A stretch of 52,601 nucleotides of DNA from a virus: IMG/VR virus record IMGVR_UViG_3300037440_000461, positions 1-52,601 of that record. The stretch is one strand, 5' to 3'. Position 1 is the first letter of the stretch. Each line of letters starts with the position of its first letter. Both the position numbers and the translations under genes were made by a program. Positions 1 through 52,601 of this stretch are shown piece after piece. The notes under the pieces are model-generated. The model was not told where the DNA came from, did no database searches, and was given only the letters and a program-made list of their open reading frames with translations.

Positions 1-127
1 CCGGCGCAGCGCGTCCGATGTCCGGATCTCCGTGATGCCCAGCTCCCGGAGGACGGCGTTGACGTCCCCGCCGCTTGACTGGACCTTCGCCAGCCCGGCC
101 ACGAACCGGGCGATGGCCGTACCGGCA
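1..127. repeat. Terminal duplication, copy 1 of 2 (identical to 52475-52601)
   Basis: I compared both window ends base by base: 127/127 are identical and the identity stops exactly at the window edges. This is typical of a circular contig written out with a k-mer overlap. Confidence 0.95.
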
Positions 128-951
128 TCTTGCTCGTACGCCCGGGCGAACTCGTCCGCGCTGAGTCCGGCGGTCCGGGCGAAGACCTCCAGCTTGGCCC
201 CGCCTTCGGAGACCGCGGTGTCGATCTCCAGGAAGACTCTGGAGATGGCGGTGCCGCCGGCCTCGGCGTTGATACCGACATTGCTCAGCGCTGCGGCGAA
301 GCCCACGACCTGCTGCTCGGTCAGGCCGATCGTCCGCCCTGCGCCGGCGATCCGCAGCGCCATCTCGACGATCTCCGCCTCGGTCGTCGCGCCCTTGTTG
401 CCGAGGTCCACCACCGCGCTCGCCAGCCGATCGACATCCGCGGGCGCGGTCTGCATGATGTTCATCAGCCGGGCCAGGGCGGTGGCAGCGGCATCGCTGG
501 TGAGGTTGGTCGCCTCACCCATGTCGATCATCGTCTTGGTGAACGCGGCGACGTTCTCGCGCTGGATGCCAAGCTGGCCGGCGGCCTCCGCCACGGCGGC
601 GATCTCCGCGTGGCTGGCGGGCAGCACCGCCGTCAGGCCCCGGATGTCCTCCTCCAAGGCGGCCATCTGGGCGTCGGTCCCCTCGACGGTCTTCAGCACC
701 CCGGCCCAACTGGACTCCCAGTCGATGGCGGCCTTGACTGCCAGGCCCACCCCGGCCGCGATCGCGGCGCCAGCGACCAGCATCCCGCGGCCAAGCGAGG
801 TGAGCGCCCGGTCCACCCGGGCCTGCTGACGCTCCAGCTTGGCCAGCTCGCGCTCGAACAGGCTCGCCTCACGCCTAGACTGCCGGGTCGTGAAGGCGCT
901 CTCGTCGGCCTCGATGTTCAGGACGAGGTCACGCCGCATCGAGCCGGGCAT
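1..951 (-). CDS. Tail tape measure protein, N-terminal part (gene wraps the linearisation point and continues in 50645..52601)
   Basis: Minus-strand ATG at 949-951 has AGGAGG at 958-963. The translation MPGSMRRDLVLNIEADES...AIDWESSWAGVLKTVEG...QLGIQRENVAAFTKTMIDMGEATNLTSD...GLTEQQVVGFAAALSNVGINAEAGGTAISRVF looks like a TP901-type tape-measure core. The frame is open to base 1 and is continuous with 50645..52601 through the 127-bp overlap. Confidence 0.9.
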   Translation of the reverse strand, partial: MPGSMRRDLVLNIEADESAFTTRQSRREASLFERELAKLERQQARVDRALTSLGRGMLVAGAAIAAGVGLAVKAAIDWESSWAGVLKTVEGTDAQMAALEEDIRGLTAVLPASHAEIAAVAEAAGQLGIQRENVAAFTKTMIDMGEATNLTSDAAATALARLMNIMQTAPADVDRLASAVVDLGNKGATTEAEIVEMALRIAGAGRTIGLTEQQVVGFAAALSNVGINAEAGGTAISRVFLEIDTAVSEGGAKLEVFARTAGLSADEFARAYEQDAGTAIARFVAGLAKVQSSGGDVNAVLRELGITEIRTSDALRR

Positions 952-1821
952 GGCGCACCTCCTCGTTACGGATCAGCTTCACGTGGTAGCCGCGCCGCTC
1001 CTGGTCACCCAGCGACCGCAGGGTGGCCTGCAGCGCCTCCAGCTGGTGGCAGCCGGGACAGAACTCCGGCACCGCCCGGTGGGCTTGCAGGTGGCCGCCG
1101 TGCTCCGGCTGCCACTCCTCGGCCCGGGTGCCGCAGCCGGAGCAGACCTGGGCCGAGCGCGCCAGCTCCCAGATCGCCTTGGACCGGTCATCGTGGGACC
1201 AGCCCAGGAACTGGCTGTGGGGGATCTGGTAGGCGCGGCAGACCCGCAGCTCCAGCGCTAGCTGGGCATCGTGATCGAGCCTTTTGGGAGCATCGGGTCG
1301 GCCCAACGCGCCCGCTCGTTCAGGCCGAGCACGGCCACCCGCAGCTCTTGCCGCTCACCGTCCGAGCAGTGCTCGGCCAAGAATGTCGACCAGTGCTCCG
1401 CGGTCATGTCGCTGCCGGCGCTGGCTGCCAGCAGCGACGGCACGAACGTGTCCGGGTCGGCATCCGGCGGCCGGACCTGCTCCGCCTCCGCAGCCGCCAC
1501 CTGAGCGGCCGTGGGCGGGTGCTCCGACTTGAGCTGCTCGTAGTCGGCCGGGGGCAGCGCGGTCAGGGTGACCGTCTCGTAGCAGGCGTCCGCCGCAGCC
1601 TGAGCCTCCGCCAGCCCGGCCTCGGCCACGACATAGGCCGGGGTGCCCTCCTCAGCTCGTAGCAGCGCCTGCCGGGCCGACCGGTGAGCCTCGACCGCCG
1701 CCCGGGCCTCGGACGGGTCGACCACCAGGATCGGGTACGGCAGCGACGGCAGCGGCCGAGCCAGCAGCCGGTCACGCTGGCTGGGCTCGGCCGTCTGCTT
1801 GCGGCGGGGCGCCGCGGTCAC
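929..1821 (-). CDS. Tail assembly chaperone G-T fusion product made by -1 programmed frameshift
   Basis: ORF 929..1306 lies in the -1 frame of 1258..1821 and overlaps its last codons. A slip on CCCAAAA joins ...ADPMLPK to RLDHDAQLALELR.... The position directly upstream of the tape measure gene is the conserved G/G-T arrangement. Confidence 0.75.
1258..1821 (-). CDS. Tail assembly chaperone (G-like)
   Basis: 187-aa acidic ORF. Its GTG start is GTGA-coupled to the stop of the major tail gene. It lies between the major tail and tape measure genes and contains the slippery heptamer 7 codons before its stop. Confidence 0.8.
   Translation of the reverse strand: MTAAPRRKQTAEPSQRDRLLARPLPSLPYPILVVDPSEARAAVEAHRSARQALLRAEEGTPAYVVAEAGLAEAQAAADACYETVTLTALPPADYEQLKSEHPPTAAQVAAAEAEQVRPPDADPDTFVPSLLAASAGSDMTAEHWSTFLAEHCSDGERQELRVAVLGLNERARWADPMLPKGSITMPS
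1282..1288 (-). promoter_or_regulatory. -1 ribosomal frameshift slippery heptamer C CCA AAA
   Basis: The minus strand reads CTC CCA AAA GGC in the G frame, which is the X XXY YYZ form. The -1 frame is open from here to 929. Confidence 0.7.
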
Positions 1822-2312
1822 GCCGGCAGTGCCCAGTCGATGGCCGGCACGCGGGTGATCGCGAACTGGACCATCACCCGGGCCGGGTCCTCACTGGCCA
1901 GGTTGACCTCCTTCGGGATTCCGGCCACCGTCACCGGGAACGTGTCAGCCAGGTTTCCGGTGACGTCGCCGCCCCAGCAGAAGACCACGAACCCGACCGT
2001 GCCCCGGGGAAGCAGGGAACGCAACGCATCCGCGCCGGTCTTGGTCATGTAGAACGTGGCGGTGCTGTCCTCGGCAGTGGTCCGGCCGATGATCTTCCCG
2101 ATGAACGTGGTTGCCAGGTCGGGAGTGTCCACGATGTTGCTGCGGACGTTCCATCCGGTTGTGGCGGCCAACTCCGGGCTCAGGTCGGTGCCGGCGTTCA
2201 GCTCGGAACGGGTCGCCTGCAGGTTGACGTTGACAACCGTGGTCAGGAAGTACATCTTGGAGACCCCGGGGTGGATGTACCGGACCGCCGCGGTGATCGG
2301 TGTCGCTACCAT
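1818..2312 (-). CDS. Major tail protein (positional call)
   Basis: 164-aa ORF with a GAGGAG RBS, lying immediately upstream of the G/G-T/tape-measure genes. Size and position fit the tail tube subunit. I recognised no specific motif. Confidence 0.6.
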   Translation of the reverse strand: MVATPITAAVRYIHPGVSKMYFLTTVVNVNLQATRSELNAGTDLSPELAATTGWNVRSNIVDTPDLATTFIGKIIGRTTAEDSTATFYMTKTGADALRSLLPRGTVGFVVFCWGGDVTGNLADTFPVTVAGIPKEVNLASEDPARVMVQFAITRVPAIDWALPA

Positions 2313-2315
2313 GCC

Positions 2316-2504
2316 CTACTCCTCTGTATCGGTGCCGGCGGCGACCGGCTGGCTCTTACGGCGCCGGCCAACGACCGGCTCGGGCTCAGGCTTGGGCGGC
2401 GGCGGCGGGTCGGTCTCCTGCCAGCCGGCGGCAGCCCACACCAGCACGGCCGAGTCAGGGACCTCGACGCTCCGGTCCAGCGTCGGATGATAGATCCACG
2501 CCAT
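2316..2504 (-). CDS. Hypothetical protein (62 aa, Pro-rich C-terminus)
   Basis: ATG overlaps the upstream stop by 1 nt (TGATG). It lies in the structural operon. Confidence 0.45.
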   Translation of the reverse strand: MAWIYHPTLDRSVEVPDSAVLVWAAAGWQETDPPPPPKPEPEPVVGRRRKSQPVAAGTDTEE

Positions 2505-2824
2505 CAGGAGATCACCTCGAAGGTGACATCCGCGGTCGCCGACCAGGTCAGCGTGACCAGGCCATCAGCCGGGTTGCGGTAGGTGGCCGTCGCACGCACA
2601 TACCGGTGCTCACCGGCCGGCACCGGCACCGTCCGGTCAGCCACCGCCAGGTCACCGTCCACCGTCTGGGGCGTGACCATGGTCAGGGTCACCGAACTGA
2701 CCGAGCCGTTGATGGCCCGGACAATGCTGTCGGGCCGGACCTTGTCACCCGCGCCACCACTGGCCGGGTTGGGCGTTGCGTCCAGGCCGGTGGTCGGCAC
2801 CGGTTCGGTTGCCACTGTCGCCAT
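2504..2824 (-). CDS. Hypothetical structural protein (neck/tail-terminator position)
   Basis: 106-aa ORF with an ATG start, lying between the gp10-like gene and the major tail gene. Confidence 0.55.
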   Translation of the reverse strand: MATVATEPVPTTGLDATPNPASGGAGDKVRPDSIVRAINGSVSSVTLTMVTPQTVDGDLAVADRTVPVPAGEHRYVRATATYRNPADGLVTLTWSATADVTFEVIS

Positions 2825-2836
2825 GTCATGCCCTCT

Positions 2837-3265
2837 CTATCGCCAGCCGCGGCGACGCGCCGCGGTCTCCGCCGCCCGGTCGGCGGCATCCAGCCATCGC
2901 TGTCGGCCCGCCTTGATTGCCGGGATCAGGTACGGGCGGGTGTTCTGCTGAACCCACACCTCGCGGTTGCCGAAGACCGGGTGCCGGAAGCCGCGCCGGT
3001 CCTGGCCGAACTCGTACAGCCGGGCATGCGGCGCCTGGCGGGTGGAAACCCCCAGCCGGACGCCCGGATTCTTGCGGCTGCGGGAGACCCGCAGGAACAT
3101 CGCCTTAGGGATGCGGCTCGACCAGTCGGCCCGCCGCTTCGCGTCCTCGAGGATCGGCCGGCCAGCCCTGAGAAACTCGGGGCCGAGTTGCTTGCGCAGC
3201 TCCTCCGGCAGCGCCCCGAGGTCCTGGATCAGCTTCTTGACCGCATCGCGGTTACGGACCACCAC
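2837..3265 (-). CDS. HK97 gp10-family neck / tail-completion protein
   Basis: Segments ...HARLYEFG...RHPVFGNRE...RPYLIPAI... resemble the HK97 gp10 family. GTG at 3265 is preceded by GGGAGG. The track ORF extension to 3313 is C/R/P-rich and probably not translated. Confidence 0.7.
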   Translation of the reverse strand: MVVRNRDAVKKLIQDLGALPEELRKQLGPEFLRAGRPILEDAKRRADWSSRIPKAMFLRVSRSRKNPGVRLGVSTRQAPHARLYEFGQDRRGFRHPVFGNREVWVQQNTRPYLIPAIKAGRQRWLDAADRAAETAARRRGWR

Positions 3266-3356
3266 AGGGCACCTCCCGCAAACGGCTACGACCGGTGGCC
3301 GGCACGGCACCACCCAGGGATACGTTCAGCTCTCCCCGGCGCCGGACCGCGGGATA

Positions 3357-3362
3357 TAGCCT
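3357..3362 (+). promoter_or_regulatory. Putative -10 box (TAGCCT, TANNNT type) of a leaderless transcript
   Basis: TAGCCT is followed by 6 nt and then the ATG at 3369. This is the geometry of actinobacterial leaderless mRNAs. Confidence 0.35.
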
Positions 3363-3368
3363 GCGGTC

Positions 3369-3551
3369 ATGACTGTCGATAGAAATGCCGCACAAGAGCC
3401 GGACCAGCAGCGAGGATCATCCGTGAGATCACTGTTTCGGGTCCCGCGCAACGGCCACGAGCTGATCAACTTCGCGATCCCGTGGGCAGTAATCCTCGGG
3501 CTCGCCACAGCGTTCGGGTGGGGCGCGATCTCGGCGTTGATCGGTCAGTAG
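3369..3551 (+). CDS. Small tail-anchored membrane protein, opposite-strand moron inside the neck gene cluster
   Basis: 60-aa ORF ending in the hydrophobic helix INFAIPWAVILGLATAFGWGAISALIGQ. It fills an otherwise unexplained gap of about 280 bp of lower GC between two minus-strand structural genes. The alternative minus ORF 3326..3508 has a less protein-like composition. Confidence 0.4.
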   Translation: MTVDRNAAQEPDQQRGSSVRSLFRVPRNGHELINFAIPWAVILGLATAFGWGAISALIGQ

Positions 3552-3991
3552 GCGAACGCGTCGCAGTTGACCACGAAGGTCAAGGCGACCGAGGCGCCCC
3601 CGGCGGTCTCCTCACCCTCCAGCTGCACCTGGTCCAGGTCCACCACGGCCGGCCGGGCGCGCATCACCACCCCGCCCAGGGTCTGGTCACGCCGCAGCTC
3701 GGCCACCAACGAGTCGAACAACTCGAACGCGCGGAGCCGGGGCGGCCGCAGCACGGTGTCACCGGAGACCACCGAGATATGGCAGGCCACGTCGTAGGTC
3801 TCCCGGTCATCCACCCCCGCCGACTGCCGAGCCAGATCCACCGCCACCGACGGGAGCTGCTCGGACCAGCCGACGATGACCAGCTCGTCCTCCCAGTCGG
3901 CCACGTCCGGGCCGTCCAGCACCTGCACACCGGGTAGCGCCGCCCGGAACGCGACCAGCATCGCATCCAACGCGGCCGGGATCGTACTCAC
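3545..3991 (-). CDS. Head-tail joining (head closure type) protein
   Basis: GTG at 3991 is GTGA-coupled to the connector gene stop. The protein is 148 aa and lies in the neck module. The longer track ORF (to 4240) is an R/G-rich extension overlapping the upstream gene. Confidence 0.55.
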   Translation of the reverse strand: MSTIPAALDAMLVAFRAALPGVQVLDGPDVADWEDELVIVGWSEQLPSVAVDLARQSAGVDDRETYDVACHISVVSGDTVLRPPRLRAFELFDSLVAELRRDQTLGGVVMRARPAVVDLDQVQLEGEETAGGASVALTFVVNCDAFAY

Positions 3992-4836
3992 GCGAACCCC
4001 CCGGCCTGAGCCTCGCCGCCCAGCAGCTCGATCGCCCGCCGCGGCACCGAGAACGTCAACCCGGCCGCCCGGGCCTCGACCCCGTCGCCGGAGCTCGCCG
4101 ACGGTGGCCGGCGGGACTCCCGCCCCCGCTGGGTCGCCCACAGGTGCTGCAGGATGATCCGGCCAGCGTGGGTGATCGCCGCCGAGACCTGCCGCCGACC
4201 GGCGGAGTAGACCACGTCCCACGGGCCGCCGGTGAACCACAGCCCGGCGGCGCCCTTACGGATGACCACCCCGGCCTGCTCGTCCACGTCCAGCTCCAGC
4301 GGGTCGTAGTCGGTGCCGCCGTCCAGCACCGCGGTCACCGAGGTGACGGCCAGCACCGGCCGGTGCCGCAGCACCAGCGCCCGGGTGGCGTAGTCATGCA
4401 CCCGGTCGGTGTAGGTTCGCACCGCCACCGGACCAACCCCCCACTCCGGGTTGTGCTCTACCACCTCGGTGACCGCCTCCAGGAAGCGGCGCACCTCCTC
4501 GTCGTGGGTGGTGATCGCCGCCGCGATGTTCAGATGCTCCTTGGCATCGTGAAGGGAGAACAACAGCGGCGGGGTCGCGTCGCGGACATCGAAGACATCG
4601 GCGTGGGCGGTGACCGGGCCGGTGGTCGTCAGCCGCCAAGGATGCCGTCCCGCCTGGACGGTCTGGTAGTCGACCCGCAGGATGCCCGTCTCGGCCGGCG
4701 GAAGCGGCACCGTCGGGGTGACGGGGGTCAGGTCCGGCAGGGTGATCGTCAGCGTGGCGGTAGCCGGGTCGGTCAGCTCGCCGGCATCATCCCGGATCGC
4801 AACGGCCACCTGGAAAACATCGCCGAGATCGATCAA
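3988..4836 (-). CDS. Head-tail connector (gp6-like) protein with N-terminal extra domain
   Basis: The central segment SLHDAKEHLNIAAAITTHDEEVRRFLEAVTEVVE resembles gp6-like head-tail connector / DNA-packaging (QLRG) family helices. The TTG start is TTGA-coupled to the upstream stop. Confidence 0.55.
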   Translation of the reverse strand: MIDLGDVFQVAVAIRDDAGELTDPATATLTITLPDLTPVTPTVPLPPAETGILRVDYQTVQAGRHPWRLTTTGPVTAHADVFDVRDATPPLLFSLHDAKEHLNIAAAITTHDEEVRRFLEAVTEVVEHNPEWGVGPVAVRTYTDRVHDYATRALVLRHRPVLAVTSVTAVLDGGTDYDPLELDVDEQAGVVIRKGAAGLWFTGGPWDVVYSAGRRQVSAAITHAGRIILQHLWATQRGRESRRPPSASSGDGVEARAAGLTFSVPRRAIELLGGEAQAGGFA

Positions 4837-7550
4837 GCGACACCTCCTGAGGTTGGGACCCGTGGCCAGATCAGGGTGGCGGTCGGCCGCCGCGGCGGTA
4901 CCGGTGACGAGTGGCCGGGCCGGTTCGGATCGAACGCGGCGACAACACCCGCGAGCGCCAGAGCAAGGGTGATCGCAGTGGTGACGGCGCGGTCGTTGTG
5001 CCCGACCGGGGTGAGCGTCAGGGTGAGCGGTATCCCGGCGGTGGCCTGGTAGCCGGTGGCGGTGGTGCCGGCCAGGGTCAGGCTGACCGGGATGTTGGTG
5101 GTGACCTGGTTGGGCGCGCCGGGCACGGGCGCGTCCACCACCGGGGCGAGCACCACTGCGAGCGGGAGCGTGGTGGTGGCCTGGTGGGTGGCCTGCACGG
5201 TGCCGGCGGTGGCCAGGGTCAGCGGCACGGCGGTGGTGACCTGGTGGTCGGCCTGGGCGGTGCCGGCCACGGTCACCGTGAGGGGGATGCTGGCGGTTAC
5301 CTGGGCCGGGGCGCCCACCTCCGGCGCGTCGACCACCGGCGCCAGGCTCAGGGCCAGCGGCACAGCCGCGGTCACGGTGTGGTCGGCGGCTACAGTCCCG
5401 GCCAGCGCGACCGTCAGGTCCACTTCGGCGGTGGCCTGGTGCTGCGCGGTGGCGGTGCCGGCCAGCGCCACCCCGAGCTCGACCCCGGCGGTCACCTGAT
5501 GCTCGGCCTCGGCGGTGCCGGCCACCACCACCGACAGGGGGATGGCGGCGGTCACCTGGGGGGTGGCGATGACGCCGGTGGACCAGACGACCAGCGCGGC
5601 GGTGATCCGCTTGCCGGCGTCCCCGCCGGGCAGGCTGACCGTGTCCGCCCGGACCCCCGAGCTCTGCCCGTCCAGGATCTGGTAGCCGCCGGCGCCGGCG
5701 TTCCCCCCGGCGCCCTTCCCGGCGTAGGCGTCCAGCAGCAGATTCCCGCCACCGACCAGCCCCGGGTTCACGTCGGTGGCGGCCCAGCCGATGCCGGCCG
5801 CACCGCCGTCGCGGATCGCCGCGGCGGCCAGCAGCAGCAGGTCACCGGCCGGGATCGAGGCGGTGTCGCCGGTGGCCAGGGACGTGACGGAGCCGGTGTC
5901 GGAGTCCGCGACCGCGGCATCGGCGAACCCGAACGCCCCGCCCTCCTGGACGCGCAGCCATATCGCGTCGGTCGGGTCGGCCGACCAGGCAGCGGTGAAC
6001 AGCCCGTCAGTGATGCCGCTGGTGGGGACCAACTCGGCCACCCCGAGCGAGCGGCGGGCCAGGTCGTTGGCCGGCAAGGTGGCCTCGGCCACCCGGTTGA
6101 CCCAAGACGCGCCGCCGGCGTTGGGGGTGACCGCGAAGCCGGTGCCGCCGCCGCGGGAGAACGCGATGCAGATCAGCCGCTCACCGACGGCGCAGGACAG
6201 GGTGACCGGGTTGGCGGAGACGGTGCCGGAGACCAGCCCGGTATCGCTGGGCGCCTGGACGGTGCCGGCCAGCGCCACGGTCAGCGGGATGTCGGCGGTG
6301 ACCGCGTGGTCGGTGCCGGCGGTGGGGGCGACCGCGACGGTCAGCGGGATGTTGGCGGTGACTTGGGTGGGGGAGAAGACCGCGACCTCGTACTCGGCCC
6401 ACGCGTCGGGGTCGTTGACCGCGACGGTGATGGTTCGGCCGCCGCCGCCGCCGGCCTTGCGCAGCTCGGCCGAGAAGGCCAGGATGTCCCCGGCCGCCCA
6501 GGTGGTGGCCAGCTCGAAGGTCTGGACCTTGATCCCGACGGTGTTCTGCTCGCTCGAGTAGCTTGAGCTGGCCTGGAGCACCCCGGATGAGTTCCAGCGC
6601 TGGACCCGCCACCGGTAGCTGAGCGTGGCCGCGCTGACCGCGGTGACCTGGAACTGGGTGGAGATCGTGTTGCTGCCGACCGCGGTGCCGACCTCGCGCT
6701 GGAAGCGGAAGACCTCTGTGAACCCGCCGGAGATGCTGGCTGAGGTCAGGGTGGTCGGGGTGCCCTGGGTCTCGGACAGGTCCCGGACGATGCCGGTGGT
6801 GAACGGCTCGGTCTGGGTGGTGCGGTAGAAGTTCTTGCTGAAGACGAAGAGGCCGGTGTCCTCGTACTGGAAGCCGAGGTCGGTGGCCGAGACCGAGCCG
6901 CCGCCACCGAAGGTGATCTGGTCGGCCCGGCCGCCGGTGACATCCTCAACGTTGTGGTCCGAGGGCTGGCCGAATCCCCACGCGGCCGACGGGCCAGCGG
7001 CCAGCCAGTTGTCGAGGTGCTCCTCCAGGAGCGCCGCCTCGATGTCGTCGTCGCCGTCCGTGTCGGCGGTCCACGGCAACTCGTCCGCCCACGCGCCCAT
7101 GGCGGCCACGTAGGAGCCGGGGCCGACCGCGCCCTCGGTGGCCATCCGGATGCTGCCGCCGGTCGGGGCGGCCCAGTTCCCGACCGCCGCGTCCCCGTCG
7201 GCGTGCGCCGGGATGCCGGTGGTGACATTGAGCAGGCTGAACCGCGGGGTGGCGCTACCGGTGGCCTTGCGGGCTATCAGCGCGTGCCAGTCGCCGGCGG
7301 TGGTGACCGGTCCGGCTGACTCGGTGGTCCCGTCGGACCACACCACCTCATCGGATGCGTTGAGCCCGATCCCGCCGAGGTCTAGCCCGGCCGAGTCGTG
7401 CAGCCGGAACAGGGTCCGCGCCGCTCCGTCGTACAGCGGCAACGGTTTGAACAGCACCGCCACGGTGCCGTAGGTGATCCCATCCAGGCCACCGGTGCCG
7501 GTGGTGAAGATGATGTCGCTGGCGGCGTCGAGCGAACGGACGATCGTCAT
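4833..7550 (-). CDS. Large (905 aa) multidomain repeat protein: LamG-like N-domain, two further beta-rich modules, C-terminal 20-residue tandem repeats
   Basis: ATG at 7550 with a GAGGTGG RBS. The N-terminus (...GDWHALIARKATGSATPRFSLLNVTTG...) looks like a concanavalin/LamG-type jelly roll. The C-terminal 240 aa are tandem units. The frame is uninterrupted and has very high third-position GC. Confidence 0.85.
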   Translation of the reverse strand: MTIVRSLDAASDIIFTTGTGGLDGITYGTVAVLFKPLPLYDGAARTLFRLHDSAGLDLGGIGLNASDEVVWSDGTTESAGPVTTAGDWHALIARKATGSATPRFSLLNVTTGIPAHADGDAAVGNWAAPTGGSIRMATEGAVGPGSYVAAMGAWADELPWTADTDGDDDIEAALLEEHLDNWLAAGPSAAWGFGQPSDHNVEDVTGGRADQITFGGGGSVSATDLGFQYEDTGLFVFSKNFYRTTQTEPFTTGIVRDLSETQGTPTTLTSASISGGFTEVFRFQREVGTAVGSNTISTQFQVTAVSAATLSYRWRVQRWNSSGVLQASSSYSSEQNTVGIKVQTFELATTWAAGDILAFSAELRKAGGGGGRTITVAVNDPDAWAEYEVAVFSPTQVTANIPLTVAVAPTAGTDHAVTADIPLTVALAGTVQAPSDTGLVSGTVSANPVTLSCAVGERLICIAFSRGGGTGFAVTPNAGGASWVNRVAEATLPANDLARRSLGVAELVPTSGITDGLFTAAWSADPTDAIWLRVQEGGAFGFADAAVADSDTGSVTSLATGDTASIPAGDLLLLAAAAIRDGGAAGIGWAATDVNPGLVGGGNLLLDAYAGKGAGGNAGAGGYQILDGQSSGVRADTVSLPGGDAGKRITAALVVWSTGVIATPQVTAAIPLSVVVAGTAEAEHQVTAGVELGVALAGTATAQHQATAEVDLTVALAGTVAADHTVTAAVPLALSLAPVVDAPEVGAPAQVTASIPLTVTVAGTAQADHQVTTAVPLTLATAGTVQATHQATTTLPLAVVLAPVVDAPVPGAPNQVTTNIPVSLTLAGTTATGYQATAGIPLTLTLTPVGHNDRAVTTAITLALALAGVVAAFDPNRPGHSSPVPPRRPTATLIWPRVPTSGGVA
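4938..5558 (-). repeat. In-frame 60/75-bp tandem repeats encoding the C-terminal repeat array of the 905-aa protein
   Basis: About ten consecutive units of the type QVTAxIPLxVxLAGTxxAxH (20 codons). The 25-codon variants end APVVDAPxxGAP. Two more units lie at about 6250-6365. Confidence 0.85.
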
Positions 7551-7577
7551 CGCGGCACCACCTCAGGCTCGGTGCGG

Positions 7578-7874
7578 CTAGCGGAGAGCCCAGAGATCAT
7601 CGAGGAATGCGGTGAACTCCTTGGCAACGCCCAGCGTCGCGTCACCCTCGAAGATGTCGCGGAGCTGCTCGGCGTCGGTGACCGCCGAACCGATCACCGC
7701 GGCATCGGTGGCCGTGAACCCGAAGTCGGTCTCGAGCCCGGTAGCGCCTACTCCGGCGTGCCAGCGATTGAACCGGTCAACGAGCTCGAAAGCCTCGCGA
7801 AGGGCTACCGCCATCCGCCCGGCATTCTGGTTGATGCTGTCCTTGGTCGTGAAGGCACCGAACCCTGCGGCCAT
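7578..7874 (-). CDS. Hypothetical protein (98 aa)
   Basis: ATG with a strong GAGGAGG RBS, in the head-module operon. Confidence 0.6.
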   Translation of the reverse strand: MAAGFGAFTTKDSINQNAGRMAVALREAFELVDRFNRWHAGVGATGLETDFGFTATDAAVIGSAVTDAEQLRDIFEGDATLGVAKEFTAFLDDLWALR

Positions 7875-7901
7875 GTCATCCTCCTCAGATCGGTACGGCG
7901 A

Positions 7902-8117
7902 CTACCGGACGGGCCGGACGGCGATGCTGATCTCAGCGGCGCCCCCGGTGACATCCCCCGTTGCCTTCACCAGCGTCTGGGAGTCAACCAGCGCTAGCAC
8001 CTGGCTGAGGTAAGCGCGGGTCAGTGTCTCCAGCTCACCACCACTGACACCGGCGATATCGGACAGCTGTGCCTTGAGGTCGGCCGGCGTCCCAGCTGAC
8101 AGGATCTTGAAGCTCAT
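7902..8117 (-). CDS. Hypothetical protein (71 aa)
   Basis: ATG at 8117 follows AGGAGGA. The track start at 8120 is a GTG with no spacing to the RBS. Confidence 0.5.
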   Translation of the reverse strand: MSFKILSAGTPADLKAQLSDIAGVSGGELETLTRAYLSQVLALVDSQTLVKATGDVTGGAAEISIAVRPVR

Positions 8118-8125
8118 CACTCCTC

Positions 8126-8464
8126 CTAGCTGACGGTGATCGGTGCGGCGGTGAGGTCAAGATCCCCGGCCGCATTGAACGAGCTGTCGCCGGCCAGCGC
8201 GACCGCGAACCGGAACGTGCCGCCGGTCGGGCCGATGGTCGTCCAGACGCCCAGGTGGGACACGGCGGCCGAGCCGGTGCCGGTGAAGCTGAGCGTGCTG
8301 GTGAGGGCGGCCACGCTGCCGGCGGCGGTGGTGTAGGCCGGCGTCAGCCGCTGGTTGGACACCTGGTCGCCAGAGGTCGCCCCGTTATGGATCGAGAAGA
8401 ACGCGGCTTCCAGGTTGACGGCGGCCCCGTCGGCGGCCGCGTTACGCAGTGTCGGGTCGGACAT
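8126..8464 (-). CDS. Hypothetical protein (112 aa, beta-rich)
   Basis: ATG with a GAGGAGGAG RBS, in the head-module operon. Confidence 0.6.
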   Translation of the reverse strand: MSDPTLRNAAADGAAVNLEAAFFSIHNGATSGDQVSNQRLTPAYTTAAGSVAALTSTLSFTGTGSAAVSHLGVWTTIGPTGGTFRFAVALAGDSSFNAAGDLDLTAAPITVS

Positions 8465-8576
8465 CGGCTACTCCTCCTCGGGGTCCGGTTCAGGGATGGG
8501 CTGGCCGGTGGCCAACGACAGGTTGATCTCCGCGGTCACCTGGGGCACGCGCTCGGGCTCCGGGGGTACCGGCTCA

Positions 8577-8822
8577 TCAGCCACCGTGGACACCCCCGCC
8601 AGCGGTCACCGACTTGTGAGCCGCCGGTGCGGTCCGGCCACGCGGCGGGGCACGGCGCGCCTTCTCCGGCTCCGGCTCCTCCGCCTCGACCGCCGCACGC
8701 CGGGTGACACCGGCCGCGGCCAACACCTTCTCCGCCGCGCGCACCCGATCCTCCTGGCCATACGCCTTCGCGTTGGCCAGCTCGTTACGGGCCTGCACGA
8801 CATGCGTCGGTTCCTTGCTCAT
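8577..8822 (-). CDS. Hypothetical protein (81 aa, charged helical)
   Basis: ATG with an AGGAG RBS. Confidence 0.5.
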   Translation of the reverse strand: MSKEPTHVVQARNELANAKAYGQEDRVRAAEKVLAAAGVTRRAAVEAEEPEPEKARRAPPRGRTAPAAHKSVTAGGGVHGG

Positions 8823-8830
8823 CGCGACTC

Positions 8831-9157
8831 CTAGCTGAACGTGAACGCGGTGGTCTTCTTGACGACGCCGCCCGGGGTGACGATCGTGACCGTCACCGCC
8901 CCAGCGCTGTGGGCTGGGGTTGCCACCACGACCGAGGTGTCACTCGTGACGCTCAGCCCGGTGCCCGCGACGTCGTCGAACAACACCGCCACGACACCCG
9001 ACAGGTTGGTGCCGGTCACGGTCACCGCGGTGCCGCCGGCCGCGGCGCCGCTGGTCGGCGACAGAGCCGGCGAGGCCGTTGGCGTCGGATACGCCGGCGA
9101 GGTCGTGGTTGCCGCCCTGACGACCTTGCCCAGGGTGATAGCACGCTGATCTGGCAT
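8831..9157 (-). CDS. IPT/TIG (Ig-like) domain protein, possible capsid decoration
   Basis: SPTSGAAAGGTAVTVTGTNLSGVVAVLFDDVAGTGLSVTSDTSVVVATPAHSAGAVTVTIVTPGG matches the IPT/TIG pattern. GGAGGG RBS. The gene lies just downstream of the capsid gene. Confidence 0.65.
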   Translation of the reverse strand: MPDQRAITLGKVVRAATTTSPAYPTPTASPALSPTSGAAAGGTAVTVTGTNLSGVVAVLFDDVAGTGLSVTSDTSVVVATPAHSAGAVTVTIVTPGGVVKKTTAFTFS

Positions 9158-9159
9158 GG

Positions 9160-9822
9160 TTAACCCTCCAGGTACTGCAGTATTCGCTTGAACATAATCG
9201 GATCGTCGCCGAACCGACCTAGCAGCAAGTTATGGTCCGGACACAGCAGCCCGCGCACCCGCCCCGTGTCGTGGCAGTGGTCCACGTGCAAGTGGGTTCG
9301 ATATTTGCCGGCCTTGAGATCCTCGGGCCGGACGCCGCACAAAGCGCACCCGCCGCCCTGTTCGGCCAAGATCCTGTCGTAGTCAGCTGACCCGATGCCG
9401 TAGTTCCGGCGAAGATGCCGCTCTCGGTCCTGGCCAGTCTCTCTGCGCTCAGCTTCTTTGCATGCCGGCGAACAGTACATGCTGACCCGGCGCGTCCTCG
9501 GCCGGTAAGACGTTCCGCACCAGGTGCAATCGCGAGGTTCGTCGTTGGCGCCGTTCTTGGGCTTGTATCGAGCGCGGTGATCATCGCGATAGCACGCCTT
9601 GCACCAGTTGCTGGTGGCCGTCGCGTAGAACTCGTTGACGAGCTTGAACGCTTTGCATCGGGTGCATAGCTTGTGCCCGTCGGGCACGGTCGGCCGAGGT
9701 TTCTTGGTGTACCGGCCACGCATGCAAGCGCGGCACCAAGTCCCCGGCCGACCGCGGTACGACAGGGCGAACTCCGACAGCTCCTTCTGTTCGCGGCAGT
9801 GGCCACAACCCTGAGTCTCCAT
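9160..9822 (-). CDS. Endonuclease VII-family (HNH-like) free-standing homing endonuclease
   Basis: CALCGVRPEDL...HLHVDHCHDTGRVRGLLCPDHNLLLG matches the Endonuclease_7 signature. The N-terminal half has several CxxC pairs. The gene has clearly lower GC than its neighbours and no SD. The track start at 9870 overlaps the capsid gene, so I prefer ATG 9822. Confidence 0.8.
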   Translation of the reverse strand: METQGCGHCREQKELSEFALSYRGRPGTWCRACMRGRYTKKPRPTVPDGHKLCTRCKAFKLVNEFYATATSNWCKACYRDDHRARYKPKNGANDEPRDCTWCGTSYRPRTRRVSMYCSPACKEAERRETGQDRERHLRRNYGIGSADYDRILAEQGGGCALCGVRPEDLKAGKYRTHLHVDHCHDTGRVRGLLCPDHNLLLGRFGDDPIMFKRILQYLEG

Positions 9823-9853
9823 GCAGGAACTATAGCAAGGAGAACTCAGAACC

Positions 9854-11284
9854 TTAGAACACAGGTGCAATCAAGCCAGCGCCCGTGATCTCCTGGTGGC
9901 TATTTGCGTACCTCCGAAGGGTGTAAGCGAAATAGCCGTAGAGGACCAGCTGCACGCCGAGGTTGGCCGACTTGGCCTGCTCTGCGCGGATGAACTGCGG
10001 CGCACCCGGGTCCTCCCAGAGGAACGACTCCTCGGTGGGTGCGATCACAACGCTGTCCTCGGTGCCACCGCCCAGGTTGGTCGGCAAGTTGTTGTCGACG
10101 ATGACCACCATGCCGTTGGGCAGCAACCCGCGGAAGCCCGACCCGTACCGCTCGGCGAAGTTGACACCGGCGCTCTGGGGCGGGATTCCCTGGTTGGCGA
10201 TCATCGGCCAGGTGCTGGTCATCTCCTTGGACAGCCAGTACCACCGACGCGAGTGCATGACCGCGATATCCGGCTGAGCCTGCCCGAGCAGCGCCGCCTC
10301 AGACCCGGCGGCCCCGGCCAGCAGCTTCGGGTATAGCCCGGCACCGGTCACCGGCGTGGTGAACGCGATGTCCGTGGCCACGGCCAGCAGCCCGGTGGTC
10401 GCCTGGTTGACGATCGTCGAGTCCAGCGTGGTGGCCCACCGGCGCTGAAGGTCCATCATCACGACGTCCTCGATGCCGGTACCCCGGTCGATCGCCTGCC
10501 TGGACAGCGTCTGCTGGCCGGCCGCGGTCTGCACGTTCTCGGTCAGCAGCGTGTCATCCATGCTGGTTGCCGACGCCGCGTCCAACTCGTTGGCCTGAAG
10601 CGCCACCGAGCTGGCCGTGGTGATCCGCGAGATGTTCACCGTCATGCCGTTGGCCGGCAGCGGCAGCTTCGTCATCGCGTCCGCGAACGGGCGCCGTGCG
10701 GCCACCGCCGGGGCGAACATTTCGGTGAGGTATTGCGGCACAGTCAGGCCGGCGAACGCGCCCGTGCCGGCGTCGCCGGCCGCGCGCTCCAGGTAAACCC
10801 CCCGCTCGACCCGCTCCTCAGCCATGTGCCGGGACAGCCGCATCTCGGCGTCCAGGTCCCGGTACAGGAACGAGCGCACCAGGTCACGGACGAACGGCCC
10901 ACCGCCGCGGGTGTTGCCCTTGTGGTAGGTCCGCTCTTCCGAGCCCACCCGGGCGACCCGATCGTATGCCGGCCTGGCGCCGGCGGTGGTCTTCGGATCG
11001 GCGCTTCGCTCCTCCAACGCCCGATCGGCCGCGTCCTCGGCAGCCTTGGCCTCCTTGAGCTGCACCAGCTTGCGCGCAGCGCCCTTCACGTCATCCTCGG
11101 CGCGGGTGTGCGACTCCATCGCCGCGGCGACCTCGGCGTCCTCGTCCTCAGTGAGCCGAGCCCGCGCCTCCTGGCGCGACTTGTCGTGGATGTACTTGAC
11201 GGTCGCGAGTGCCTTCTCGCGACGCTTGATCGCCTGATCCTGCTCCACCTGGGCAGACAGGATCAGCTCATCGAATGTTGCCAT
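9854..11284 (-). CDS. Major capsid protein, HK97 family, with N-terminal coiled-coil (delta/scaffold-like) domain
   Basis: The N-terminal 120 aa are charged coiled coil. The rest (...LTVPQYLTEMF...TLSRQAIDRGTGIEDVVMMDLQRRWATTLDSTIVN...) resembles HK97-type capsid proteins. The gene follows the protease. Confidence 0.85.
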   Translation of the reverse strand: MATFDELILSAQVEQDQAIKRREKALATVKYIHDKSRQEARARLTEDEDAEVAAAMESHTRAEDDVKGAARKLVQLKEAKAAEDAADRALEERSADPKTTAGARPAYDRVARVGSEERTYHKGNTRGGGPFVRDLVRSFLYRDLDAEMRLSRHMAEERVERGVYLERAAGDAGTGAFAGLTVPQYLTEMFAPAVAARRPFADAMTKLPLPANGMTVNISRITTASSVALQANELDAASATSMDDTLLTENVQTAAGQQTLSRQAIDRGTGIEDVVMMDLQRRWATTLDSTIVNQATTGLLAVATDIAFTTPVTGAGLYPKLLAGAAGSEAALLGQAQPDIAVMHSRRWYWLSKEMTSTWPMIANQGIPPQSAGVNFAERYGSGFRGLLPNGMVVIVDNNLPTNLGGGTEDSVVIAPTEESFLWEDPGAPQFIRAEQAKSANLGVQLVLYGYFAYTLRRYANSHQEITGAGLIAPVF

Positions 11285-11397
11285 TGCAGTAGACGCCTCT
11301 CGGCTCGTAGGGAAGAGAGTCCCCACGCGCGACACCGATCCGAATCTTCGGTGCGTCGAGCGGCCCTGCTACGTCATCTGCGCGACAGGATGGAGGA

Positions 11398-12288
11398 TCA
11401 GCGGACCGCGGTGGCGGCGAGCCACGCGTCGAGCGCGGTCACCGACCGTCCGGTCAGCCTGTCGGGGGCTGGTGCCGCGTCCGCCGGAATCGTGGCGGGC
11501 GGTTCGGCTGATCTCGCCGGCACCATGCCCAGGTCGGTCCTGGTACTCAACCGGTCGAACGCGGCGCGTGCCATGCCGGCCGGAAGCTTGTCCAGCTCAT
11601 CGAGCATCTCACGCCCGCGAGCTGCGATCGAAGTGTACGGGTTGGCGCCGTAGTTCACTGCGGATGCGTCACCACGGTTGATGTCGTAGACGTCGATACG
11701 GTACTCGGTGTAGTCCGGGGACCATCGCCCGGCGGTGATCATGAACGCGAACGACTGCTCGGTGATCGTGCCGTCCTCGATGCCGAGCACCAGATCCCTG
11801 ACGTCCTGACGTTGCGGGTTCAACCATGCCCGGTCACCCATGCCGGTGTCGTCTGACCACAGGTCCAACGTGTTGGCAACGGTGCGAGCCATCGCCAGCC
11901 CGCGGTGATTCACAAGAAACACCACGTCGGGGTCAGCCCCCAAAGTCTGCTCGGCGGCGCCATTCGACACGATCTCGGTATATGGGCCAAACATGTCCCA
12001 CATTTCGTAGCCACGCTCGTAGACGGTGGCATAGCCCTCAACCACGTAGAACTGCTTGCCGTCACGCTCCCGCTTCTCAGCTCGCAGCCGTGGCGGAGTG
12101 GTGGTCACCACGCCGGTACGCGCATCCCGCGAGCGGACCTGCCACTGGGTGCACACCGCCCGGGCCTGACCGCCCGGCGGCTCATCTGCGGCGAGCCTGG
12201 CCGACCGCTCCTGGCCCGCGCGCTGCCGCGCTTCGGCGGCCTGCGACTCGTTCATGCCGTGACCTTCGATCTCCTCGACTGGCGTCAT
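11398..12288 (-). CDS. Prohead maturation protease (HK97 / S78 family) with C-terminal extension
   Basis: VVEGYATVYERGYEMWDMFGPYTEIVSNGAAEQTL...VVFLVNHRGLAMART matches the S78 protease pattern. ATG 12288 is ATGA-coupled to the portal stop. Confidence 0.8.
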   Translation of the reverse strand: MTPVEEIEGHGMNESQAAEARQRAGQERSARLAADEPPGGQARAVCTQWQVRSRDARTGVVTTTPPRLRAEKRERDGKQFYVVEGYATVYERGYEMWDMFGPYTEIVSNGAAEQTLGADPDVVFLVNHRGLAMARTVANTLDLWSDDTGMGDRAWLNPQRQDVRDLVLGIEDGTITEQSFAFMITAGRWSPDYTEYRIDVYDINRGDASAVNYGANPYTSIAARGREMLDELDKLPAGMARAAFDRLSTRTDLGMVPARSAEPPATIPADAAPAPDRLTGRSVTALDAWLAATAVR

Positions 12289-13568
12289 TGGTTGACCTCC
12301 CCGAAGGTCGGCGACCGCGGGTAGGGCACCGCCGACAATGGCGAGACCTGCTCCCAGTGCCACGGCGCCCCCGTCCGCTCCTGCCCCTGCTCCTGGGCCT
12401 GCCGCGGTACGCCGAACAGCCGCGCGAACTCGGCTTCCTGCTCGGTTGTCAGCGGTGGCCGGTTATCCAGCTCCCGCGCCTCGGTGACCGTGAGCCGGCG
12501 GGCGGCGATCGCCGCGTCCATCATCTTGCCGCGGGTCTCCGGGTCCATCCGCAGCAACGCATCCGTGTTGAGCTTGACGAACCGGGGGCGGGGAAGCAGC
12601 TTGTTCAAGTTCTTCTCGCGCCTGGCGATCGCCGGGCCAAGGTGCATGATCAGGAACTGTAGGTTGCGGTTCGTCAGGTTCTGATAGGTGATCGTGCCGC
12701 CAGCGCTGACCGCCGCCTCGATCAAATCTGCCGGGCAGCCAAAGAAACGGGAGATGTCAGCCAGCCCGAACTTCCGGCCCTCCAGCCACTCCGTGCCCGC
12801 CTGCTCAGCCTGGATCATGTCGTATTCCCAGTCGCGGCCGTGGACCAACAGCCCGCCGTGGTCGATAGTCTCCTGGAAGCGGGCCTTGATCGCGGTCGCT
12901 TCCTTCGGCGGGATGATCTTCGCGATGTTCTTCATCCGCGCCTTGGGGATCCCACCGCCGGAGAACCAGTCGAGCGCGAACTGCTGCGCGCTCAAGTACT
13001 CGCCGATGCTCCATGCTGCGTACGCCACCGGGCTCAGCCCGAACGGCAGGCCGGCGACCACGTACTGCCGCTCATGCCACACCTGCTCAGGCTCGTACTC
13101 CACCCCACGGATGCGATAGCGCAGCCGGCCGGTCTCCTTGCGCTCGATCACCGTCACATCAGCCAGCGACTGAAGGTCAATTCGCGCCGGAAGCCCGAGC
13201 GCGTTACGTTCGGTGATCAGGCCGAAGTCGTTACCGGCCCGGTCCATGTCGAACTGGCTGGCGTACATCCAATCGCAGTAATCCCAGCGTTCCCCGCCCG
13301 GTTCCACCAACACCGGCGGCTTCGGCATCTCCACCTGCTGCTTACCCACCTGGCGGAACACGTCAATCGGGAAGGTGCTGACCAGGTCGGCGCGGATGCG
13401 TAGGCACGCCCACACCGCGCTGTGCCGCAGCGCCGAGTCGGAGGTCACCGACACCACGCCACGGCGGCCGCCGCCCGAGCGCGGCGGAATGTCCCCGTCG
13501 AACAGCGGCGGCCCGTCGATCTGCGAAACGCCGTTGCGACGGTGACGGCCGCGGGTGAACAGGCTCAC
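12285..13568 (-). CDS. Portal protein (HK97 family)
   Basis: From GTG 13568 the protein reads VSLFTRGR...SALRHSAVWACLRIRADLVSTFPIDVF...AQQFALDWFSGGGIPKARMKN.... It lies between the terminase and protease genes. The 160-codon upstream extension in the track is R/C/W-rich and overlaps better genes. Confidence 0.85.
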   Translation of the reverse strand: MSLFTRGRHRRNGVSQIDGPPLFDGDIPPRSGGGRRGVVSVTSDSALRHSAVWACLRIRADLVSTFPIDVFRQVGKQQVEMPKPPVLVEPGGERWDYCDWMYASQFDMDRAGNDFGLITERNALGLPARIDLQSLADVTVIERKETGRLRYRIRGVEYEPEQVWHERQYVVAGLPFGLSPVAYAAWSIGEYLSAQQFALDWFSGGGIPKARMKNIAKIIPPKEATAIKARFQETIDHGGLLVHGRDWEYDMIQAEQAGTEWLEGRKFGLADISRFFGCPADLIEAAVSAGGTITYQNLTNRNLQFLIMHLGPAIARREKNLNKLLPRPRFVKLNTDALLRMDPETRGKMMDAAIAARRLTVTEARELDNRPPLTTEQEAEFARLFGVPRQAQEQGQERTGAPWHWEQVSPLSAVPYPRSPTFGEVNQ

Positions 13569-13723
13569 CCGAGCCTCGCCGCCAACTGCGAGCCGCCGAC
13601 CAGGATGCCGCCGGAGATCGCCAGACCCCACCAGCCCACCCAGGTGGCCGCGCCGGCGCCAACCCCGGCCGCGACCGCCAGCAGACCGAACGCATCCAGC
13701 GCGTCCGTGATGATCTCCTTCAC
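13565..13723 (-). CDS. Small hydrophobic peptide (52 aa)
   Basis: VKEIITDALDAFGLLAVAAGVGAGAATWVGWWGLAISGGILVGGSQLAARLG. It is GTGA-coupled at both ends, to the zincin stop and the portal start. It is below the ORF-track size cutoff. Confidence 0.45.
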   Translation of the reverse strand: MKEIITDALDAFGLLAVAAGVGAGAATWVGWWGLAISGGILVGGSQLAARLG

Positions 13724-14223
13724 CGCACACCCGCCTCCGACAAGTCATCGAACAGCGCCACGGTGGACCGATCCGAGGCGTAAAGCTGGCCCTTCCGCGC
13801 GCCGTACCCGTAGCCCGGCGGCAAGGCCCAGGCTGTGAACGCCTCGGCGAAGGCCTCGAGGGGGTCGGTCGCGGCATAGTCGCCAACCGGCTCAGCCCGG
13901 TGCGCGAACCCGAGCGACGCATCCAGCACATGACCCAGCTCGTGCACCAACACCGGCAACTCCAGCACGGCCGGGCGCCCCGGCAGGACAACGGTGGTGC
14001 GGCGGTTCGTCCGGGCAGTCCCGGTCTGGTGGAACTCATAGGCGACATGCGCGGTACTGCGGTACGAGCGGCCGAACGACGCGTCCTCGTAGCGGTGCAA
14101 CCCCACGAACACCGGGTCCACCCCGCACAGGAAGTGCGGCCGGATCAGCCGGTGCATCCCCGCGGGGATCAGCGAATACGCCGCCTCGATCGCAGCCCGG
14201 TACCGGTGGTCAACGCGCTCCAT
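13720..14223 (-). CDS. Zincin-type metallopeptidase-like protein (HExxH...E)
   Basis: VHELGHVLD is followed 25 residues later by PLEAFAEAF, a gluzincin / MtfA-like flavour. The start is uncertain. The track start at 14301 adds 26 codons with only about 59 percent third-position GC, so I prefer ATG 14223. Confidence 0.6.
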   Translation of the reverse strand: MERVDHRYRAAIEAAYSLIPAGMHRLIRPHFLCGVDPVFVGLHRYEDASFGRSYRSTAHVAYEFHQTGTARTNRRTTVVLPGRPAVLELPVLVHELGHVLDASLGFAHRAEPVGDYAATDPLEAFAEAFTAWALPPGYGYGARKGQLYASDRSTVALFDDLSEAGVR

Positions 14224-14288
14224 CAGTAGAACACTCCGCAGCACATCACCGGGCTTCCCTTCCGCTGGCATGGCGGGGCACGGTGAGG

Positions 14289-14294
14289 TATGAT
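14289..14294 (+). promoter_or_regulatory. Putative -10 box TATGAT of a leaderless transcript
   Basis: TATGAT is followed by 5 nt and then the ATG at 14300. It lies in a 76-bp lower-GC gap. Confidence 0.4.
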
Positions 14295-14299
14295 TAGGC

Positions 14300-14584
14300 A
14301 TGGAACGAAACGAGATCAGCAGACATGAGATCCTGGTCTACCAGGCACTCGCTCGGGGCCGATGGATCACCACCCGGGAGGTCGCTCAATCTACGGGAGT
14401 TGCACCTCGGACCGCTCGGGCGCACGCGCTGAAACTGGTCAAGCTAGGCATTGCAGACCAGGTCGAGGTATTCCCTGGTCACCGCTATCGGATCAGCGGA
14501 CACGCCGCCCAACGAAACCGGGGATACCATGACCGGATTCAACGGGCACGCGAGGCGCTCTACATGACAGATGACGATCAATAG
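14300..14584 (+). CDS. Winged-helix DNA-binding protein (MarR/ArsR-like), opposite-strand moron
   Basis: RHEILVYQALARGRWITTREVAQSTGVAPRTARAHALKLVKLGIADQVEVFPGHRYRI has a wHTH layout. Codon usage is atypical for this genome, with many A/T-ending codons. The 3' end overlaps the terL stop by 7 nt. Confidence 0.6.
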   Translation: MERNEISRHEILVYQALARGRWITTREVAQSTGVAPRTARAHALKLVKLGIADQVEVFPGHRYRISGHAAQRNRGYHDRIQRAREALYMTDDDQ

Positions 14585-16188
14585 ATACTCATCAGCACGT
14601 CATAATCCGCGTCGATCACCAGATGCGCCCGGGTCTCATACGCCCACCGCCCCACCGTCACCGCCACCACCGGCGCGGTATCAGACTTCGAGTCCCGCGG
14701 CGCCCACGCGATCGTGTCCCCCGACATCCGGGTACGGGCGCCGGTCACCGACGCGTCCAGATCGTCGGACGGCACCACCCGCAGCGTCCCCTGACGCACC
14801 GCGTCGATCAGCTGACCACACGCCGCGGCCATGCTCGTGGCCGTGGTCACCGCCAGGTCCCCACGGTGCGGCTCGTTCGGATGCAGCGGATCCGCGCACT
14901 TCGACACCTCGCACAGCTCCGGCACCTCGATGCCGACCTCGGCCAGATCCTCCTTCAGAGACTGGTAGGTGCCGCGGCCCATCCCGATCGCCACCGGGTC
15001 CAGCTCATCCTTCAGCTCCACCAGCCGACCCACCAGCCACTCGGTACCCGGTCGGTAGTCGATCAGTTGCCCGTGGCCCAGCTCGTCCTCGCGCAGCCCG
15101 TACACCGCCACCGCCGCGTAGTCCCGCAGCGGGGAGATGTCCGCGCCCAGCGCCACATCCCCGGCGCGCTTGGACGCCGGGTCGTGCAGTTTCGCCCACT
15201 GCCCGGCGGTGATGATCCCCTCGGTCAGATCCGGCACCCGCTGGCAGAGCACCTCGGTCCGGAACACCGCCTCCGGGTCCGTCGCCAGCGCCGACTCGAT
15301 CGCCTGGACGGTGATGGTGTAGCCGAGCGCCGGGTTCGCCTGCGCCCACGCGGCACGATCCCGCAGCCGGCAGTGAGCAGCATGCGGGGCATCGGGAGAG
15401 CGTCGGGCGCAGGTGCACTTGACGTCGTCGGGTGCCGACCACTCGAACAGGCCGAGCTGTGGGTCCGCGCCGGCCGCGCCGGCGGCCGCCGCATGGCCTT
15501 TCGCCTGCAGATCGTTGAGCACGATGGACCGGTCATCGCCGGCGTTGCTGAACCCGAAGATCTGAGCATTGCGCCGAGCCATCGTCGTCTTGGTGATCGC
15601 GCCCCACGCCAGCCAGTCAAGGTGCTCGCGCAGCTCATCCAGGTTCACGTCATCGCCGGCCTTACCGCGGCCACCGCGGCGCGACGTCGAGACGATCTTC
15701 CATCGGGAGCCGTTGGTCAGCTTGAGCGCCTTCTTGCCGTTCGTCTTGTCCACGTGCGCCTTCTCGGCGTCCAGCTCCGGCTTCGACTCGACCATCTCCA
15801 CCGCGGCGTCCCAAGCCTCCTCCGCGGTGTCCAGGTCCTGGGCCGTGCCGATCACCAGCCGCACGCCCAGCACGAACATCTTCCACAGATTCTTGACCTG
15901 CAGGACCATGGTCTTCCCGTTCTGACGGGCCACTAGCACCACGATCACCCGGAAACGGAACGACCCGTCGGGCAGCAGCTCCAACGCATGGATCAGCAGC
16001 CAGCGCTGCCACGGCAGCGGCTCAATCCCCAGCACGTCGCGGGAGAAGTCCACCGCCGAGAAGCCCTTGCTGGTCTGCGGCGACAGTGCGCAACCGCACC
16101 CGCACAGACCTGGCGGCCCGACCACCAGCGGGCGGGTCCAGAGCCTAGGTGTGATCTTCCCCCTCAGCGGCGGCGCGAAGCTCGGCAA
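14578..16188 (-). CDS. terL: Terminase large subunit
   Basis: LPWQRWLLIHALELLPDGSFRFRVIVVLVARQNGKT (Walker A) plus a C-terminal nuclease-like half. The start is uncertain: TTG 16188 or GTG 16125. Confidence 0.9.
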   Translation of the reverse strand: MPSFAPPLRGKITPRLWTRPLVVGPPGLCGCGCALSPQTSKGFSAVDFSRDVLGIEPLPWQRWLLIHALELLPDGSFRFRVIVVLVARQNGKTMVLQVKNLWKMFVLGVRLVIGTAQDLDTAEEAWDAAVEMVESKPELDAEKAHVDKTNGKKALKLTNGSRWKIVSTSRRGGRGKAGDDVNLDELREHLDWLAWGAITKTTMARRNAQIFGFSNAGDDRSIVLNDLQAKGHAAAAGAAGADPQLGLFEWSAPDDVKCTCARRSPDAPHAAHCRLRDRAAWAQANPALGYTITVQAIESALATDPEAVFRTEVLCQRVPDLTEGIITAGQWAKLHDPASKRAGDVALGADISPLRDYAAVAVYGLREDELGHGQLIDYRPGTEWLVGRLVELKDELDPVAIGMGRGTYQSLKEDLAEVGIEVPELCEVSKCADPLHPNEPHRGDLAVTTATSMAAACGQLIDAVRQGTLRVVPSDDLDASVTGARTRMSGDTIAWAPRDSKSDTAPVVAVTVGRWAYETRAHLVIDADYDVLMSIY

Positions 16189-16570
16189 GGCGACCCCCGA
16201 TCGGCTTGTCCGGTCTCATCGCCTTGCGCGCCGCCGGCGTCCCCCCGAGGTCACGCAACACCCCCTGCAGCTGCGGACCCAACCACCCGACGGTCTTGGT
16301 CAGGTCGCACTGCGCCTCCAGCAGCCGCAGCCGCTTGAGCGCCGAGTCGTCGGCGGCCAGCTCCCGCCGCAGCTCCGCCAGCTCCGCGGCCCGGTCGACC
16401 GACTTCTCGATCTCCTCGGCCTGCCGCAGCGCCAGCGCCTTCATGGCCGCGTCGGTGGCCTTCAACCAGTCCATCGCCTCCACGGCGGTGCGGACCGCAT
16501 CGCGAAGGTCGGGGGCGGGCTCACGGGCTGGCTGGTCGGGAACCGCCTTCAGTTGACGCTTCGGTGGCAT
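16145..16570 (-). CDS. terS: Terminase small subunit (positional call)
   Basis: 141-aa helical protein starting at ATG 16570 (MPPKRQLKAVPDQ...), immediately upstream of and overlapping terL. Confidence 0.6.
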   Translation of the reverse strand: MPPKRQLKAVPDQPAREPAPDLRDAVRTAVEAMDWLKATDAAMKALALRQAEEIEKSVDRAAELAELRRELAADDSALKRLRLLEAQCDLTKTVGWLGPQLQGVLRDLGGTPAARKAMRPDKPIGGRLAELRAAAEGEDHT

Positions 16571-16708
16571 GTCGTCATCCTGACGTATCGCGCGGGGGGT
16601 GCGTCCACTACGGAGGGGACACGGGGGGTCACGGGGGGGGACAGGGCCGCCCGGGAGGCAGGGTCGCAAGACGTCTGACTCAAATAAACGAACGTCTATG
16701 TTCCGAGG
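16571..16708. other. Putative cos / packaging-recognition region
   Basis: 138-nt gene-free gap between HNH and terS. It has four runs of 6-8 G on the plus strand and the most AT-rich 20 nt of the late region (tgactcaaataaacgaacg), flanked by AGACGT/ACGTCT. The cohesive ends themselves cannot be read from the sequence. Confidence 0.3.
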
Positions 16709-17005
16709 TCAGAGCTGGTCGACCGGGACGTGCAGCCTGCACCTGTCCCCACACCAGCACCGTGCCCGCCGATGGCGCGCGTACCCACCGCGCACCGCAC
16801 CCGCGCCGCGGTTGCAGCTCGCATGCTCAGGCCCGGCGTACCGCGTCCGGTCGTCGTCGTCATGACCGAGGTCCCACGCCTGGCCCGGCCAGATCTCCGA
16901 GCCGCACCGCCAGCACGCAACCTGACCGGCCACGACCAGCGGCCGCCAGCGTTCACGCTCCAGCTGGTGCGGCCGGCCGTAGCCCCGGTCATGCGTCCTG
17001 GCCAC
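16709..17005 (-). CDS. HNH endonuclease (terminase-associated type)
   Basis: DRGYGRPHQLERERWRPLVVAGQVACWRCGSEIWPGQAWDLGHDDDDRTRYAGPEHASCNRGAGA matches the small phage HNH found next to terS/terL. I take GTG 17005 as the start. The upstream track extension is S/P/T-rich. Confidence 0.75.
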   Translation of the reverse strand: MARTHDRGYGRPHQLERERWRPLVVAGQVACWRCGSEIWPGQAWDLGHDDDDRTRYAGPEHASCNRGAGAVRGGYARHRRARCWCGDRCRLHVPVDQL

Positions 17006-17255
17006 CGGCGGGCTCCAGGCTGGGTGCCCTGCGCTTGAGGTGCGCGGTGCCGGTCGCCTTGAACTCGGCATCGGCCGAGTGGGCGATGGCGGTGATGAGC
17101 GCGAGGGACGGGTGGGTCTTGGAGTTGATAGCGACGGTGACCACGGGGCGCAGGTAGCGCCAGGGTAGTCCGTCGAGGAACTCGGCCCAGGTGCCGTGAG
17201 CGTGGCGGGAGAGCAGGTACTGCACGACCTCCGGTTGGGTAGGTACACCGCTCAT
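16989..17255 (-). CDS. Hypothetical protein (88 aa)
   Basis: ATG 17255 (MSGVPTQPEVVQYLLSRH...). It overlaps the HNH start by 17 nt. Confidence 0.5.
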   Translation of the reverse strand: MSGVPTQPEVVQYLLSRHAHGTWAEFLDGLPWRYLRPVVTVAINSKTHPSLALITAIAHSADAEFKATGTAHLKRRAPSLEPAGGQDA

Positions 17256-17301
17256 CGGGCACACCTCGTCCACTGGCGGTGTTGCGTTGCACGATAACAG
17301 A

Positions 17302-17709
17302 TCATGCCGCTGGCCTGCTCACACACGACCGGGAGTCGGACAGCTCGGCCTTGAGCGGCACCGTGACCGTGGTCCGGGCCGCCCCGCCTCCGGACGGGTC
17401 CAGGTACAGCTTCCCGTCCTTGCGCGCGAACTGCTCGATGGTCAGGCTGCCGTCGTGGATGGTGGCGGTGGCCTCGGTCGGTGTCTCGTCTGGCTCCACG
17501 CCGTTCGCCCTCAGCCACTCCATCAACTGCTCATGCTGCGGACTGCCGTGGGCCGCCTCGTAGACGTACCGGCCCTCGACGCGGTCGACGGTCAGCCTGA
17601 TGTCCAGGGGGTGGCTGGGTAGGCGCATGTGCGCGTGCTGGTAGCCCTCGCGCCGGTCCGGGCACCCAGGGTCGGTGCACCGCTCTCCACGCCGCTGCTC
17701 GATGGTCAT
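17302..17709 (-). CDS. Hypothetical protein (135 aa)
   Basis: ATG 17709 is ATGA-coupled to the upstream stop (MTIEQRRGERCTDPGCPDRREGYQHAHMRL...). Confidence 0.6.
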   Translation of the reverse strand: MTIEQRRGERCTDPGCPDRREGYQHAHMRLPSHPLDIRLTVDRVEGRYVYEAAHGSPQHEQLMEWLRANGVEPDETPTEATATIHDGSLTIEQFARKDGKLYLDPSGGGAARTTVTVPLKAELSDSRSCVSRPAA

Positions 17710-18599
17710 GTGCTGATCCTCTCTCTCATCGCAACCCGCAACTTGTGCACCTCGCCGAACCGGATCCGGCCGGCCAAGCTGAGCCGGCGCCGGCTGGCCC
17801 ACGAGCGGACCGTACCGGCCGGGGTGGACCAGCCGTGGAGGCTGAGCAGGTGGGCGCACTCCTCCGCGGTCAGCCGGATGTCCATCGCAGCCGCCAGGAT
17901 GGTCGCCGAGCGTTCGGTGGCGCTGTGGGATGCCCCGCAGGCGGGGCAGTGGACGTTGGCCGCTCTGGGTGACGCTAATAGCCGCTGGCGGCACGGTCCG
18001 GCCGCGGTGGGGGCCAGGCACGGGCCGGCGTCCAGCCAGCGCGGCGGTGGCCGGTCCACCGCCGGCTCGATCTGGCCACACGCGTAGGACAGCTCATCCC
18101 ACGCCTCAGCGGCGAACGGCTGGTAGCGCAGCCACTTGAGCTGACCGGCCAGCCACCGCATCAGGCCAGGGGTGTCCTCGGGCAGACTCCATGGCGCGGC
18201 CTGGATGCCGTGACGCTCCTCCAGCACCACCCGGCACCAGGTGACGACCGTGTTGCGCACCGCCTCCGCCACCTCAGCCGCAAGCCAACTGAACGGCAGC
18301 CCGGTCACGGTGCCCAGCTCGTAGTCGGGGCTACGGATACTACGGCATAACCCGTGCGTGCACTTCTGGCAGATCGGGCCGACCAGCACCCCGGAGTCGG
18401 GGCGGACCGGCTGCGCCGGCGCCCGACCGCGGGCGCGCGGGCCCGGCTCGGACATCCGCGCCAGCCGGGCAACGGCCACCTGGAGCTCCGGCCACAACTC
18501 GGCGGCGTCCTTGAGCTGCGCGGCCAGGTCACGCTCACACGCCGGGCAGACGTAGGCCACGTCCGGCACCGGCCGGGAGCACGCCTGGCAGTCGGCCAT
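17706..18599 (-). CDS. Cys-rich (zinc-ribbon) protein with possible C-terminal HTH
   Basis: MADCQACSRPVPDVAYVCPACERDL... plus later CxxC pairs. The C-terminus (LTAEECAHLLSLHGWSTPAGTVRSWASRRRL) is HTH-like. Confidence 0.6.
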   Translation of the reverse strand: MADCQACSRPVPDVAYVCPACERDLAAQLKDAAELWPELQVAVARLARMSEPGPRARGRAPAQPVRPDSGVLVGPICQKCTHGLCRSIRSPDYELGTVTGLPFSWLAAEVAEAVRNTVVTWCRVVLEERHGIQAAPWSLPEDTPGLMRWLAGQLKWLRYQPFAAEAWDELSYACGQIEPAVDRPPPRWLDAGPCLAPTAAGPCRQRLLASPRAANVHCPACGASHSATERSATILAAAMDIRLTAEECAHLLSLHGWSTPAGTVRSWASRRRLSLAGRIRFGEVHKLRVAMRERIST

Positions 18600-18808
18600 C
18601 AGCCACCGGCCAGCTTCAGCACCACCGAGAGCACCAGCAGAGCCGCCACGACGACCCACAGCCCCGTGATGATGAGCCAGATACGCCCCCGCCGGCGCCA
18701 GAAGACCTCCACCTCCCGCCAGAACCGGGCGTTGTCGACCCAGAAGTCGGGATGGCCCGGTGGTAGGGTGGTGGGCTTCGGAACCGGGTTGCGCAGCGGG
18801 TTACGCAT
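18599..18808 (-). CDS. Small membrane protein (69 aa)
   Basis: C-terminal TM helix IWLIITGLWVVVAALLVLSVVL. The stop overlaps the next start by 1 nt. Confidence 0.55.
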   Translation of the reverse strand: MRNPLRNPVPKPTTLPPGHPDFWVDNARFWREVEVFWRRRGRIWLIITGLWVVVAALLVLSVVLKLAGG

Positions 18809-19133
18809 GATCGTCCTCCGCCAGTATGATCTGGTCGTCGTCGGGCAGAAGTCTCCAGAGGCTCACGGCTTCGGGACATTTCATGAATCCGCCTATGTAG
18901 TGCGGGCTCTTATGGTCGCCGGTGCCGCACTGGTGCTGGTCGAGGTGGCGTTCGAACGCGTCGCGGCGGAGCGCCTCTATGATCCGCCCGGCGGTGGCCC
19001 AGAGCCGGCGGGTGGTAGCGGAGGTGTCCGGGTCGGGCAGCGGGTCGTCCGCCCCGGGGCGGTACAGGATCCCGTAGACCAGGTGCTGGGCGTCACGGTC
19101 AGCCGGCATCGTCGGCCCCCCCGTCTCAACCAT
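18801..19133 (-). CDS. Hypothetical protein (110 aa)
   Basis: ATG 19133 with a GGAAGGAG RBS. Confidence 0.55.
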   Translation of the reverse strand: MVETGGPTMPADRDAQHLVYGILYRPGADDPLPDPDTSATTRRLWATAGRIIEALRRDAFERHLDQHQCGTGDHKSPHYIGGFMKCPEAVSLWRLLPDDDQIILAEDDHA

Positions 19134-19182
19134 GGTCGGTCTCCTTCCTGCCAGCGAGCCGGTCGAGCGTGCGGTACATCGG

Positions 19183-19341
19183 CTAGAGTCCGCCCAGCAG
19201 CCACAGCACGGCCCGCTCCTTGGCGTGGTACCGGTCCCATAGCGCGTCGATCTCAGCCTGTGGGGCTTGTCGGTTGTAGGCCGCCTCGATCTGGTCCAGG
19301 ATCCGCTGGGCGGCGGTGGCGGCGGAAGGCTCAGCCGGCAT
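19183..19341 (-). CDS. Hypothetical protein (52 aa)
   Basis: ATG 19341 with a GGGAGG RBS (MPAEPSAATAAQRILDQIEAAY...). Confidence 0.45.
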   Translation of the reverse strand: MPAEPSAATAAQRILDQIEAAYNRQAPQAEIDALWDRYHAKERAVLWLLGGL

Positions 19342-19660
19342 CGGACACCTCCCGCTCCAGCCGGGCCACCTCGGCCGCCAGCCGCTCACGCTTGGCGCGC
19401 AGCTTCTCGGCACCGGTGTGGGCCAGCATCAGCAGCAGCGGCAGCGCCAGCGGCCAGGCGGCGACGCAGGCGATGCCGGTCCACAGGGCGCGACCGAAGG
19501 CGTCCGTCCACCCGTCCTCTGCCGTGTACCGCCTCCCGAAATCGTCCTTCCGGTCGACCAGCCCGCGGCGCGGCTGGTCGCCGAGGATCCGCACGAACGC
19601 GACCCGGCCGATGACGGCGCCGATCAGCAGCCATCCCCAGATGCTCAGCAGCGGGATCAT
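19331..19660 (-). CDS. Membrane protein (109 aa, 2 TM plus coiled-coil tail)
   Basis: MIPLLSIWGWLLIGAVIG... and ...GIACVAAWPLALPLLLML.... ATGA-coupled to the upstream stop. Confidence 0.6.
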   Translation of the reverse strand: MIPLLSIWGWLLIGAVIGRVAFVRILGDQPRRGLVDRKDDFGRRYTAEDGWTDAFGRALWTGIACVAAWPLALPLLLMLAHTGAEKLRAKRERLAAEVARLEREVSDAG

Positions 19661-20406
19661 GTCGGCTCCTCTCCGGCTGGGGCCGGCTTCGGGCTGCCGG
19701 GGACGGGGCGGACCCTGAGGAGGTCTTGGCAGTGTGCCTTCATTGCTTCCCTAGCGCGAGTCTGACTCTTTCCGTGCGGGGCGAGGACAAGTGGGCATCC
19801 ACAGGAGCATTGATATTCCTTGGCGGTGACGCGTACAAGGCGGTGACCCCTGACCCCACGGCCGACCAGGGGAAGCCCTCTGGCTACCGGTGCCACCCTG
19901 CCATGGGCCGACTGCTCGCCCGGGCGCGGAAAGTTCAGGGCAGCGTAGTCACCGAAGTAGCGGCGCGCTGCATCGTCGTAGGCGAGTGCTGCATCCTCCT
20001 CCGACACGAAGCGGCCAAGCTTTATCTGCTTCCCCTGCGGGTAAATCCTCGCTAGCCACCTAAGCCTCGACGTGTCCCAAACAACGCCCTTGTAGCGAGA
20101 TGTTCCCTTGGTTTTTTGGCGATTGGCTTGGTTCTGTGACTCAGTGGCAGGTCGCAAGTTGCAGCGCCGGTTGTCCAAGCCGTTGCCGTTGATGTGGTCA
20201 ACCCGTGGCCAACCGGTCAAGAAGGTGTGCACGAACTGGCCTCGCTCTCGCACGGAATCCCCATCAGGTTCTAGAAAGCGTCGTCGTGCGTAGTAGGTTT
20301 CCCGCTTCCCCGCAGGACGCCACCTGAACTGGGAGACAGCTTCCGCATCGGCATCATCGACTAGCAGAAACAGACCATGATGCAGTGGGATTCGTACGGC
20401 CGTCAC
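19657..20406 (-). CDS. HNH homing endonuclease with AP2 DNA-binding domain
   Basis: VDHINGNGLDNRRCNLRPATESQN (HNH_3 type) is followed by SRYKGVVWDTSRLRWLARIYPQGKQIKLGRFVSEEDAALAYDDAARRYFGDYAALNF (AP2). GTG 20406 is GTGA-coupled. The gene has visibly lower GC than its flanks. Confidence 0.8.
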   Translation of the reverse strand: MTAVRIPLHHGLFLLVDDADAEAVSQFRWRPAGKRETYYARRRFLEPDGDSVRERGQFVHTFLTGWPRVDHINGNGLDNRRCNLRPATESQNQANRQKTKGTSRYKGVVWDTSRLRWLARIYPQGKQIKLGRFVSEEDAALAYDDAARRYFGDYAALNFPRPGEQSAHGRVAPVARGLPLVGRGVRGHRLVRVTAKEYQCSCGCPLVLAPHGKSQTRAREAMKAHCQDLLRVRPVPGSPKPAPAGEEPT

Positions 20407-21536
20407 CTGACATCTCCAATGCTGCGGGTGCCGGCGCGGACCTCGGTGGCCCACTCGTGGAGCTGATCCCGGGTGGGCCACTCGTTGGTGCCGACTGCCG
20501 TACGGTGCCACTCTCCGGCGGCCCAGTCGAGCACGTCGGCGGCGGTGTGCCGGTCCCGGGCCTCCATGTCCCCGGCGGCACTCTCCCACAGCTCGGCGTC
20601 CCGGCGGGCGGTGGCCAGCTCGGCGCGGGCGGCGTCGCGCTCGACCAGCGCATCGTATAGCTGGGTGCTGCGGACATCCAGCGCCCCGACGAACATGTCC
20701 AGGTCGGCGAGCAGGGCCTCCACCTGATCGGGCATGTCGTCCACCGGACCACGACGCCGCGCCTCGGCGACCAGCTCGGTCAACCGCTCCCGGTCCCACC
20801 CGGGGCCGCCGGCCAACACCGGGTCGGCTGGTGGTGTGCCGGCCGTCGGCGGCGGTGCGGCCTCCACCCGCCACGGCGGCGGGGTGCCGACCACCAGCAC
20901 CGGCTCGCCCGTGGCCATGCGGTGGTCGTGCTCGGCCTCGGGGGTGTCCCCGAGCGCGTCCACGGACTCGGCCCAGTGCCAGGCGGCGGGATCGAGGGCC
21001 CGCATCGCGAGCACCAGATCAGCCTCCTCTGCGGTCTCCGTGGCCGAGATGGAGCCCAGCCACGCCCGCAACGCCTCCAGCACCTGGGCGGCGGCCGGGT
21101 CCACCAGCAGCACCTCCCGCACCGGGCCGTGGTCTCTCTTGAGCTCCGCCTCGGGCATGTATGACTCCACGCCGACGCCCTGCCACAGCCCGTTGCCGCG
21201 GTCCTGCCATACGTCGCCGTCCACGTCGAGCAACGCCTGCCCCAGGATCGGCCCCGTGCCGTCCGGGGCGGGCTCGAGCGCGACCCGTGCCCCCTGCCGC
21301 TCCAGCAGCTCCCGCTCCCAGTCGGGCAGCTCGGTGAGCATGCCGGTCGTCGGCATGGTCGGCTGGGTGGTGGGTTCAGCGGCCGGTTGCCGTGCGGTGG
21401 GCGTCGGGCACTCCGGGCACGGCACGGTGTGGAACTCGCGGACGCAGACGGGCTGTCCGTGCGCGCCGGGCAGCCAGCAGGGCGCGGGTGGGACTACCGG
21501 CTTGCTCGGCGGCGGTGGTGGCTGGTGGGTGGTCAT
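20403..21536 (-). CDS. Hypothetical acidic protein (377 aa) with Pro-rich N-terminus
   Basis: ATG 21536 (MTTHQPPPPPSKP...) behind GAGGAGACCC. The track extension upstream is R-rich. Confidence 0.65.
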   Translation of the reverse strand: MTTHQPPPPPSKPVVPPAPCWLPGAHGQPVCVREFHTVPCPECPTPTARQPAAEPTTQPTMPTTGMLTELPDWERELLERQGARVALEPAPDGTGPILGQALLDVDGDVWQDRGNGLWQGVGVESYMPEAELKRDHGPVREVLLVDPAAAQVLEALRAWLGSISATETAEEADLVLAMRALDPAAWHWAESVDALGDTPEAEHDHRMATGEPVLVVGTPPPWRVEAAPPPTAGTPPADPVLAGGPGWDRERLTELVAEARRRGPVDDMPDQVEALLADLDMFVGALDVRSTQLYDALVERDAARAELATARRDAELWESAAGDMEARDRHTAADVLDWAAGEWHRTAVGTNEWPTRDQLHEWATEVRAGTRSIGDVR

Positions 21537-21760
21537 CGGGTCTCCTCGGGGTGGGTCCTGGAGCTGGCCGACCACGCTCGGGGTGGGTCCCAGAGTTGGC
21601 GGATCACGGCGCAGATGTCGGCCGCGGACGGGATGTGAGCGCCGGCGTCCCACTGGACCTCGATCGACTCGGGGCCGGGGCCGAGTTGCCGGTACTCGAC
21701 CCGGACGTTGATGGATGGGGGCAGCTTCGGCGGCTGGTCGAATGGCTGGTCGGTGGTCAT
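21533..21760 (-). CDS. Hypothetical protein (75 aa)
   Basis: ATG 21760 (MTTDQPFDQPPKLPP...) behind GAGGAGACCC. ATGA-coupled downstream. Confidence 0.55.
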   Translation of the reverse strand: MTTDQPFDQPPKLPPSINVRVEYRQLGPGPESIEVQWDAGAHIPSAADICAVIRQLWDPPRAWSASSRTHPEETR

Positions 21761-21984
21761 GGGGTCTCCTCGGTGGTCGGTAGCTGCTCGCACGCCACGC
21801 CGTCCCCGTCCACGTCGAGCCCGTGCGGGTCGTCGCGGTCGCGGTCGAGCTGACGCTGCGCCTCGGGCTGGGTGGTGAAGTCGGTGCAGTTCCGGTCGTC
21901 TCCGGCGGGGCAGCCGGACAGGGTGAGCACCAGGGCGAGGCCGCCGACCACCTGCGAGGTGGTCCTCATCGGCGGCCGGGTCAT
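21757..21984 (-). CDS. Secreted lipoprotein with Excalibur calcium-binding domain
   Basis: Signal peptide plus lipobox (VVGGLALVLTLSGC), then NCTDFTTQPEAQRQLDRDRDDPHGLDVDGDGVACEQL, which matches the Excalibur motif. Confidence 0.7.
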   Translation of the reverse strand: MTRPPMRTTSQVVGGLALVLTLSGCPAGDDRNCTDFTTQPEAQRQLDRDRDDPHGLDVDGDGVACEQLPTTEETP

Positions 21985-22364
21985 GGCTGGCTCCCGGCGC
22001 GGATCCAGTCGGCGATCGGCCCGGCCAGCTCGATCAGGTGCGCGGCCATGCCGGCGGCGGTGCCGGAGCAGTCGCCGATCAGCTGGCTGGCGACGATGAC
22101 GGCGTCAGCGCGGATCTGCTGTGCGCGGGTCATGTCGGTGGCCTCGTCCGGGTCGAACGGGCGCAGTGGTAGGCCGGCGGGCGGCGGCTGGTGGGTGGTC
22201 ATCGGGGTCTCCTTGGTGGTGGTGGCTCCGCAGCGGCAGTGGTGGCGGTGGTGCTGGGGCAGGCCCGGGTTGTGCTGGTGGCCGGCGACCCGGCCACAGA
22301 GGTGGCCGCCGCGGCCGTTGCAGAGGGTGACCGTCCAATAGTGGCCACATGGCGCGGTGGTCAT
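21981..22364 (-). CDS. Hypothetical protein (127 aa); His/Cys-rich N-part fused in frame to a module with its own RBS+ATG at 22202
   Basis: ATG 22364 is ATGA-coupled upstream. The internal AAGGAGACCCCG-ATG-ACCACCCACCAGCC at 22202 copies the initiation region of gene 20403..21536. Confidence 0.55.
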   Translation of the reverse strand: MTTAPCGHYWTVTLCNGRGGHLCGRVAGHQHNPGLPQHHRHHCRCGATTTKETPMTTHQPPPAGLPLRPFDPDEATDMTRAQQIRADAVIVASQLIGDCSGTAAGMAAHLIELAGPIADWIRAGSQP

Positions 22365-22825
22365 AGTGGGTCCTTTCTGGCGAGCTGAACAATCTGGCAC
22401 GAGCTGGTGTGACGGGGTGTGCCATCTGGGTGGTTGGTCATTCCGCATGTCCGGCAGTAGTCGATGACATCAAGTTTGCGGGTGTGGCGGGCGGCGAGTC
22501 CGGCGGTGCGGGCGGTGGCGAAAGTGGCCCGGTCGACTTTGCGCTGCCACCGGGCACGCTCGACGGGGCAGCGATGCTGTCGGTGGGTGGTGCCGTGGAG
22601 GTGGGGGTCCCGGATCCGGTGCCGGTCGCGTGCGACCAGCTCCCCGGCCATGATCAGGGTGTAGGTGGTGCGGCCCTCGGCGAGCGCGGCCAGCTCCTCC
22701 GGCGGATTGATAGGTGTGATGTCGACGCGCACGCGTAGCCCTTCGGAGTGTGCGATGAGCGTCGATGTTTTGCAGACCGGGCAGGTGTCGGCCTTGGCGC
22801 GGGTGGAGATCAGGTGCTGGCTCAT
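22361..22825 (-). CDS. Hypothetical zinc-ribbon protein (154 aa)
   Basis: ATG 22825. It has CPVCKT near the N-terminus and a CRTC...C cluster near the C-terminus. Confidence 0.55.
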   Translation of the reverse strand: MSQHLISTRAKADTCPVCKTSTLIAHSEGLRVRVDITPINPPEELAALAEGRTTYTLIMAGELVARDRHRIRDPHLHGTTHRQHRCPVERARWQRKVDRATFATARTAGLAARHTRKLDVIDYCRTCGMTNHPDGTPRHTSSCQIVQLARKDPL

Positions 22826-22830
22826 GGTGG

Positions 22831-25572
22831 TCACCAGTCCGGCCACTGGTGCGGGGAGTGCGGAGAATGCGGGGAGTGTCCCGGGTCGGTCGGACCTGTT
22901 TCCCCCTGACCAAGATCATCTTGACGCTCTCGCGCGTTAGGACCTGAACTACTCCCCGCAAACCCCGCACTCCCCGCAGACGATCTTTCATATGTCACAA
23001 TTTGCCACAGATTCGCCCCGGCACGGTTCTGACCGCGCCTCCGAGCCGCTTTGCCGTTCGCCCAGCGCCCCTCACGGTTCCGAAGCCACTTCCCGAGCGA
23101 CCTTGACAGGCCATGCGGATTGCTCCCCTTGGATGTCTTCTCACTCAGGTCGCCCGGCAACGCATCTACAGGGATCGAAGCGGCGTGCACGATGCCGACC
23201 CGGTCGAGTAGCTCCGGAACGGTCCAGGTCGCATCCCCGAAGACCCGGTGTACCGCGTCCAGGAACACCCCCCACTCGTCCTCCCCGGCGGTCTCACCGG
23301 ACGAGTCGGGATGGTCGAGGGTCCCGTCGATGCCGGCGTTTCCGAGGATGCCCCGCAGCGTGGTGATCCACCCGGCGTACGAGTCGGACCGGTCGGCCGC
23401 GGACCGGGGCATGCCGGCGACCACCCAGCTGCAGGTCATGGTCAGTAGCGCCGCGACGATCTGGCCGCGCCGCTGGCGGACCCAGAGCTCGAAGTTCTCG
23501 ATGGCGAACCCGGTGCGCCGGTGCGGTTCGGGCATGGCCGGGTCGATGGTCACCCAGAGGGTCCGCCGGGGCAGGTCCCCGCCGATGAGCAGGTTGTTGC
23601 CGGTGAGCACCCACAGCCGGTCGTTCGGCCGGGACACCATCTCGTTGACTCCGAGCCGGCGGTCGTCCCACCGGTTGGAGGTGAGCAGCCCGGCCAGGGT
23701 GGAGGAGGTGAGCATGCCGGACACGTTGTCGAACTGGACCACCGGACCGGTGGTCACGTCCAGGATGGCGGTGATCTGCTTCCGCAGCTCGGCGTCATCT
23801 TCGGGCATCTCGGACCGGAATACGCCGCCGTGGACGATCCGCAGCATCGACGCGAGCAGGCTCTTGCCCGATCCGGGCATGGGCGCGCCGATCGCCACCA
23901 GCTTGTACGGCGGGGGGGTGAGCAACCGCAGTAGTGGGGTGAGCAGCGCGCCGTAGATGTTGGCCCGGTCGTGGTCGGTCAGGAACGGGAACCCGGCGGT
24001 CATCTCCTGCAGCAGCGCGACCGCCGCCGCCAGCTCCGCCACGGACGGTTCCACCGGCACCGGAGGGATGGTCAGCCCGGGTTCAGGAAGGTGCAGCAGC
24101 CGGGTTTCCGGATCGTACCCGGCGGCGGTAAGGATGCTGCCGTCGGCCCGCACCACGGGGGTGTGGGTGGCGCCGCGGAGCCGCCGGAGGTGCCGCATCA
24201 TGTCCAGCGCGTTGGCGGCGGTCTGGGCGGCCGCGGGAGGGAACAGCGCCGGCCGGGTGATCTGGTTTCCGTTCCTGGTGATGGCGGTCCGGCTACACCG
24301 GTACCGGTAGCTGACGGCGGCGGCGAGCCCCGGGGCGGTGACGACCCGGATCTGGGCTGGCCCGTCGTTGTCTTTCTCCCGGAGTGAGAGGGGGATGTAC
24401 CCGTCCTCGCCTTCCCGGGGGGTGAACACCAGGTCATCAGCGCGTAGGAACATGCCGGCGAGCTGCCCTCGGCCGAGCTGGTCGCGGAGCCAGTCGGCGG
24501 CGACCGCCGGGTTGGTCACGTCCAACTCCAGTCGTACCGCCGCCTGGTTAGCCGGCGGTTCCTGCCGCGGCTGGTCTCGCTGATGGGGGACTTCGCCGAC
24601 CAGGTCGTAGAGGTCCTGGTCGGTTTCGCAGCCGCATGCCTGGTCGGGTTGGGGGTTGCCGGCGGCGGCGAGCCGGATCGCGCCGAGCAGCAGATCTCGG
24701 TACTCGGCGGTGGCCTCCGAGGTGGATCGGGTCTCCCCGCCGTGGGCCGGGTTGCTGGCGGCGACCACGAACGCGTTCCCGAGCTGGCCGAGGGCGTCGT
24801 AGACGCCGGCGTGGCCTTCACCGCCGAAGCCGGCCAGCGCCCGGGAGGCGGACAGGGCCAGGTCGTGGCGGGCACCACCGGCCGGGTCCGCCAGCCGGCG
24901 GACCGTTTCGGCGAGCAGCAGCGCGACCGGGGGGCATTGCGGCCCGGGGCGTAGGTGCCGCAGCCAGGTGGCGGACCCGCCGGCGCCGAGGTCGGCCGGG
25001 TTGGTCCGCTGCCGCGGCCGGGCGAGCCCGGCCACCCACGGTAGCGGCAGCTCGGGCAGGTCGGCGGGTCCGGGTATCCGGTCGGCGACCCGCCCGGCCG
25101 GTGTGCGCCACTCGTATTTGCGGCCGGTGTCCGGGTGCACCGAGGGGGCGGCGACGAGGTACCGGTGGCCGGCGTGGATGGTTTCGATGCCGGGTAGCGC
25201 CCCGACCCAGTTGACGCCTACTGGTACCCGGAACAGCCGGATCGCGGAGATACCGTCGTCGCGGCTGGTGGATGTCCAGGTGGCCGGTAGCGGCCCGTGT
25301 TCGATTTCCAGATCGGTGAGGGTCTGCGCACCGGGTTTCCCGTCGTAGGCGTCCACGTCGATGCCGAGCAGGTCGGCGGGTAGCCGGATCGCGAGGTTCC
25401 CGGCGCCCCTGTCTTCGGTCCACGTGTGGATGTCGGGGTAGGACGGATAGGGGGCGCCGTGGCCGGTCCACCCGTCCGGTGGAGGTTTCTTGGCCGCCGG
25501 GGGAAGTGGCAGGATGCCGCGCCAGCCGGCCTGCCAGTACGCGTCGGCGGCGGCCGCGTACGGGCCGGTCAC
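22831..25572 (-). CDS. Bifunctional primase-polymerase (prim-pol) fused to D5/P4-type SF3 helicase
   Basis: The N-terminus GWRGILPLPPAAKKPPPDGWTG...NLAIRLPADLLGIDVDAYDG is prim-pol with DxD. The Walker A GAPMPGSGKSLLASM lies in the C-terminal half. GTG start, GTGA-coupled. Confidence 0.9.
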   Translation of the reverse strand: MTGPYAAAADAYWQAGWRGILPLPPAAKKPPPDGWTGHGAPYPSYPDIHTWTEDRGAGNLAIRLPADLLGIDVDAYDGKPGAQTLTDLEIEHGPLPATWTSTSRDDGISAIRLFRVPVGVNWVGALPGIETIHAGHRYLVAAPSVHPDTGRKYEWRTPAGRVADRIPGPADLPELPLPWVAGLARPRQRTNPADLGAGGSATWLRHLRPGPQCPPVALLLAETVRRLADPAGGARHDLALSASRALAGFGGEGHAGVYDALGQLGNAFVVAASNPAHGGETRSTSEATAEYRDLLLGAIRLAAAGNPQPDQACGCETDQDLYDLVGEVPHQRDQPRQEPPANQAAVRLELDVTNPAVAADWLRDQLGRGQLAGMFLRADDLVFTPREGEDGYIPLSLREKDNDGPAQIRVVTAPGLAAAVSYRYRCSRTAITRNGNQITRPALFPPAAAQTAANALDMMRHLRRLRGATHTPVVRADGSILTAAGYDPETRLLHLPEPGLTIPPVPVEPSVAELAAAVALLQEMTAGFPFLTDHDRANIYGALLTPLLRLLTPPPYKLVAIGAPMPGSGKSLLASMLRIVHGGVFRSEMPEDDAELRKQITAILDVTTGPVVQFDNVSGMLTSSTLAGLLTSNRWDDRRLGVNEMVSRPNDRLWVLTGNNLLIGGDLPRRTLWVTIDPAMPEPHRRTGFAIENFELWVRQRRGQIVAALLTMTCSWVVAGMPRSAADRSDSYAGWITTLRGILGNAGIDGTLDHPDSSGETAGEDEWGVFLDAVHRVFGDATWTVPELLDRVGIVHAASIPVDALPGDLSEKTSKGSNPHGLSRSLGKWLRNREGRWANGKAARRRGQNRAGANLWQIVTYERSSAGSAGFAGSSSGPNARERQDDLGQGETGPTDPGHSPHSPHSPHQWPDW

Positions 25573-26072
25573 CGCCAGCTCCGCTCACCGAGCAGATCCC
25601 GCGCGACGTTCAGGTCGCGCATGAGGTCGCTCGGGCCGCCGGCGTCGGGGTGGAGCACGCCCGCGAGCCGCTTGTAGGCTTTCTCGGCCTGCTCGGGGTC
25701 CAGTTTGGCGAGCAGGTCGTAGGCCCAGTTGTGGCGGGTGGCGGAGGCTTCGCTGCCGGCCCGCTGCAGGTCCCGCCGCAGCCGCCGGTTCTCTGTTTCC
25801 AGCGCGTGGATCTGTTCCTGCGCCTTCCGCAGCTTCCCGCTGTCCGCCGGTGGTGGTGGCCGGTCGGGTTTCTGGTTGATCTGGACCTGGTCGCCGATGG
25901 TCTGCAGCGCGACCACCAGCGAGGGGACCTGGTAGGTGGGGATCGTCCAGAACTTGCCTTCCTTGTCCCAGCTCCGGCCGGGGATGGTCTTGATCACCTC
26001 GATCCGGTCGGGATGGTAGGGGGAGTACACGTGCGCCTCGGTGCCGTCGACTTCGATGCGTACAAGCGCCAC
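25569..26072 (-). CDS. J-domain-like protein (HPD motif) with N-terminal beta domain
   Basis: The C-terminus EKAYKRLAGVLHPDAGGPSDLMRDLNVARDLL has the J-domain helix II-HPD-helix III layout. It is translationally coupled to the primase/helicase gene. Confidence 0.55.
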   Translation of the reverse strand: MALVRIEVDGTEAHVYSPYHPDRIEVIKTIPGRSWDKEGKFWTIPTYQVPSLVVALQTIGDQVQINQKPDRPPPPADSGKLRKAQEQIHALETENRRLRRDLQRAGSEASATRHNWAYDLLAKLDPEQAEKAYKRLAGVLHPDAGGPSDLMRDLNVARDLLGERSWR

Positions 26073-26164
26073 GGGTGCTCCCCCTTTCCGGGTTTCGTGT
26101 CAGTGGTCCCCTGCCGCGACCTGGGCGCGGGTGTGCCGGCCGGTTCCGGTCTCAGGGGTTGTGG

Positions 26165-26752
26165 CTAGTACGGCTGGCCGAGGGCAGCCCGGAGGGTCGC
26201 TTTCTGCTCGGGTGAGAGCACGGCCCACTTGGCCGGGTCAATCCCGGCCGGCGGCAGGTTTTCCGCCCCGGTCTGGGTCGTGCCACCACCGGGTGGCCCG
26301 GCAGGCGGCGGCTGGTCGGCGGCCTGGGCCACCGGGTCCGGCGGCTCGTACTTGGCGGTGAACAGCTTCGGCGGATTCTTCTTCCCTTCCTTCGGCCCTT
26401 CGCCGGAGAAGATGACGGTCAGCCGGCCGCCGATCTCCAGCTTGGCCGCGCCGGTGGCGCGGACCGCCGCCGCCACCGCCTTTTGCAGATTGGACCGCAC
26501 GTAGATGGCGCGGGTGCCGTCGTCGTCGGGGATCTCCGGGTCCCGCTGCTCGGTGCGCAGCACCACCTTGGCCTGCATCCGGGGCCGGCCGTCGGCCCAG
26601 GTCAGCGGGGTGTTGTCGTCGAAGTCGGTCTGCTGCTGCAGCTCCGGCTCCCGGTCGACCACCCCTGTGATGCTGGTGCCGACGGTGGGCCACTTCGCCG
26701 ATGGGATGCCGACGCCCATGATGAACGAGCTGGCGTCCTGGTTCTGAGACAT
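26165..26752 (-). CDS. Hypothetical protein, possible ssDNA-binding/annealing partner of the exonuclease
   Basis: 195 aa with an AGGAG RBS and a Pro/Gly-rich C-terminal tail, lying directly downstream of the Cas4-like exonuclease. The function is inferred from position only. Confidence 0.5.
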   Translation of the reverse strand: MSQNQDASSFIMGVGIPSAKWPTVGTSITGVVDREPELQQQTDFDDNTPLTWADGRPRMQAKVVLRTEQRDPEIPDDDGTRAIYVRSNLQKAVAAAVRATGAAKLEIGGRLTVIFSGEGPKEGKKNPPKLFTAKYEPPDPVAQAADQPPPAGPPGGGTTQTGAENLPPAGIDPAKWAVLSPEQKATLRAALGQPY

Positions 26753-26779
26753 GTCGCTCCTTAGTAGAGAATTCCTGGG

Positions 26780-27616
26780 TTACAAGATCCCGGGCATGCT
26801 GGTTGGCGCCGCCACCGGCTGGCCGGGGCAGCCGCTGGCGTCGGCCGGCCCACCGTTGGACCGAAAAAACGGACAATATGAGCAGTGCTCGCCGGGGGTG
26901 GCGGCGATCAGCGCCCACCGGTCCGGATGCTGTTCAGGGTCCAGCTGGTAGCCGAGCGCGGACAGCCGGCCGAGCCGGTCGAGCCCGGCTAGGGCGACTC
27001 CCTCCGAGTAGGGTTCGGTATGGATGTGCAGGCCGCCCCCGCCGAAGTTGCCGCCCAGGTTGTCCGATCGGGGGTAGCAGGCGAGCGCGACCTCCCGCAC
27101 CGGCCGGCCGGCCCGGGTGTGGCCGTAGCCGTAGGAGTGGATCTGCTGCCGGTAGTGGGCGGGGATCTCGCCGTCGCGGATTTTCCGTAGGCTGCCGATG
27201 CCGAGTAGTTTGTGGTCGACCACCCGGGCGGTGTCCACGTCGTACAGGTCGCAGGTGCCGGAGTAGCCGTCGGTGAGCCAGACCCGCTGCTCGATCAGCC
27301 ACCGGTCCCGGCCGAGCCGCCGATTTTCGGCCGCGAACGCGTCGGCCAGCCAGGCGTGCCAGGCGGTGCCCACGTCGGCGAGGTGGTTGTCGCGGTCGGT
27401 GTTCACCTGCGGGTGTTCGAACAGGCGGTAGGCGACGGACCGGTCGCACAGGTGCCCGATCTCGGACAGGCCGATCTGCCGTTGCTGGCTGCGGGCGGTA
27501 CCGCGGGAGTGGGTGCCGCAGATCCGCATGATCGCCGCGGTCAGCTCCTCCGGCTCGGGGCTGGTGATCGAGTCGAGCAGCGCGGCGAAGTCCGCGGCCG
27601 GCATTGACTGGCTCAT
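26780..27616 (-). CDS. PD-(D/E)xK exonuclease, Cas4/RecB-like with Cys cluster
   Basis: GTCDLYDVDTARVVDHKL (D..D.K), QQIHSYGY (QxxxY) and a C-terminal CSYCPFF...C plus an N-terminal Cys. ATG 27616 is ATGA-coupled. Confidence 0.75.
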   Translation of the reverse strand: MSQSMPAADFAALLDSITSPEPEELTAAIMRICGTHSRGTARSQQRQIGLSEIGHLCDRSVAYRLFEHPQVNTDRDNHLADVGTAWHAWLADAFAAENRRLGRDRWLIEQRVWLTDGYSGTCDLYDVDTARVVDHKLLGIGSLRKIRDGEIPAHYRQQIHSYGYGHTRAGRPVREVALACYPRSDNLGGNFGGGGLHIHTEPYSEGVALAGLDRLGRLSALGYQLDPEQHPDRWALIAATPGEHCSYCPFFRSNGGPADASGCPGQPVAAPTSMPGIL

Positions 27617-27939
27617 CGCGTCGACACCTTGACCCGGCGCAGCTGACCCAGCTCGGTGGTGATCCGCCCCGAATGCCAATCGGCCGGCCGCCACACGCCG
27701 GCGTCAGCGCCGGCCTCGACCAGCGCGTCCAGCCACAGCCGCTGTTCCGGCTTCAGACCGGTGCCGTCTCGTTTCAGTTCACGGAACAGTAGACCGCCGG
27801 TGCCGAGGACAACCACGTCGGGGAAGCCACTGTAGGAGCGTCGCGAGTCGTGGGTGTGGTAGAGCCGCAACCCCAGCATCCGGGCCAGCGTCCGGATCGA
27901 CTCGTACAACTGCACCTCGGTCATCTCCAGGTTGTTCAC
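27613..27939 (-). CDS. VRR-NUC domain nuclease
   Basis: GFPDVVVLGTGGLLFRELK (D...ExK) in a 108-aa protein. GTGA-coupled. Confidence 0.75.
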   Translation of the reverse strand: MNNLEMTEVQLYESIRTLARMLGLRLYHTHDSRRSYSGFPDVVVLGTGGLLFRELKRDGTGLKPEQRLWLDALVEAGADAGVWRPADWHSGRITTELGQLRRVKVSTR

Positions 27940-28232
27940 GCCAGCACCTCCGCACGCTCAAGTCCGTACAGATCGAGACACTCTTGGCAGCCGCAGGTGG
28001 CCACGCCGGGGAACCCGACCCCGGGCTGGTGCACCTCGGGCTGAATCTTGCCGTCGGCGCCGTAGGTGGGTATGACGTGCGAGTCGCCCCAGTCGCAGTC
28101 GTGGCCGCGGTGGCAGCCCTGCCCGCAGCGCAGGTTCGGCCAGGAGCCCCCTTGGTCGCGGCGCGCTTCCTGCACGGTGTTGCCCCAGTAGTTGGGGTGG
28201 TCGCAGGTTCGGCACTTGTGGACGATCATCAT
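27936..28232 (-). CDS. Cys/His-rich small protein (98 aa)
   Basis: MMIVHKCRTCDHPNYWGN...CGQGCHRGHDCDWG...CGCQEC. The upstream track extension is R/P-rich. Confidence 0.5.
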   Translation of the reverse strand: MMIVHKCRTCDHPNYWGNTVQEARRDQGGSWPNLRCGQGCHRGHDCDWGDSHVIPTYGADGKIQPEVHQPGVGFPGVATCGCQECLDLYGLERAEVLA

Positions 28233-28630
28233 TACGGCAGCACCCCCACGGGGAAGCCGCCGACCCGCTCGGCCAGGGTGGACCACAGCGGCCGGGGTGG
28301 GCGCCACCCGCCGGGAACTATGCGCCGCAGCACCGCCACCGGCTCGTGCACCCCCCGTTGGGGTGTCCACATGGTGTGGACGAGCGCGGGGGCGTGCTGC
28401 CCGCCGCAGTCTGCGCCGTTCTTCCGCCACGGGCGGCAGTGTGAGCCGCCGCAGCGGGGGCAGTCGGTGTCCCGGCCGGCGGGTGGGAGCTGTTCGGTGC
28501 GGGCGAGCAGCGCCTGGTCTTCGGCGTCGAGCCGGCGGCGGTGGCCGACGATGCCGGACCACCACCATCCGATGGCGATCGTGGCGACGATGACGATGGC
28601 CATCACGTTGCTAGTCAGGCTGCGGATCAT
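28232..28630 (-). CDS. Membrane-anchored Cys-rich protein (132 aa)
   Basis: ATG 28630 is ATGA-coupled. N-terminal TM VMAIVIVATIAIGWWW, then CPRCGGSHC. Confidence 0.5.
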   Translation of the reverse strand: MIRSLTSNVMAIVIVATIAIGWWWSGIVGHRRRLDAEDQALLARTEQLPPAGRDTDCPRCGGSHCRPWRKNGADCGGQHAPALVHTMWTPQRGVHEPVAVLRRIVPGGWRPPRPLWSTLAERVGGFPVGVLP

Positions 28631-28863
28631 GATCCCGTCCTCTCTGGCAGGTGTAGCGCCGGCCGCGTCGCGTCCAGCCGTCGGATGAAACGCTTGGTGT
28701 GCCACATGATCACGAACGCCGCCGCGATTCCCAGGGCGATGCCGGCCACGAAGGTGATGGCCGGGTCGCTGAAGATCGACACCAGTACACCCACCGTCAC
28801 GCCACCGACGTACGAGCGGGTCCCGAACCATGCCAGCTGTGACCTGAACTGGCTACGTGTCAT
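28627..28863 (-). CDS. Small membrane protein (78 aa)
   Basis: ATG 28863 is ATGA-coupled. It has two hydrophobic helices (VGGVTVGVLVSIF, FVAGIALGIAAAFVIMW). Confidence 0.5.
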   Translation of the reverse strand: MTRSQFRSQLAWFGTRSYVGGVTVGVLVSIFSDPAITFVAGIALGIAAAFVIMWHTKRFIRRLDATRPALHLPERTGS

Positions 28864-29348
28864 TGCCGTGTCCTCTCTGGTTGGCTGGCGGTGAGCGTCT
28901 CGGCGAGCCGGCACAGCGGGTCGACCGGCTCGCCCCGCAGCCGGTGCCTGCGCGCCCCGCCCGGGGCACCGCACGCCGGTGGCCGGTCGAGCAGCGACGC
29001 GCGCTGGCACGTCCGGCCGCAGTACCGCTGGCTGGGGCGGCGGGGGGCGAACAGCGCCCCGCACTGCTGGCAGGTGGCCAGCGCGCGGCCGGTCCGTTCG
29101 GATGGGGTGCAGCCGCCCCACACGCCCCACCGTTGCCCGGTGTCGACCGCCCACCGGAGGCAGGCGCCCTCTACGGGGCAGCGGCGGCAGACGGCGACGG
29201 CGGGCCGCACATCGGGGTGGCGGCTGCTGGCGCCGCGTTCGGCCGCGATCGGAAAAAAGATCTCCGGGTCGACATCCCGGCAGGCGGCAAATGTGCGCCA
29301 GTCCGGGTCGCGGCTGGTGTGGGGGGTGTGCAGCTCAGGCAGACGCAT
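28860..29348 (-). CDS. WhiB-like transcription factor with C-terminal Cys-rich extension
   Basis: WRTFAACRDVDPEIFFP...AVCRRCPVEGACLRWAVDTGQRWGVWGG is the WhiB 4-Cys/GVWGG signature. An extra CQQCG...YCGRTC follows. GGAGG RBS. Confidence 0.8.
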   Translation of the reverse strand: MRLPELHTPHTSRDPDWRTFAACRDVDPEIFFPIAAERGASSRHPDVRPAVAVCRRCPVEGACLRWAVDTGQRWGVWGGCTPSERTGRALATCQQCGALFAPRRPSQRYCGRTCQRASLLDRPPACGAPGGARRHRLRGEPVDPLCRLAETLTASQPERTRQ

Positions 29349-29781
29349 CGGACGCCTCCGGAGGGATGGACCGGGCGGCGTCCGGGCTCAGGCCCCCGCC
29401 CGGCGAGTACGAGTCGCAGGCCGGCCACCAGCGGCGCACGTCAGTCCCGGCACCGTGGGTCACCCGTGGCGCCCGGCCCCGGGTCTGGTCAGTCCAGTTC
29501 TCCGCTCCGTAGGTGCACTTCGGCCAGTTGCGGTTGCCGTTCGTGGCGGTCTGACGCCGGTACCAGCACGACCCGCAGGTCGGCCCGGCCCCGCCCCGGT
29601 CGCGGGGTGCGTCCGGGTGGACTCGGATCGTCGGGTCCCGCAGTGCCAGCGCCAGTGGGTGGACCCCGTTGGCCATCGCCCGCTCCTGGCGGAGGGTTCG
29701 GCGTCGCTGCTCCGACAGCGGCCTGGGCTGGGCGACCGTGTACGGCGTGGCGTCGAACAGAGTCGTGTCAATCACGGTCAC
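29335..29781 (-). CDS. Hypothetical protein (148 aa)
   Basis: GTG 29781 is GTGA-coupled (VTVIDTTLFDATPYTVAQPRPLSEQ...). It contains CGSCWY. Confidence 0.5.
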   Translation of the reverse strand: MTVIDTTLFDATPYTVAQPRPLSEQRRRTLRQERAMANGVHPLALALRDPTIRVHPDAPRDRGGAGPTCGSCWYRRQTATNGNRNWPKCTYGAENWTDQTRGRAPRVTHGAGTDVRRWWPACDSYSPGGGLSPDAARSIPPEASDASA

Positions 29782-30011
29782 CGCCACCCCTCGAGGTCGT
29801 CCTGGCTTCGGCGGGTGGCGAGCGGGCTGCGGGCGACCAGCATCAGCGTCCGGCAGATGTTGCCGTGGGCGATGGCGCCGCGGCGGGTCCACGCCCGGCC
29901 CTCGATCTCCCCGCCGCCGGGGCGTCGGACGATCCACAGCCACCGGCGCCAGTACCAGCTCGGGCGCCGGACGACCTGGAGTGTGAGTCCGTGCCGGCTG
30001 TCGACGATCAT
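29778..30011 (-). CDS. Hypothetical protein (77 aa)
   Basis: ATG 30011 is ATGA-coupled (MIVDSRHGLTLQVVRRPSWYWRRWLWIVRRP...). Confidence 0.45.
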   Translation of the reverse strand: MIVDSRHGLTLQVVRRPSWYWRRWLWIVRRPGGGEIEGRAWTRRGAIAHGNICRTLMLVARSPLATRRSQDDLEGWR

Positions 30012-30421
30012 TGGCCGGCCTCCCTGGTCCCGTTGGCGGCGATCTCCCGGTCGAGCAGGGCGAGCTCGGCCGCGGCCCGGGCGTGGCGCTGGGCGAGCGT
30101 CTCGGCGGGAATCCGGCACATCAGGGTCAGGGTGACCGCCCCTCCGGCGAGGGTGCCGGTGGCGACGTGCACGTCCACCCCGTGGCCGGTGGCCCAGATG
30201 CCGAGCGGGATGCCGGCGGCGCGGGCCGCCGCGTCCACCAGCTCGGGGTGGCCGGCCGGGTAGTTGAGGGTGATGCTGGCGGCGTCCGGCCGGTGCTGGT
30301 CCAGCAACCGGCCGAGGATGAGGCCGGTGGTGGCGACCGCGAGATGACGGTAGTTGTCGAGCGGGTCGCGGCTGACCGGCTCCTGTCCGGGTCGGGTGCT
30401 AGGCTCAGGCTGGCTGTTCAT
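30008..30421 (-). CDS. Hypothetical protein (137 aa)
   Basis: ATG 30421 behind GAAAGGAG (MNSQPEPSTRPGQEPVSRDPLDNYRHLAVATTGLILG...). Confidence 0.55.
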   Translation of the reverse strand: MNSQPEPSTRPGQEPVSRDPLDNYRHLAVATTGLILGRLLDQHRPDAASITLNYPAGHPELVDAAARAAGIPLGIWATGHGVDVHVATGTLAGGAVTLTLMCRIPAETLAQRHARAAAELALLDREIAANGTREAGQ

Positions 30422-31154
30422 GGCAGCTCCTTTCGGTGGTGATGTGCTGGCCCCGCCCTCGGGCGGGGCTGGTGTGTGTCTGGTGGCGGCCGTCAGCGGC
30501 TGCGGCAGCGGCCGCCACCAGAGAGCCGGCCCGCCCGGGCTGGGCTGTGACCCGGGCGGGAGTCTGTGTCGCACCTCGCACGGCCGCCCGGCCGACCGTG
30601 TAGACCACGTTGGCGCGGCGGGCGGGCAGCTGGGTGCCGCCGCTGCGGTGCCGGCCGGCGGCAGACCCCCGGGGGAAGGGGGGGCCCACCGCCGGCCGGC
30701 CGGCCCACCCGGCCAAAATCCGGGTGGGAGCGTTGGGCCTCGCCGCGGCTGCCGGTGCCACGGCGAGGATGGTGCATTCCGTGGACGGGCCGCCCTTACC
30801 CGCACTCGCGGGGCGAACCCCGGCCGGCAGTGCATACCCGGACCCCGCAGCTGCGCCACGGGGTAGCGGCCCTAATGGGAGTCTGGCGGCGCCCGCCCCC
30901 GCACCCCAACCAGGGGCGGGCGCCGCAACCCCGGCTGCTACCGCGACACCTGACGCGGGAGCCTGGGGGGCCACCCGGCGGACGTGAGCCGGGTGGGGTA
31001 TCAGAAGCTGGGTGGTGATGAAGGCGGCGCCGAGCAGCGGGATGGGTCCGGCGACCAGCAGCAGCCACAGGCCGACGGTGGTGCCGGCGACGGCGCCGCC
31101 GATGGCCAGGGTGGTGGGGTGGGTGGCCCACACGGCCAGGTGCCGGCGGGTCAC
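30405..31154 (-). CDS. Membrane protein with long Ala/Gly/Pro-rich tail (3' end doubtful)
   Basis: GTG 31154 is GTGA-coupled. There are two clear TM helices (LAIGGAVAGTTVGLWLLLVAGPIPLLGAAFITTQLLI). Third-position GC was 20/20 G/C at 30601-30660 but loses its frame preference at 30450-30540, where three hairpins lie. Confidence 0.4.
   Translation of the reverse strand: MTRRHLAVWATHPTTLAIGGAVAGTTVGLWLLLVAGPIPLLGAAFITTQLLIPHPAHVRRVAPQAPASGVAVAAGVAAPAPGWGAGAGAARLPLGPLPRGAAAGSGYALPAGVRPASAGKGGPSTECTILAVAPAAAARPNAPTRILAGWAGRPAVGPPFPRGSAAGRHRSGGTQLPARRANVVYTVGRAAVRGATQTPARVTAQPGRAGSLVAAAAAAADGRHQTHTSPARGRGQHITTERSCHEQPA
30450..30560. repeat. Three back-to-back GC hairpins
   Basis: GCCCCGCC-ctcg-GGCGGGGC at 30450-30469. 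TGGTGGCGGCCG/CGGCCGCCACCA at 30481-30520 (12 bp). CCCGCCCGGG/CCCGGGCGGG at 30530-30560 (10 bp). Confidence 0.7.
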
Positions 31155-31351
31155 GGCAGCCACCTCCCGGCAGCCTTCGCGCGCCGGATGCACGCCGCCG
31201 CCGCCTTGCACAGCGTGAATGAGACGCCGTCCACAATCCGCCTCTCCATGGTGGCCTGCTCGCCGCGGTGGTCGCGGCAGCCGAGGCAGCCGTCGGTGCC
31301 GCACGCGTCGCAGCGGTCGTCCGCGATGTGGATGGTCGCCTGGCGGCTCAC
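31151..31351 (-). CDS. Small Cys-rich protein (66 aa)
   Basis: GTG 31351 is GTGA-coupled to the upstream stop (VSRQATIHIADDRCDACGTDGCLGCRDHRGEQ...). Confidence 0.4.
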   Translation of the reverse strand: MSRQATIHIADDRCDACGTDGCLGCRDHRGEQATMERRIVDGVSFTLCKAAAACIRRAKAAGRWLP

Positions 31352-31566
31352 GACGCACCACCGTGAGGGCATAAGGCGGACGACTCGGGGCGAACGTAGT
31401 CGCTCTCCAACCAGCAACGTTCGCAGATCGGCCCCCACGCTTGAGGGACCGGCGCGTACAGGCTGGGGCAGCCGAGGTCGTTGTCCCGCTTCAGACTCAT
31501 GATGCCGAGAACGCGATAGCCGAGAATGGACCCCGGCTGGGTTGCGGCGACGCGTGTGATGGCCAT
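31348..31566 (-). CDS. Small Cys-containing protein (72 aa)
   Basis: ATG 31566 (MAITRVAATQPGSILGYRVLGIMSLKRDNDLGCPSLY...CERCW...). Confidence 0.5.
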   Translation of the reverse strand: MAITRVAATQPGSILGYRVLGIMSLKRDNDLGCPSLYAPVPQAWGPICERCWLESDYVRPESSALCPHGGAS

Positions 31567-31568
31567 GC

Positions 31569-31685
31569 TCACCACCCCGCCACGTGGATGATGACCAGCG
31601 CCACCGCCCACCCTGCGGCGAACCACAGGGTCAGCACGGCCCAGCCGAGCAGGTGCCGGGCCAGCGTCGGGTCCCGGCGGATCAC
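31569..31685 (-). CDS. Small membrane peptide (38 aa)
   Basis: VIRRDPTLARHLLGWAVLTLWFAAGWAVALVIIHVAGW. The GTG is GTGA-coupled to the upstream peptide. It is below the track cutoff. Confidence 0.4.
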   Translation of the reverse strand: MIRRDPTLARHLLGWAVLTLWFAAGWAVALVIIHVAGW

Positions 31686-31768
31686 GGCGCGTTCCACGAG
31701 TTCGCGACCCAGACGACCGTAGCCACGAGAATCGCGACACAAGCCAGATAGAACACTCGGACCGTCAT
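31682..31768 (-). CDS. Small membrane peptide (28 aa)
   Basis: MTVRVFYLACVAILVATVVWVANSWNAP. The ATG is ATGA-coupled to the upstream stop at 31768. Confidence 0.4.
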   Translation of the reverse strand: MTVRVFYLACVAILVATVVWVANSWNAP

Positions 31769-32010
31769 CACGGCGTGTCCTCTCCGGTGGTGGCCGGGTC
31801 GATCCCGATCACGATGCTGACGGTGGCCAGCCCGCCGCCGGCGTACAGCGGATGCCCGTCCGGGTCACGGCGGGCGCGGGTGACCTGCAGCCAGCCGCCG
31901 TCCCGGTTGGCGCGGATGGTGAGGTCGAGCAGGTCGGCGGGGTCGACCCCCCAGCCGGTGAGGGCGGCGGTGAGGGCGGTGTGGGGAATGGCGACCGGGT
32001 CGATGCTCAT
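31768..32010 (-). CDS. Hypothetical protein (80 aa)
   Basis: ATG 32010 is ATGA-coupled (MSIDPVAIPHTALTAALTGWGVDPADLLDL...). Confidence 0.55.
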   Translation of the reverse strand: MSIDPVAIPHTALTAALTGWGVDPADLLDLTIRANRDGGWLQVTRARRDPDGHPLYAGGGLATVSIVIGIDPATTGEDTP

Positions 32011-32222
32011 GTGACCACCGCCAGAGGGGGTTGTGGCTTCCGGGGCTTGCCTGGGTCGCCTTTGCCCGACTGTTCCGACGCGAGCGCTAGGGTGGCGTGG
32101 ACCTGGGCGGCGGCCAGGTGGTAGCGGGTCCGGTCGTCCATCCACCCCTCCTCGTCGGCGTCCACCTGGTTGGCGAAGTCCAGGTGCTCCTCGGCCTTCC
32201 GGTAATGCTCGGCTCCAGTCAT
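32007..32222 (-). CDS. Hypothetical acidic protein (71 aa)
   Basis: ATG 32222 with an AAGGAGAA RBS. Confidence 0.55.
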   Translation of the reverse strand: MTGAEHYRKAEEHLDFANQVDADEEGWMDDRTRYHLAAAQVHATLALASEQSGKGDPGKPRKPQPPLAVVT

Positions 32223-32223
32223 G

Positions 32224-32538
32224 TCACTTCTCCTTGTTGGTGGTGGGGTTGAGCCGGCGCAGTAGTTCGGCCGCCGGGGTCAGGTGGCCGCTGAACGCGT
32301 TGGTCTCGTGCGCGCCGAGCCGGTCGGGTCGGGGGTCGTGCCGGTCGGGCTGGTCGCCGGCGCGGTGCCGCAGCAGCAGCCACGGCAGCATCAGCAGCGC
32401 GGTTGCGCAGCCGGAGCGCCTCGCGCTGCGCCTGGCGTGTTTGCGGACGGCGGCTTTCTGGGCGCGGGTGAGCCGGCCGGAGCGGGCGGCGTGGCGGCCG
32501 GCCTCGTACCCGTTGAGGTACTCACGGCGGGGGCTCAC
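32224..32538 (-). CDS. Hypothetical basic protein (104 aa)
   Basis: GTG 32538 is GTGA-coupled (VSPRREYLNGYEAGRHAARSGRLTRAQKAAV...). Confidence 0.5.
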   Translation of the reverse strand: MSPRREYLNGYEAGRHAARSGRLTRAQKAAVRKHARRSARRSGCATALLMLPWLLLRHRAGDQPDRHDPRPDRLGAHETNAFSGHLTPAAELLRRLNPTTNKEK

Positions 32539-32741
32539 GGAGTCACCGCCGGCTGCTCCGAGCCGGGGCACCAGCTGTGACCCGAGACGGCGAAGAAGTG
32601 GGCCGGCAGCAGCGTGCCGTCGACCACCAGCCGCAGCAGCTGCTGGCACACCGGGCAGCGGGCGGTGGGGTCGCCCAGCAGCTTGGCGATCCGCGCCACC
32701 GCCGCGTCGCGGAAGCACACCCCGGACCGCTGGCTGCTCAC
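32535..32741 (-). CDS. Small Cys-containing protein (68 aa)
   Basis: GTG 32741 is GTGA-coupled (VSSQRSGVCFRDAAVARIAKLLGDPTARCPVCQQ...). Confidence 0.5.
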   Translation of the reverse strand: MSSQRSGVCFRDAAVARIAKLLGDPTARCPVCQQLLRLVVDGTLLPAHFFAVSGHSWCPGSEQPAVTP

Positions 32742-32989
32742 TCGGTCACCTCCCTTGGCGCGCCGAGGGACTGAGCCGTCTCCCAGCCGGAGTAGGGGAA
32801 GCAGCGGCGGCACAGCTCCGCCCGGCGGGCCGAGCCGGCCAGCCGCAGCGGCTCGTGGCCGGTGTCGATGCCGGTGGCGGCGCACAGGCCGCGCCAGCCG
32901 GTGAACCGCGCGCCGAACTCGTTGGTCCACCGGCGGATTTCGGTGACGGCGTGGACGGGGTAGCCGGCGACCGGCGTGGAGGCGCTCAC
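32738..32989 (-). CDS. Hypothetical protein (83 aa)
   Basis: GTG 32989 is GTGA-coupled (VSASTPVAGYPVHAVTEIRRWTNEFGARFTGW...). Confidence 0.5.
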   Translation of the reverse strand: MSASTPVAGYPVHAVTEIRRWTNEFGARFTGWRGLCAATGIDTGHEPLRLAGSARRAELCRRCFPYSGWETAQSLGAPREVTE

Positions 32990-33153
32990 GACCCCACCAC
33001 CCGCGGTGGCCGCAGCATGTGCGCGGGCGTGTCCGGGTCCATGCACCAGCACCCGCAGCCGGGCTCACCGCACGGGTGATGGTTGTCCACGTCCTCCCGG
33101 CATTCGGGGCAGGGGACGGTGTCGCCGGTGAGCGGCTGCGGGTCGCGGATCAC
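32986..33153 (-). CDS. Small Cys/His-rich protein (55 aa)
   Basis: VIRDPQPLTGDTVPCPECREDVDNHHPCGEPGCGCWCMD.... GTGA-coupled at both ends. It is below the track cutoff. Confidence 0.35.
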   Translation of the reverse strand: MIRDPQPLTGDTVPCPECREDVDNHHPCGEPGCGCWCMDPDTPAHMLRPPRVVGS

Positions 33154-33284
33154 CGGGTCACCGCTGAGCGGCAGATCGGACAGGACCGGCCACGGTTACG
33201 GTTGAACCACCACCAGCGGATCCGCCCCCGTGGCGGCCGATGCCGGAAGCACACCGGATCGGTGGCGACGTGTCGGGCGTTCAC
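33150..33284 (-). CDS. Small basic protein (44 aa)
   Basis: VNARHVATDPVCFRHRPPRGRIRWWWFNRNRGRSCPICRSAVTR. GTGA-coupled at both ends. It is below the track cutoff. Confidence 0.3.
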   Translation of the reverse strand: MNARHVATDPVCFRHRPPRGRIRWWWFNRNRGRSCPICRSAVTR

Positions 33285-33309
33285 CGGGTCACCTCCGGCG
33301 TGTTCGCGC

Positions 33310-33837
33310 TCACGACCCCACCACCTGCGGCTCGGCGGTGGGCTCGGCGGGCTCCCCGGTGGCGCAGGCCCAGTGGACCTCCACCGCCACAGCGTTGTAG
33401 GCCAGCCCTGAGGCCGCCTTGCGCTGTTCCTCCGGCCAGCCGCCGGGGCCGAGCGCGACCAGGGTGGTGTAGTCGCCGGCGGCGAACGGCACCTGGCATG
33501 CCGGGCAGCGGTCGGCGACGGTGGGGTGGTCGGCAGATCTGGGGCCGAACTTGCGGCGGCTCACCGCGCACTCCCTGCCGGTCGCGGGCGGCTCTGGCGC
33601 GCCGTCGACCCAGTCGGCGCTGCCCGGCCGGCCGCACTGCTCGTACAGCTTGGTCAGGATGTCCAGGAGCTTGTCTGGTGCGTAACCAGGTTCGAGTCGC
33701 CGAATCTTCAGGACGGCGTCGACGGCGCCGGCGGCGACCAGCGCCGCACTGGTCCGGTTGAGCGGGGTCGAGCTGTTGGCCGGGTTCGGCAAGTCGACCG
33801 TCGCCCGGGGGATGGGGGTCCAAAACCATTCGGTCAC
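33310..33837 (-). CDS. Hypothetical protein (175 aa)
   Basis: GTG 33837 is GTGA-coupled. The composition is protein-like (…LDILTKLYEQCGRPGSADWVDG…CPACQVPFAAGDY…). Confidence 0.6.
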   Translation of the reverse strand: MTEWFWTPIPRATVDLPNPANSSTPLNRTSAALVAAGAVDAVLKIRRLEPGYAPDKLLDILTKLYEQCGRPGSADWVDGAPEPPATGRECAVSRRKFGPRSADHPTVADRCPACQVPFAAGDYTTLVALGPGGWPEEQRKAASGLAYNAVAVEVHWACATGEPAEPTAEPQVVGS

Positions 33838-34127
33838 CGCGCGCCTCCTGACTGCTCGGCGGCGGGCTCGGCGGGCTTGGCGTGCCGGGCCAGGAGGGCA
33901 TCGAACTCCTCCGGGGTTAACGGGCCAGTCGTCGGCTCATCCGACTCGGCGTCGCGGATCATCTCCGCGAGCCCGAGCAGCTCGGCCCGGTCGACGGTGA
34001 TGTGCATGACGCGCTTGAACCGGGAGCGGGTGTGGATGATCAGGTAGCCTTCGTCGCCGGACGCGGCGATCTCGATGTCGGTGGCGTCCGCGCTGCGGAA
34101 GTTCCACCAGTCGGACAGCCAGCTCAT
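33834..34127 (-). CDS. Hypothetical acidic protein (97 aa)
   Basis: ATG 34127 is ATGA-coupled (MSWLSDWWNFRSADATDIEIAASGDEGYLIIH...). Confidence 0.55.
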   Translation of the reverse strand: MSWLSDWWNFRSADATDIEIAASGDEGYLIIHTRSRFKRVMHITVDRAELLGLAEMIRDAESDEPTTGPLTPEEFDALLARHAKPAEPAAEQSGGAR

Positions 34128-34690
34128 CGGGTCACCGCCCACGGCATCCGGCCTTCGGGCATCGGCTTGCGCCAGTGACCATCGGCGTTGGGCTCGTATC
34201 CCTTGTCCCGCAGCTCCGCCTCGGTACGGCAGCCGTCACGGAACAGGTGGTGGTCGAAGTTGCCGACCGTGGTGAAGGTCAGGTGGCAGACGGCGCAGTG
34301 GGCGACGGAGAGTCCACGCCAGGTCGCACCGCAGCGGCAGCGGCAGTCATCGGGCGAGGAGTCTGCGACGGCCATCGGGTCGCCAATCTCCAACTCGCCG
34401 AGGCTCAGGCTAGGACTGTCTATCCCGTCCATGCCACGGTCGGGACCATGGCATGAGCATTCACAACGATCTGGGAACAGGCAGTATCCGCTCCATGTTG
34501 GGCGTGCGCCCTTGAATGGGTGCCGGGTGGCGCGTGCAAGATCCTGTTCGATGAGTTCGGCTTGGCCTGCCTGGGGGTTTCGGCAGGCTGCCGATTTGAA
34601 GCTCGGCATGGCAGCTTGCATCGTCAGCAACGGCAGGCCGAGCGCGTTGGCCATCCGCTGAGCTGCTGCCGTCTGCTCATCTACGGTCAT
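34124..34690 (-). CDS. Zinc-binding protein (FDxH-type C-terminal motif)
   Basis: CRCRCGATWRGLSVAHCAVCHLTFTTVGNFDHHLFRDGC resembles the FDXHR-type putative zinc-binding module seen in actinophages. ATGA-coupled. Confidence 0.55.
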   Translation of the reverse strand: MTVDEQTAAAQRMANALGLPLLTMQAAMPSFKSAACRNPQAGQAELIEQDLARATRHPFKGARPTWSGYCLFPDRCECSCHGPDRGMDGIDSPSLSLGELEIGDPMAVADSSPDDCRCRCGATWRGLSVAHCAVCHLTFTTVGNFDHHLFRDGCRTEAELRDKGYEPNADGHWRKPMPEGRMPWAVTR

Positions 34691-35409
34691 GACGGACGCT
34701 CTCCGGTCTGCTTCATGTGGTCAATGTCCTGGGACACACGGTTGAGGAACTTCTCGATCTGCTCCTTCTTGCCGCGCCTGACCAGTTGGTCCCACGCAGC
34801 CTCGGCCCTCCGCTCCAGCACCCAGCCGTGGTCCTCGGCTCGCTCCTTGCGTGCTTGGACAGGCGGAAGATGGAGGTGTCGCCACTCGGCGATGCCAGCC
34901 CTGACATCACTCTCGGTTGGTTGGTCGCGCCCATCCTCGGCCGCCATCTTGCAGGCCAGCGTCCAAACTTCAGGAATGCGCGAACCTGAGCCGTTGGCTA
35001 CGGAAGTTAGCGGCCTAAGCGGGCGCACCTGAGCCTCCGTGACGGGAGTTACTTGCACACTGTGCAGGTAATTCGCTGCTATCGATTGAGCGTCCAGGAG
35101 CTGATAGACCCGTCGGGGCTGGTATCGGTGGAACCGATCACGGACCCAGGTCGAGAACTGCGATCTGGATTGCGGGTCTACCGGCGCCCCACCGCGCGAT
35201 GTCTTCGCCGTTGCACGGCGTTGCTCGTTGCGCTCATCCACCCAGCGGTGGTCCCGGTAGAGCCGACCGAGCGTGCCAGCGATCCGCATGCTGTCGGCCT
35301 GAGCCAGGCGGTCCGACTCGGCGATGTGTCGCTCGTAGTCAGCTAGCTCGACGAGCGCTGCTTGGTATTCCTGCTCGCTTAGCAGAGTCGGGGTGTCGGT
35401 GGTGGTCAT
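34687..35409 (-). CDS. Hypothetical protein (240 aa)
   Basis: ATG 35409 (MTTTDTPTLLSEQEYQAALVELADYERHIAESDRL...). GC is lower than the genome average. Confidence 0.6.
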   Translation of the reverse strand: MTTTDTPTLLSEQEYQAALVELADYERHIAESDRLAQADSMRIAGTLGRLYRDHRWVDERNEQRRATAKTSRGGAPVDPQSRSQFSTWVRDRFHRYQPRRVYQLLDAQSIAANYLHSVQVTPVTEAQVRPLRPLTSVANGSGSRIPEVWTLACKMAAEDGRDQPTESDVRAGIAEWRHLHLPPVQARKERAEDHGWVLERRAEAAWDQLVRRGKKEQIEKFLNRVSQDIDHMKQTGERPS

Positions 35410-35588
35410 CAGTGGTTGCTCCGTCCGTGGACGTGGTTGGTCACGCCGATGCCGGTCGCGGTGATGGTGGAGCGCTTGAGCTGCTTGCCCGCCTCGGGTG
35501 GGGTGACCTGGACGTTGAGGTTGTCGACGACGACGGTCACGACCACGCTGCACAGCGGGCAGGGGAAGGTGAGGCCGTTCTCGCTCAT
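35409..35588 (-). CDS. Small protein (59 aa)
   Basis: MSENGLTFPCPLCSVVVTVVVDNLNVQVTPPEAGKQLKRSTITATGIGVTNHVHGRSNH. The stop overlaps the next ATG by 1 nt. It is below the track cutoff. Confidence 0.45.
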   Translation of the reverse strand: MSENGLTFPCPLCSVVVTVVVDNLNVQVTPPEAGKQLKRSTITATGIGVTNHVHGRSNH

Positions 35589-35953
35589 CAGGCACCACCC
35601 GCCGGCTCGTCAGCTGGCTGGTCCGGGTGTGGCCGGGTACTCGGCGACCTTGTTCCCTGCCGGCCGTCACCGGCAGGTACTAGGGCCTCTTTTCCCCGGC
35701 CCCCGGCGCCCGCCGTCGCGGGCGAGTCCTTGGCCGGCTCGGCGGCGGGCAGGAACCGGCTTACCGGCACGCCCAACGCGGTGGCGATTTCTTGCAGGTC
35801 AGTGACGCCCAGCCGCGTGTTCCCGCTGAGCAGGTGCTGGGTCCGCATCCGACCCCAGCCGATCCGCCGAGCCAGCTCGCGCCGCGACAGGCCCTGTTCT
35901 TTGAGCACATCGAGGATGGCTGCGAGCACTGGCTCTGCGCTGCGATCCGTCAT
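35588..35953 (-). CDS. Cro-like HTH (Xre family) regulator, first gene of the leftward early operon
   Basis: ATG 35953. LKEQGLSRRELARRIGWGRMRTQHLLSGNTRLGVTDLQEIATALGV is an Xre-type HTH. It is divergent from the repressor gene. Confidence 0.7.
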   Translation of the reverse strand: MTDRSAEPVLAAILDVLKEQGLSRRELARRIGWGRMRTQHLLSGNTRLGVTDLQEIATALGVPVSRFLPAAEPAKDSPATAGAGGRGKEALVPAGDGRQGTRSPSTRPHPDQPADEPAGGA

Positions 35954-35963
35954 AAGCGCAGCT

Positions 35964-36078
35964 TGGCACAAGACCTGTGCGTACACAAGCGGGTAGCGCG
36001 GCACAAATCCAGAACCATCCGAACGGATGACGGAGCCATCAGCCCATCAGGTCTGCCAATGGCACGGAACCTGTGCCA
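35964..36078. promoter_or_regulatory. Divergent immunity-switch region with two related operator-like 19-mers
   Basis: TGGCAC-aagacct-GTGCgt at 35964-35982 and TGGCAC-ggaacct-GTGCCA at 36060-36078, within the 135-bp gap between the Cro-like and CI-like genes. Confidence 0.5.
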
Positions 36079-36088
36079 ACCTAGCTGT

Positions 36089-36466
36089 ATGAGTGACGTT
36101 CAAACGCTGAACGCATACGTCGCGGGGGAGCTTCGGGCCACGCTCGCACGCCGACGGATGACCGCCCGCGAGCTAGCGGAGAAGATCGGCGTCAAACGGA
36201 TGTGGGTCCAGTACCGGCTCGCCGAGACCACGAAGATGGACCTAGATGATCTCCAGCGGTTAGCCGATGGGCTCGGGCTGGACTACACGCAGCTCTTCCC
36301 ACCGCGGGGAGACGTCATGATGGGGCGATCTTCCCCCGCCACCCGTCCGGCCACTAGGCCCATCCCCCATCCGGCCGACCCCAGAAGTGCACGCACCCCC
36401 TCCCGCCGCCGCGCCGAGCGCCATCCACCGCGGCCGGCCTGGACCCACACCCCAGCGACAGCGTGA
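36089..36466 (+). CDS. CI-like repressor (Xre-family HTH)
   Basis: MSDVQTLNAYVAGELRATLARRRMTARELAEKIGVKRMWVQYRLAETTKMDLDDLQRLADGLGL is an Xre HTH. An alternative ATG lies at 36059. It is divergent from the early operon and upstream of int. Confidence 0.7.
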   Translation: MSDVQTLNAYVAGELRATLARRRMTARELAEKIGVKRMWVQYRLAETTKMDLDDLQRLADGLGLDYTQLFPPRGDVMMGRSSPATRPATRPIPHPADPRSARTPSRRRAERHPPRPAWTHTPATA

Positions 36467-36476
36467 GCACCACCGG

Positions 36477-36710
36477 TCACCCTGAGATGATGACCTTCCC
36501 GCCCACCCCGCTGGAGCTGACCTCGTCGTCCAGCTCCAGCCCGGTCGCCTCGACCACCGCCACGCTCGGCCGGCCCGTCACTCCGGTGCGGCCACGCGCG
36601 AAGGCGGCCACCACCTCATCCACCAACTCGTCGCACTCAAAGAACAGGTCGTCACTAGCGCCACAGCGGGGGCACTTCCCGTCGGCTGCGAAGTCGTCCA
36701 CAACCGCCAT
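36477..36710 (-). CDS. Small acidic CxxC protein (77 aa)
   Basis: MAVVDDFAADGKCPRCGASDDLFFECDELVDEVVAAFARG.... It has high third-position GC and is more protein-like than the S/T/P-rich plus-strand reading of the same DNA. Its ATG overlaps the int ATG head to head (CCATGG). Confidence 0.4.
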   Translation of the reverse strand: MAVVDDFAADGKCPRCGASDDLFFECDELVDEVVAAFARGRTGVTGRPSVAVVEATGLELDDEVSSSGVGGKVIISG

Positions 36711-37518
36711 GGTCGCAGACCCGGCCCCCGGCGACCTGCACCACCTCGGCGCCTGGCTGAGCCACCTGCAGCTCGCAAGCCACCCGCAGACCACCGTCGC
36801 CACCTACCGGTCGGTGCTGCGCAGCGCCGCTCGGGAGCTGCCGCACGGGCTGTGCGCGCAACCCCAGGAGATCGTCGTCTGGCTGGCCGCACACCGGGCG
36901 GCGAACACCCGCGCCGGCTACGCCACCGCGCTACGCGCCTTCTACCGCTGGTGCCTGGCCGACGGGCGGATCACGGTCGACCCGACCGCCGGGCTGCCGG
37001 CGCCCCGGCAGCGGCGCGGCGTACCCCGGCCGGTGACCGACGCCGAGCTCGCCACGCTGCTCGGCCGGGCGCGGCAGCCGGTGGCGACCTGGTGCCTGCT
37101 CGCGGCCTACGCCGGGCTCAGGTGCTGCGAGGTGTCCCGGCTGGCCCGCGCCGACATCACCCCGGACGTGATCTACCTGCTCGGGAAGGGGGACAAGCCG
37201 CGGGCGGTGCCCACCCATCCGCTGGTGTGGGCCGCCGCGGTCGAGCTGCCACCGGGGCCGGTGGCCGGTGGCCGCACCCCGGCGACCGTGTCGCATCGGA
37301 TCGCTGGGGAGGCGCGGCGGCTGGGGCTGGCCGGGGTGACCGCCCACCGGCTCCGGCACTGGTGCCTGACCCAGGTTCAGCGCGGTGGGGACCTGAGGGT
37401 CACCCAGGAGATCGCCGGGCACTCGTCGCCGGCGACCACCGCGGTCTACACGCAGGTGTCGGACGCGGCGAAGCGGGCGGCGGTGCTGGGGCTACCCCAG
37501 CCGACGTTCAGCCGCTAG
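36709..37518 (+). CDS. int: Tyrosine recombinase / integrase, short XerC/D-like form (269 aa)
   Basis: Core-binding SAM-like N-domain (TVATYRSVLRSAARELP...GYATALRAFYRWCL) and catalytic residues in AGLRCCEV, HRLRHW and ATTAVYTQ (R, HxxR, Y). ATG 36709. Confidence 0.85.
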   Translation: MVADPAPGDLHHLGAWLSHLQLASHPQTTVATYRSVLRSAARELPHGLCAQPQEIVVWLAAHRAANTRAGYATALRAFYRWCLADGRITVDPTAGLPAPRQRRGVPRPVTDAELATLLGRARQPVATWCLLAAYAGLRCCEVSRLARADITPDVIYLLGKGDKPRAVPTHPLVWAAAVELPPGPVAGGRTPATVSHRIAGEARRLGLAGVTAHRLRHWCLTQVQRGGDLRVTQEIAGHSSPATTAVYTQVSDAAKRAAVLGLPQPTFSR

Positions 37519-38037
37519 CCGCAGCAGCGCTGAGCGGGTGGTGCCCGCCGCCCGCGCGGCGGCGTCCAGCCGGCCGATTAGGTCGGTCGGCAGCCGCATC
37601 GAGATCATCTCCAGGGTGCCGCTGGGCCGCTCGGCCGCCGGTGCCGGGTCGCCCGCCAGCAGCTGCTCGGCCCCTTCACGGACCAGCGCTGAGCGGGTGG
37701 TGCCGGTCTGCCGGGCGTGGGCGTCGAGCCGGTCGAGCAGCGCCGGCGGGAACCGGAGCGACACCAGCGGCCCGACCGGCGGCCGGCCGCCGGGACCCCG
37801 CCCGGACAGTACCGTGATCAGCTTGCCGTCGGTGTGGATGGTGCCGCCGAACTCGGCGGCCAGCACCGCGGCGATGTGCTCGGCGAGCTCGCGGGGCCAG
37901 TCGCCCCACCACTCGCCGATCGCCGCGCCGGAGCGGTGCCCGGCCACGTGCCGGACCCGGACCGCGTAGCCGTCGTCCCCGTCGTAGTGGCCGTGGCCGG
38001 CCATCAGGGCGGCTTTGATCTCGCGCATCGTCTGCAT
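37492..38037 (-). CDS. DNA-binding protein with two tandem ribbon-helix-helix (CopG/Arc-like) modules
   Basis: LVSLRFPPALLDRLDAHARQTGTTRSALVREGAEQLL and MISMRLPTDLIGRLDAAARAAGTTRSALLRLAAERRL follow a 90-aa N-domain. The 3' end overlaps the int 3' end by 27 nt (convergent). Confidence 0.65.
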   Translation of the reverse strand: MQTMREIKAALMAGHGHYDGDDGYAVRVRHVAGHRSGAAIGEWWGDWPRELAEHIAAVLAAEFGGTIHTDGKLITVLSGRGPGGRPPVGPLVSLRFPPALLDRLDAHARQTGTTRSALVREGAEQLLAGDPAPAAERPSGTLEMISMRLPTDLIGRLDAAARAAGTTRSALLRLAAERRLG

Positions 38038-38363
38038 CAGAGCACCACCAGGTGCTCGAAGCCGCCGGTCAGGTAGTCGGCCGTTTTCGAAGGTGTGGCC
38101 AGGATCCGCACCTGGTCGCCGACCTCGGGCAGCCCCCGCAGCGTCCCGTCGGCGGTGTGGGCCAGGTCGCCGATGGCCTGGATGGTGACCGTCGCCTCGC
38201 CCGCGTCGACGGTGTAGATCAGCTGGTGTGGGCGGGCGTGGGGGACCTCGTCCGCGGCGGTGACGGTGCCCTCGATCTGGGTGTACTCGGTCCGGCGGAT
38301 GGTGGGTTCGCCGGTCCGCCAGTCGATCCGGCCCTGCTTCTCGATGGTGACCTTCGTGATCAT
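38037..38363 (-). CDS. Hypothetical beta-rich protein (108 aa)
   Basis: ATG 38363 behind GGGAGGG and a near-consensus promoter. The stop overlaps the RHH gene ATG by 1 nt. Confidence 0.6.
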   Translation of the reverse strand: MITKVTIEKQGRIDWRTGEPTIRRTEYTQIEGTVTAADEVPHARPHQLIYTVDAGEATVTIQAIGDLAHTADGTLRGLPEVGDQVRILATPSKTADYLTGGFEHLVVL

Positions 38364-38392
38364 CTGTGTTCCCTCCCTAGCTCTGCTTGTAT

Positions 38393-38433
38393 ATACAGAA
38401 TAGGTCAGGAGGCCGGCCGGCGTCAATACAGAA
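38393..38433 (-). promoter_or_regulatory. Near-consensus sigma70/HrdB-type promoter with flanking 8-nt direct repeats
   Basis: The minus strand reads TTCTGTA-TTGACG-N18-TATTCT-GTAT. The -35 is at 38421-38426 and the -10 at 38397-38402. The repeat TTCTGTAT (plus strand ATACAGAA) at 38393-38400 and 38426-38433 overlaps both hexamers. This is the only strongly AT-rich patch in the neighbourhood. Confidence 0.55.
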
Positions 38434-38453
38434 CTGTCCCCCATACGGGTGAA

Positions 38454-38723
38454 TCACCGGCGCCAGCGTGGCCGCGAAGTTTCCGCCGGCAGCTCATCAG
38501 CCACCACCAGCCTCGGCAGCCGATCCGGCGGCAGATGCCCCCGGGTCGCCACCACCCCCAGCTCCCGCTGACCGGAGGCGCACAGCGCCACCAGCTCCGT
38601 CCACGACGAGGTGTAGGACAGCGGCCGCCAGCCGTGTTTGAGCGTCCAGTCGGTCAGCTGCCCGAGCCAGCGGAGCATCTCGGAGCCGCGGGGGACGTAC
38701 AGCACAGCACGTAGGGATGGCAT
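38454..38723 (-). CDS. Hypothetical protein (89 aa)
   Basis: ATG 38723 with a GAGGAG RBS 11 nt upstream. The weak resemblance of AVLYVPRGSE...DRLPRLVV to a serine-recombinase N-domain is not trusted. Confidence 0.5.
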   Translation of the reverse strand: MPSLRAVLYVPRGSEMLRWLGQLTDWTLKHGWRPLSYTSSWTELVALCASGQRELGVVATRGHLPPDRLPRLVVADELPAETSRPRWRR

Positions 38724-38910
38724 ACGGGGCGGGTCTCCTCACTCCCGCCAAGGACGAGGGGGTACCGGGTCAACGATCCGAGAGCGGCTCGGGTTGCTGT
38801 GAGCCGGCTCACGACGGCTAGCCGCCGTCACGGTGACGGGATGATGCCGCCTATCCCTCACCCGGTCGGGGTCGCCTGTCCGGCCGGTGGTGACCGGGGC
38901 GGCGCCGGGG

Positions 38911-39144
38911 TTACGGTCGCGCCGGGGGTGTGGGGTCGGGCGCCGGCCCCTCGCGGGCCGGCGCCTCCCGGTCATACAGCTCCAGGATCACAATGCCGTC
39001 ATCACCGGCGCCCTCCGGCCCGCCGGCACCCCCGCTCTTGACGAAGGCCCGGACGTGGACCAGCCACGGGTAGTCCGACGGGACGAAGGTATGGACGCCT
39101 GGCGGGTAGGTGATGATCTCGCGTGGGATGGGCTCGCCCGTCAT
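38911..39144 (-). CDS. Hypothetical protein (77 aa)
   Basis: ATG 39144 is ATGA-coupled (MTGEPIPREIITYPPGVHTFVPSDYPWLVHVRAF...). Confidence 0.5.
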   Translation of the reverse strand: MTGEPIPREIITYPPGVHTFVPSDYPWLVHVRAFVKSGGAGGPEGAGDDGIVILELYDREAPAREGPAPDPTPPARP

Positions 39145-39596
39145 GACTTCCACTCCTCCCGCCAATCCGGATGGCCGGCGTAGGGCAGGGCGAGCAGGCG
39201 CAGGGTATGAGCGTGGAATGCCATCTGACCGCGCCGCCAGCCATCGTCAAACGTGCCGTGGGCCTTCGGCGGCGCGTACTCCAGGATGAGCCGCTTGGCC
39301 GCCACCTCGGCCAGCACCCGCGCCGGGTCATGCCGGGCGATGTGAGCGGCGTCGGCTATGCTCTGGGGATGGTCGGCCGGCCCCGTGGCCGCCACACCTA
39401 CAGTGGCCGTGATTGGGCCGGCCCCCACGAACTCCTCGCCGCCAGCCTGGGGCAGCCCGGCCCGAGCGGCCCGCAACGCGTCGAGGTCGGTGTGCCACTC
39501 CTTCTGTGGGTTGTATCGCCACGGTCCAGGAGTTGAGGCCCGCGCCGCCGCCTCGTCCTCGTCCAGCCTGGCGAGCAGAAACTCCACCAGCGTCAC
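39141..39596 (-). CDS. DUF6221-like actinobacterial protein (151 aa)
   Basis: VTLVEFLLARLDEDEAAARAS...HIARHDPARVLAEVAAKRLILE resembles the DUF6221 pattern as I remember it. GTGA-coupled. Confidence 0.55.
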   Translation of the reverse strand: MTLVEFLLARLDEDEAAARASTPGPWRYNPQKEWHTDLDALRAARAGLPQAGGEEFVGAGPITATVGVAATGPADHPQSIADAAHIARHDPARVLAEVAAKRLILEYAPPKAHGTFDDGWRRGQMAFHAHTLRLLALPYAGHPDWREEWKS

Positions 39597-39826
39597 CGTC
39601 CGGGCTCCTTCCCCCAGTTGGCGCCCTCGTCCTGGCACACCCCCGGCTCCGGATGAGCATCGTCGTAGAGGAACGCGATGCTGGCGCCCATCACGAACAC
39701 AGCGCCGACCAGCACGATCCCGCACACGAACTGGCCGGCACGCCACCAGCCGGTCGTGCCGGCGCTCAGCCGGGAGCCAAGCCCCAGGCCCGTAAGCAGC
39801 AGCAGAGCAATGATCAGCCAGTCCAT
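39593..39826 (-). CDS. Membrane protein (77 aa, 2 TM)
   Basis: MDWLIIALLLLTGLGLG... and ...FVCGIVLVGAVFVMGASIAFL. Confidence 0.55.
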   Translation of the reverse strand: MDWLIIALLLLTGLGLGSRLSAGTTGWWRAGQFVCGIVLVGAVFVMGASIAFLYDDAHPEPGVCQDEGANWGKEPGR

Positions 39827-39829
39827 CAG

Positions 39830-40003
39830 CTACCCGCCTCCCCAGAACGCCAGAACCGCTACGACGACCAGCGTGTTGACGACCACGACGCTCAGGGCAC
39901 TACCGGGTTGCATCGGCTCCCTCGGCCTGCCGACGCTGAGGACGGCCCCTGCCGCATTGACCGCCAGCAAGGCGACCAGTAGCCACTTCACGAGTTCAGC
40001 CAT
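39830..40003 (-). CDS. Small membrane protein (57 aa, 2 TM)
   Basis: ATG 40003 with a GGAGGA RBS (MAELVKWLLVALLAVNAAGAVL...VVVVNTLVVVAVLAFW). Confidence 0.45.
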   Translation of the reverse strand: MAELVKWLLVALLAVNAAGAVLSVGRPREPMQPGSALSVVVVNTLVVVAVLAFWGGG

Positions 40004-40256
40004 CGCTATCCTCCGTCGCCGACCGCCGACGCCCGGGCTCCTTCCGCCAATTGGCGCCCTTCCCCGGCCGGCCACGCATCGCCTCGTCCAGCCGCGCCTG
40101 AAGGTACAGCTTCTTCCGCCCGTCCAGCATGGCGTCGGGGGCCAGCCGGAGCCGGGAGATCGCCGAGGTGATGGTGTGCGGGGCGAGCCCGTAGCGGGCG
40201 GCGGCCTGCTCCACGGTGAGCGCCAGCCGCCCGTCGAGGGTGATCCGGATCTTCAC
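39996..40256 (-). CDS. Small HTH DNA-binding protein (possible excisionase-type)
   Basis: LTVEQAAARYGLAPHTITSAISRL is HTH-like. 86 aa, GTGA-coupled. The Xis role is only a positional guess. Confidence 0.5.
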   Translation of the reverse strand: MKIRITLDGRLALTVEQAAARYGLAPHTITSAISRLRLAPDAMLDGRKKLYLQARLDEAMRGRPGKGANWRKEPGRRRSATEDSDG

Positions 40257-40618
40257 GGTCCCTCCTGTCCGGTGCCGACCCGCAGCACGGTTGCCCGGCC
40301 CGTGTCCAGCTCGTGCTGTACACGCTCATCGTTGACACGCCTGGCTAGGCTGCCGGTGCTGCGCCACGGCGCGTCCGACCCGGGGTGGACCATCATCCAG
40401 ACGATGGTGGCGGTGGCTACGACGCTGCCCTCGGGTAGGTCGGCGGCGCGGGGTGAGGGTGGCGGGTCGCCGGGCATGATCCTGCCGTAGGGCGCCGGGC
40501 AGTCGCAGCCGTCCACGTCACACCCCGCCTCGCGATGGATACGCACTTCATGGGCGCAAGCCAGGCATCGGAGTCCCTTCGGTGCCGGCATGCGTAGCGC
40601 TGGGTGAATGTCAGCCAT
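40253..40618 (-). CDS. Cys-rich hypothetical protein (121 aa), first gene of a leftward operon
   Basis: ATG 40618 (MADIHPALRMPAPKGLRCLACAHEVRIHREAGCDVDGCDC...). TACCCT (40625-40630, minus strand) lies 6 nt upstream of the ATG, which is leaderless geometry. Confidence 0.5.
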   Translation of the reverse strand: MADIHPALRMPAPKGLRCLACAHEVRIHREAGCDVDGCDCPAPYGRIMPGDPPPSPRAADLPEGSVVATATIVWMMVHPGSDAPWRSTGSLARRVNDERVQHELDTGRATVLRVGTGQEGP

Positions 40619-40817
40619 GCTCCCAGGGTACACCCGGTGGCAGTCTCAACGTCGTACTTGCAGCCACAGCACGTCATCCGAATGGGTGAACTTCCCCCAG
40701 GGACTTGTGTTTGCCGTGCCAGTGCTGCATACTAGAGATACAAAGACATAGGGGTTCCGGGCCAAACGAGAACAGCGGCCACCGCGGGTAGAACCGCCAG
40801 GGACAAGAGAACCGAAG

Positions 40818-40927
40818 CCTGGTGCTTCGAGGGGAGCCGATCGTTTCCCCGCACTCCCACCACGACACCCGACATGCTCGGGCTGGCTGCGGGAGGCAAA
40901 TCCGACGGCTCCCCTCGAAGCGCCAGG
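40818..40927. repeat. Long inverted repeat A (22-nt arms, 66-nt interior)
   Basis: CCTGGTGCTTCGAGGGGAGCCG at 40818-40839 pairs with CGGCTCCCCTCGAAGCGCCAGG at 40906-40927. That gives 21 Watson-Crick pairs plus one G-T (G-U in RNA). Confidence 0.9.
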
Positions 40928-40935
40928 ACCCACCA

Positions 40936-41109
40936 CCTGCGGTTGCGTGGCCGGCCGGGAGGCCAGGCTACGAGAGAGGCACCCGGGAGGGTGCCGAGCA
41001 CACCGGATCACCGGTCACCCGCCCGTCAGCGGGGCGCGCCGAGTCCCCCCAGGCCTGACGGGGCCACCGGGGGGCGGGAGCCGACACCGGCCGGCCACGC
41101 AACCGCAGG
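40936..41109. repeat. Long inverted repeat B (23-nt perfect arms, 128-nt interior) flanked by a 13-nt direct repeat
   Basis: CCTGCGGTTGCGTGGCCGGCCGG at 40936-40958 pairs with CCGGCCGGCCACGCAACCGCAGG at 41087-41109. The direct repeat CAGGACCCACCAC lies at 40924-40936 and 41106-41118. Confidence 0.9.
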
Positions 41110-41149
41110 ACCCACCACACTGACAGACCTACCACCGAAGGAGCCCACC

Positions 41150-41986
41150 ATGAGCACCACACGGCACTTCCGCTACGTGCAGGCGGATGACGGCACGGTC
41201 GTCATGCACACCCGCGACCACAACGACCACTGGCAGGTCTGCTGCAAGTTCGTTGAGACCGGCGAGGACGGCGAGCGGACCGCATTCCCCGGCCCGTCGC
41301 TCCGGGAGCTGACCACCGGCTCCGACGCGGTCGGAGACTCGGATCCGGACCTGATCGCCTACCGGCATCTGACCGCCTGGCAGGATGCGTGCGCCCAGTG
41401 GGGCCGGGAGCACCCGGGCGAGCGGTTGCCGCTGCACCTGCTTGAGGAGCCCACCATCCCCACCGACACCGAGGAGCCCACCATGACCACCACCGACACC
41501 ACCACCGCGCTGGCCCTGGCCGACGCGTACGACCGGCACGCAGAGGCCGGCACCAGCCCCACCCTGCCCGCCGCCATGGTCGAGGTGGGGCTCACCGACA
41601 CCGACACGGCGGCCGAGCTGCTGACCAAGGGCGCCGGGTTGCAGTACGCCCGGGACCACGGCCTGGATGAGCTGGCGCAGCTGGCGCTGGTGCTCCCCCT
41701 GGACGCGGTGCGGGCCGACCGGCCGGCCGCCTACGCCCGGATCACACAGGCGCATGTGGCCGAGTGGGGGCCGGAGGTGGCCGCCGGTGGGGAGACGACG
41801 GTGGCCGCGCTGCAGGAGATGCTCCGGTACGTCACCGACTACGGCACCCTGACCGACTACCGCACCGGCGAGCAGATCCGGCCGGCCACCGCCGCCGAGC
41901 ACGCCCGGTCCCTGGCCGCCGGCGAGACCGGCGCCTTCGAGCTCGACGGCCGCTCCGTGTTCGTGGCGGGCGGCCCGGAGTCCTGA
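41150..41986 (+). CDS. Hypothetical protein (278 aa), two modules; second module has its own copy of the initiation region at 41483
   Basis: ATG 41150 behind GAAGGAGCCCACC (MSTTRHFRYVQADDGTVVMHTRDHNDHWQVCC...). An in-frame GAGGAGCCCACC-ATG lies at 41483 (MTTTDTTTALALADAYDRH...). The track start at 40874 runs through the inverted repeats and is rejected. Confidence 0.6.
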   Translation: MSTTRHFRYVQADDGTVVMHTRDHNDHWQVCCKFVETGEDGERTAFPGPSLRELTTGSDAVGDSDPDLIAYRHLTAWQDACAQWGREHPGERLPLHLLEEPTIPTDTEEPTMTTTDTTTALALADAYDRHAEAGTSPTLPAAMVEVGLTDTDTAAELLTKGAGLQYARDHGLDELAQLALVLPLDAVRADRPAAYARITQAHVAEWGPEVAAGGETTVAALQEMLRYVTDYGTLTDYRTGEQIRPATAAEHARSLAAGETGAFELDGRSVFVAGGPES

Positions 41987-42049
41987 CGCCGCCCGGTCCT
42001 CACCCGCTACGGCGGGCGGGGGCCGAACGAAAACCAGAGAGGACGATTC

Positions 42050-42223
42050 ATGAACACCACCGATGTGTACCCCCGCAGCGAGATCCAGCACGGTCTGACC
42101 GGCTGGCACTGGCAGGCATACAGCCGCGGGGACCAGCTGCTCGACTCCGGCGACGCGCGGACCCGGCTCGGCCTGGCGGTCGCACTGTGGCGCGCCCGCC
42201 GCCGGCTGCGCCGTACCTCCTGA
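42050..42223 (+). CDS. Small basic protein (57 aa)
   Basis: ATG 42050 behind AGAGAGGA (MNTTDVYPRSEIQHGLTGWHWQAYSRGDQLLDSGDARTRLGLAVALWRARRRLRRTS). It is below the track cutoff. Confidence 0.4.
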   Translation: MNTTDVYPRSEIQHGLTGWHWQAYSRGDQLLDSGDARTRLGLAVALWRARRRLRRTS

Positions 42224-42331
42224 CGCTGCCCGGCCCCAACCGCCTCATCACGCGGCGGGGGCCGAGTGGCGGAACAGACCCGCCACCCGACCAGCCCGGG
42301 ATGCACACCCGGGCAGAGAGCAGAGTAGATC

Positions 42332-42610
42332 ATGGCGACTCACATCGCGCTCGGGTTCGTCCGCGGCGCCAACAAGGTCTGGGTCCAGGTCGACTATGAC
42401 CCGGACTCGGAGTACCGGACCAGGTGGGCCTACTACACCGGCGGCACTATGGTGCGTGAGGAGTCCGGGGTCTACGGGGACCTGGACGCCATCAGCAAGC
42501 AGATGGTCGCGGCCGACTACCGGCCGGTGCCGGTGCCCTGGTACAGCGACCCGCCGCCACCGGCCGAGCTGCTGGGCCAGCCGGTCGAGCTACGCGAGCG
42601 CGCTGCCTGA
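42332..42610 (+). CDS. Hypothetical protein (92 aa)
   Basis: ATG 42332 (MATHIALGFVRGANKVWVQVDYDPDSEYRTRWAYYTGG...). A strong hairpin follows. Confidence 0.55.
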   Translation: MATHIALGFVRGANKVWVQVDYDPDSEYRTRWAYYTGGTMVREESGVYGDLDAISKQMVAADYRPVPVPWYSDPPPPAELLGQPVELRERAA

Positions 42611-42627
42611 CCCTCGGGCACGACGAA

Positions 42628-42661
42628 GGAGCCCTCCCGGGCTGTCACCCGGGAGGGCTCC
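42628..42661. terminator. Bidirectional intrinsic-terminator-like hairpin between convergent transcription units
   Basis: GGAGCCCTCCCGGG-ctgtca-CCCGGGAGGGCTCC forms a 14-bp perfect stem, 18 nt after the stop at 42610. There is no U tract, as is common in high-GC actinobacteria. Confidence 0.65.
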
Positions 42662-42745
42662 CATCACTCCGCGCACCCTGCAGGGTGCAACGGAACGGCC
42701 GTTCGGTTATAGGTCGGACCTGAACCGCCAACGTCCGTTATGAGG

Positions 42746-42961
42746 TCAGGGGCGGAAGTCGCCCTTGTCCTTGTTCGGGTTCTTCGGATCTTCCGACTCG
42801 TTGCCGTGGCCGGCGGCGTTGACGCACATCCATCCGCCGTCGGACGGGTTGACCGCGGCCTCCTGGCCGGGTGGGCAGGCGATCGGGTCGGCCTGTGCCG
42901 GGCTGGCGGCGGCGCCGACGCCGGCGGCGACCAGCGCCGCGATGATGAGCAGCTTACGCAT
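42746..42961 (-). CDS. Small secreted protein (71 aa, signal peptide)
   Basis: ATG 42961 with a GAGGAG RBS. MRKLLIIAALVAAGVGAAASPAQA-DPIACPPGQEAAVNPSDGGWMCVN has a signal peptide with an AQA cleavage motif and 2 Cys. It is the last gene of the rightmost minus-strand operon. Confidence 0.6.
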   Translation of the reverse strand: MRKLLIIAALVAAGVGAAASPAQADPIACPPGQEAAVNPSDGGWMCVNAAGHGNESEDPKNPNKDKGDFRP

Positions 42962-42987
42962 GTTTGCTCTCCTCTGTTCAGGTCCCA

Positions 42988-43221
42988 TTATCGCGCGGCC
43001 CGCCGACGCTTGCGCCGGTAGGCCAGCCAGAAGTGAACGCCTAGCCACAGGCTGAGCGCGCCGATCAGCGCGGCGGTCAGCTCACCGGGGACGTGCCGCA
43101 CGATCAGCGTGGTCCACGGTTCGGTGTCGGCGCTGCTGTCGCAGGCGGCGAACAGCTCCATGCCGATCACCAGCCCGGTCAGGCCTAGGAACGCGATCCG
43201 CCAACGGGTCGCCGGGCTCAC
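42988..43221 (-). CDS. Membrane protein (77 aa, 2-3 TM), lysis-cassette member
   Basis: WRIAFLGLTGLVIGMELFAA... and ...LTAALIGALSLWLGVHFWLAY, followed by a basic tail. Confidence 0.55.
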   Translation of the reverse strand: MSPATRWRIAFLGLTGLVIGMELFAACDSSADTEPWTTLIVRHVPGELTAALIGALSLWLGVHFWLAYRRKRRRAAR

Positions 43222-43415
43222 GTCGGCGCCCGTCGCCCGTCGAACCCGGGGCTTACGTCTATCCCGTACTGCTGGAGCAGAGGTATGGCGCGGTGGATCG
43301 GGCCGGTCGGCAGGATGTAGCTGGCCACGAACCCGCCATCCTGCGTGCCGTACTCGGTGGCCTTGACTACGCAGTCGGCTAGCGCGTCAAGCAGCGCACG
43401 GGTCTCCGCGCTCAC
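43218..43415 (-). CDS. Hypothetical protein (65 aa)
   Basis: The start is coupled to the upstream stop. The composition is soluble. Confidence 0.5.
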   Translation of the reverse strand: MSAETRALLDALADCVVKATEYGTQDGGFVASYILPTGPIHRAIPLLQQYGIDVSPGFDGRRAPT

Positions 43416-43660
43416 CGCGGCGCCTCCCGTTCCTGCCTGGCCGCCCGGTCCGCCATGCCCCGCAGCTCGGCCGCGGTGAGCGTCGGCAGCGGCGCCTCGT
43501 TGGCCGGCGCCAGGTAGGTGGCGACCGACGCCGCGACCAGCACGATCAGCCCGGCCACCTCCGGCGCCAGCTCCACCCCGGCCATCCGTGCGACCGCAAC
43601 CACCGCGGTGGCGGTGAGCCCGCCCAGGATCGCCGCGACCAGCTTCCGTACCCGTCTCAT
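43412..43660 (-). CDS. Holin-like membrane protein (82 aa)
   Basis: ATG 43660 with a GAGGACGAGGA RBS. It has two TM helices (LVAAILGGLTATAVVAVA, VAGLIVLVAASVATYL) and a charged tail. Confidence 0.5.
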   Translation of the reverse strand: MRRVRKLVAAILGGLTATAVVAVARMAGVELAPEVAGLIVLVAASVATYLAPANEAPLPTLTAAELRGMADRAARQEREAPR

Positions 43661-43676
43661 GTCCTCGTCCTCTCGC

Positions 43677-44030
43677 TCAGCCGCACCTGAGGCTCGGCGG
43701 CTCCGGCACCGGGTTGGCCGCCAGCGCGTCCCGGTGCGCATCGCTCGCGGCCAGGTAGGCGGCCAGCGCCGCCGCGAACTCCCGCTCATCCTGGGAGGCG
43801 ACCGCCCGCACCAGCCGGTCCAACGCATCCGTGCGCGCCCCGGACAACCCACCGAGCAGGGTGGACCGCGCCACCGTCGCATCCCCCCACGCCTGGGTGC
43901 ACTCCACAATCTCCGCCTGCTGCCGGGCCAGGCCCTCGATCCGCACAAACCCGGGGACGAACACGAGCGCCAGCATCAGCAGCATGACCGTGTACGGGCG
44001 GCCGCGCAGCCAGGTCACGAGCCGGGTCAT
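43677..44030 (-). CDS. N-terminally membrane-anchored protein (117 aa), lysis-cassette member
   Basis: ATG 44030 (MTRLVTWLRGRPYTVMLLMLALVFVPGFV...), followed by a helical ectodomain. Confidence 0.5.
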   Translation of the reverse strand: MTRLVTWLRGRPYTVMLLMLALVFVPGFVRIEGLARQQAEIVECTQAWGDATVARSTLLGGLSGARTDALDRLVRAVASQDEREFAAALAAYLAASDAHRDALAANPVPEPPSLRCG

Positions 44031-44125
44031 GGCAGCAGCCCGGCCAGCCACAGCACGCCGACGGTGACCACCGCCGCGCCGAGGTAGATCAGCGTCAGCG
44101 GGTAGTGCCTACCGAGCGTTGCCAT
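44027..44125 (-). CDS. Small membrane peptide (32 aa)
   Basis: MATLGRHYPLTLIYLGAAVVTVGVLWLAGLLP behind GAGGAGG. ATGA-coupled downstream. It is below the track cutoff. Confidence 0.35.
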   Translation of the reverse strand: MATLGRHYPLTLIYLGAAVVTVGVLWLAGLLP

Positions 44126-44330
44126 TCCGCCTCCTCGCCTCATCGACCCGCATCACCAGGGGTGAGAGCAGGATGGCGCCGAGGAAGCTGAGCACCGCCG
44201 GCCGCGCCCCACCGAGCATGATCTCCCACACGGCCAGCGCCAGCGCCACCGTTACCACGGCGGTGTCCCGGACCGACCGGCTCACCCATCGGCCCTGCTC
44301 CCGGTGCGAGCCGTCAACATCTGGGATCAC
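44109..44330 (-). CDS. Holin-like membrane protein (73 aa)
   Basis: GTG 44330 is GTGA-coupled to the endolysin stop. TAVVTVALALAVWEIML and VLSFLGAILLSPLVM are the TM helices. The G/R-rich track extension to 44591 is rejected. Confidence 0.5.
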   Translation of the reverse strand: MIPDVDGSHREQGRWVSRSVRDTAVVTVALALAVWEIMLGGARPAVLSFLGAILLSPLVMRVDEARRRNGNAR

Positions 44331-45280
44331 ACCTGGTCCAGCCCGCCGAGCGCCGACCGCACCCCGGCCTCCGCCGCGGCCACCAGCCGCTCGTCGGCCA
44401 CCTCGCCCAGCTGGTCGCGCAGCCCGGCCAGCACCGCCGGCACCAGCGCCTCCTCGAACTGCTCCAGCAGCATGGCTCGACCGGCTTCCAGCTCGGCTCG
44501 CACCGCCGCAACCATGTCCTCGCCGGCTACCGCCGCCAGGATCGCCGCCTGCCCGGCCGCCAGCTCCTCGACCTGAGCCACCGCCCGCCACGCCCCGTTG
44601 CGGATGCTGGACAGGTAGGACGCGGCCTGCCAGTTCGGGTTGGTCTCCCGGCTGGGCACGTCCGGGGCGGGTATCCCGTCCCGCCGCCAGATGGTGGCGT
44701 AGATCCGGTCCAGGTCCTCGGTGGTCAGCGCCATGTCATCCCCCTCCAGTAGTGCCGCCACCCGGCGGCGGAACGCATCCATGTCGACCCCGAGCGGGTC
44801 GGACTTGCCGGACTGGTGCTCCCGGTGCGCCACCACCACGGAGGCCGGCCAGCCCATGCGCCGGCAGATCGCGGCCACACCCCGCTGGTACGAGTCGAGC
44901 ATTGTGGCCGTCCAGGGCTCGCCCCGGTTATCGTTGGCCGCCTCGACCCCGATCAGCGCCGAGTTGCCGAACCCCCGGTGGGGTCCCTTGTCGCCGGTCA
45001 GCACGTGGTTGCACCGGCCGGACGCGCCCACCCACCACGTGCCGGAGCGGGACAGGTATAGCTGGGAGATCGGCACCGGCGCGGAGGTGGAGCCGGTCTC
45101 CCACAACACCCGCATCTCCCCGGCGTCGGTGGAGGTTCGGGATCCGGCGGTGGCGTGGCAGATCACACCCCGCAGCGGCCCCCACGACTCGGACCCGCGG
45201 GTGCGCCACCCGTCGTACTCGCGAGCGGTCAGCCCCGCCGCGCGGAGCACATCCACCAGCCACAGCAGCCGCATACTCAC
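44327..45280 (-). CDS. Endolysin, N-acetylmuramoyl-L-alanine amidase (PGRP/Amidase_2 type) with C-terminal helical domain
   Basis: GVICHATAGSRTS...GVEAANDNRGEPW...VVAHREHQSGKSDP fits the amidase_2 zinc-site pattern. It lies between the tail genes and the membrane-protein cassette. Confidence 0.8.
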   Translation of the reverse strand: MSMRLLWLVDVLRAAGLTAREYDGWRTRGSESWGPLRGVICHATAGSRTSTDAGEMRVLWETGSTSAPVPISQLYLSRSGTWWVGASGRCNHVLTGDKGPHRGFGNSALIGVEAANDNRGEPWTATMLDSYQRGVAAICRRMGWPASVVVAHREHQSGKSDPLGVDMDAFRRRVAALLEGDDMALTTEDLDRIYATIWRRDGIPAPDVPSRETNPNWQAASYLSSIRNGAWRAVAQVEELAAGQAAILAAVAGEDMVAAVRAELEAGRAMLLEQFEEALVPAVLAGLRDQLGEVADERLVAAAEAGVRSALGGLDQV

Positions 45281-45296
45281 CCCCTCGCCTTTCTCG

Positions 45297-46046
45297 TCAT
45301 AGCGCGATCACCGTCATGTGACGTTCGCTGAAGACCACATTAGTGGCCGCACCCAGCACGTCCTGCGAACGGTACTTAGCAGTCACCGTGTGCTCCCCAA
45401 CGTTCAGCCCGGTGGCCACGTGCAGCGTAGACATTCCGATCCCGCTGGAGAATAGTTCGGTCGATTCGGTGAAGAAGAAGTGGGACAGAGCCCTGAGGTC
45501 ATCGGGGGCCACGTTGGTGGCCCCGCTGATCTCGAACGACATCAGCCCCCACCTGCCGTCGTCAGAGAACGCGGGCAGTGACATGCGAGCGGTCATCCCC
45601 ACCAGCATGGTGCCACTCAGAATGTCCACCGTGACTGACGGCCCAGGATCTCCACTACCTGGATCCCCATACGTGCTGGCGATACTGGAGCACGTGTCGG
45701 GGACCACGTCAATGGCTATCGACTCGGCCAAGATCTTCCGGGAAAACCTTCTGATCAGGTCCGGGGCTGCGGCGGTGCCTGGGGTGACCCACTGGCCGAG
45801 GATCGACCATGAGCTGGCACCGCCGCCGGGCGCCCAGCCGATCAGCGCCAGCGTGATCCCGGGGGTGAAGTTGCTCGCCGCCGGCCCGGCCAGCACGTCC
45901 AGGTTGGTCAGTGTGGAACCCCGCCACAGGACCTCGTTCTCGAACGTGGTCGGGTTCCACGCCAGCAGCTTCCCCTGGCCGTAGCGGACCCCGGTGTTGT
46001 CTGGTGGTGGCAGCAGTAGCGGGGTCAGGTCGTCGGTGGGGCTCAT
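45297..46046 (-). CDS. Minor tail / structural protein (249 aa)
   Basis: It is coupled to the upstream Gly-rich tail gene. The composition is beta-rich. I recognised no motif. Confidence 0.5.
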   Translation of the reverse strand: MSPTDDLTPLLLPPPDNTGVRYGQGKLLAWNPTTFENEVLWRGSTLTNLDVLAGPAASNFTPGITLALIGWAPGGGASSWSILGQWVTPGTAAAPDLIRRFSRKILAESIAIDVVPDTCSSIASTYGDPGSGDPGPSVTVDILSGTMLVGMTARMSLPAFSDDGRWGLMSFEISGATNVAPDDLRALSHFFFTESTELFSSGIGMSTLHVATGLNVGEHTVTAKYRSQDVLGAATNVVFSERHMTVIAL

Positions 46047-46843
46047 ACGAACACCTCGACGATCACGATCCCGGCCGCACCCGGGGTGGAAGCTTTCGCG
46101 GTCTGAGAGGGGCCGTTGTTGCAGCCGCCGGAGCCGCCGCCGTACCGGCGACCCGGCTCACCGACCGAGTTGGACACACCGGCCGACGCGCTGCCGGACA
46201 TGTGGCTGTGCCCGCCATAGTTAGCCTGGGTGATGTCCCCACCGATCCGCCGGCCGGTGCCACCATCCGACCCGTCGATCAGCAGATCACCGGTACCGCC
46301 GGTGCCACCCTCACCGCCGGCGTTGGTCAGGTTGCTGGACCCGGCGGCGGAGCCGTCACCATGCTCCCCCCCGTTGGCGACCACCTTGCTCACGCCAAAG
46401 CTGGACACAGCTCCGTCGTTGCCGTTGTTGTTGCCCGCCGTGGCCGCCGCCCCACCAGCCCCGACGGTCACCGTCTCCGAGCTGGCCAGAGCCGCGGCGA
46501 GCAGGAACGACTCGGCGTACTCGCCACCGCCGCCGCCGCCGGGGATGGCACCATCAGTCCCACCGGTGGCCGCCGCACCGCCACACGAACCGCCGCCGCC
46601 GACAGCCCTGACCCGCACGCCCTTCAACCCGGGGAAGCTGCCCTTGGCAAACGAACCACTGGCGGTGTAGTAGACGGTGGTCAGGATGATGAAGCCGGTG
46701 CGCACCGGCTGGAGCTCCACGTCCAGGCCGGAGACGGTGCCTTCGACCGCGTCGGCCAGATCGTGGATCTGCTCATACCCGGCCGGGGTGTCGTTCTTGG
46801 CCGGCACCGGCCAGCCGTAGATCGGTGTGCTGGCCACCGTCAC
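46043..46843 (-). CDS. Glycine-rich minor tail protein (266 aa)
   Basis: It has a long G/A/S/T-rich core and the C-terminal motif PGAAGIVIVEVFV. It is a paralogue of 49773..50648 and typical of actinophage minor tail proteins. Confidence 0.7.
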   Translation of the reverse strand: MTVASTPIYGWPVPAKNDTPAGYEQIHDLADAVEGTVSGLDVELQPVRTGFIILTTVYYTASGSFAKGSFPGLKGVRVRAVGGGGSCGGAAATGGTDGAIPGGGGGGEYAESFLLAAALASSETVTVGAGGAAATAGNNNGNDGAVSSFGVSKVVANGGEHGDGSAAGSSNLTNAGGEGGTGGTGDLLIDGSDGGTGRRIGGDITQANYGGHSHMSGSASAGVSNSVGEPGRRYGGGSGGCNNGPSQTAKASTPGAAGIVIVEVFV

Positions 46844-49194
46844 ACCTCCACTCTGACCAGGGTCTGCTCGCGGGTGGTGCCGACCATCGGGCTACCAGCC
46901 TCCAGCGGGATGACCAGCGACTCCATGACGTGACGTTCCCGGTTCCCATCCAGGTACCGCACCTCGATCGGGTCGTGAGGCCGCAGCGCCGGGTTGACGA
47001 TGGCGCGGAAGTCCACCTGGTAAGGCAGGCCGATGCTGCGTCGCAACATGTTCGCCGCCGCCAGCGACGCCTGCCCGACCGTGGTCAGCAGCGGCGAGGC
47101 GTAGAACCGGGGGACCCTGCCGAACCGGCCGCCGAAGAAGGTCGGGGACAGCGGGTTGGCATCGACGGCCACCGCCCGCACCGGGTCGTCACTGTCGCCG
47201 GCCTCACCGGTGGCGACCACCGCGTTGTACACACCCACCCGGGTCAGGGCACGGGACACCTGCAACTGAACCCCGTTGTCGCCGGCGTTCACGGTCCACA
47301 CCGGCACACCCGGGTCGGGCGCGTCCTCCACCCGCAGGAAGCCCTGCCCATCCCAGAACATGACCTTGCCGAGACTGTCGGCGATGTCCCGGAGGAACTG
47401 GTAGCGGGACTCCTCGGCCACCAGCGGCCGGCCCAGGGTGTCCATCGCTGACGAGTCAAAGATGATCACCGCATCCGGGTAGATCTCAGTGACCAGCTCC
47501 TCGAACACTGACTGGGTGGTGCGACTACCCGCAAACACCCGCGGGGCGAGTAGCCGCCCATCGACGATGCCGGCCATCCGGTCCTGGCAGGACAGCCGGA
47601 TCGGCCCGTCCGGTGCGTCGTCCTGCTCCGGGGTGTTGATCCGGAAGTAGCCGAGTGGGAACCACAGCGGCTCCAAATCCGGGCCGAGGTCGACCGCCCG
47701 GCGCACGAAGATCTCATTCCCGTACGGGGCCAGCAGATCGGACCCGCGTCGGGGCCACAGCTCCCCGAAGGTGGTCAGCTGTAGGGTCCGCTGGATCTCC
47801 GCGGTCCCGTCGAGGGTCACATCCCCCCCGAGGATGCCAAGCTCGACCCCGGCCGGGTCGTCGCCGGTGTGGAAGCTCGCGCAGACCCGGGCGTCGAACA
47901 AGACCCGGTGGGAGCCGGACAGGGTACGCAGCAGCGCCCCGGTGGCCGGTACCGGCGGTGGGGTGCCGGCCACCGTGAAGGTGTGGGTGAACACCGCGGA
48001 GGCGCCACGCCACGCGGTGAGGGTGACCTGCAGGTGGATGCCGAGGTCCTGGACGGTGACGGTGCCGTACTGGTTACGCCCGTCGAGGGTCCCCTCGGAG
48101 TAGGTGCCGCCGGTGCCGAGCCCGGGGGTGGCGTCGAGGCTGGCGGCCTGAAGGACGGGGATGTTGCCGGGGGAGTTGGCGCCGTCGTCGAGCGCCACCC
48201 CGTGGTAGTCGCCGGAGACGATGCACATCCGCCCCAACCAGCCGGCGGCGTCGAACATCGCCACCAGCTCGGCCTGCTCGGTCTGGAAGCTGGCCCACGA
48301 GTCGGTGGCGGTGCCCAGCCACTGCTGCGGCAGCAGCCACACCAGCAGCCTCGCCGGCGAGGTGACGAGCAGGTTAGCCAGCCAGGCCTTCTGGGCGGTG
48401 CCGAGCATGGTCTTGCTGGCGTCGTCCGGGTCGCTGTTGTCCGACCCGTAGTAGCGGACATCGGCGCCGACGAACAGGACCCGGCCGATCTGCCAGGACT
48501 GCCAGATGCCTGCCGAGTCCGGCAGGTCGTAGTGGGGGACCCGCTCGCGGTAGATCTGGGCGGCGTTGGGTGAGGCGCCGCGCTGGTTGTTGGCTAGGAA
48601 GTCGTGGTCATCCCACAGGTAGCCGAAGGGGACCTCGCGGTAGAGCTGGGCCTGCCTCGACTGGGCGAGGTTGTCGTCGTAGAAGCTGCGCCGGTTGGCC
48701 AGCGTGTCGGTCAGGGTGACCCCCCAGTCGGGGTATCCGAAGTCGCCCAGGTGGGTGAACCCCAACCAGTTGTTGGCCAGCGCCGCCGTGCGGATGGTGT
48801 CATGCACCGGGTGGTTGGACACCAGGTCGGCGTCGAGCTCCCCGCCGGCATCACCGGGGAAGTCGGGGTCGAGCCCGGCGCACGACGCGGCGGCGAGGGT
48901 GAACGTGGCGGGTAGCCCGAGCGGCGGGTGGGTGAGGAACTGGCCGGTCGGGTCGGTGTCGAGCACCGTGTTGTCCTCTACCTGCCACCAGTAGCGGCTG
49001 CTGGTGGCCAGGCCGGTGATGCTCACCTTCGCCACACCTTGGGCGTCGACCGCCTGCGAGCCGGTGAACACCGGGCTGGTCATGGAGGCGTTGTTGGCCA
49101 CAGCCACCCGCACCGGGCCGCCGCCGGACACCTTCGCCACGAAGGTGGCGCCGCCCGGGGTGACCGCCCCAACCACCATGGACACCACGGTCAC
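46840..49194 (-). CDS. Tail-tip (Tal-position) protein fused to an N-terminal PhoD-like metallophosphatase
   Basis: The N-terminal ~395 aa carry ITGLATSSRYWWQV (PhoD N-domain-like), LGDFGYPDW, YLWDDHDFLANN and IVSGDYHGVAL (PhoD-type metallophosphatase motifs). The C-terminal ~390 aa are a beta-rich tail protein. It is the third gene after the tape measure. Confidence 0.75.
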   Translation of the reverse strand: MTVVSMVVGAVTPGGATFVAKVSGGGPVRVAVANNASMTSPVFTGSQAVDAQGVAKVSITGLATSSRYWWQVEDNTVLDTDPTGQFLTHPPLGLPATFTLAAASCAGLDPDFPGDAGGELDADLVSNHPVHDTIRTAALANNWLGFTHLGDFGYPDWGVTLTDTLANRRSFYDDNLAQSRQAQLYREVPFGYLWDDHDFLANNQRGASPNAAQIYRERVPHYDLPDSAGIWQSWQIGRVLFVGADVRYYGSDNSDPDDASKTMLGTAQKAWLANLLVTSPARLLVWLLPQQWLGTATDSWASFQTEQAELVAMFDAAGWLGRMCIVSGDYHGVALDDGANSPGNIPVLQAASLDATPGLGTGGTYSEGTLDGRNQYGTVTVQDLGIHLQVTLTAWRGASAVFTHTFTVAGTPPPVPATGALLRTLSGSHRVLFDARVCASFHTGDDPAGVELGILGGDVTLDGTAEIQRTLQLTTFGELWPRRGSDLLAPYGNEIFVRRAVDLGPDLEPLWFPLGYFRINTPEQDDAPDGPIRLSCQDRMAGIVDGRLLAPRVFAGSRTTQSVFEELVTEIYPDAVIIFDSSAMDTLGRPLVAEESRYQFLRDIADSLGKVMFWDGQGFLRVEDAPDPGVPVWTVNAGDNGVQLQVSRALTRVGVYNAVVATGEAGDSDDPVRAVAVDANPLSPTFFGGRFGRVPRFYASPLLTTVGQASLAAANMLRRSIGLPYQVDFRAIVNPALRPHDPIEVRYLDGNRERHVMESLVIPLEAGSPMVGTTREQTLVRVEV

Positions 49195-49766
49195 AACGTC
49201 ACCAGATCCTCGGGCGACCCGACCGTGTCGAGCAGGTCAGCCCACGTCGGATGGGCTGATACCAGCGCCTCCCACGAGCCGTACAGGGACATCACCGTCC
49301 CCCAGGTGAGGGTGCCGCCGACAACATCCGGGCCCGGTGGATTGACCTCGATGATCGGGACGGTGAACAGGTGGTGTGCTGAGACTCCATCGATCCGATG
49401 CCGGACGGCTCGTCCAGCCAACACGTACATAGATCCGGGAAGCAAGGTGTTTCCCTGCCGGCCGGCAACGCCGACGGCGGGCACATGAAGAAAAAGGACC
49501 TCTGAGGTCCGGAGCATCAGCTCTAGATGTGACGCGTCAGCCGAGTTGTCGGTCCTCAGGTACAGCGCATGATCTCGGCCACCATGCAGGTCAGTGGTCG
49601 CGGTCGGCAAGGAGCGGCCGGAGATTGGAAACGCTGAGGATCGGGAGGCGTACTCGACATCACCATAGTCGGACACACTGACGGCCATGTTCAAAAACGG
49701 ATACCGGACGGACTTGAGCCACACCTCACCGGCGAGGCTGGGTGTGATCGACTCGATCTCAGGCAT
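49191..49766 (-). CDS. Minor tail protein (possible distal tail protein)
   Basis: 191 aa, second gene after the tape measure, coupled to the tail-tip gene. This is a positional call only. Confidence 0.5.
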   Translation of the reverse strand: MPEIESITPSLAGEVWLKSVRYPFLNMAVSVSDYGDVEYASRSSAFPISGRSLPTATTDLHGGRDHALYLRTDNSADASHLELMLRTSEVLFLHVPAVGVAGRQGNTLLPGSMYVLAGRAVRHRIDGVSAHHLFTVPIIEVNPPGPDVVGGTLTWGTVMSLYGSWEALVSAHPTWADLLDTVGSPEDLVTL

Positions 49767-49772
49767 GGCAGC

Positions 49773-50648
49773 TCACCCGGCGAAGATGTGCTCGACCAGC
49801 ACGATCCCGGCGGCGCCGGCGCCGCCGGTGAGCGCGGCCGCAGACTCGGAGTTGGCCGCCCCCGAGCCGCCCGACCCGTAGGCGGCGCCGGCCACCCCCG
49901 CCGAACCGCCGGTCTGCTGCCGCCCGCCGCCGCCCATGATGCTGCCGCCGCCGATACCACCCAGACCGCGGATCGCCTGGTAGCGCAACGCCGCCCCACC
50001 GCCACCACCGTCGACCGTCACATCGCCGGTTGCGCCGGTTCCACCGGCGGCGCCACCAATGTGGTTCGGGGTGGCTGACGCGGTCGCGACCGACCCGCCA
50101 GCGCCGCCCGGTGCTGACACGTCCGTGCCGGTCGTCCGGGTGAACGTTGAGGTCACGCCGGCGCCGCCGCTTGCTCCGGACACCCCCGCCCCGCCCGTAC
50201 CGACGGTGACCGTCTCGGTCGCACCCAGGTCGGCGGCCGGGATCACCGAGACCGCGGCCGCACCGGCCCCACCACCCGCCCCCGCCGAACACTGACCGGC
50301 TGCCGTGGCCGCCGCACCACCACCGGCGCCGCCACCACCGACCACGGTGACCCGGGCGGCGACCAGCCCCAAGGGCTTGGTCCACGTCCCCGAGCTCGTG
50401 AAAACGTCCACAGTGTCCTCCAAACTGACCTGGGTCACCCGGTAATGGTTGAGCACGTCCGCGCCGAACTCGCCATCCCACAGCTGCCCGGCCCCGGCCA
50501 CGAGCGGTAGCGATATCCCGCCCCGCACCGTGGTCCACAGCAGCTGGTTGAGGCTGCGTTCCACCAGCACCGCACCGTTCGGGTACGCGGAGATGTTGAT
50601 CAGCTGTCGGGACAGCGCGACATCGAAGGTGGACAGGTCGACGGTCAC
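49773..50648 (-). CDS. Glycine-rich minor tail protein (291 aa)
   Basis: It is coupled to the tape-measure stop. An N-terminal ~115-aa globular part is followed by a G/A/S/T-rich core ending GAAGIVLVEHIFAG. It is a paralogue of 46043..46843. Confidence 0.7.
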   Translation of the reverse strand: MTVDLSTFDVALSRQLINISAYPNGAVLVERSLNQLLWTTVRGGISLPLVAGAGQLWDGEFGADVLNHYRVTQVSLEDTVDVFTSSGTWTKPLGLVAARVTVVGGGGAGGGAAATAAGQCSAGAGGGAGAAAVSVIPAADLGATETVTVGTGGAGVSGASGGAGVTSTFTRTTGTDVSAPGGAGGSVATASATPNHIGGAAGGTGATGDVTVDGGGGGAALRYQAIRGLGGIGGGSIMGGGGRQQTGGSAGVAGAAYGSGGSGAANSESAAALTGGAGAAGIVLVEHIFAG

Positions 50649-52601
50649 CGCGCAGCCCCCGATCCCGCCCCAACCCGCCGCCGCACCTGGCGGTCATGGC
50701 CACTGATCTCGGTCCGCACGACCCGCACCACCTCATCCCCGATCTGGATGACGTTGTCCAGGTAGATCGGCCCGGCCGAACCGCCGCCCGCCCCACCGCC
50801 ACCAGAGCCACCGACCGGCCACCGGCCGGTCGCGTTCAGCGCCAGCAGATCCGCCCGGTACCGCTGCGAGACCTCAGGGTTGAGGACGATCTCCTTCGGG
50901 GTAGCAGCGATCAGCCGGCGGTCGGGCGACTCGCCGAACGGCCCCGGCACCTCCCCGCCGTGCTGGAAGCGGGGCACTCGGATGGCGCCCACCGCGGCAG
51001 TGCCGGACACCTCGAAGGAGATCCGCACGAACCGGTCGATGTTGTCGAGCTGCTCCCGCAGCCGCTTGGCGGCGGCCTCGGCCTGCTCCATCCCCGGGGT
51101 GCTCACGCTGGTCGAGACGGCATCGGGGATCGCCCGGTAGCTGTCGATCAGGTCCCGGACCGCCTCCTCCTCGAAGCCGCGCTTGATCAGGGCCGCTTCA
51201 ATCTTGTCGAGCTGGGTGTCGTACAGGGCGTTGGCGTCATCGATCGACATCCCGTTGTCGATGTTCGCCCCACGGAGGTCCTCGATCGCATCGATCTGGT
51301 CGAGCACCGCGCCGCGGTTGTCCCGACCGGCCTGGGTGTTCAGCCCCAGGGTGCGGGTGCCTTCCTCCAGCTCGGCGACCAGCTCGGCGAAACCCTCTTT
51401 GTAGGCGATCGTCGCCCGGTCCAGCGACATCTGAGCGCCGAACAGGAGGTCGAATGCCTCGCGTAGCGCATCGACGTCCTCGGCGGCCTGCTCGGCCACG
51501 GTGCCGACCTCGCCGATGCCGGCCGCGACGTCCTCGGCGGCGGCGGCCCCCACCTCGGCGGCACCCCGCCACTCGTCGAGCTGGCCGCGCAGCAGTTCGG
51601 TCTGGTGGGTCGTGAGCCCCATCTCGGCGGTCAGCCGGGCAAACGCCGCCTCTGCCTGCTCGGTGCTGCCGGCCCGTGCCATGGTGGCCAGCGCCTGGTC
51701 GAGCGCCTCCACCTTCTCCCGCGGCACCTCCAGATCCCGGCCCAGCCGGAGCATGGTCGAGCCGAACTGCCCAGGAACCTTGTCCAGGAAGTCCTGGGCG
51801 CCCCGGCCGAGCTTGTCCCACCACCGGTCATTGAGCAGGATCTCGAACTCGTCCCCAACCGCAGACAGGTCGTCACCGAGCACCCGGGCGGTCTCACCGG
51901 ACAGCTTGCCGGTCTCCTCGAACTTCGCCAGCCCGACCGTCATCGCGTCTACCGCCGGGTTCAGCTCATCGAAGATCGCCTGCTCCAGTTTGCGGGAGGC
52001 GAAGTCGAGCGCCACCAGCGCGGCGGTGACGGGGCCGAGCGCCAGCCCAATCCCGGACACCGAACGCTGGAGCGCGGTCGAGGCCAGCGCCGCCCGGCCA
52101 CCCTTGGCGGCCATCTGCTCCAGCGCGAGGTTGAAGGCATGGATCTTCGGGACGGCGATCAGCGCGGTCCCGCCCGCCAGCAGCACGGCGGCGGTCACCG
52201 CGGCCAGGATGGCGAGCGCGTTACGCAACGGCTCCGGTAGATCGGCGATCGCCCCGGTGAACCCTGCGACCGTGTCGGCCATCTCGGCGACCACCGGTAG
52301 GAAGGTCCCGCCCAGGTCGATCGCGGCCTCGTTGATCTGGTTGCGGGCGATCTGGATCCGGGCCTCCGCGGTCTGGTAGCGCCGGTTCGCCTCGTCCACC
52401 AGCGCCGTGTTCTCCTGCCACGCCTGGTTGCCGATCTGCAGAGACTGAGTCAGGTTGTCGCCACTGCCCGCCAGCCGGCGCAGCGCGTCCGATGTCCGGA
52501 TCTCCGTGATGCCCAGCTCCCGGAGGACGGCGTTGACGTCCCCGCCGCTTGACTGGACCTTCGCCAGCCCGGCCACGAACCGGGCGATGGCCGTACCGGC
52601 A
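50645..52601 (-). CDS. Tail tape measure protein, C-terminal part (continues from 1..951)
   Basis: The frame is open at the window end and continuous with 1..951. The joined gene is 926 codons. It is helical and A/E/L-rich with a hydrophobic segment ALAILAAVTAAVLLAGGTALIAV. The track start at 52576 is only an internal GTG. Confidence 0.9.
   Translation of the reverse strand, partial: AGTAIARFVAGLAKVQSSGGDVNAVLRELGITEIRTSDALRRLAGSGDNLTQSLQIGNQAWQENTALVDEANRRYQTAEARIQIARNQINEAAIDLGGTFLPVVAEMADTVAGFTGAIADLPEPLRNALAILAAVTAAVLLAGGTALIAVPKIHAFNLALEQMAAKGGRAALASTALQRSVSGIGLALGPVTAALVALDFASRKLEQAIFDELNPAVDAMTVGLAKFEETGKLSGETARVLGDDLSAVGDEFEILLNDRWWDKLGRGAQDFLDKVPGQFGSTMLRLGRDLEVPREKVEALDQALATMARAGSTEQAEAAFARLTAEMGLTTHQTELLRGQLDEWRGAAEVGAAAAEDVAAGIGEVGTVAEQAAEDVDALREAFDLLFGAQMSLDRATIAYKEGFAELVAELEEGTRTLGLNTQAGRDNRGAVLDQIDAIEDLRGANIDNGMSIDDANALYDTQLDKIEAALIKRGFEEEAVRDLIDSYRAIPDAVSTSVSTPGMEQAEAAAKRLREQLDNIDRFVRISFEVSGTAAVGAIRVPRFQHGGEVPGPFGESPDRRLIAATPKEIVLNPEVSQRYRADLLALNATGRWPVGGSGGGGAGGGSAGPIYLDNVIQIGDEVVRVVRTEISGHDRQVRRRVGAGSGAAR
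52475..52601. repeat. Terminal duplication, copy 2 of 2 (identical to 1-127)
   Basis: See copy 1. Confidence 0.95.

Follow-up and report, generated by a model that had tools for sequence, protein, structure and literature searches.

What is the large intergenic gap of this virus for? The window, by which we mean the whole 52,601-nucleotide stretch of viral DNA that was analysed (IMG/VR record IMGVR_UViG_3300037440_000461, positions 1 to 52,601), has only one such gap. It lies between a leftward operon and a rightward gene cassette, and it contains two adjacent long inverted repeats, referred to here as hairpins A and B. A first-pass annotation, made from the letters alone, proposed that hairpin B could be a MITE-like insertion, and named a structured 5′ leader, an attP site and a replication origin among the alternatives. 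The question is therefore whether the gap holds a mobile element, a DNA signal or a functional RNA and, if the last, what that RNA does. The features discussed below are collected in Table 1; related contigs are given by their handles (L001 and so on) where they need to be told apart.

Table 1. Positions of the leader, its structural elements and the neighbouring genes in the window
Feature	Position	Strand	Details
DNA-binding-like protein, second in leftward operon	39996-40256	-	86 aa; phrog_597, E = 3.5e-6
First gene of divergent leftward operon	40256-40618	-	121 aa, Cys-rich N-terminus, no known family
Putative rightward early promoter	40705-40733	+	TTGTGT (40705-40710), N17, CATACT (40728-40733)
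P0, three-way junction, 62 nt	40748-40809	+	covariance model R1, covariation
P0 helix P1	40754-40758 with 40800-40804	+	compensatory changes
P0 helix P2	40760-40763 with 40777-40780	+	conserved 13-nt loop AAACGAGAACAGC
P0 helix P3	40784-40787 with 40794-40797	+	loop GUAGAA
Hairpin A, 110 nt	40818-40927	+	arms 40818-40839 / 40906-40927, 22 bp, one G.U
Direct repeat CAGGACCCACCAC, 13 nt, first copy	40924-40936	+	
Linker between A and B	40928-40935	+	ACCCACCA, A/C-rich, single-stranded, part of first repeat copy
Hairpin B, 174 nt	40936-41109	+	arms 40936-40958 / 41087-41109, 23 bp, perfect
Hairpin B helix b1	40978-40995	+	GGCACCC-ggga-GGGTGCC, GGGA loop
Hairpin B helix b2	41002-41015	+	
Hairpin B helix b3	41018-41033	+	
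Hairpin B helix b4	~41041-41074	+	compound C-run/G-run hairpin
Direct repeat CAGGACCCACCAC, second copy	41106-41118	+	last 4 nt of B plus A/C-rich tail
RBS GAAGGAG and ATG of first cassette gene	41137-41143 and 41150-41152	+	sequence; periodicity onset
Rightward cassette downstream of leader	41150-42610	+	3 ORFs, none with known family
Three GC hairpins at cassette end	42629-42708	.	first: 14-bp perfect stem, 42629-42662

A non-coding region behind a putative early promoter

Positions 40634-41149 had been described as gene-free, and this was borne out. In a codon-periodicity profile, GC3 periodicity vanishes at about 40620-41140 and returns sharply at ATG 41150, and the relatives carry frame-breaking indels. 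The long reading frame at 40874-41986 was rejected as a protein-coding gene, since periodicity is seen only from 41150 and the frame is not kept in relatives, where it is disrupted by 1-nt indels within hairpin B.

The neighbouring genes are largely without known family. The leftward operon has two candidate starts for its first gene, ATG 40618 or GTG 40633. On the plus strand, the window holds the cassette, with ORFs at 41150-41986, 42050-42223 (or from 41987) and 42332-42610, and otherwise one small gene at 14301-14585. The cassette proteins of the window gave no Pfam or PHROG match, and their homologues come from JGI and Logan metagenome data only. Ten first genes of relatives, searched against the same two databases, yielded a single match, which was sub-threshold (a 53-aa L018 protein with Pfam FbpC_C_terminal, E = 0.0059). 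GC hairpins lie between the window's cassette genes, at 41990-42020, 42230-42265 and 42299-42316, and the cluster at the cassette end, which adjoins the convergence with the late (lysis/tail) genes, probably marks the end of the operon. Searches of GenBank phages (INPHARED) found nothing similar at the DNA level, whether in near or in distant mode, nor any match to the cassette protein. As this DNA search was empty and the portal protein is only ~27% identical to those of Mycobacterium phages, the virus has no cultured relative. The phages that carry the leader form a clade of uncultured high-GC phages, probably actinobacterial ones.

The promoter-like TTGTGT-N17-CATACT motif that had been pointed out upstream of the hairpins is indeed present, and relatives have promoters at the same position; the same promoter, including CATACT, is kept in L007, L006 and L003. 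All 17 leaders examined show a TTG-type -35, a spacer of 16-17 nt and a -10 of the type TAnnnT. The geometry ahead of the leaders is thus constant, while promoter and operator sequences vary. A generic promoter scanner called the L017 equivalent (10 of 12 matches) and did not call the window's own promoter, a miss that we attribute to its weak hexamers. Transcription would start near 40740, and we infer that the one sizeable rightward operon of the phage is headed by a transcribed 5′ leader at 40740-41149. The lack of periodicity, the indels and the constant promoter geometry, together with the linker asymmetry and the wobble pairs of helix P1 that are described below, all argue for a non-coding region that is transcribed rightwards.

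Two long hairpins with strong predicted folds

Hairpins A and B, the 13-nt direct repeat and the local stems CCCGA-catgc-TCGGG and b1 were all found as the first-pass annotation had drawn them, and the long repeats are far beyond chance. A and B are the two best inverted repeats of the 52.6-kb window, and the 23-nt perfect arm of B compares with longest perfect arms of 12-16 nt in 30 shuffled windows. RNA folding agrees: a minimum energy of -224 kcal/mol is predicted for the 423-nt region as a whole (z = -7.4 relative to dinucleotide shuffles), one of -71.5 kcal/mol for hairpin A and one of -120.7 kcal/mol for hairpin B, each again with z = -7.4. The interior of A, 66 nt long, contains the helices CUCCC/GGGAG and CCCGA/UCGGG, and that of B, 128 nt long, is branched, giving B a predicted five-way junction.

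Covariation, which the first-pass annotation had named as a further check, backs part of the structure. It is seen in hairpin A, with both-sided compensatory changes at 8 pairs (21 cells), a result reached by 0 of 500 shuffles, with slid registers far below; mean pairwise identity of A among relatives is 81%. It is also seen in the 5′ module described in the next section. Hairpin B shows no both-sided covariation among relatives, being too conserved for it: its mean identity is 94.7% (94% for the interior) across relatives that differ in promoters, hairpin A and flanking genes. The few changes in B include an A.C mismatch of the stem that is restored to A-U in L008, and an interior loop of b3 that is inverted in L002 and L008.

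Which strand is functional cannot be read from the stems. On the plus strand, non-Watson-Crick positions of the basal stems are G.U about as often as A.C, so single mismatches look neutral and the stems alone are not strand-diagnostic. A strand test based on G.U against A.C is circular, since RNAalifold, run on either strand, favours whichever strand was folded by about 4:1; the complementary strand yields a consensus fold that is no less stable. The functional strand was assigned by the promoters, by the wobble pairs of the 5′ module and by linker composition. Across all leaders the linkers, read on the plus strand, are A 36%, C 35%, G 24% and U 5%.

A conserved three-way junction at the 5′ end

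The most widely conserved part of the leader is absent from the first-pass annotation. It is P0, a predicted three-way junction for which a covariance model (R1) gives one match per locus, always on the leader strand, with 61-89 bits. Its pairs are 95% formed and four of them have both-sided changes; the covariation score is reached by 0 of 500 shuffles and lies above every slid register. Read by hand, P1 changes from GUCCC/GGGAC to AUCCC/GGGAU in L017 and to GACCC/GGGUC in L005, and P2 from GGCC/GGCC to GGGGA/UCCCC in L005 and L010. The wobble pairs in P1 are U.G, which on the opposite strand would be A.C. In L008 the 3′ part of P0 and the 5′ arm of hairpin A have been lost, and both must be dispensable at least in that phage. 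An apparent antisense target of the P0 loop at 14308-14320 (12 of 13 positions matching) was rejected, as it is a same-sense sequence inside the plus-strand gene.

The covariation of P0 and hairpin A, the folding scores of all seven hairpin types and the compensatory differences between two A′ stems (below) together indicate that a single-stranded structure is under selection.

Hairpins as interchangeable modules

The same architecture occurs in at least 18 further contigs from uncultured high-GC phages. It consists of a sigma-70-type promoter with phage-specific operators, P0, one or two long hairpins and the RBS of a variable first gene. P0 and the hairpin types were sought in IMG/VR, JGI and Logan by exact-pattern scans, and 19 contigs were found to have one or two hairpins behind P0 or behind an alternative 5′ module. 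A scan for the alternative 5′ module gave one chance match only (L027), and L020 was likewise set aside as a chance match and not a leader relative.

The hairpins fall into at least seven sequence types of 110-175 nt, which are mixed and matched between phages. Every type has a basal stem of 20-26 bp closed by CCUG...CAGG, and all seven fold with z between -3.6 and -8.4. Types A and A2 have a common basal stem with unrelated interiors, and B′′ and D have part of their interior in common with different stems. The A′ stem shows compensatory differences between L016 and L017, and the stems of hairpin A are chimeric in several relatives, with 2-3 mismatches. Hairpins A and B are, as this comparison of sequences has it, two of several interchangeable modules. 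This interchangeability had not been recognised in the earlier note.

Downstream, the distance from the last hairpin to the first start codon is 13-42 nt in 14 of 16 leaders. The L017 leader heads an operon of >9 kb and >20 genes, and this contig has a 13-bp perfect hairpin at 5925-5954; in relatives, GGCCCCGGACCCCGGGGCC follows each inserted gene. The regulator genes beside the leader differ between phages (RHH, HTH and others), and P0 stays constant.

As in the first-pass annotation, no named RNA family was recognised. An Rfam 15 scan of the window region at E up to 10 gave sub-threshold matches to miRNA precursors and Yfr1 only (26.7 bits, where the gathering score is 197), which is a generic hairpin signal. 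For three other leader types (hairpins A′, B′′, A2, C and D), a scan at E up to 1 gave no credible match. We also considered a likeness to a type I-E CRISPR repeat, or an RNA anti-CRISPR, which is suggested by eye by GUUUCCCCGC...GCGGGAGGCAAAUCCG in hairpin A and GUGCUCCCCGG...CCGGGGAUAGGCCG in A′. It was rejected, as no CRISPR-DR model matched and covariation supports another helix: the covarying helix of hairpin A, CUCCC/GGGAG to CUCCU/AGGAG, differs from the repeat-like one. A retron ncRNA was also discarded; the earlier remark that no reverse transcriptase is nearby extends to the neighbouring and other large ORFs, none of which has an RT domain. The leader family is conserved, modular and structured, and it matches no catalogued RNA family.

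A modular leader RNA with candidate processing stems

Comparative data support the structured 5′ leader of the 41150 cassette, which the first-pass annotation had listed as an alternative. RNase III requires about 20 bp of double-stranded RNA. The enzyme frees rRNAs by cutting stems of this kind, and it also cleaves early phage leaders, namely those of T7 (at site R0.3) and of lambda (the N leader). With somewhat less than even confidence, we favour the reading that the region is a modular leader RNA of the rightward operon in which the long stems are RNase III-type processing stems.

The basal helices span about two helical turns, the size that RNase III needs, and could be processing stems analogous to those that bracket 16S and 23S rRNA. 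Cleavage by host RNase III would detach the 5′ module and free the folded interior domains as discrete RNAs. Among these, the interior of hairpin B presumably binds a protein or another RNA, as it is the most sequence-constrained. The cassette mRNA would keep only a short 5′ end of defined position, close before the RBS, and this end may set its stability and translation.

Several observations count for processing. The stems of A (22 bp) and B (23 bp) have the size of an RNase III substrate, about 20 bp of near-uninterrupted duplex, and stems of 20-26 bp are found in all types. The 13-42 nt between hairpin and start codon and the lack of a U-tract point in the same direction. No U run was found after the hairpins, whose tails read ACCCACCA..., and a plus-strand scanner finds no intrinsic terminator in the region; the hairpins, branched and 110-174 nt long, were accordingly rejected as canonical terminators. 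Other observations count against processing. It does not explain the conservation of CCUG/CAGG, as RNase III has no requirement for such termini, and elaborate conserved interiors are more than a simple processing site would call for. To these we add the chimeric or mismatched stems of A, the losses in L008, the lack of both-sided covariation in B and the strand-neutral stem mismatches.

Possible action in cis on RNA polymerase

The main rival, which we judge rather unlikely, is that the leader acts in cis on RNA polymerase by processive antitermination or by attenuation. In the antitermination version P0 is the most plausible actor, and polymerase would transcribe past the GC hairpins that separate and follow the cassette genes. 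Such hairpins do separate cassette genes in the window, in relatives and in L017, where the operon is also long, and the leader is promoter-proximal, in cis and at the head of the operon in every contig, with its orientation kept. However, the window operon measures only ~1.5 kb with 3-4 genes, and no canonical U-tract terminators were found in scans inside the operons of the window and L017. In the very long leftward transcription unit, where early genes pass into late genes and antitermination would be needed most, there is no such leader.

The geometry of hairpin B also recurs in conAn2, the large antitermination leader RNA of pLS20, where a 20-bp inverted repeat brackets a structured core of 238 bp (PMC8191782). 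Mutation of that repeat, however, left antitermination unaffected (PMC8191782), and as the pLS20 repeats are dispensable the shared geometry is no argument for shared function. Nor does an Rfam match support antitermination, and searches of Pfam and PHROG placed the flanking proteins in no family, with no ConAn1-like partner identified among them. If the reading were nevertheless true, P0 would be the first case of processive antitermination by RNA in actinobacterial phages.

In the attenuation version, the long hairpins would hold transcription until a factor relieves them, and long-stem hairpins in the leaders of mobile-element operons can indeed attenuate (PMC13401043). Complementary flanking segments of the zipper type were not found, however. 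A zipper-type attenuator was rejected, given that there is no intrinsic terminator and that the linkers AAGAGAACCGAAG, ACCCACCA, ACCCACCACACUG... are not mutually complementary.

Possible action in trans as non-coding RNAs

The hairpin interiors could also be genes for trans-acting non-coding RNAs that ride on the early transcript, a reading in which we place little confidence. Possible roles are regulators of lysis-lysogeny or of the early-late switch, defence decoys and sequestration of host proteins. The conservation of the hairpin B interior amid swapped or diverged surroundings would fit such a gene, as would the way in which modules behave like exchangeable genes, with the same stem around other cargo and the same cargo in another stem. 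Small, variable, family-less early genes behind a strong, operator-controlled promoter are the typical layout of counter-defence loci, and the 5′ UTRs of such loci carry functional RNA motifs (10.64898/2026.07.27.740549), which is a parallel by analogy only.

Against this, comparison with other phage transcripts showed no complementarity that is both unusual and conserved, and the region has no resemblance to 6S, Y RNA, tRNA, tmRNA, CRISPR repeats or other Rfam families. The best complementarity, a 16-mer of a hairpin B arm at 40063-40078, is missing from the homologous gene in L006, L007 and L008, and an antisense or RNA-immunity model of the P4 CI or P1 c4 type was rejected as this 16-mer is not kept in relatives. 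No terminator follows the hairpins either. A discrete RNA would consequently need processing, and the trans-acting reading thereby overlaps with the processing of the leader that we favour. A bolder version, which we hold to be unlikely, takes the hairpins as 'RNA gene cassettes', borne in conserved CCUG...CAGG processing stems behind a P0 loader on an early transcript, from which they would be released to act in trans, and as a previously undescribed class; their targets may be host defence or, for example, the host transcription or RNA-decay machinery.

Possible action as DNA

The region might instead work as DNA, with the inverted repeats extruded as hairpins or cruciforms, and mark a replication origin, a site for single-strand initiation or a packaging signal; this seems very improbable to us. 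The presence, in the one large gap, of long and perfect inverted repeats that contain runs of G and C would suit it, and so would the strand-neutral mismatches of the basal stems and the stability of the complementary-strand fold; the inversion of the b3 loop in L002 and L008 is a signature of DNA hairpin formation during replication. A DNA element, however, would not explain why the region always lies between promoter and first RBS in one orientation, why the interior helices and P0 have compensatory changes with plus-strand-only G.U pairs, or why the linkers are so strongly strand-asymmetric. Iterons or an AT-rich unwinding element were not found inside it, cumulative GC skew does not turn here, and a repeat array that looks more like an origin is found at 22850-22978, beside the primase-polymerase gene. 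The replication origin that had been offered as an alternative is disfavoured.

The MITE-like insertion, with 23-bp terminal inverted repeats and a 13-bp target-site duplication, is not supported and strikes us as barely credible. It was suggested by the perfect inverted repeat with CAGGACCCACCAC on both sides; another short repeat of 10 nt (CAGGACAGCA, or CAGGGCAGCA) flanks B in L002 and L007, and hairpin modules are exchanged between phages. However, B is single-copy in the window, as it is in each related contig, and it always follows A directly; no transposase is nearby. An exact-match scan with one invariant interior 20-mer gave only chance matches in 185,579 bacterial and archaeal species-representative genomes and in JGI metagenome contigs (four bare matches, L011-L014), and the predicted empty junction CCAGGACCCACCACACTG matched only an unrelated AT-rich IMG/VR contig (L028). 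Neither dispersed copies nor an empty site, the two things that would be expected of a mobile element, were found in these scans. The flanking repeat itself is not constant: beyond CAGGAC it is absent from five of nine A+B leaders (L006, L003, L001, L015 and L005), and CAGGAC, 6 of its 13 bases, is the closing motif of all hairpin modules and not a target sequence. In the window and in L008, which both have the 13-nt repeat, the linker between A and B recurs as the tail after B (ACCCACCA...), and L002 and L007 show a like agreement of linker and tail (ACAGCA...).

The attP alternative has a negligible probability: a large non-coding region with repeats would suit it, and there are temperate relatives, L015 and L016 having small tyrosine recombinases, but those lie ~1.8 kb and 5-6 genes from the leader, the sizeable ORFs of the window include no integrase or recombinase domain, the region has no tRNA-like sequence, and the leader is present with or without an integrase. 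A genome scan confined to one hairpin B 20-mer gave no true match.

Significance

The nut sites of lambda, put of HK022 and the RNase III sites of T7 have taught much about the control of transcription elongation and about RNA processing, and we know of nothing comparable described for high-GC actinobacterial phages. The leader adds a new RNA motif family that has no Rfam match and comprises P0, at least seven stem-enclosed domain types, a modular grammar and real covariation. It precedes fast-evolving, family-less early-gene cassettes, the usual setting of counter-defence functions, and it supplies seed alignments for wider mining with covariance models. Should the domains be released and act in trans, phages would shuffle RNA genes in cassettes much as they do protein genes.

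Comparison with known systems

With MITEs and attC sites the leader shares hairpin units with conserved termini (CCTG...CAGG) and variable interiors, some flanking repeats and adjoining variable gene cassettes. It differs from them in being present as one copy per genome at a fixed site, with no transposase or integron integrase, and in interior helices that covary like functional RNA. It has no attC core sites, and its units lie together ahead of the genes, not one after each cassette.

The structured 5′-UTR motifs of phage acr-aca operons are bound by Aca regulators; they are single or double hairpins of ~20 nt that overlap the RBS and co-vary with the Aca protein (10.64898/2026.07.27.740549). 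A small HTH or RHH regulator gene adjoins the leader as well, but P0 is constant despite differing regulators, and the hairpins here are ten times larger. The zipper attenuator of pLS20 (cATT) combines a long hairpin with an upstream weak stem-loop and a downstream terminator, the flanks having complementary halves (PMC13401043); here the required terminator and complementary flanks are absent. Like conAn2, the leader is an RNA of 260-600 nt that opens a mobile-element operon. The conAn2 RNA, whose core contains a GC-rich tract and stem-loops, acts only in cis, and its long-range action needs the ConAn1 protein, its inverted repeats being dispensable for antitermination (PMC8191782). The systems differ in that conAn2 belongs to low-GC Firmicutes plasmids, that no ConAn1 was identified here and that there is no sequence similarity.

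HK022 put and the Bacillus EAR element are processive antiterminators made of RNA only, and put (~70 nt) consists of two stem-loops joined by one base. P0 resembles them as a promoter-proximal folded RNA in cis, and its 62 nt are close to the size of put; unlike put it is a three-way junction, no Rfam family was matched, and antitermination by P0 is an analogy only. The processing stems of rRNA offer another likeness, since there too flanking sequences form a long near-perfect helix around an independent domain, with tandem units in one transcript. The domains enclosed here are 66-130 nt long, are not rRNA and lie in an mRNA leader.

In lambda, PL is followed by nutL, an RNase III hairpin and N, and in T7 promoters A1-A3 are followed by a leader, the RNase III site R0.3 and gene 0.3; in both early leaders, processing defines the 5′ end of the mRNA and its translation. 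The present leader shares with them a controlled or strong early promoter, a long leader, a small element (in those phages protein-binding RNA) and a long hairpin before the first RBS. There is no sequence or covariance-model similarity to either, cleavage is here only proposed, and P0 is a three-way junction and not a boxA/boxB pair. The leader has one or two much larger branched hairpins (110-175 nt) with perfect basal stems of 20-26 bp, whose interiors are conserved and whose modules are swapped between phages.

Genomic setting and the gene-free region

The window belongs to a tailed phage of about 70% GC, in which tail and amidase genes accompany those listed in the table. Nearly all genes lie on the minus strand; on one side of the cassette the leftward early operon begins, and on the other the late genes end. 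No close cultured relative of the phage was found, the window holds no tRNA, and the search of its ORFs turned up no integrase, reverse transcriptase or transposase. The tape-measure gene is seemingly split, with open frames running off both window ends, as they would in a complete, circularly permuted genome; across a simple end-to-end junction, however, the frames are 1 nt out of register.

The inverted repeats, the 13-nt direct repeat, the small interior stems and the promoter-like site reported in the first-pass annotation were all recovered at their positions. Hairpins A and B are the top two inverted repeats of the 52.6-kb window, and they exceed chance: when the window was shuffled 30 times with dinucleotides preserved, the longest perfect arms reached 12-16 nt, against 23 nt in hairpin B. 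Folding of the 423-nt region gives z = -7.4, as does that of each hairpin alone. The third-ranking inverted repeat lies at the 3' end of the primase-polymerase gene and is a better origin-like candidate than the leader region.

The region is non-coding. GC3 periodicity is lost at about 40620 and returns abruptly at the ATG at 41150, and the ORF from 40874, already doubted, is broken by 1-nt indels in relatives.

Coordinates of the leader elements and neighbouring features in the window
Feature	Position	Strand	Remark
Tape-measure gene, apparent split part	1-951	-
Portal gene	12285-14048
Previously unlisted ORF	14301-14585	+	about 94 aa (MERNEISRHEILVYQALARGRW...), lower GC content
Primase-polymerase gene	22831-25572
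Third-ranking inverted repeat	22850-22877 / 22951-22978		28 nt, 89% complementary, units TGCGGGGAGT-like
Copy of hairpin B 3'-arm sequence	40063-40078		16 nt, exact (CCCGGCCGGCCACGCA), inside 86-aa leftward gene
First gene of leftward early operon	from 40618	-
Promoter region with operator-like palindromes	40640-40735
Promoter-like site	40705-40733		TTGTGT-N17-CATACT
P0	40748-40809
Hairpin A arms	40818-40839 / 40906-40927		22 bp, one G.T
Direct repeat	40924-40936 and 41106-41118		13 nt
Hairpin B arms	40936-40958 / 41087-41109		23 bp, perfect
Loop of sub-hairpin b3	41023-41028
Fused ORF	41150-41986		278 aa
Cassette	41150-42610	+	sole sizeable rightward unit
GC hairpin cluster	42629-42708		at cassette end
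Tape-measure gene	50645-52576	-	frame followed to 52601

A modular leader family

Relatives were sought by exact-pattern scans of IMG/VR and by look-ups via homologues of the cassette protein. This yielded a further 18 contigs whose leaders are homologous or analogous, all from a small set of JGI metagenomes. The family layout has four parts: a promoter, a 5' module, one or two long hairpins, and A/C-rich linkers that lead to the ribosome-binding site of the first gene. Hairpins A and/or B occur in 10 of the 18 contigs at 81-95% identity, and among these ten the promoters, operators and first leftward and rightward genes vary. Mean pairwise identity is 94.7% for hairpin B versus 80.9% for hairpin A. 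More distant contigs (L016-L019, L021, L023, L024, L026 and L029) keep the layout with the hairpins replaced.

The predicted promoter has a TTG-type -35, 16-17 nt spacing and a -10 of TAnnnT (CATACT in the window's own group); in contig L017 it was called by a generic scanner with 10/12 matches. The -35 is preceded, at a distance of about 20 nt, by the recurrent motif CCGAAAG(G/T)(A/T)TGA. Phage-specific, operator-like palindromes surround the promoter in each leader (CACCGCNNGGTG, GTAGCTAC, GTCTAGG, CATGACAG or GTACACCGCGCGGTGTAC by lineage), despite which its geometry is constant. The first leftward gene also varies (RHH in L001, HTH in L002 and L010), and together with the palindromes it looks like a set of distinct immunity/regulator specificities.

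The 5' module is usually P0, a 62-nt three-way junction of helices P1, P2 and P3 that had gone unnoticed in the first-pass annotation; three contigs have a different module. A P0 covariance model gave one match per locus, every time in leader orientation, with 95% of pairs formed and covariation exceeding 500 of 500 shuffles and every slid register. Reading by hand located compensatory changes in P1 (L017, L005, L010) and P2 (L005, L010). The loop variant of L005 and L010, AAACGAGATCAGC, occurs identically in the previously unlisted window ORF. This ORF, whose product looks like a winged-helix protein, runs opposite to its neighbours as an insertion that separates the terminase gene from those upstream of the portal gene.

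There are at least seven hairpin sequence types (A, A2, B, C, A', B'' and D) of 106-176 nt, one or two per leader, and all fold far better than shuffles (z -3.6 to -8.4). Every type has a basal stem of 20-26 bp that starts C[CU]U[GA] and ends [CU]AGG. A and A2 share this stem around unrelated interiors, whereas B'' and D differ in stem and partly share an interior; chimeric hairpin A stems are tolerated. Linkers are U-poor (A 36%, U 5%), the first ribosome-binding site usually follows 13-42 nt after the last hairpin, and in some phages identical tails recur behind both hairpins. The outermost stem sequence is common to both hairpins of one leader, being identical over 12 nt in L016 (5104-5115 and 5250-5261, CCTGCAGCCTCC) and matching at 8 of 12 positions in the window (within 40818-40839 and 40936-40958). 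Mismatches in relatives fall, in A and in B, at the 10th and 13th pairs from the stem base. The 6-8-nt loop of b3 is exactly reverse-complemented in L002 and L008 with its stem kept, a flip of the kind that DNA template switching at a hairpin would cause.

Two contigs depart from the usual arrangement. A 108-nt deletion in L008 at about 5724 (window 40765-40872) has taken away P0's 3' portion together with hairpin A's 5' arm, leaving hairpin B intact; P0 and hairpin A therefore seem dispensable there, barring an assembly artefact. The 100-kb contig L017 (= L025) has P0 and a single A' hairpin at the head of an operon that spans over 9 kb and over 20 genes and runs towards an FtsK/SpoIIIE-like gene; the contig may represent a far larger phage or a mobile element of another kind.

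Behind the leader, most of the ten A/B contigs have extra small genes inserted directly after the final base of hairpin B (L007 5629-5968, L003 601-1300, L002 2590-2890, L001 3440-3740). Each is bracketed by a GC hairpin (GGCCCCGGACCCCGGGGCC) and a repeated start-associated ACTGACAGACCTACC(ACC)GAAGGAG..ATG, which are probably boundaries for cassette recombination. In the seemingly single 278-aa ORF of the window, three modules are joined in frame. Relatives encode at least two of them as genes of their own (121 aa in L023, 53 aa in L018), and the first junction keeps the internal start-associated sequence GGAGCCCACCATG.

The functional molecule and strand

The covariation check proposed earlier gave compensatory changes in hairpin A and P0. 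In hairpin A, eight pairs show both-sided compensatory changes (21 cells), a level reached by 0 of 500 shuffles and approached by no slid register. Since intra-strand pairing is selected in the small interior helices and P0, a single-stranded nucleic acid is indicated. The plus strand is the indicated functional strand because the promoter position is conserved, P0 occurs in a single orientation, P1 has plus-strand U.G pairs that would be A.C on the other strand, and the linkers are extremely A-over-U. The basal stems are uninformative here, as G.U and A.C mismatches are about equal and RNAalifold leans towards the strand supplied to it. The fold of hairpin B draws its support from thermodynamics, from its perfect pairing and from a single pair restored in L008; covariation lends it none.

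Possible mode of action

A structured 5' leader had been among the alternatives first offered, and our results support it. Unrelated hairpin types have one feature in common, a basal helix that is near-perfect and about two turns long. Double-strand-specific RNase III requires a helix of this length, rRNAs are excised via the same long-helix geometry, and the T7 and lambda early leaders are likewise processed. On the strength of this likeness, the reading tentatively preferred is that of a leader that is processed. RNase III cleavage of the basal stems would free P0 along with the folded interior domains, and the 5' end remaining on the cassette mRNA would be short and defined. The strong conservation of the hairpin B interior and the cassette-like exchange of modules suggest that the interiors may have sequence-specific partners. 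The conserved CCUG/CAGG termini, the role of P0, the identical tails, the chimeric A stems and the L008 deletion are not accounted for by processing.

The chief competing reading is a leader that acts in cis through antitermination or attenuation. The large leader RNA conAn2 of pLS20 confers antitermination, and an inverted repeat of 20 bp encloses its 238-bp core (PMC8191782); long-stem leader hairpins can act as attenuators (PMC13401043). Such a role would suit an element at an operon head, the long operon behind it in L017 and genes separated by GC hairpins; however, the window operon is short, the operons are without internal canonical terminators, the far longer leftward operon has no such leader, and the zipper-defining features of attenuation are missing.

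Other identities fared worse. An antisense regulator was rejected, as no conserved target was found, and a canonical terminator likewise, the hairpins being branched, 110-174 nt long and without a U-tract. An attP site finds no integrase in the window; a recombinase lies about 1.8 kb off in L015 and L016. The headline proposal of a MITE is not supported: hairpin B is single-copy, a scan with one invariant 20-mer detected no copy of it in 185,579 genomes or the JGI metagenome contigs, and a search for an empty site found none. The direct repeat is missing from 5 of 9 A+B leaders, and 6 of the 13 bases belong to the motif that closes each module. The 16-nt copy in the 86-aa gene is judged a chance match because the homologous gene in L006, L007 and L008 does not have it. 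A CRISPR-repeat mimic was rejected on the basis of covariation.

The element is real, conserved, structured and non-coding. Covariance-model scans with Rfam matched it to no named RNA family, in line with the first impression, and it represents a new RNA motif family, unusual in its modular construction, of a general kind that is known, the phage early-operon leader RNA.
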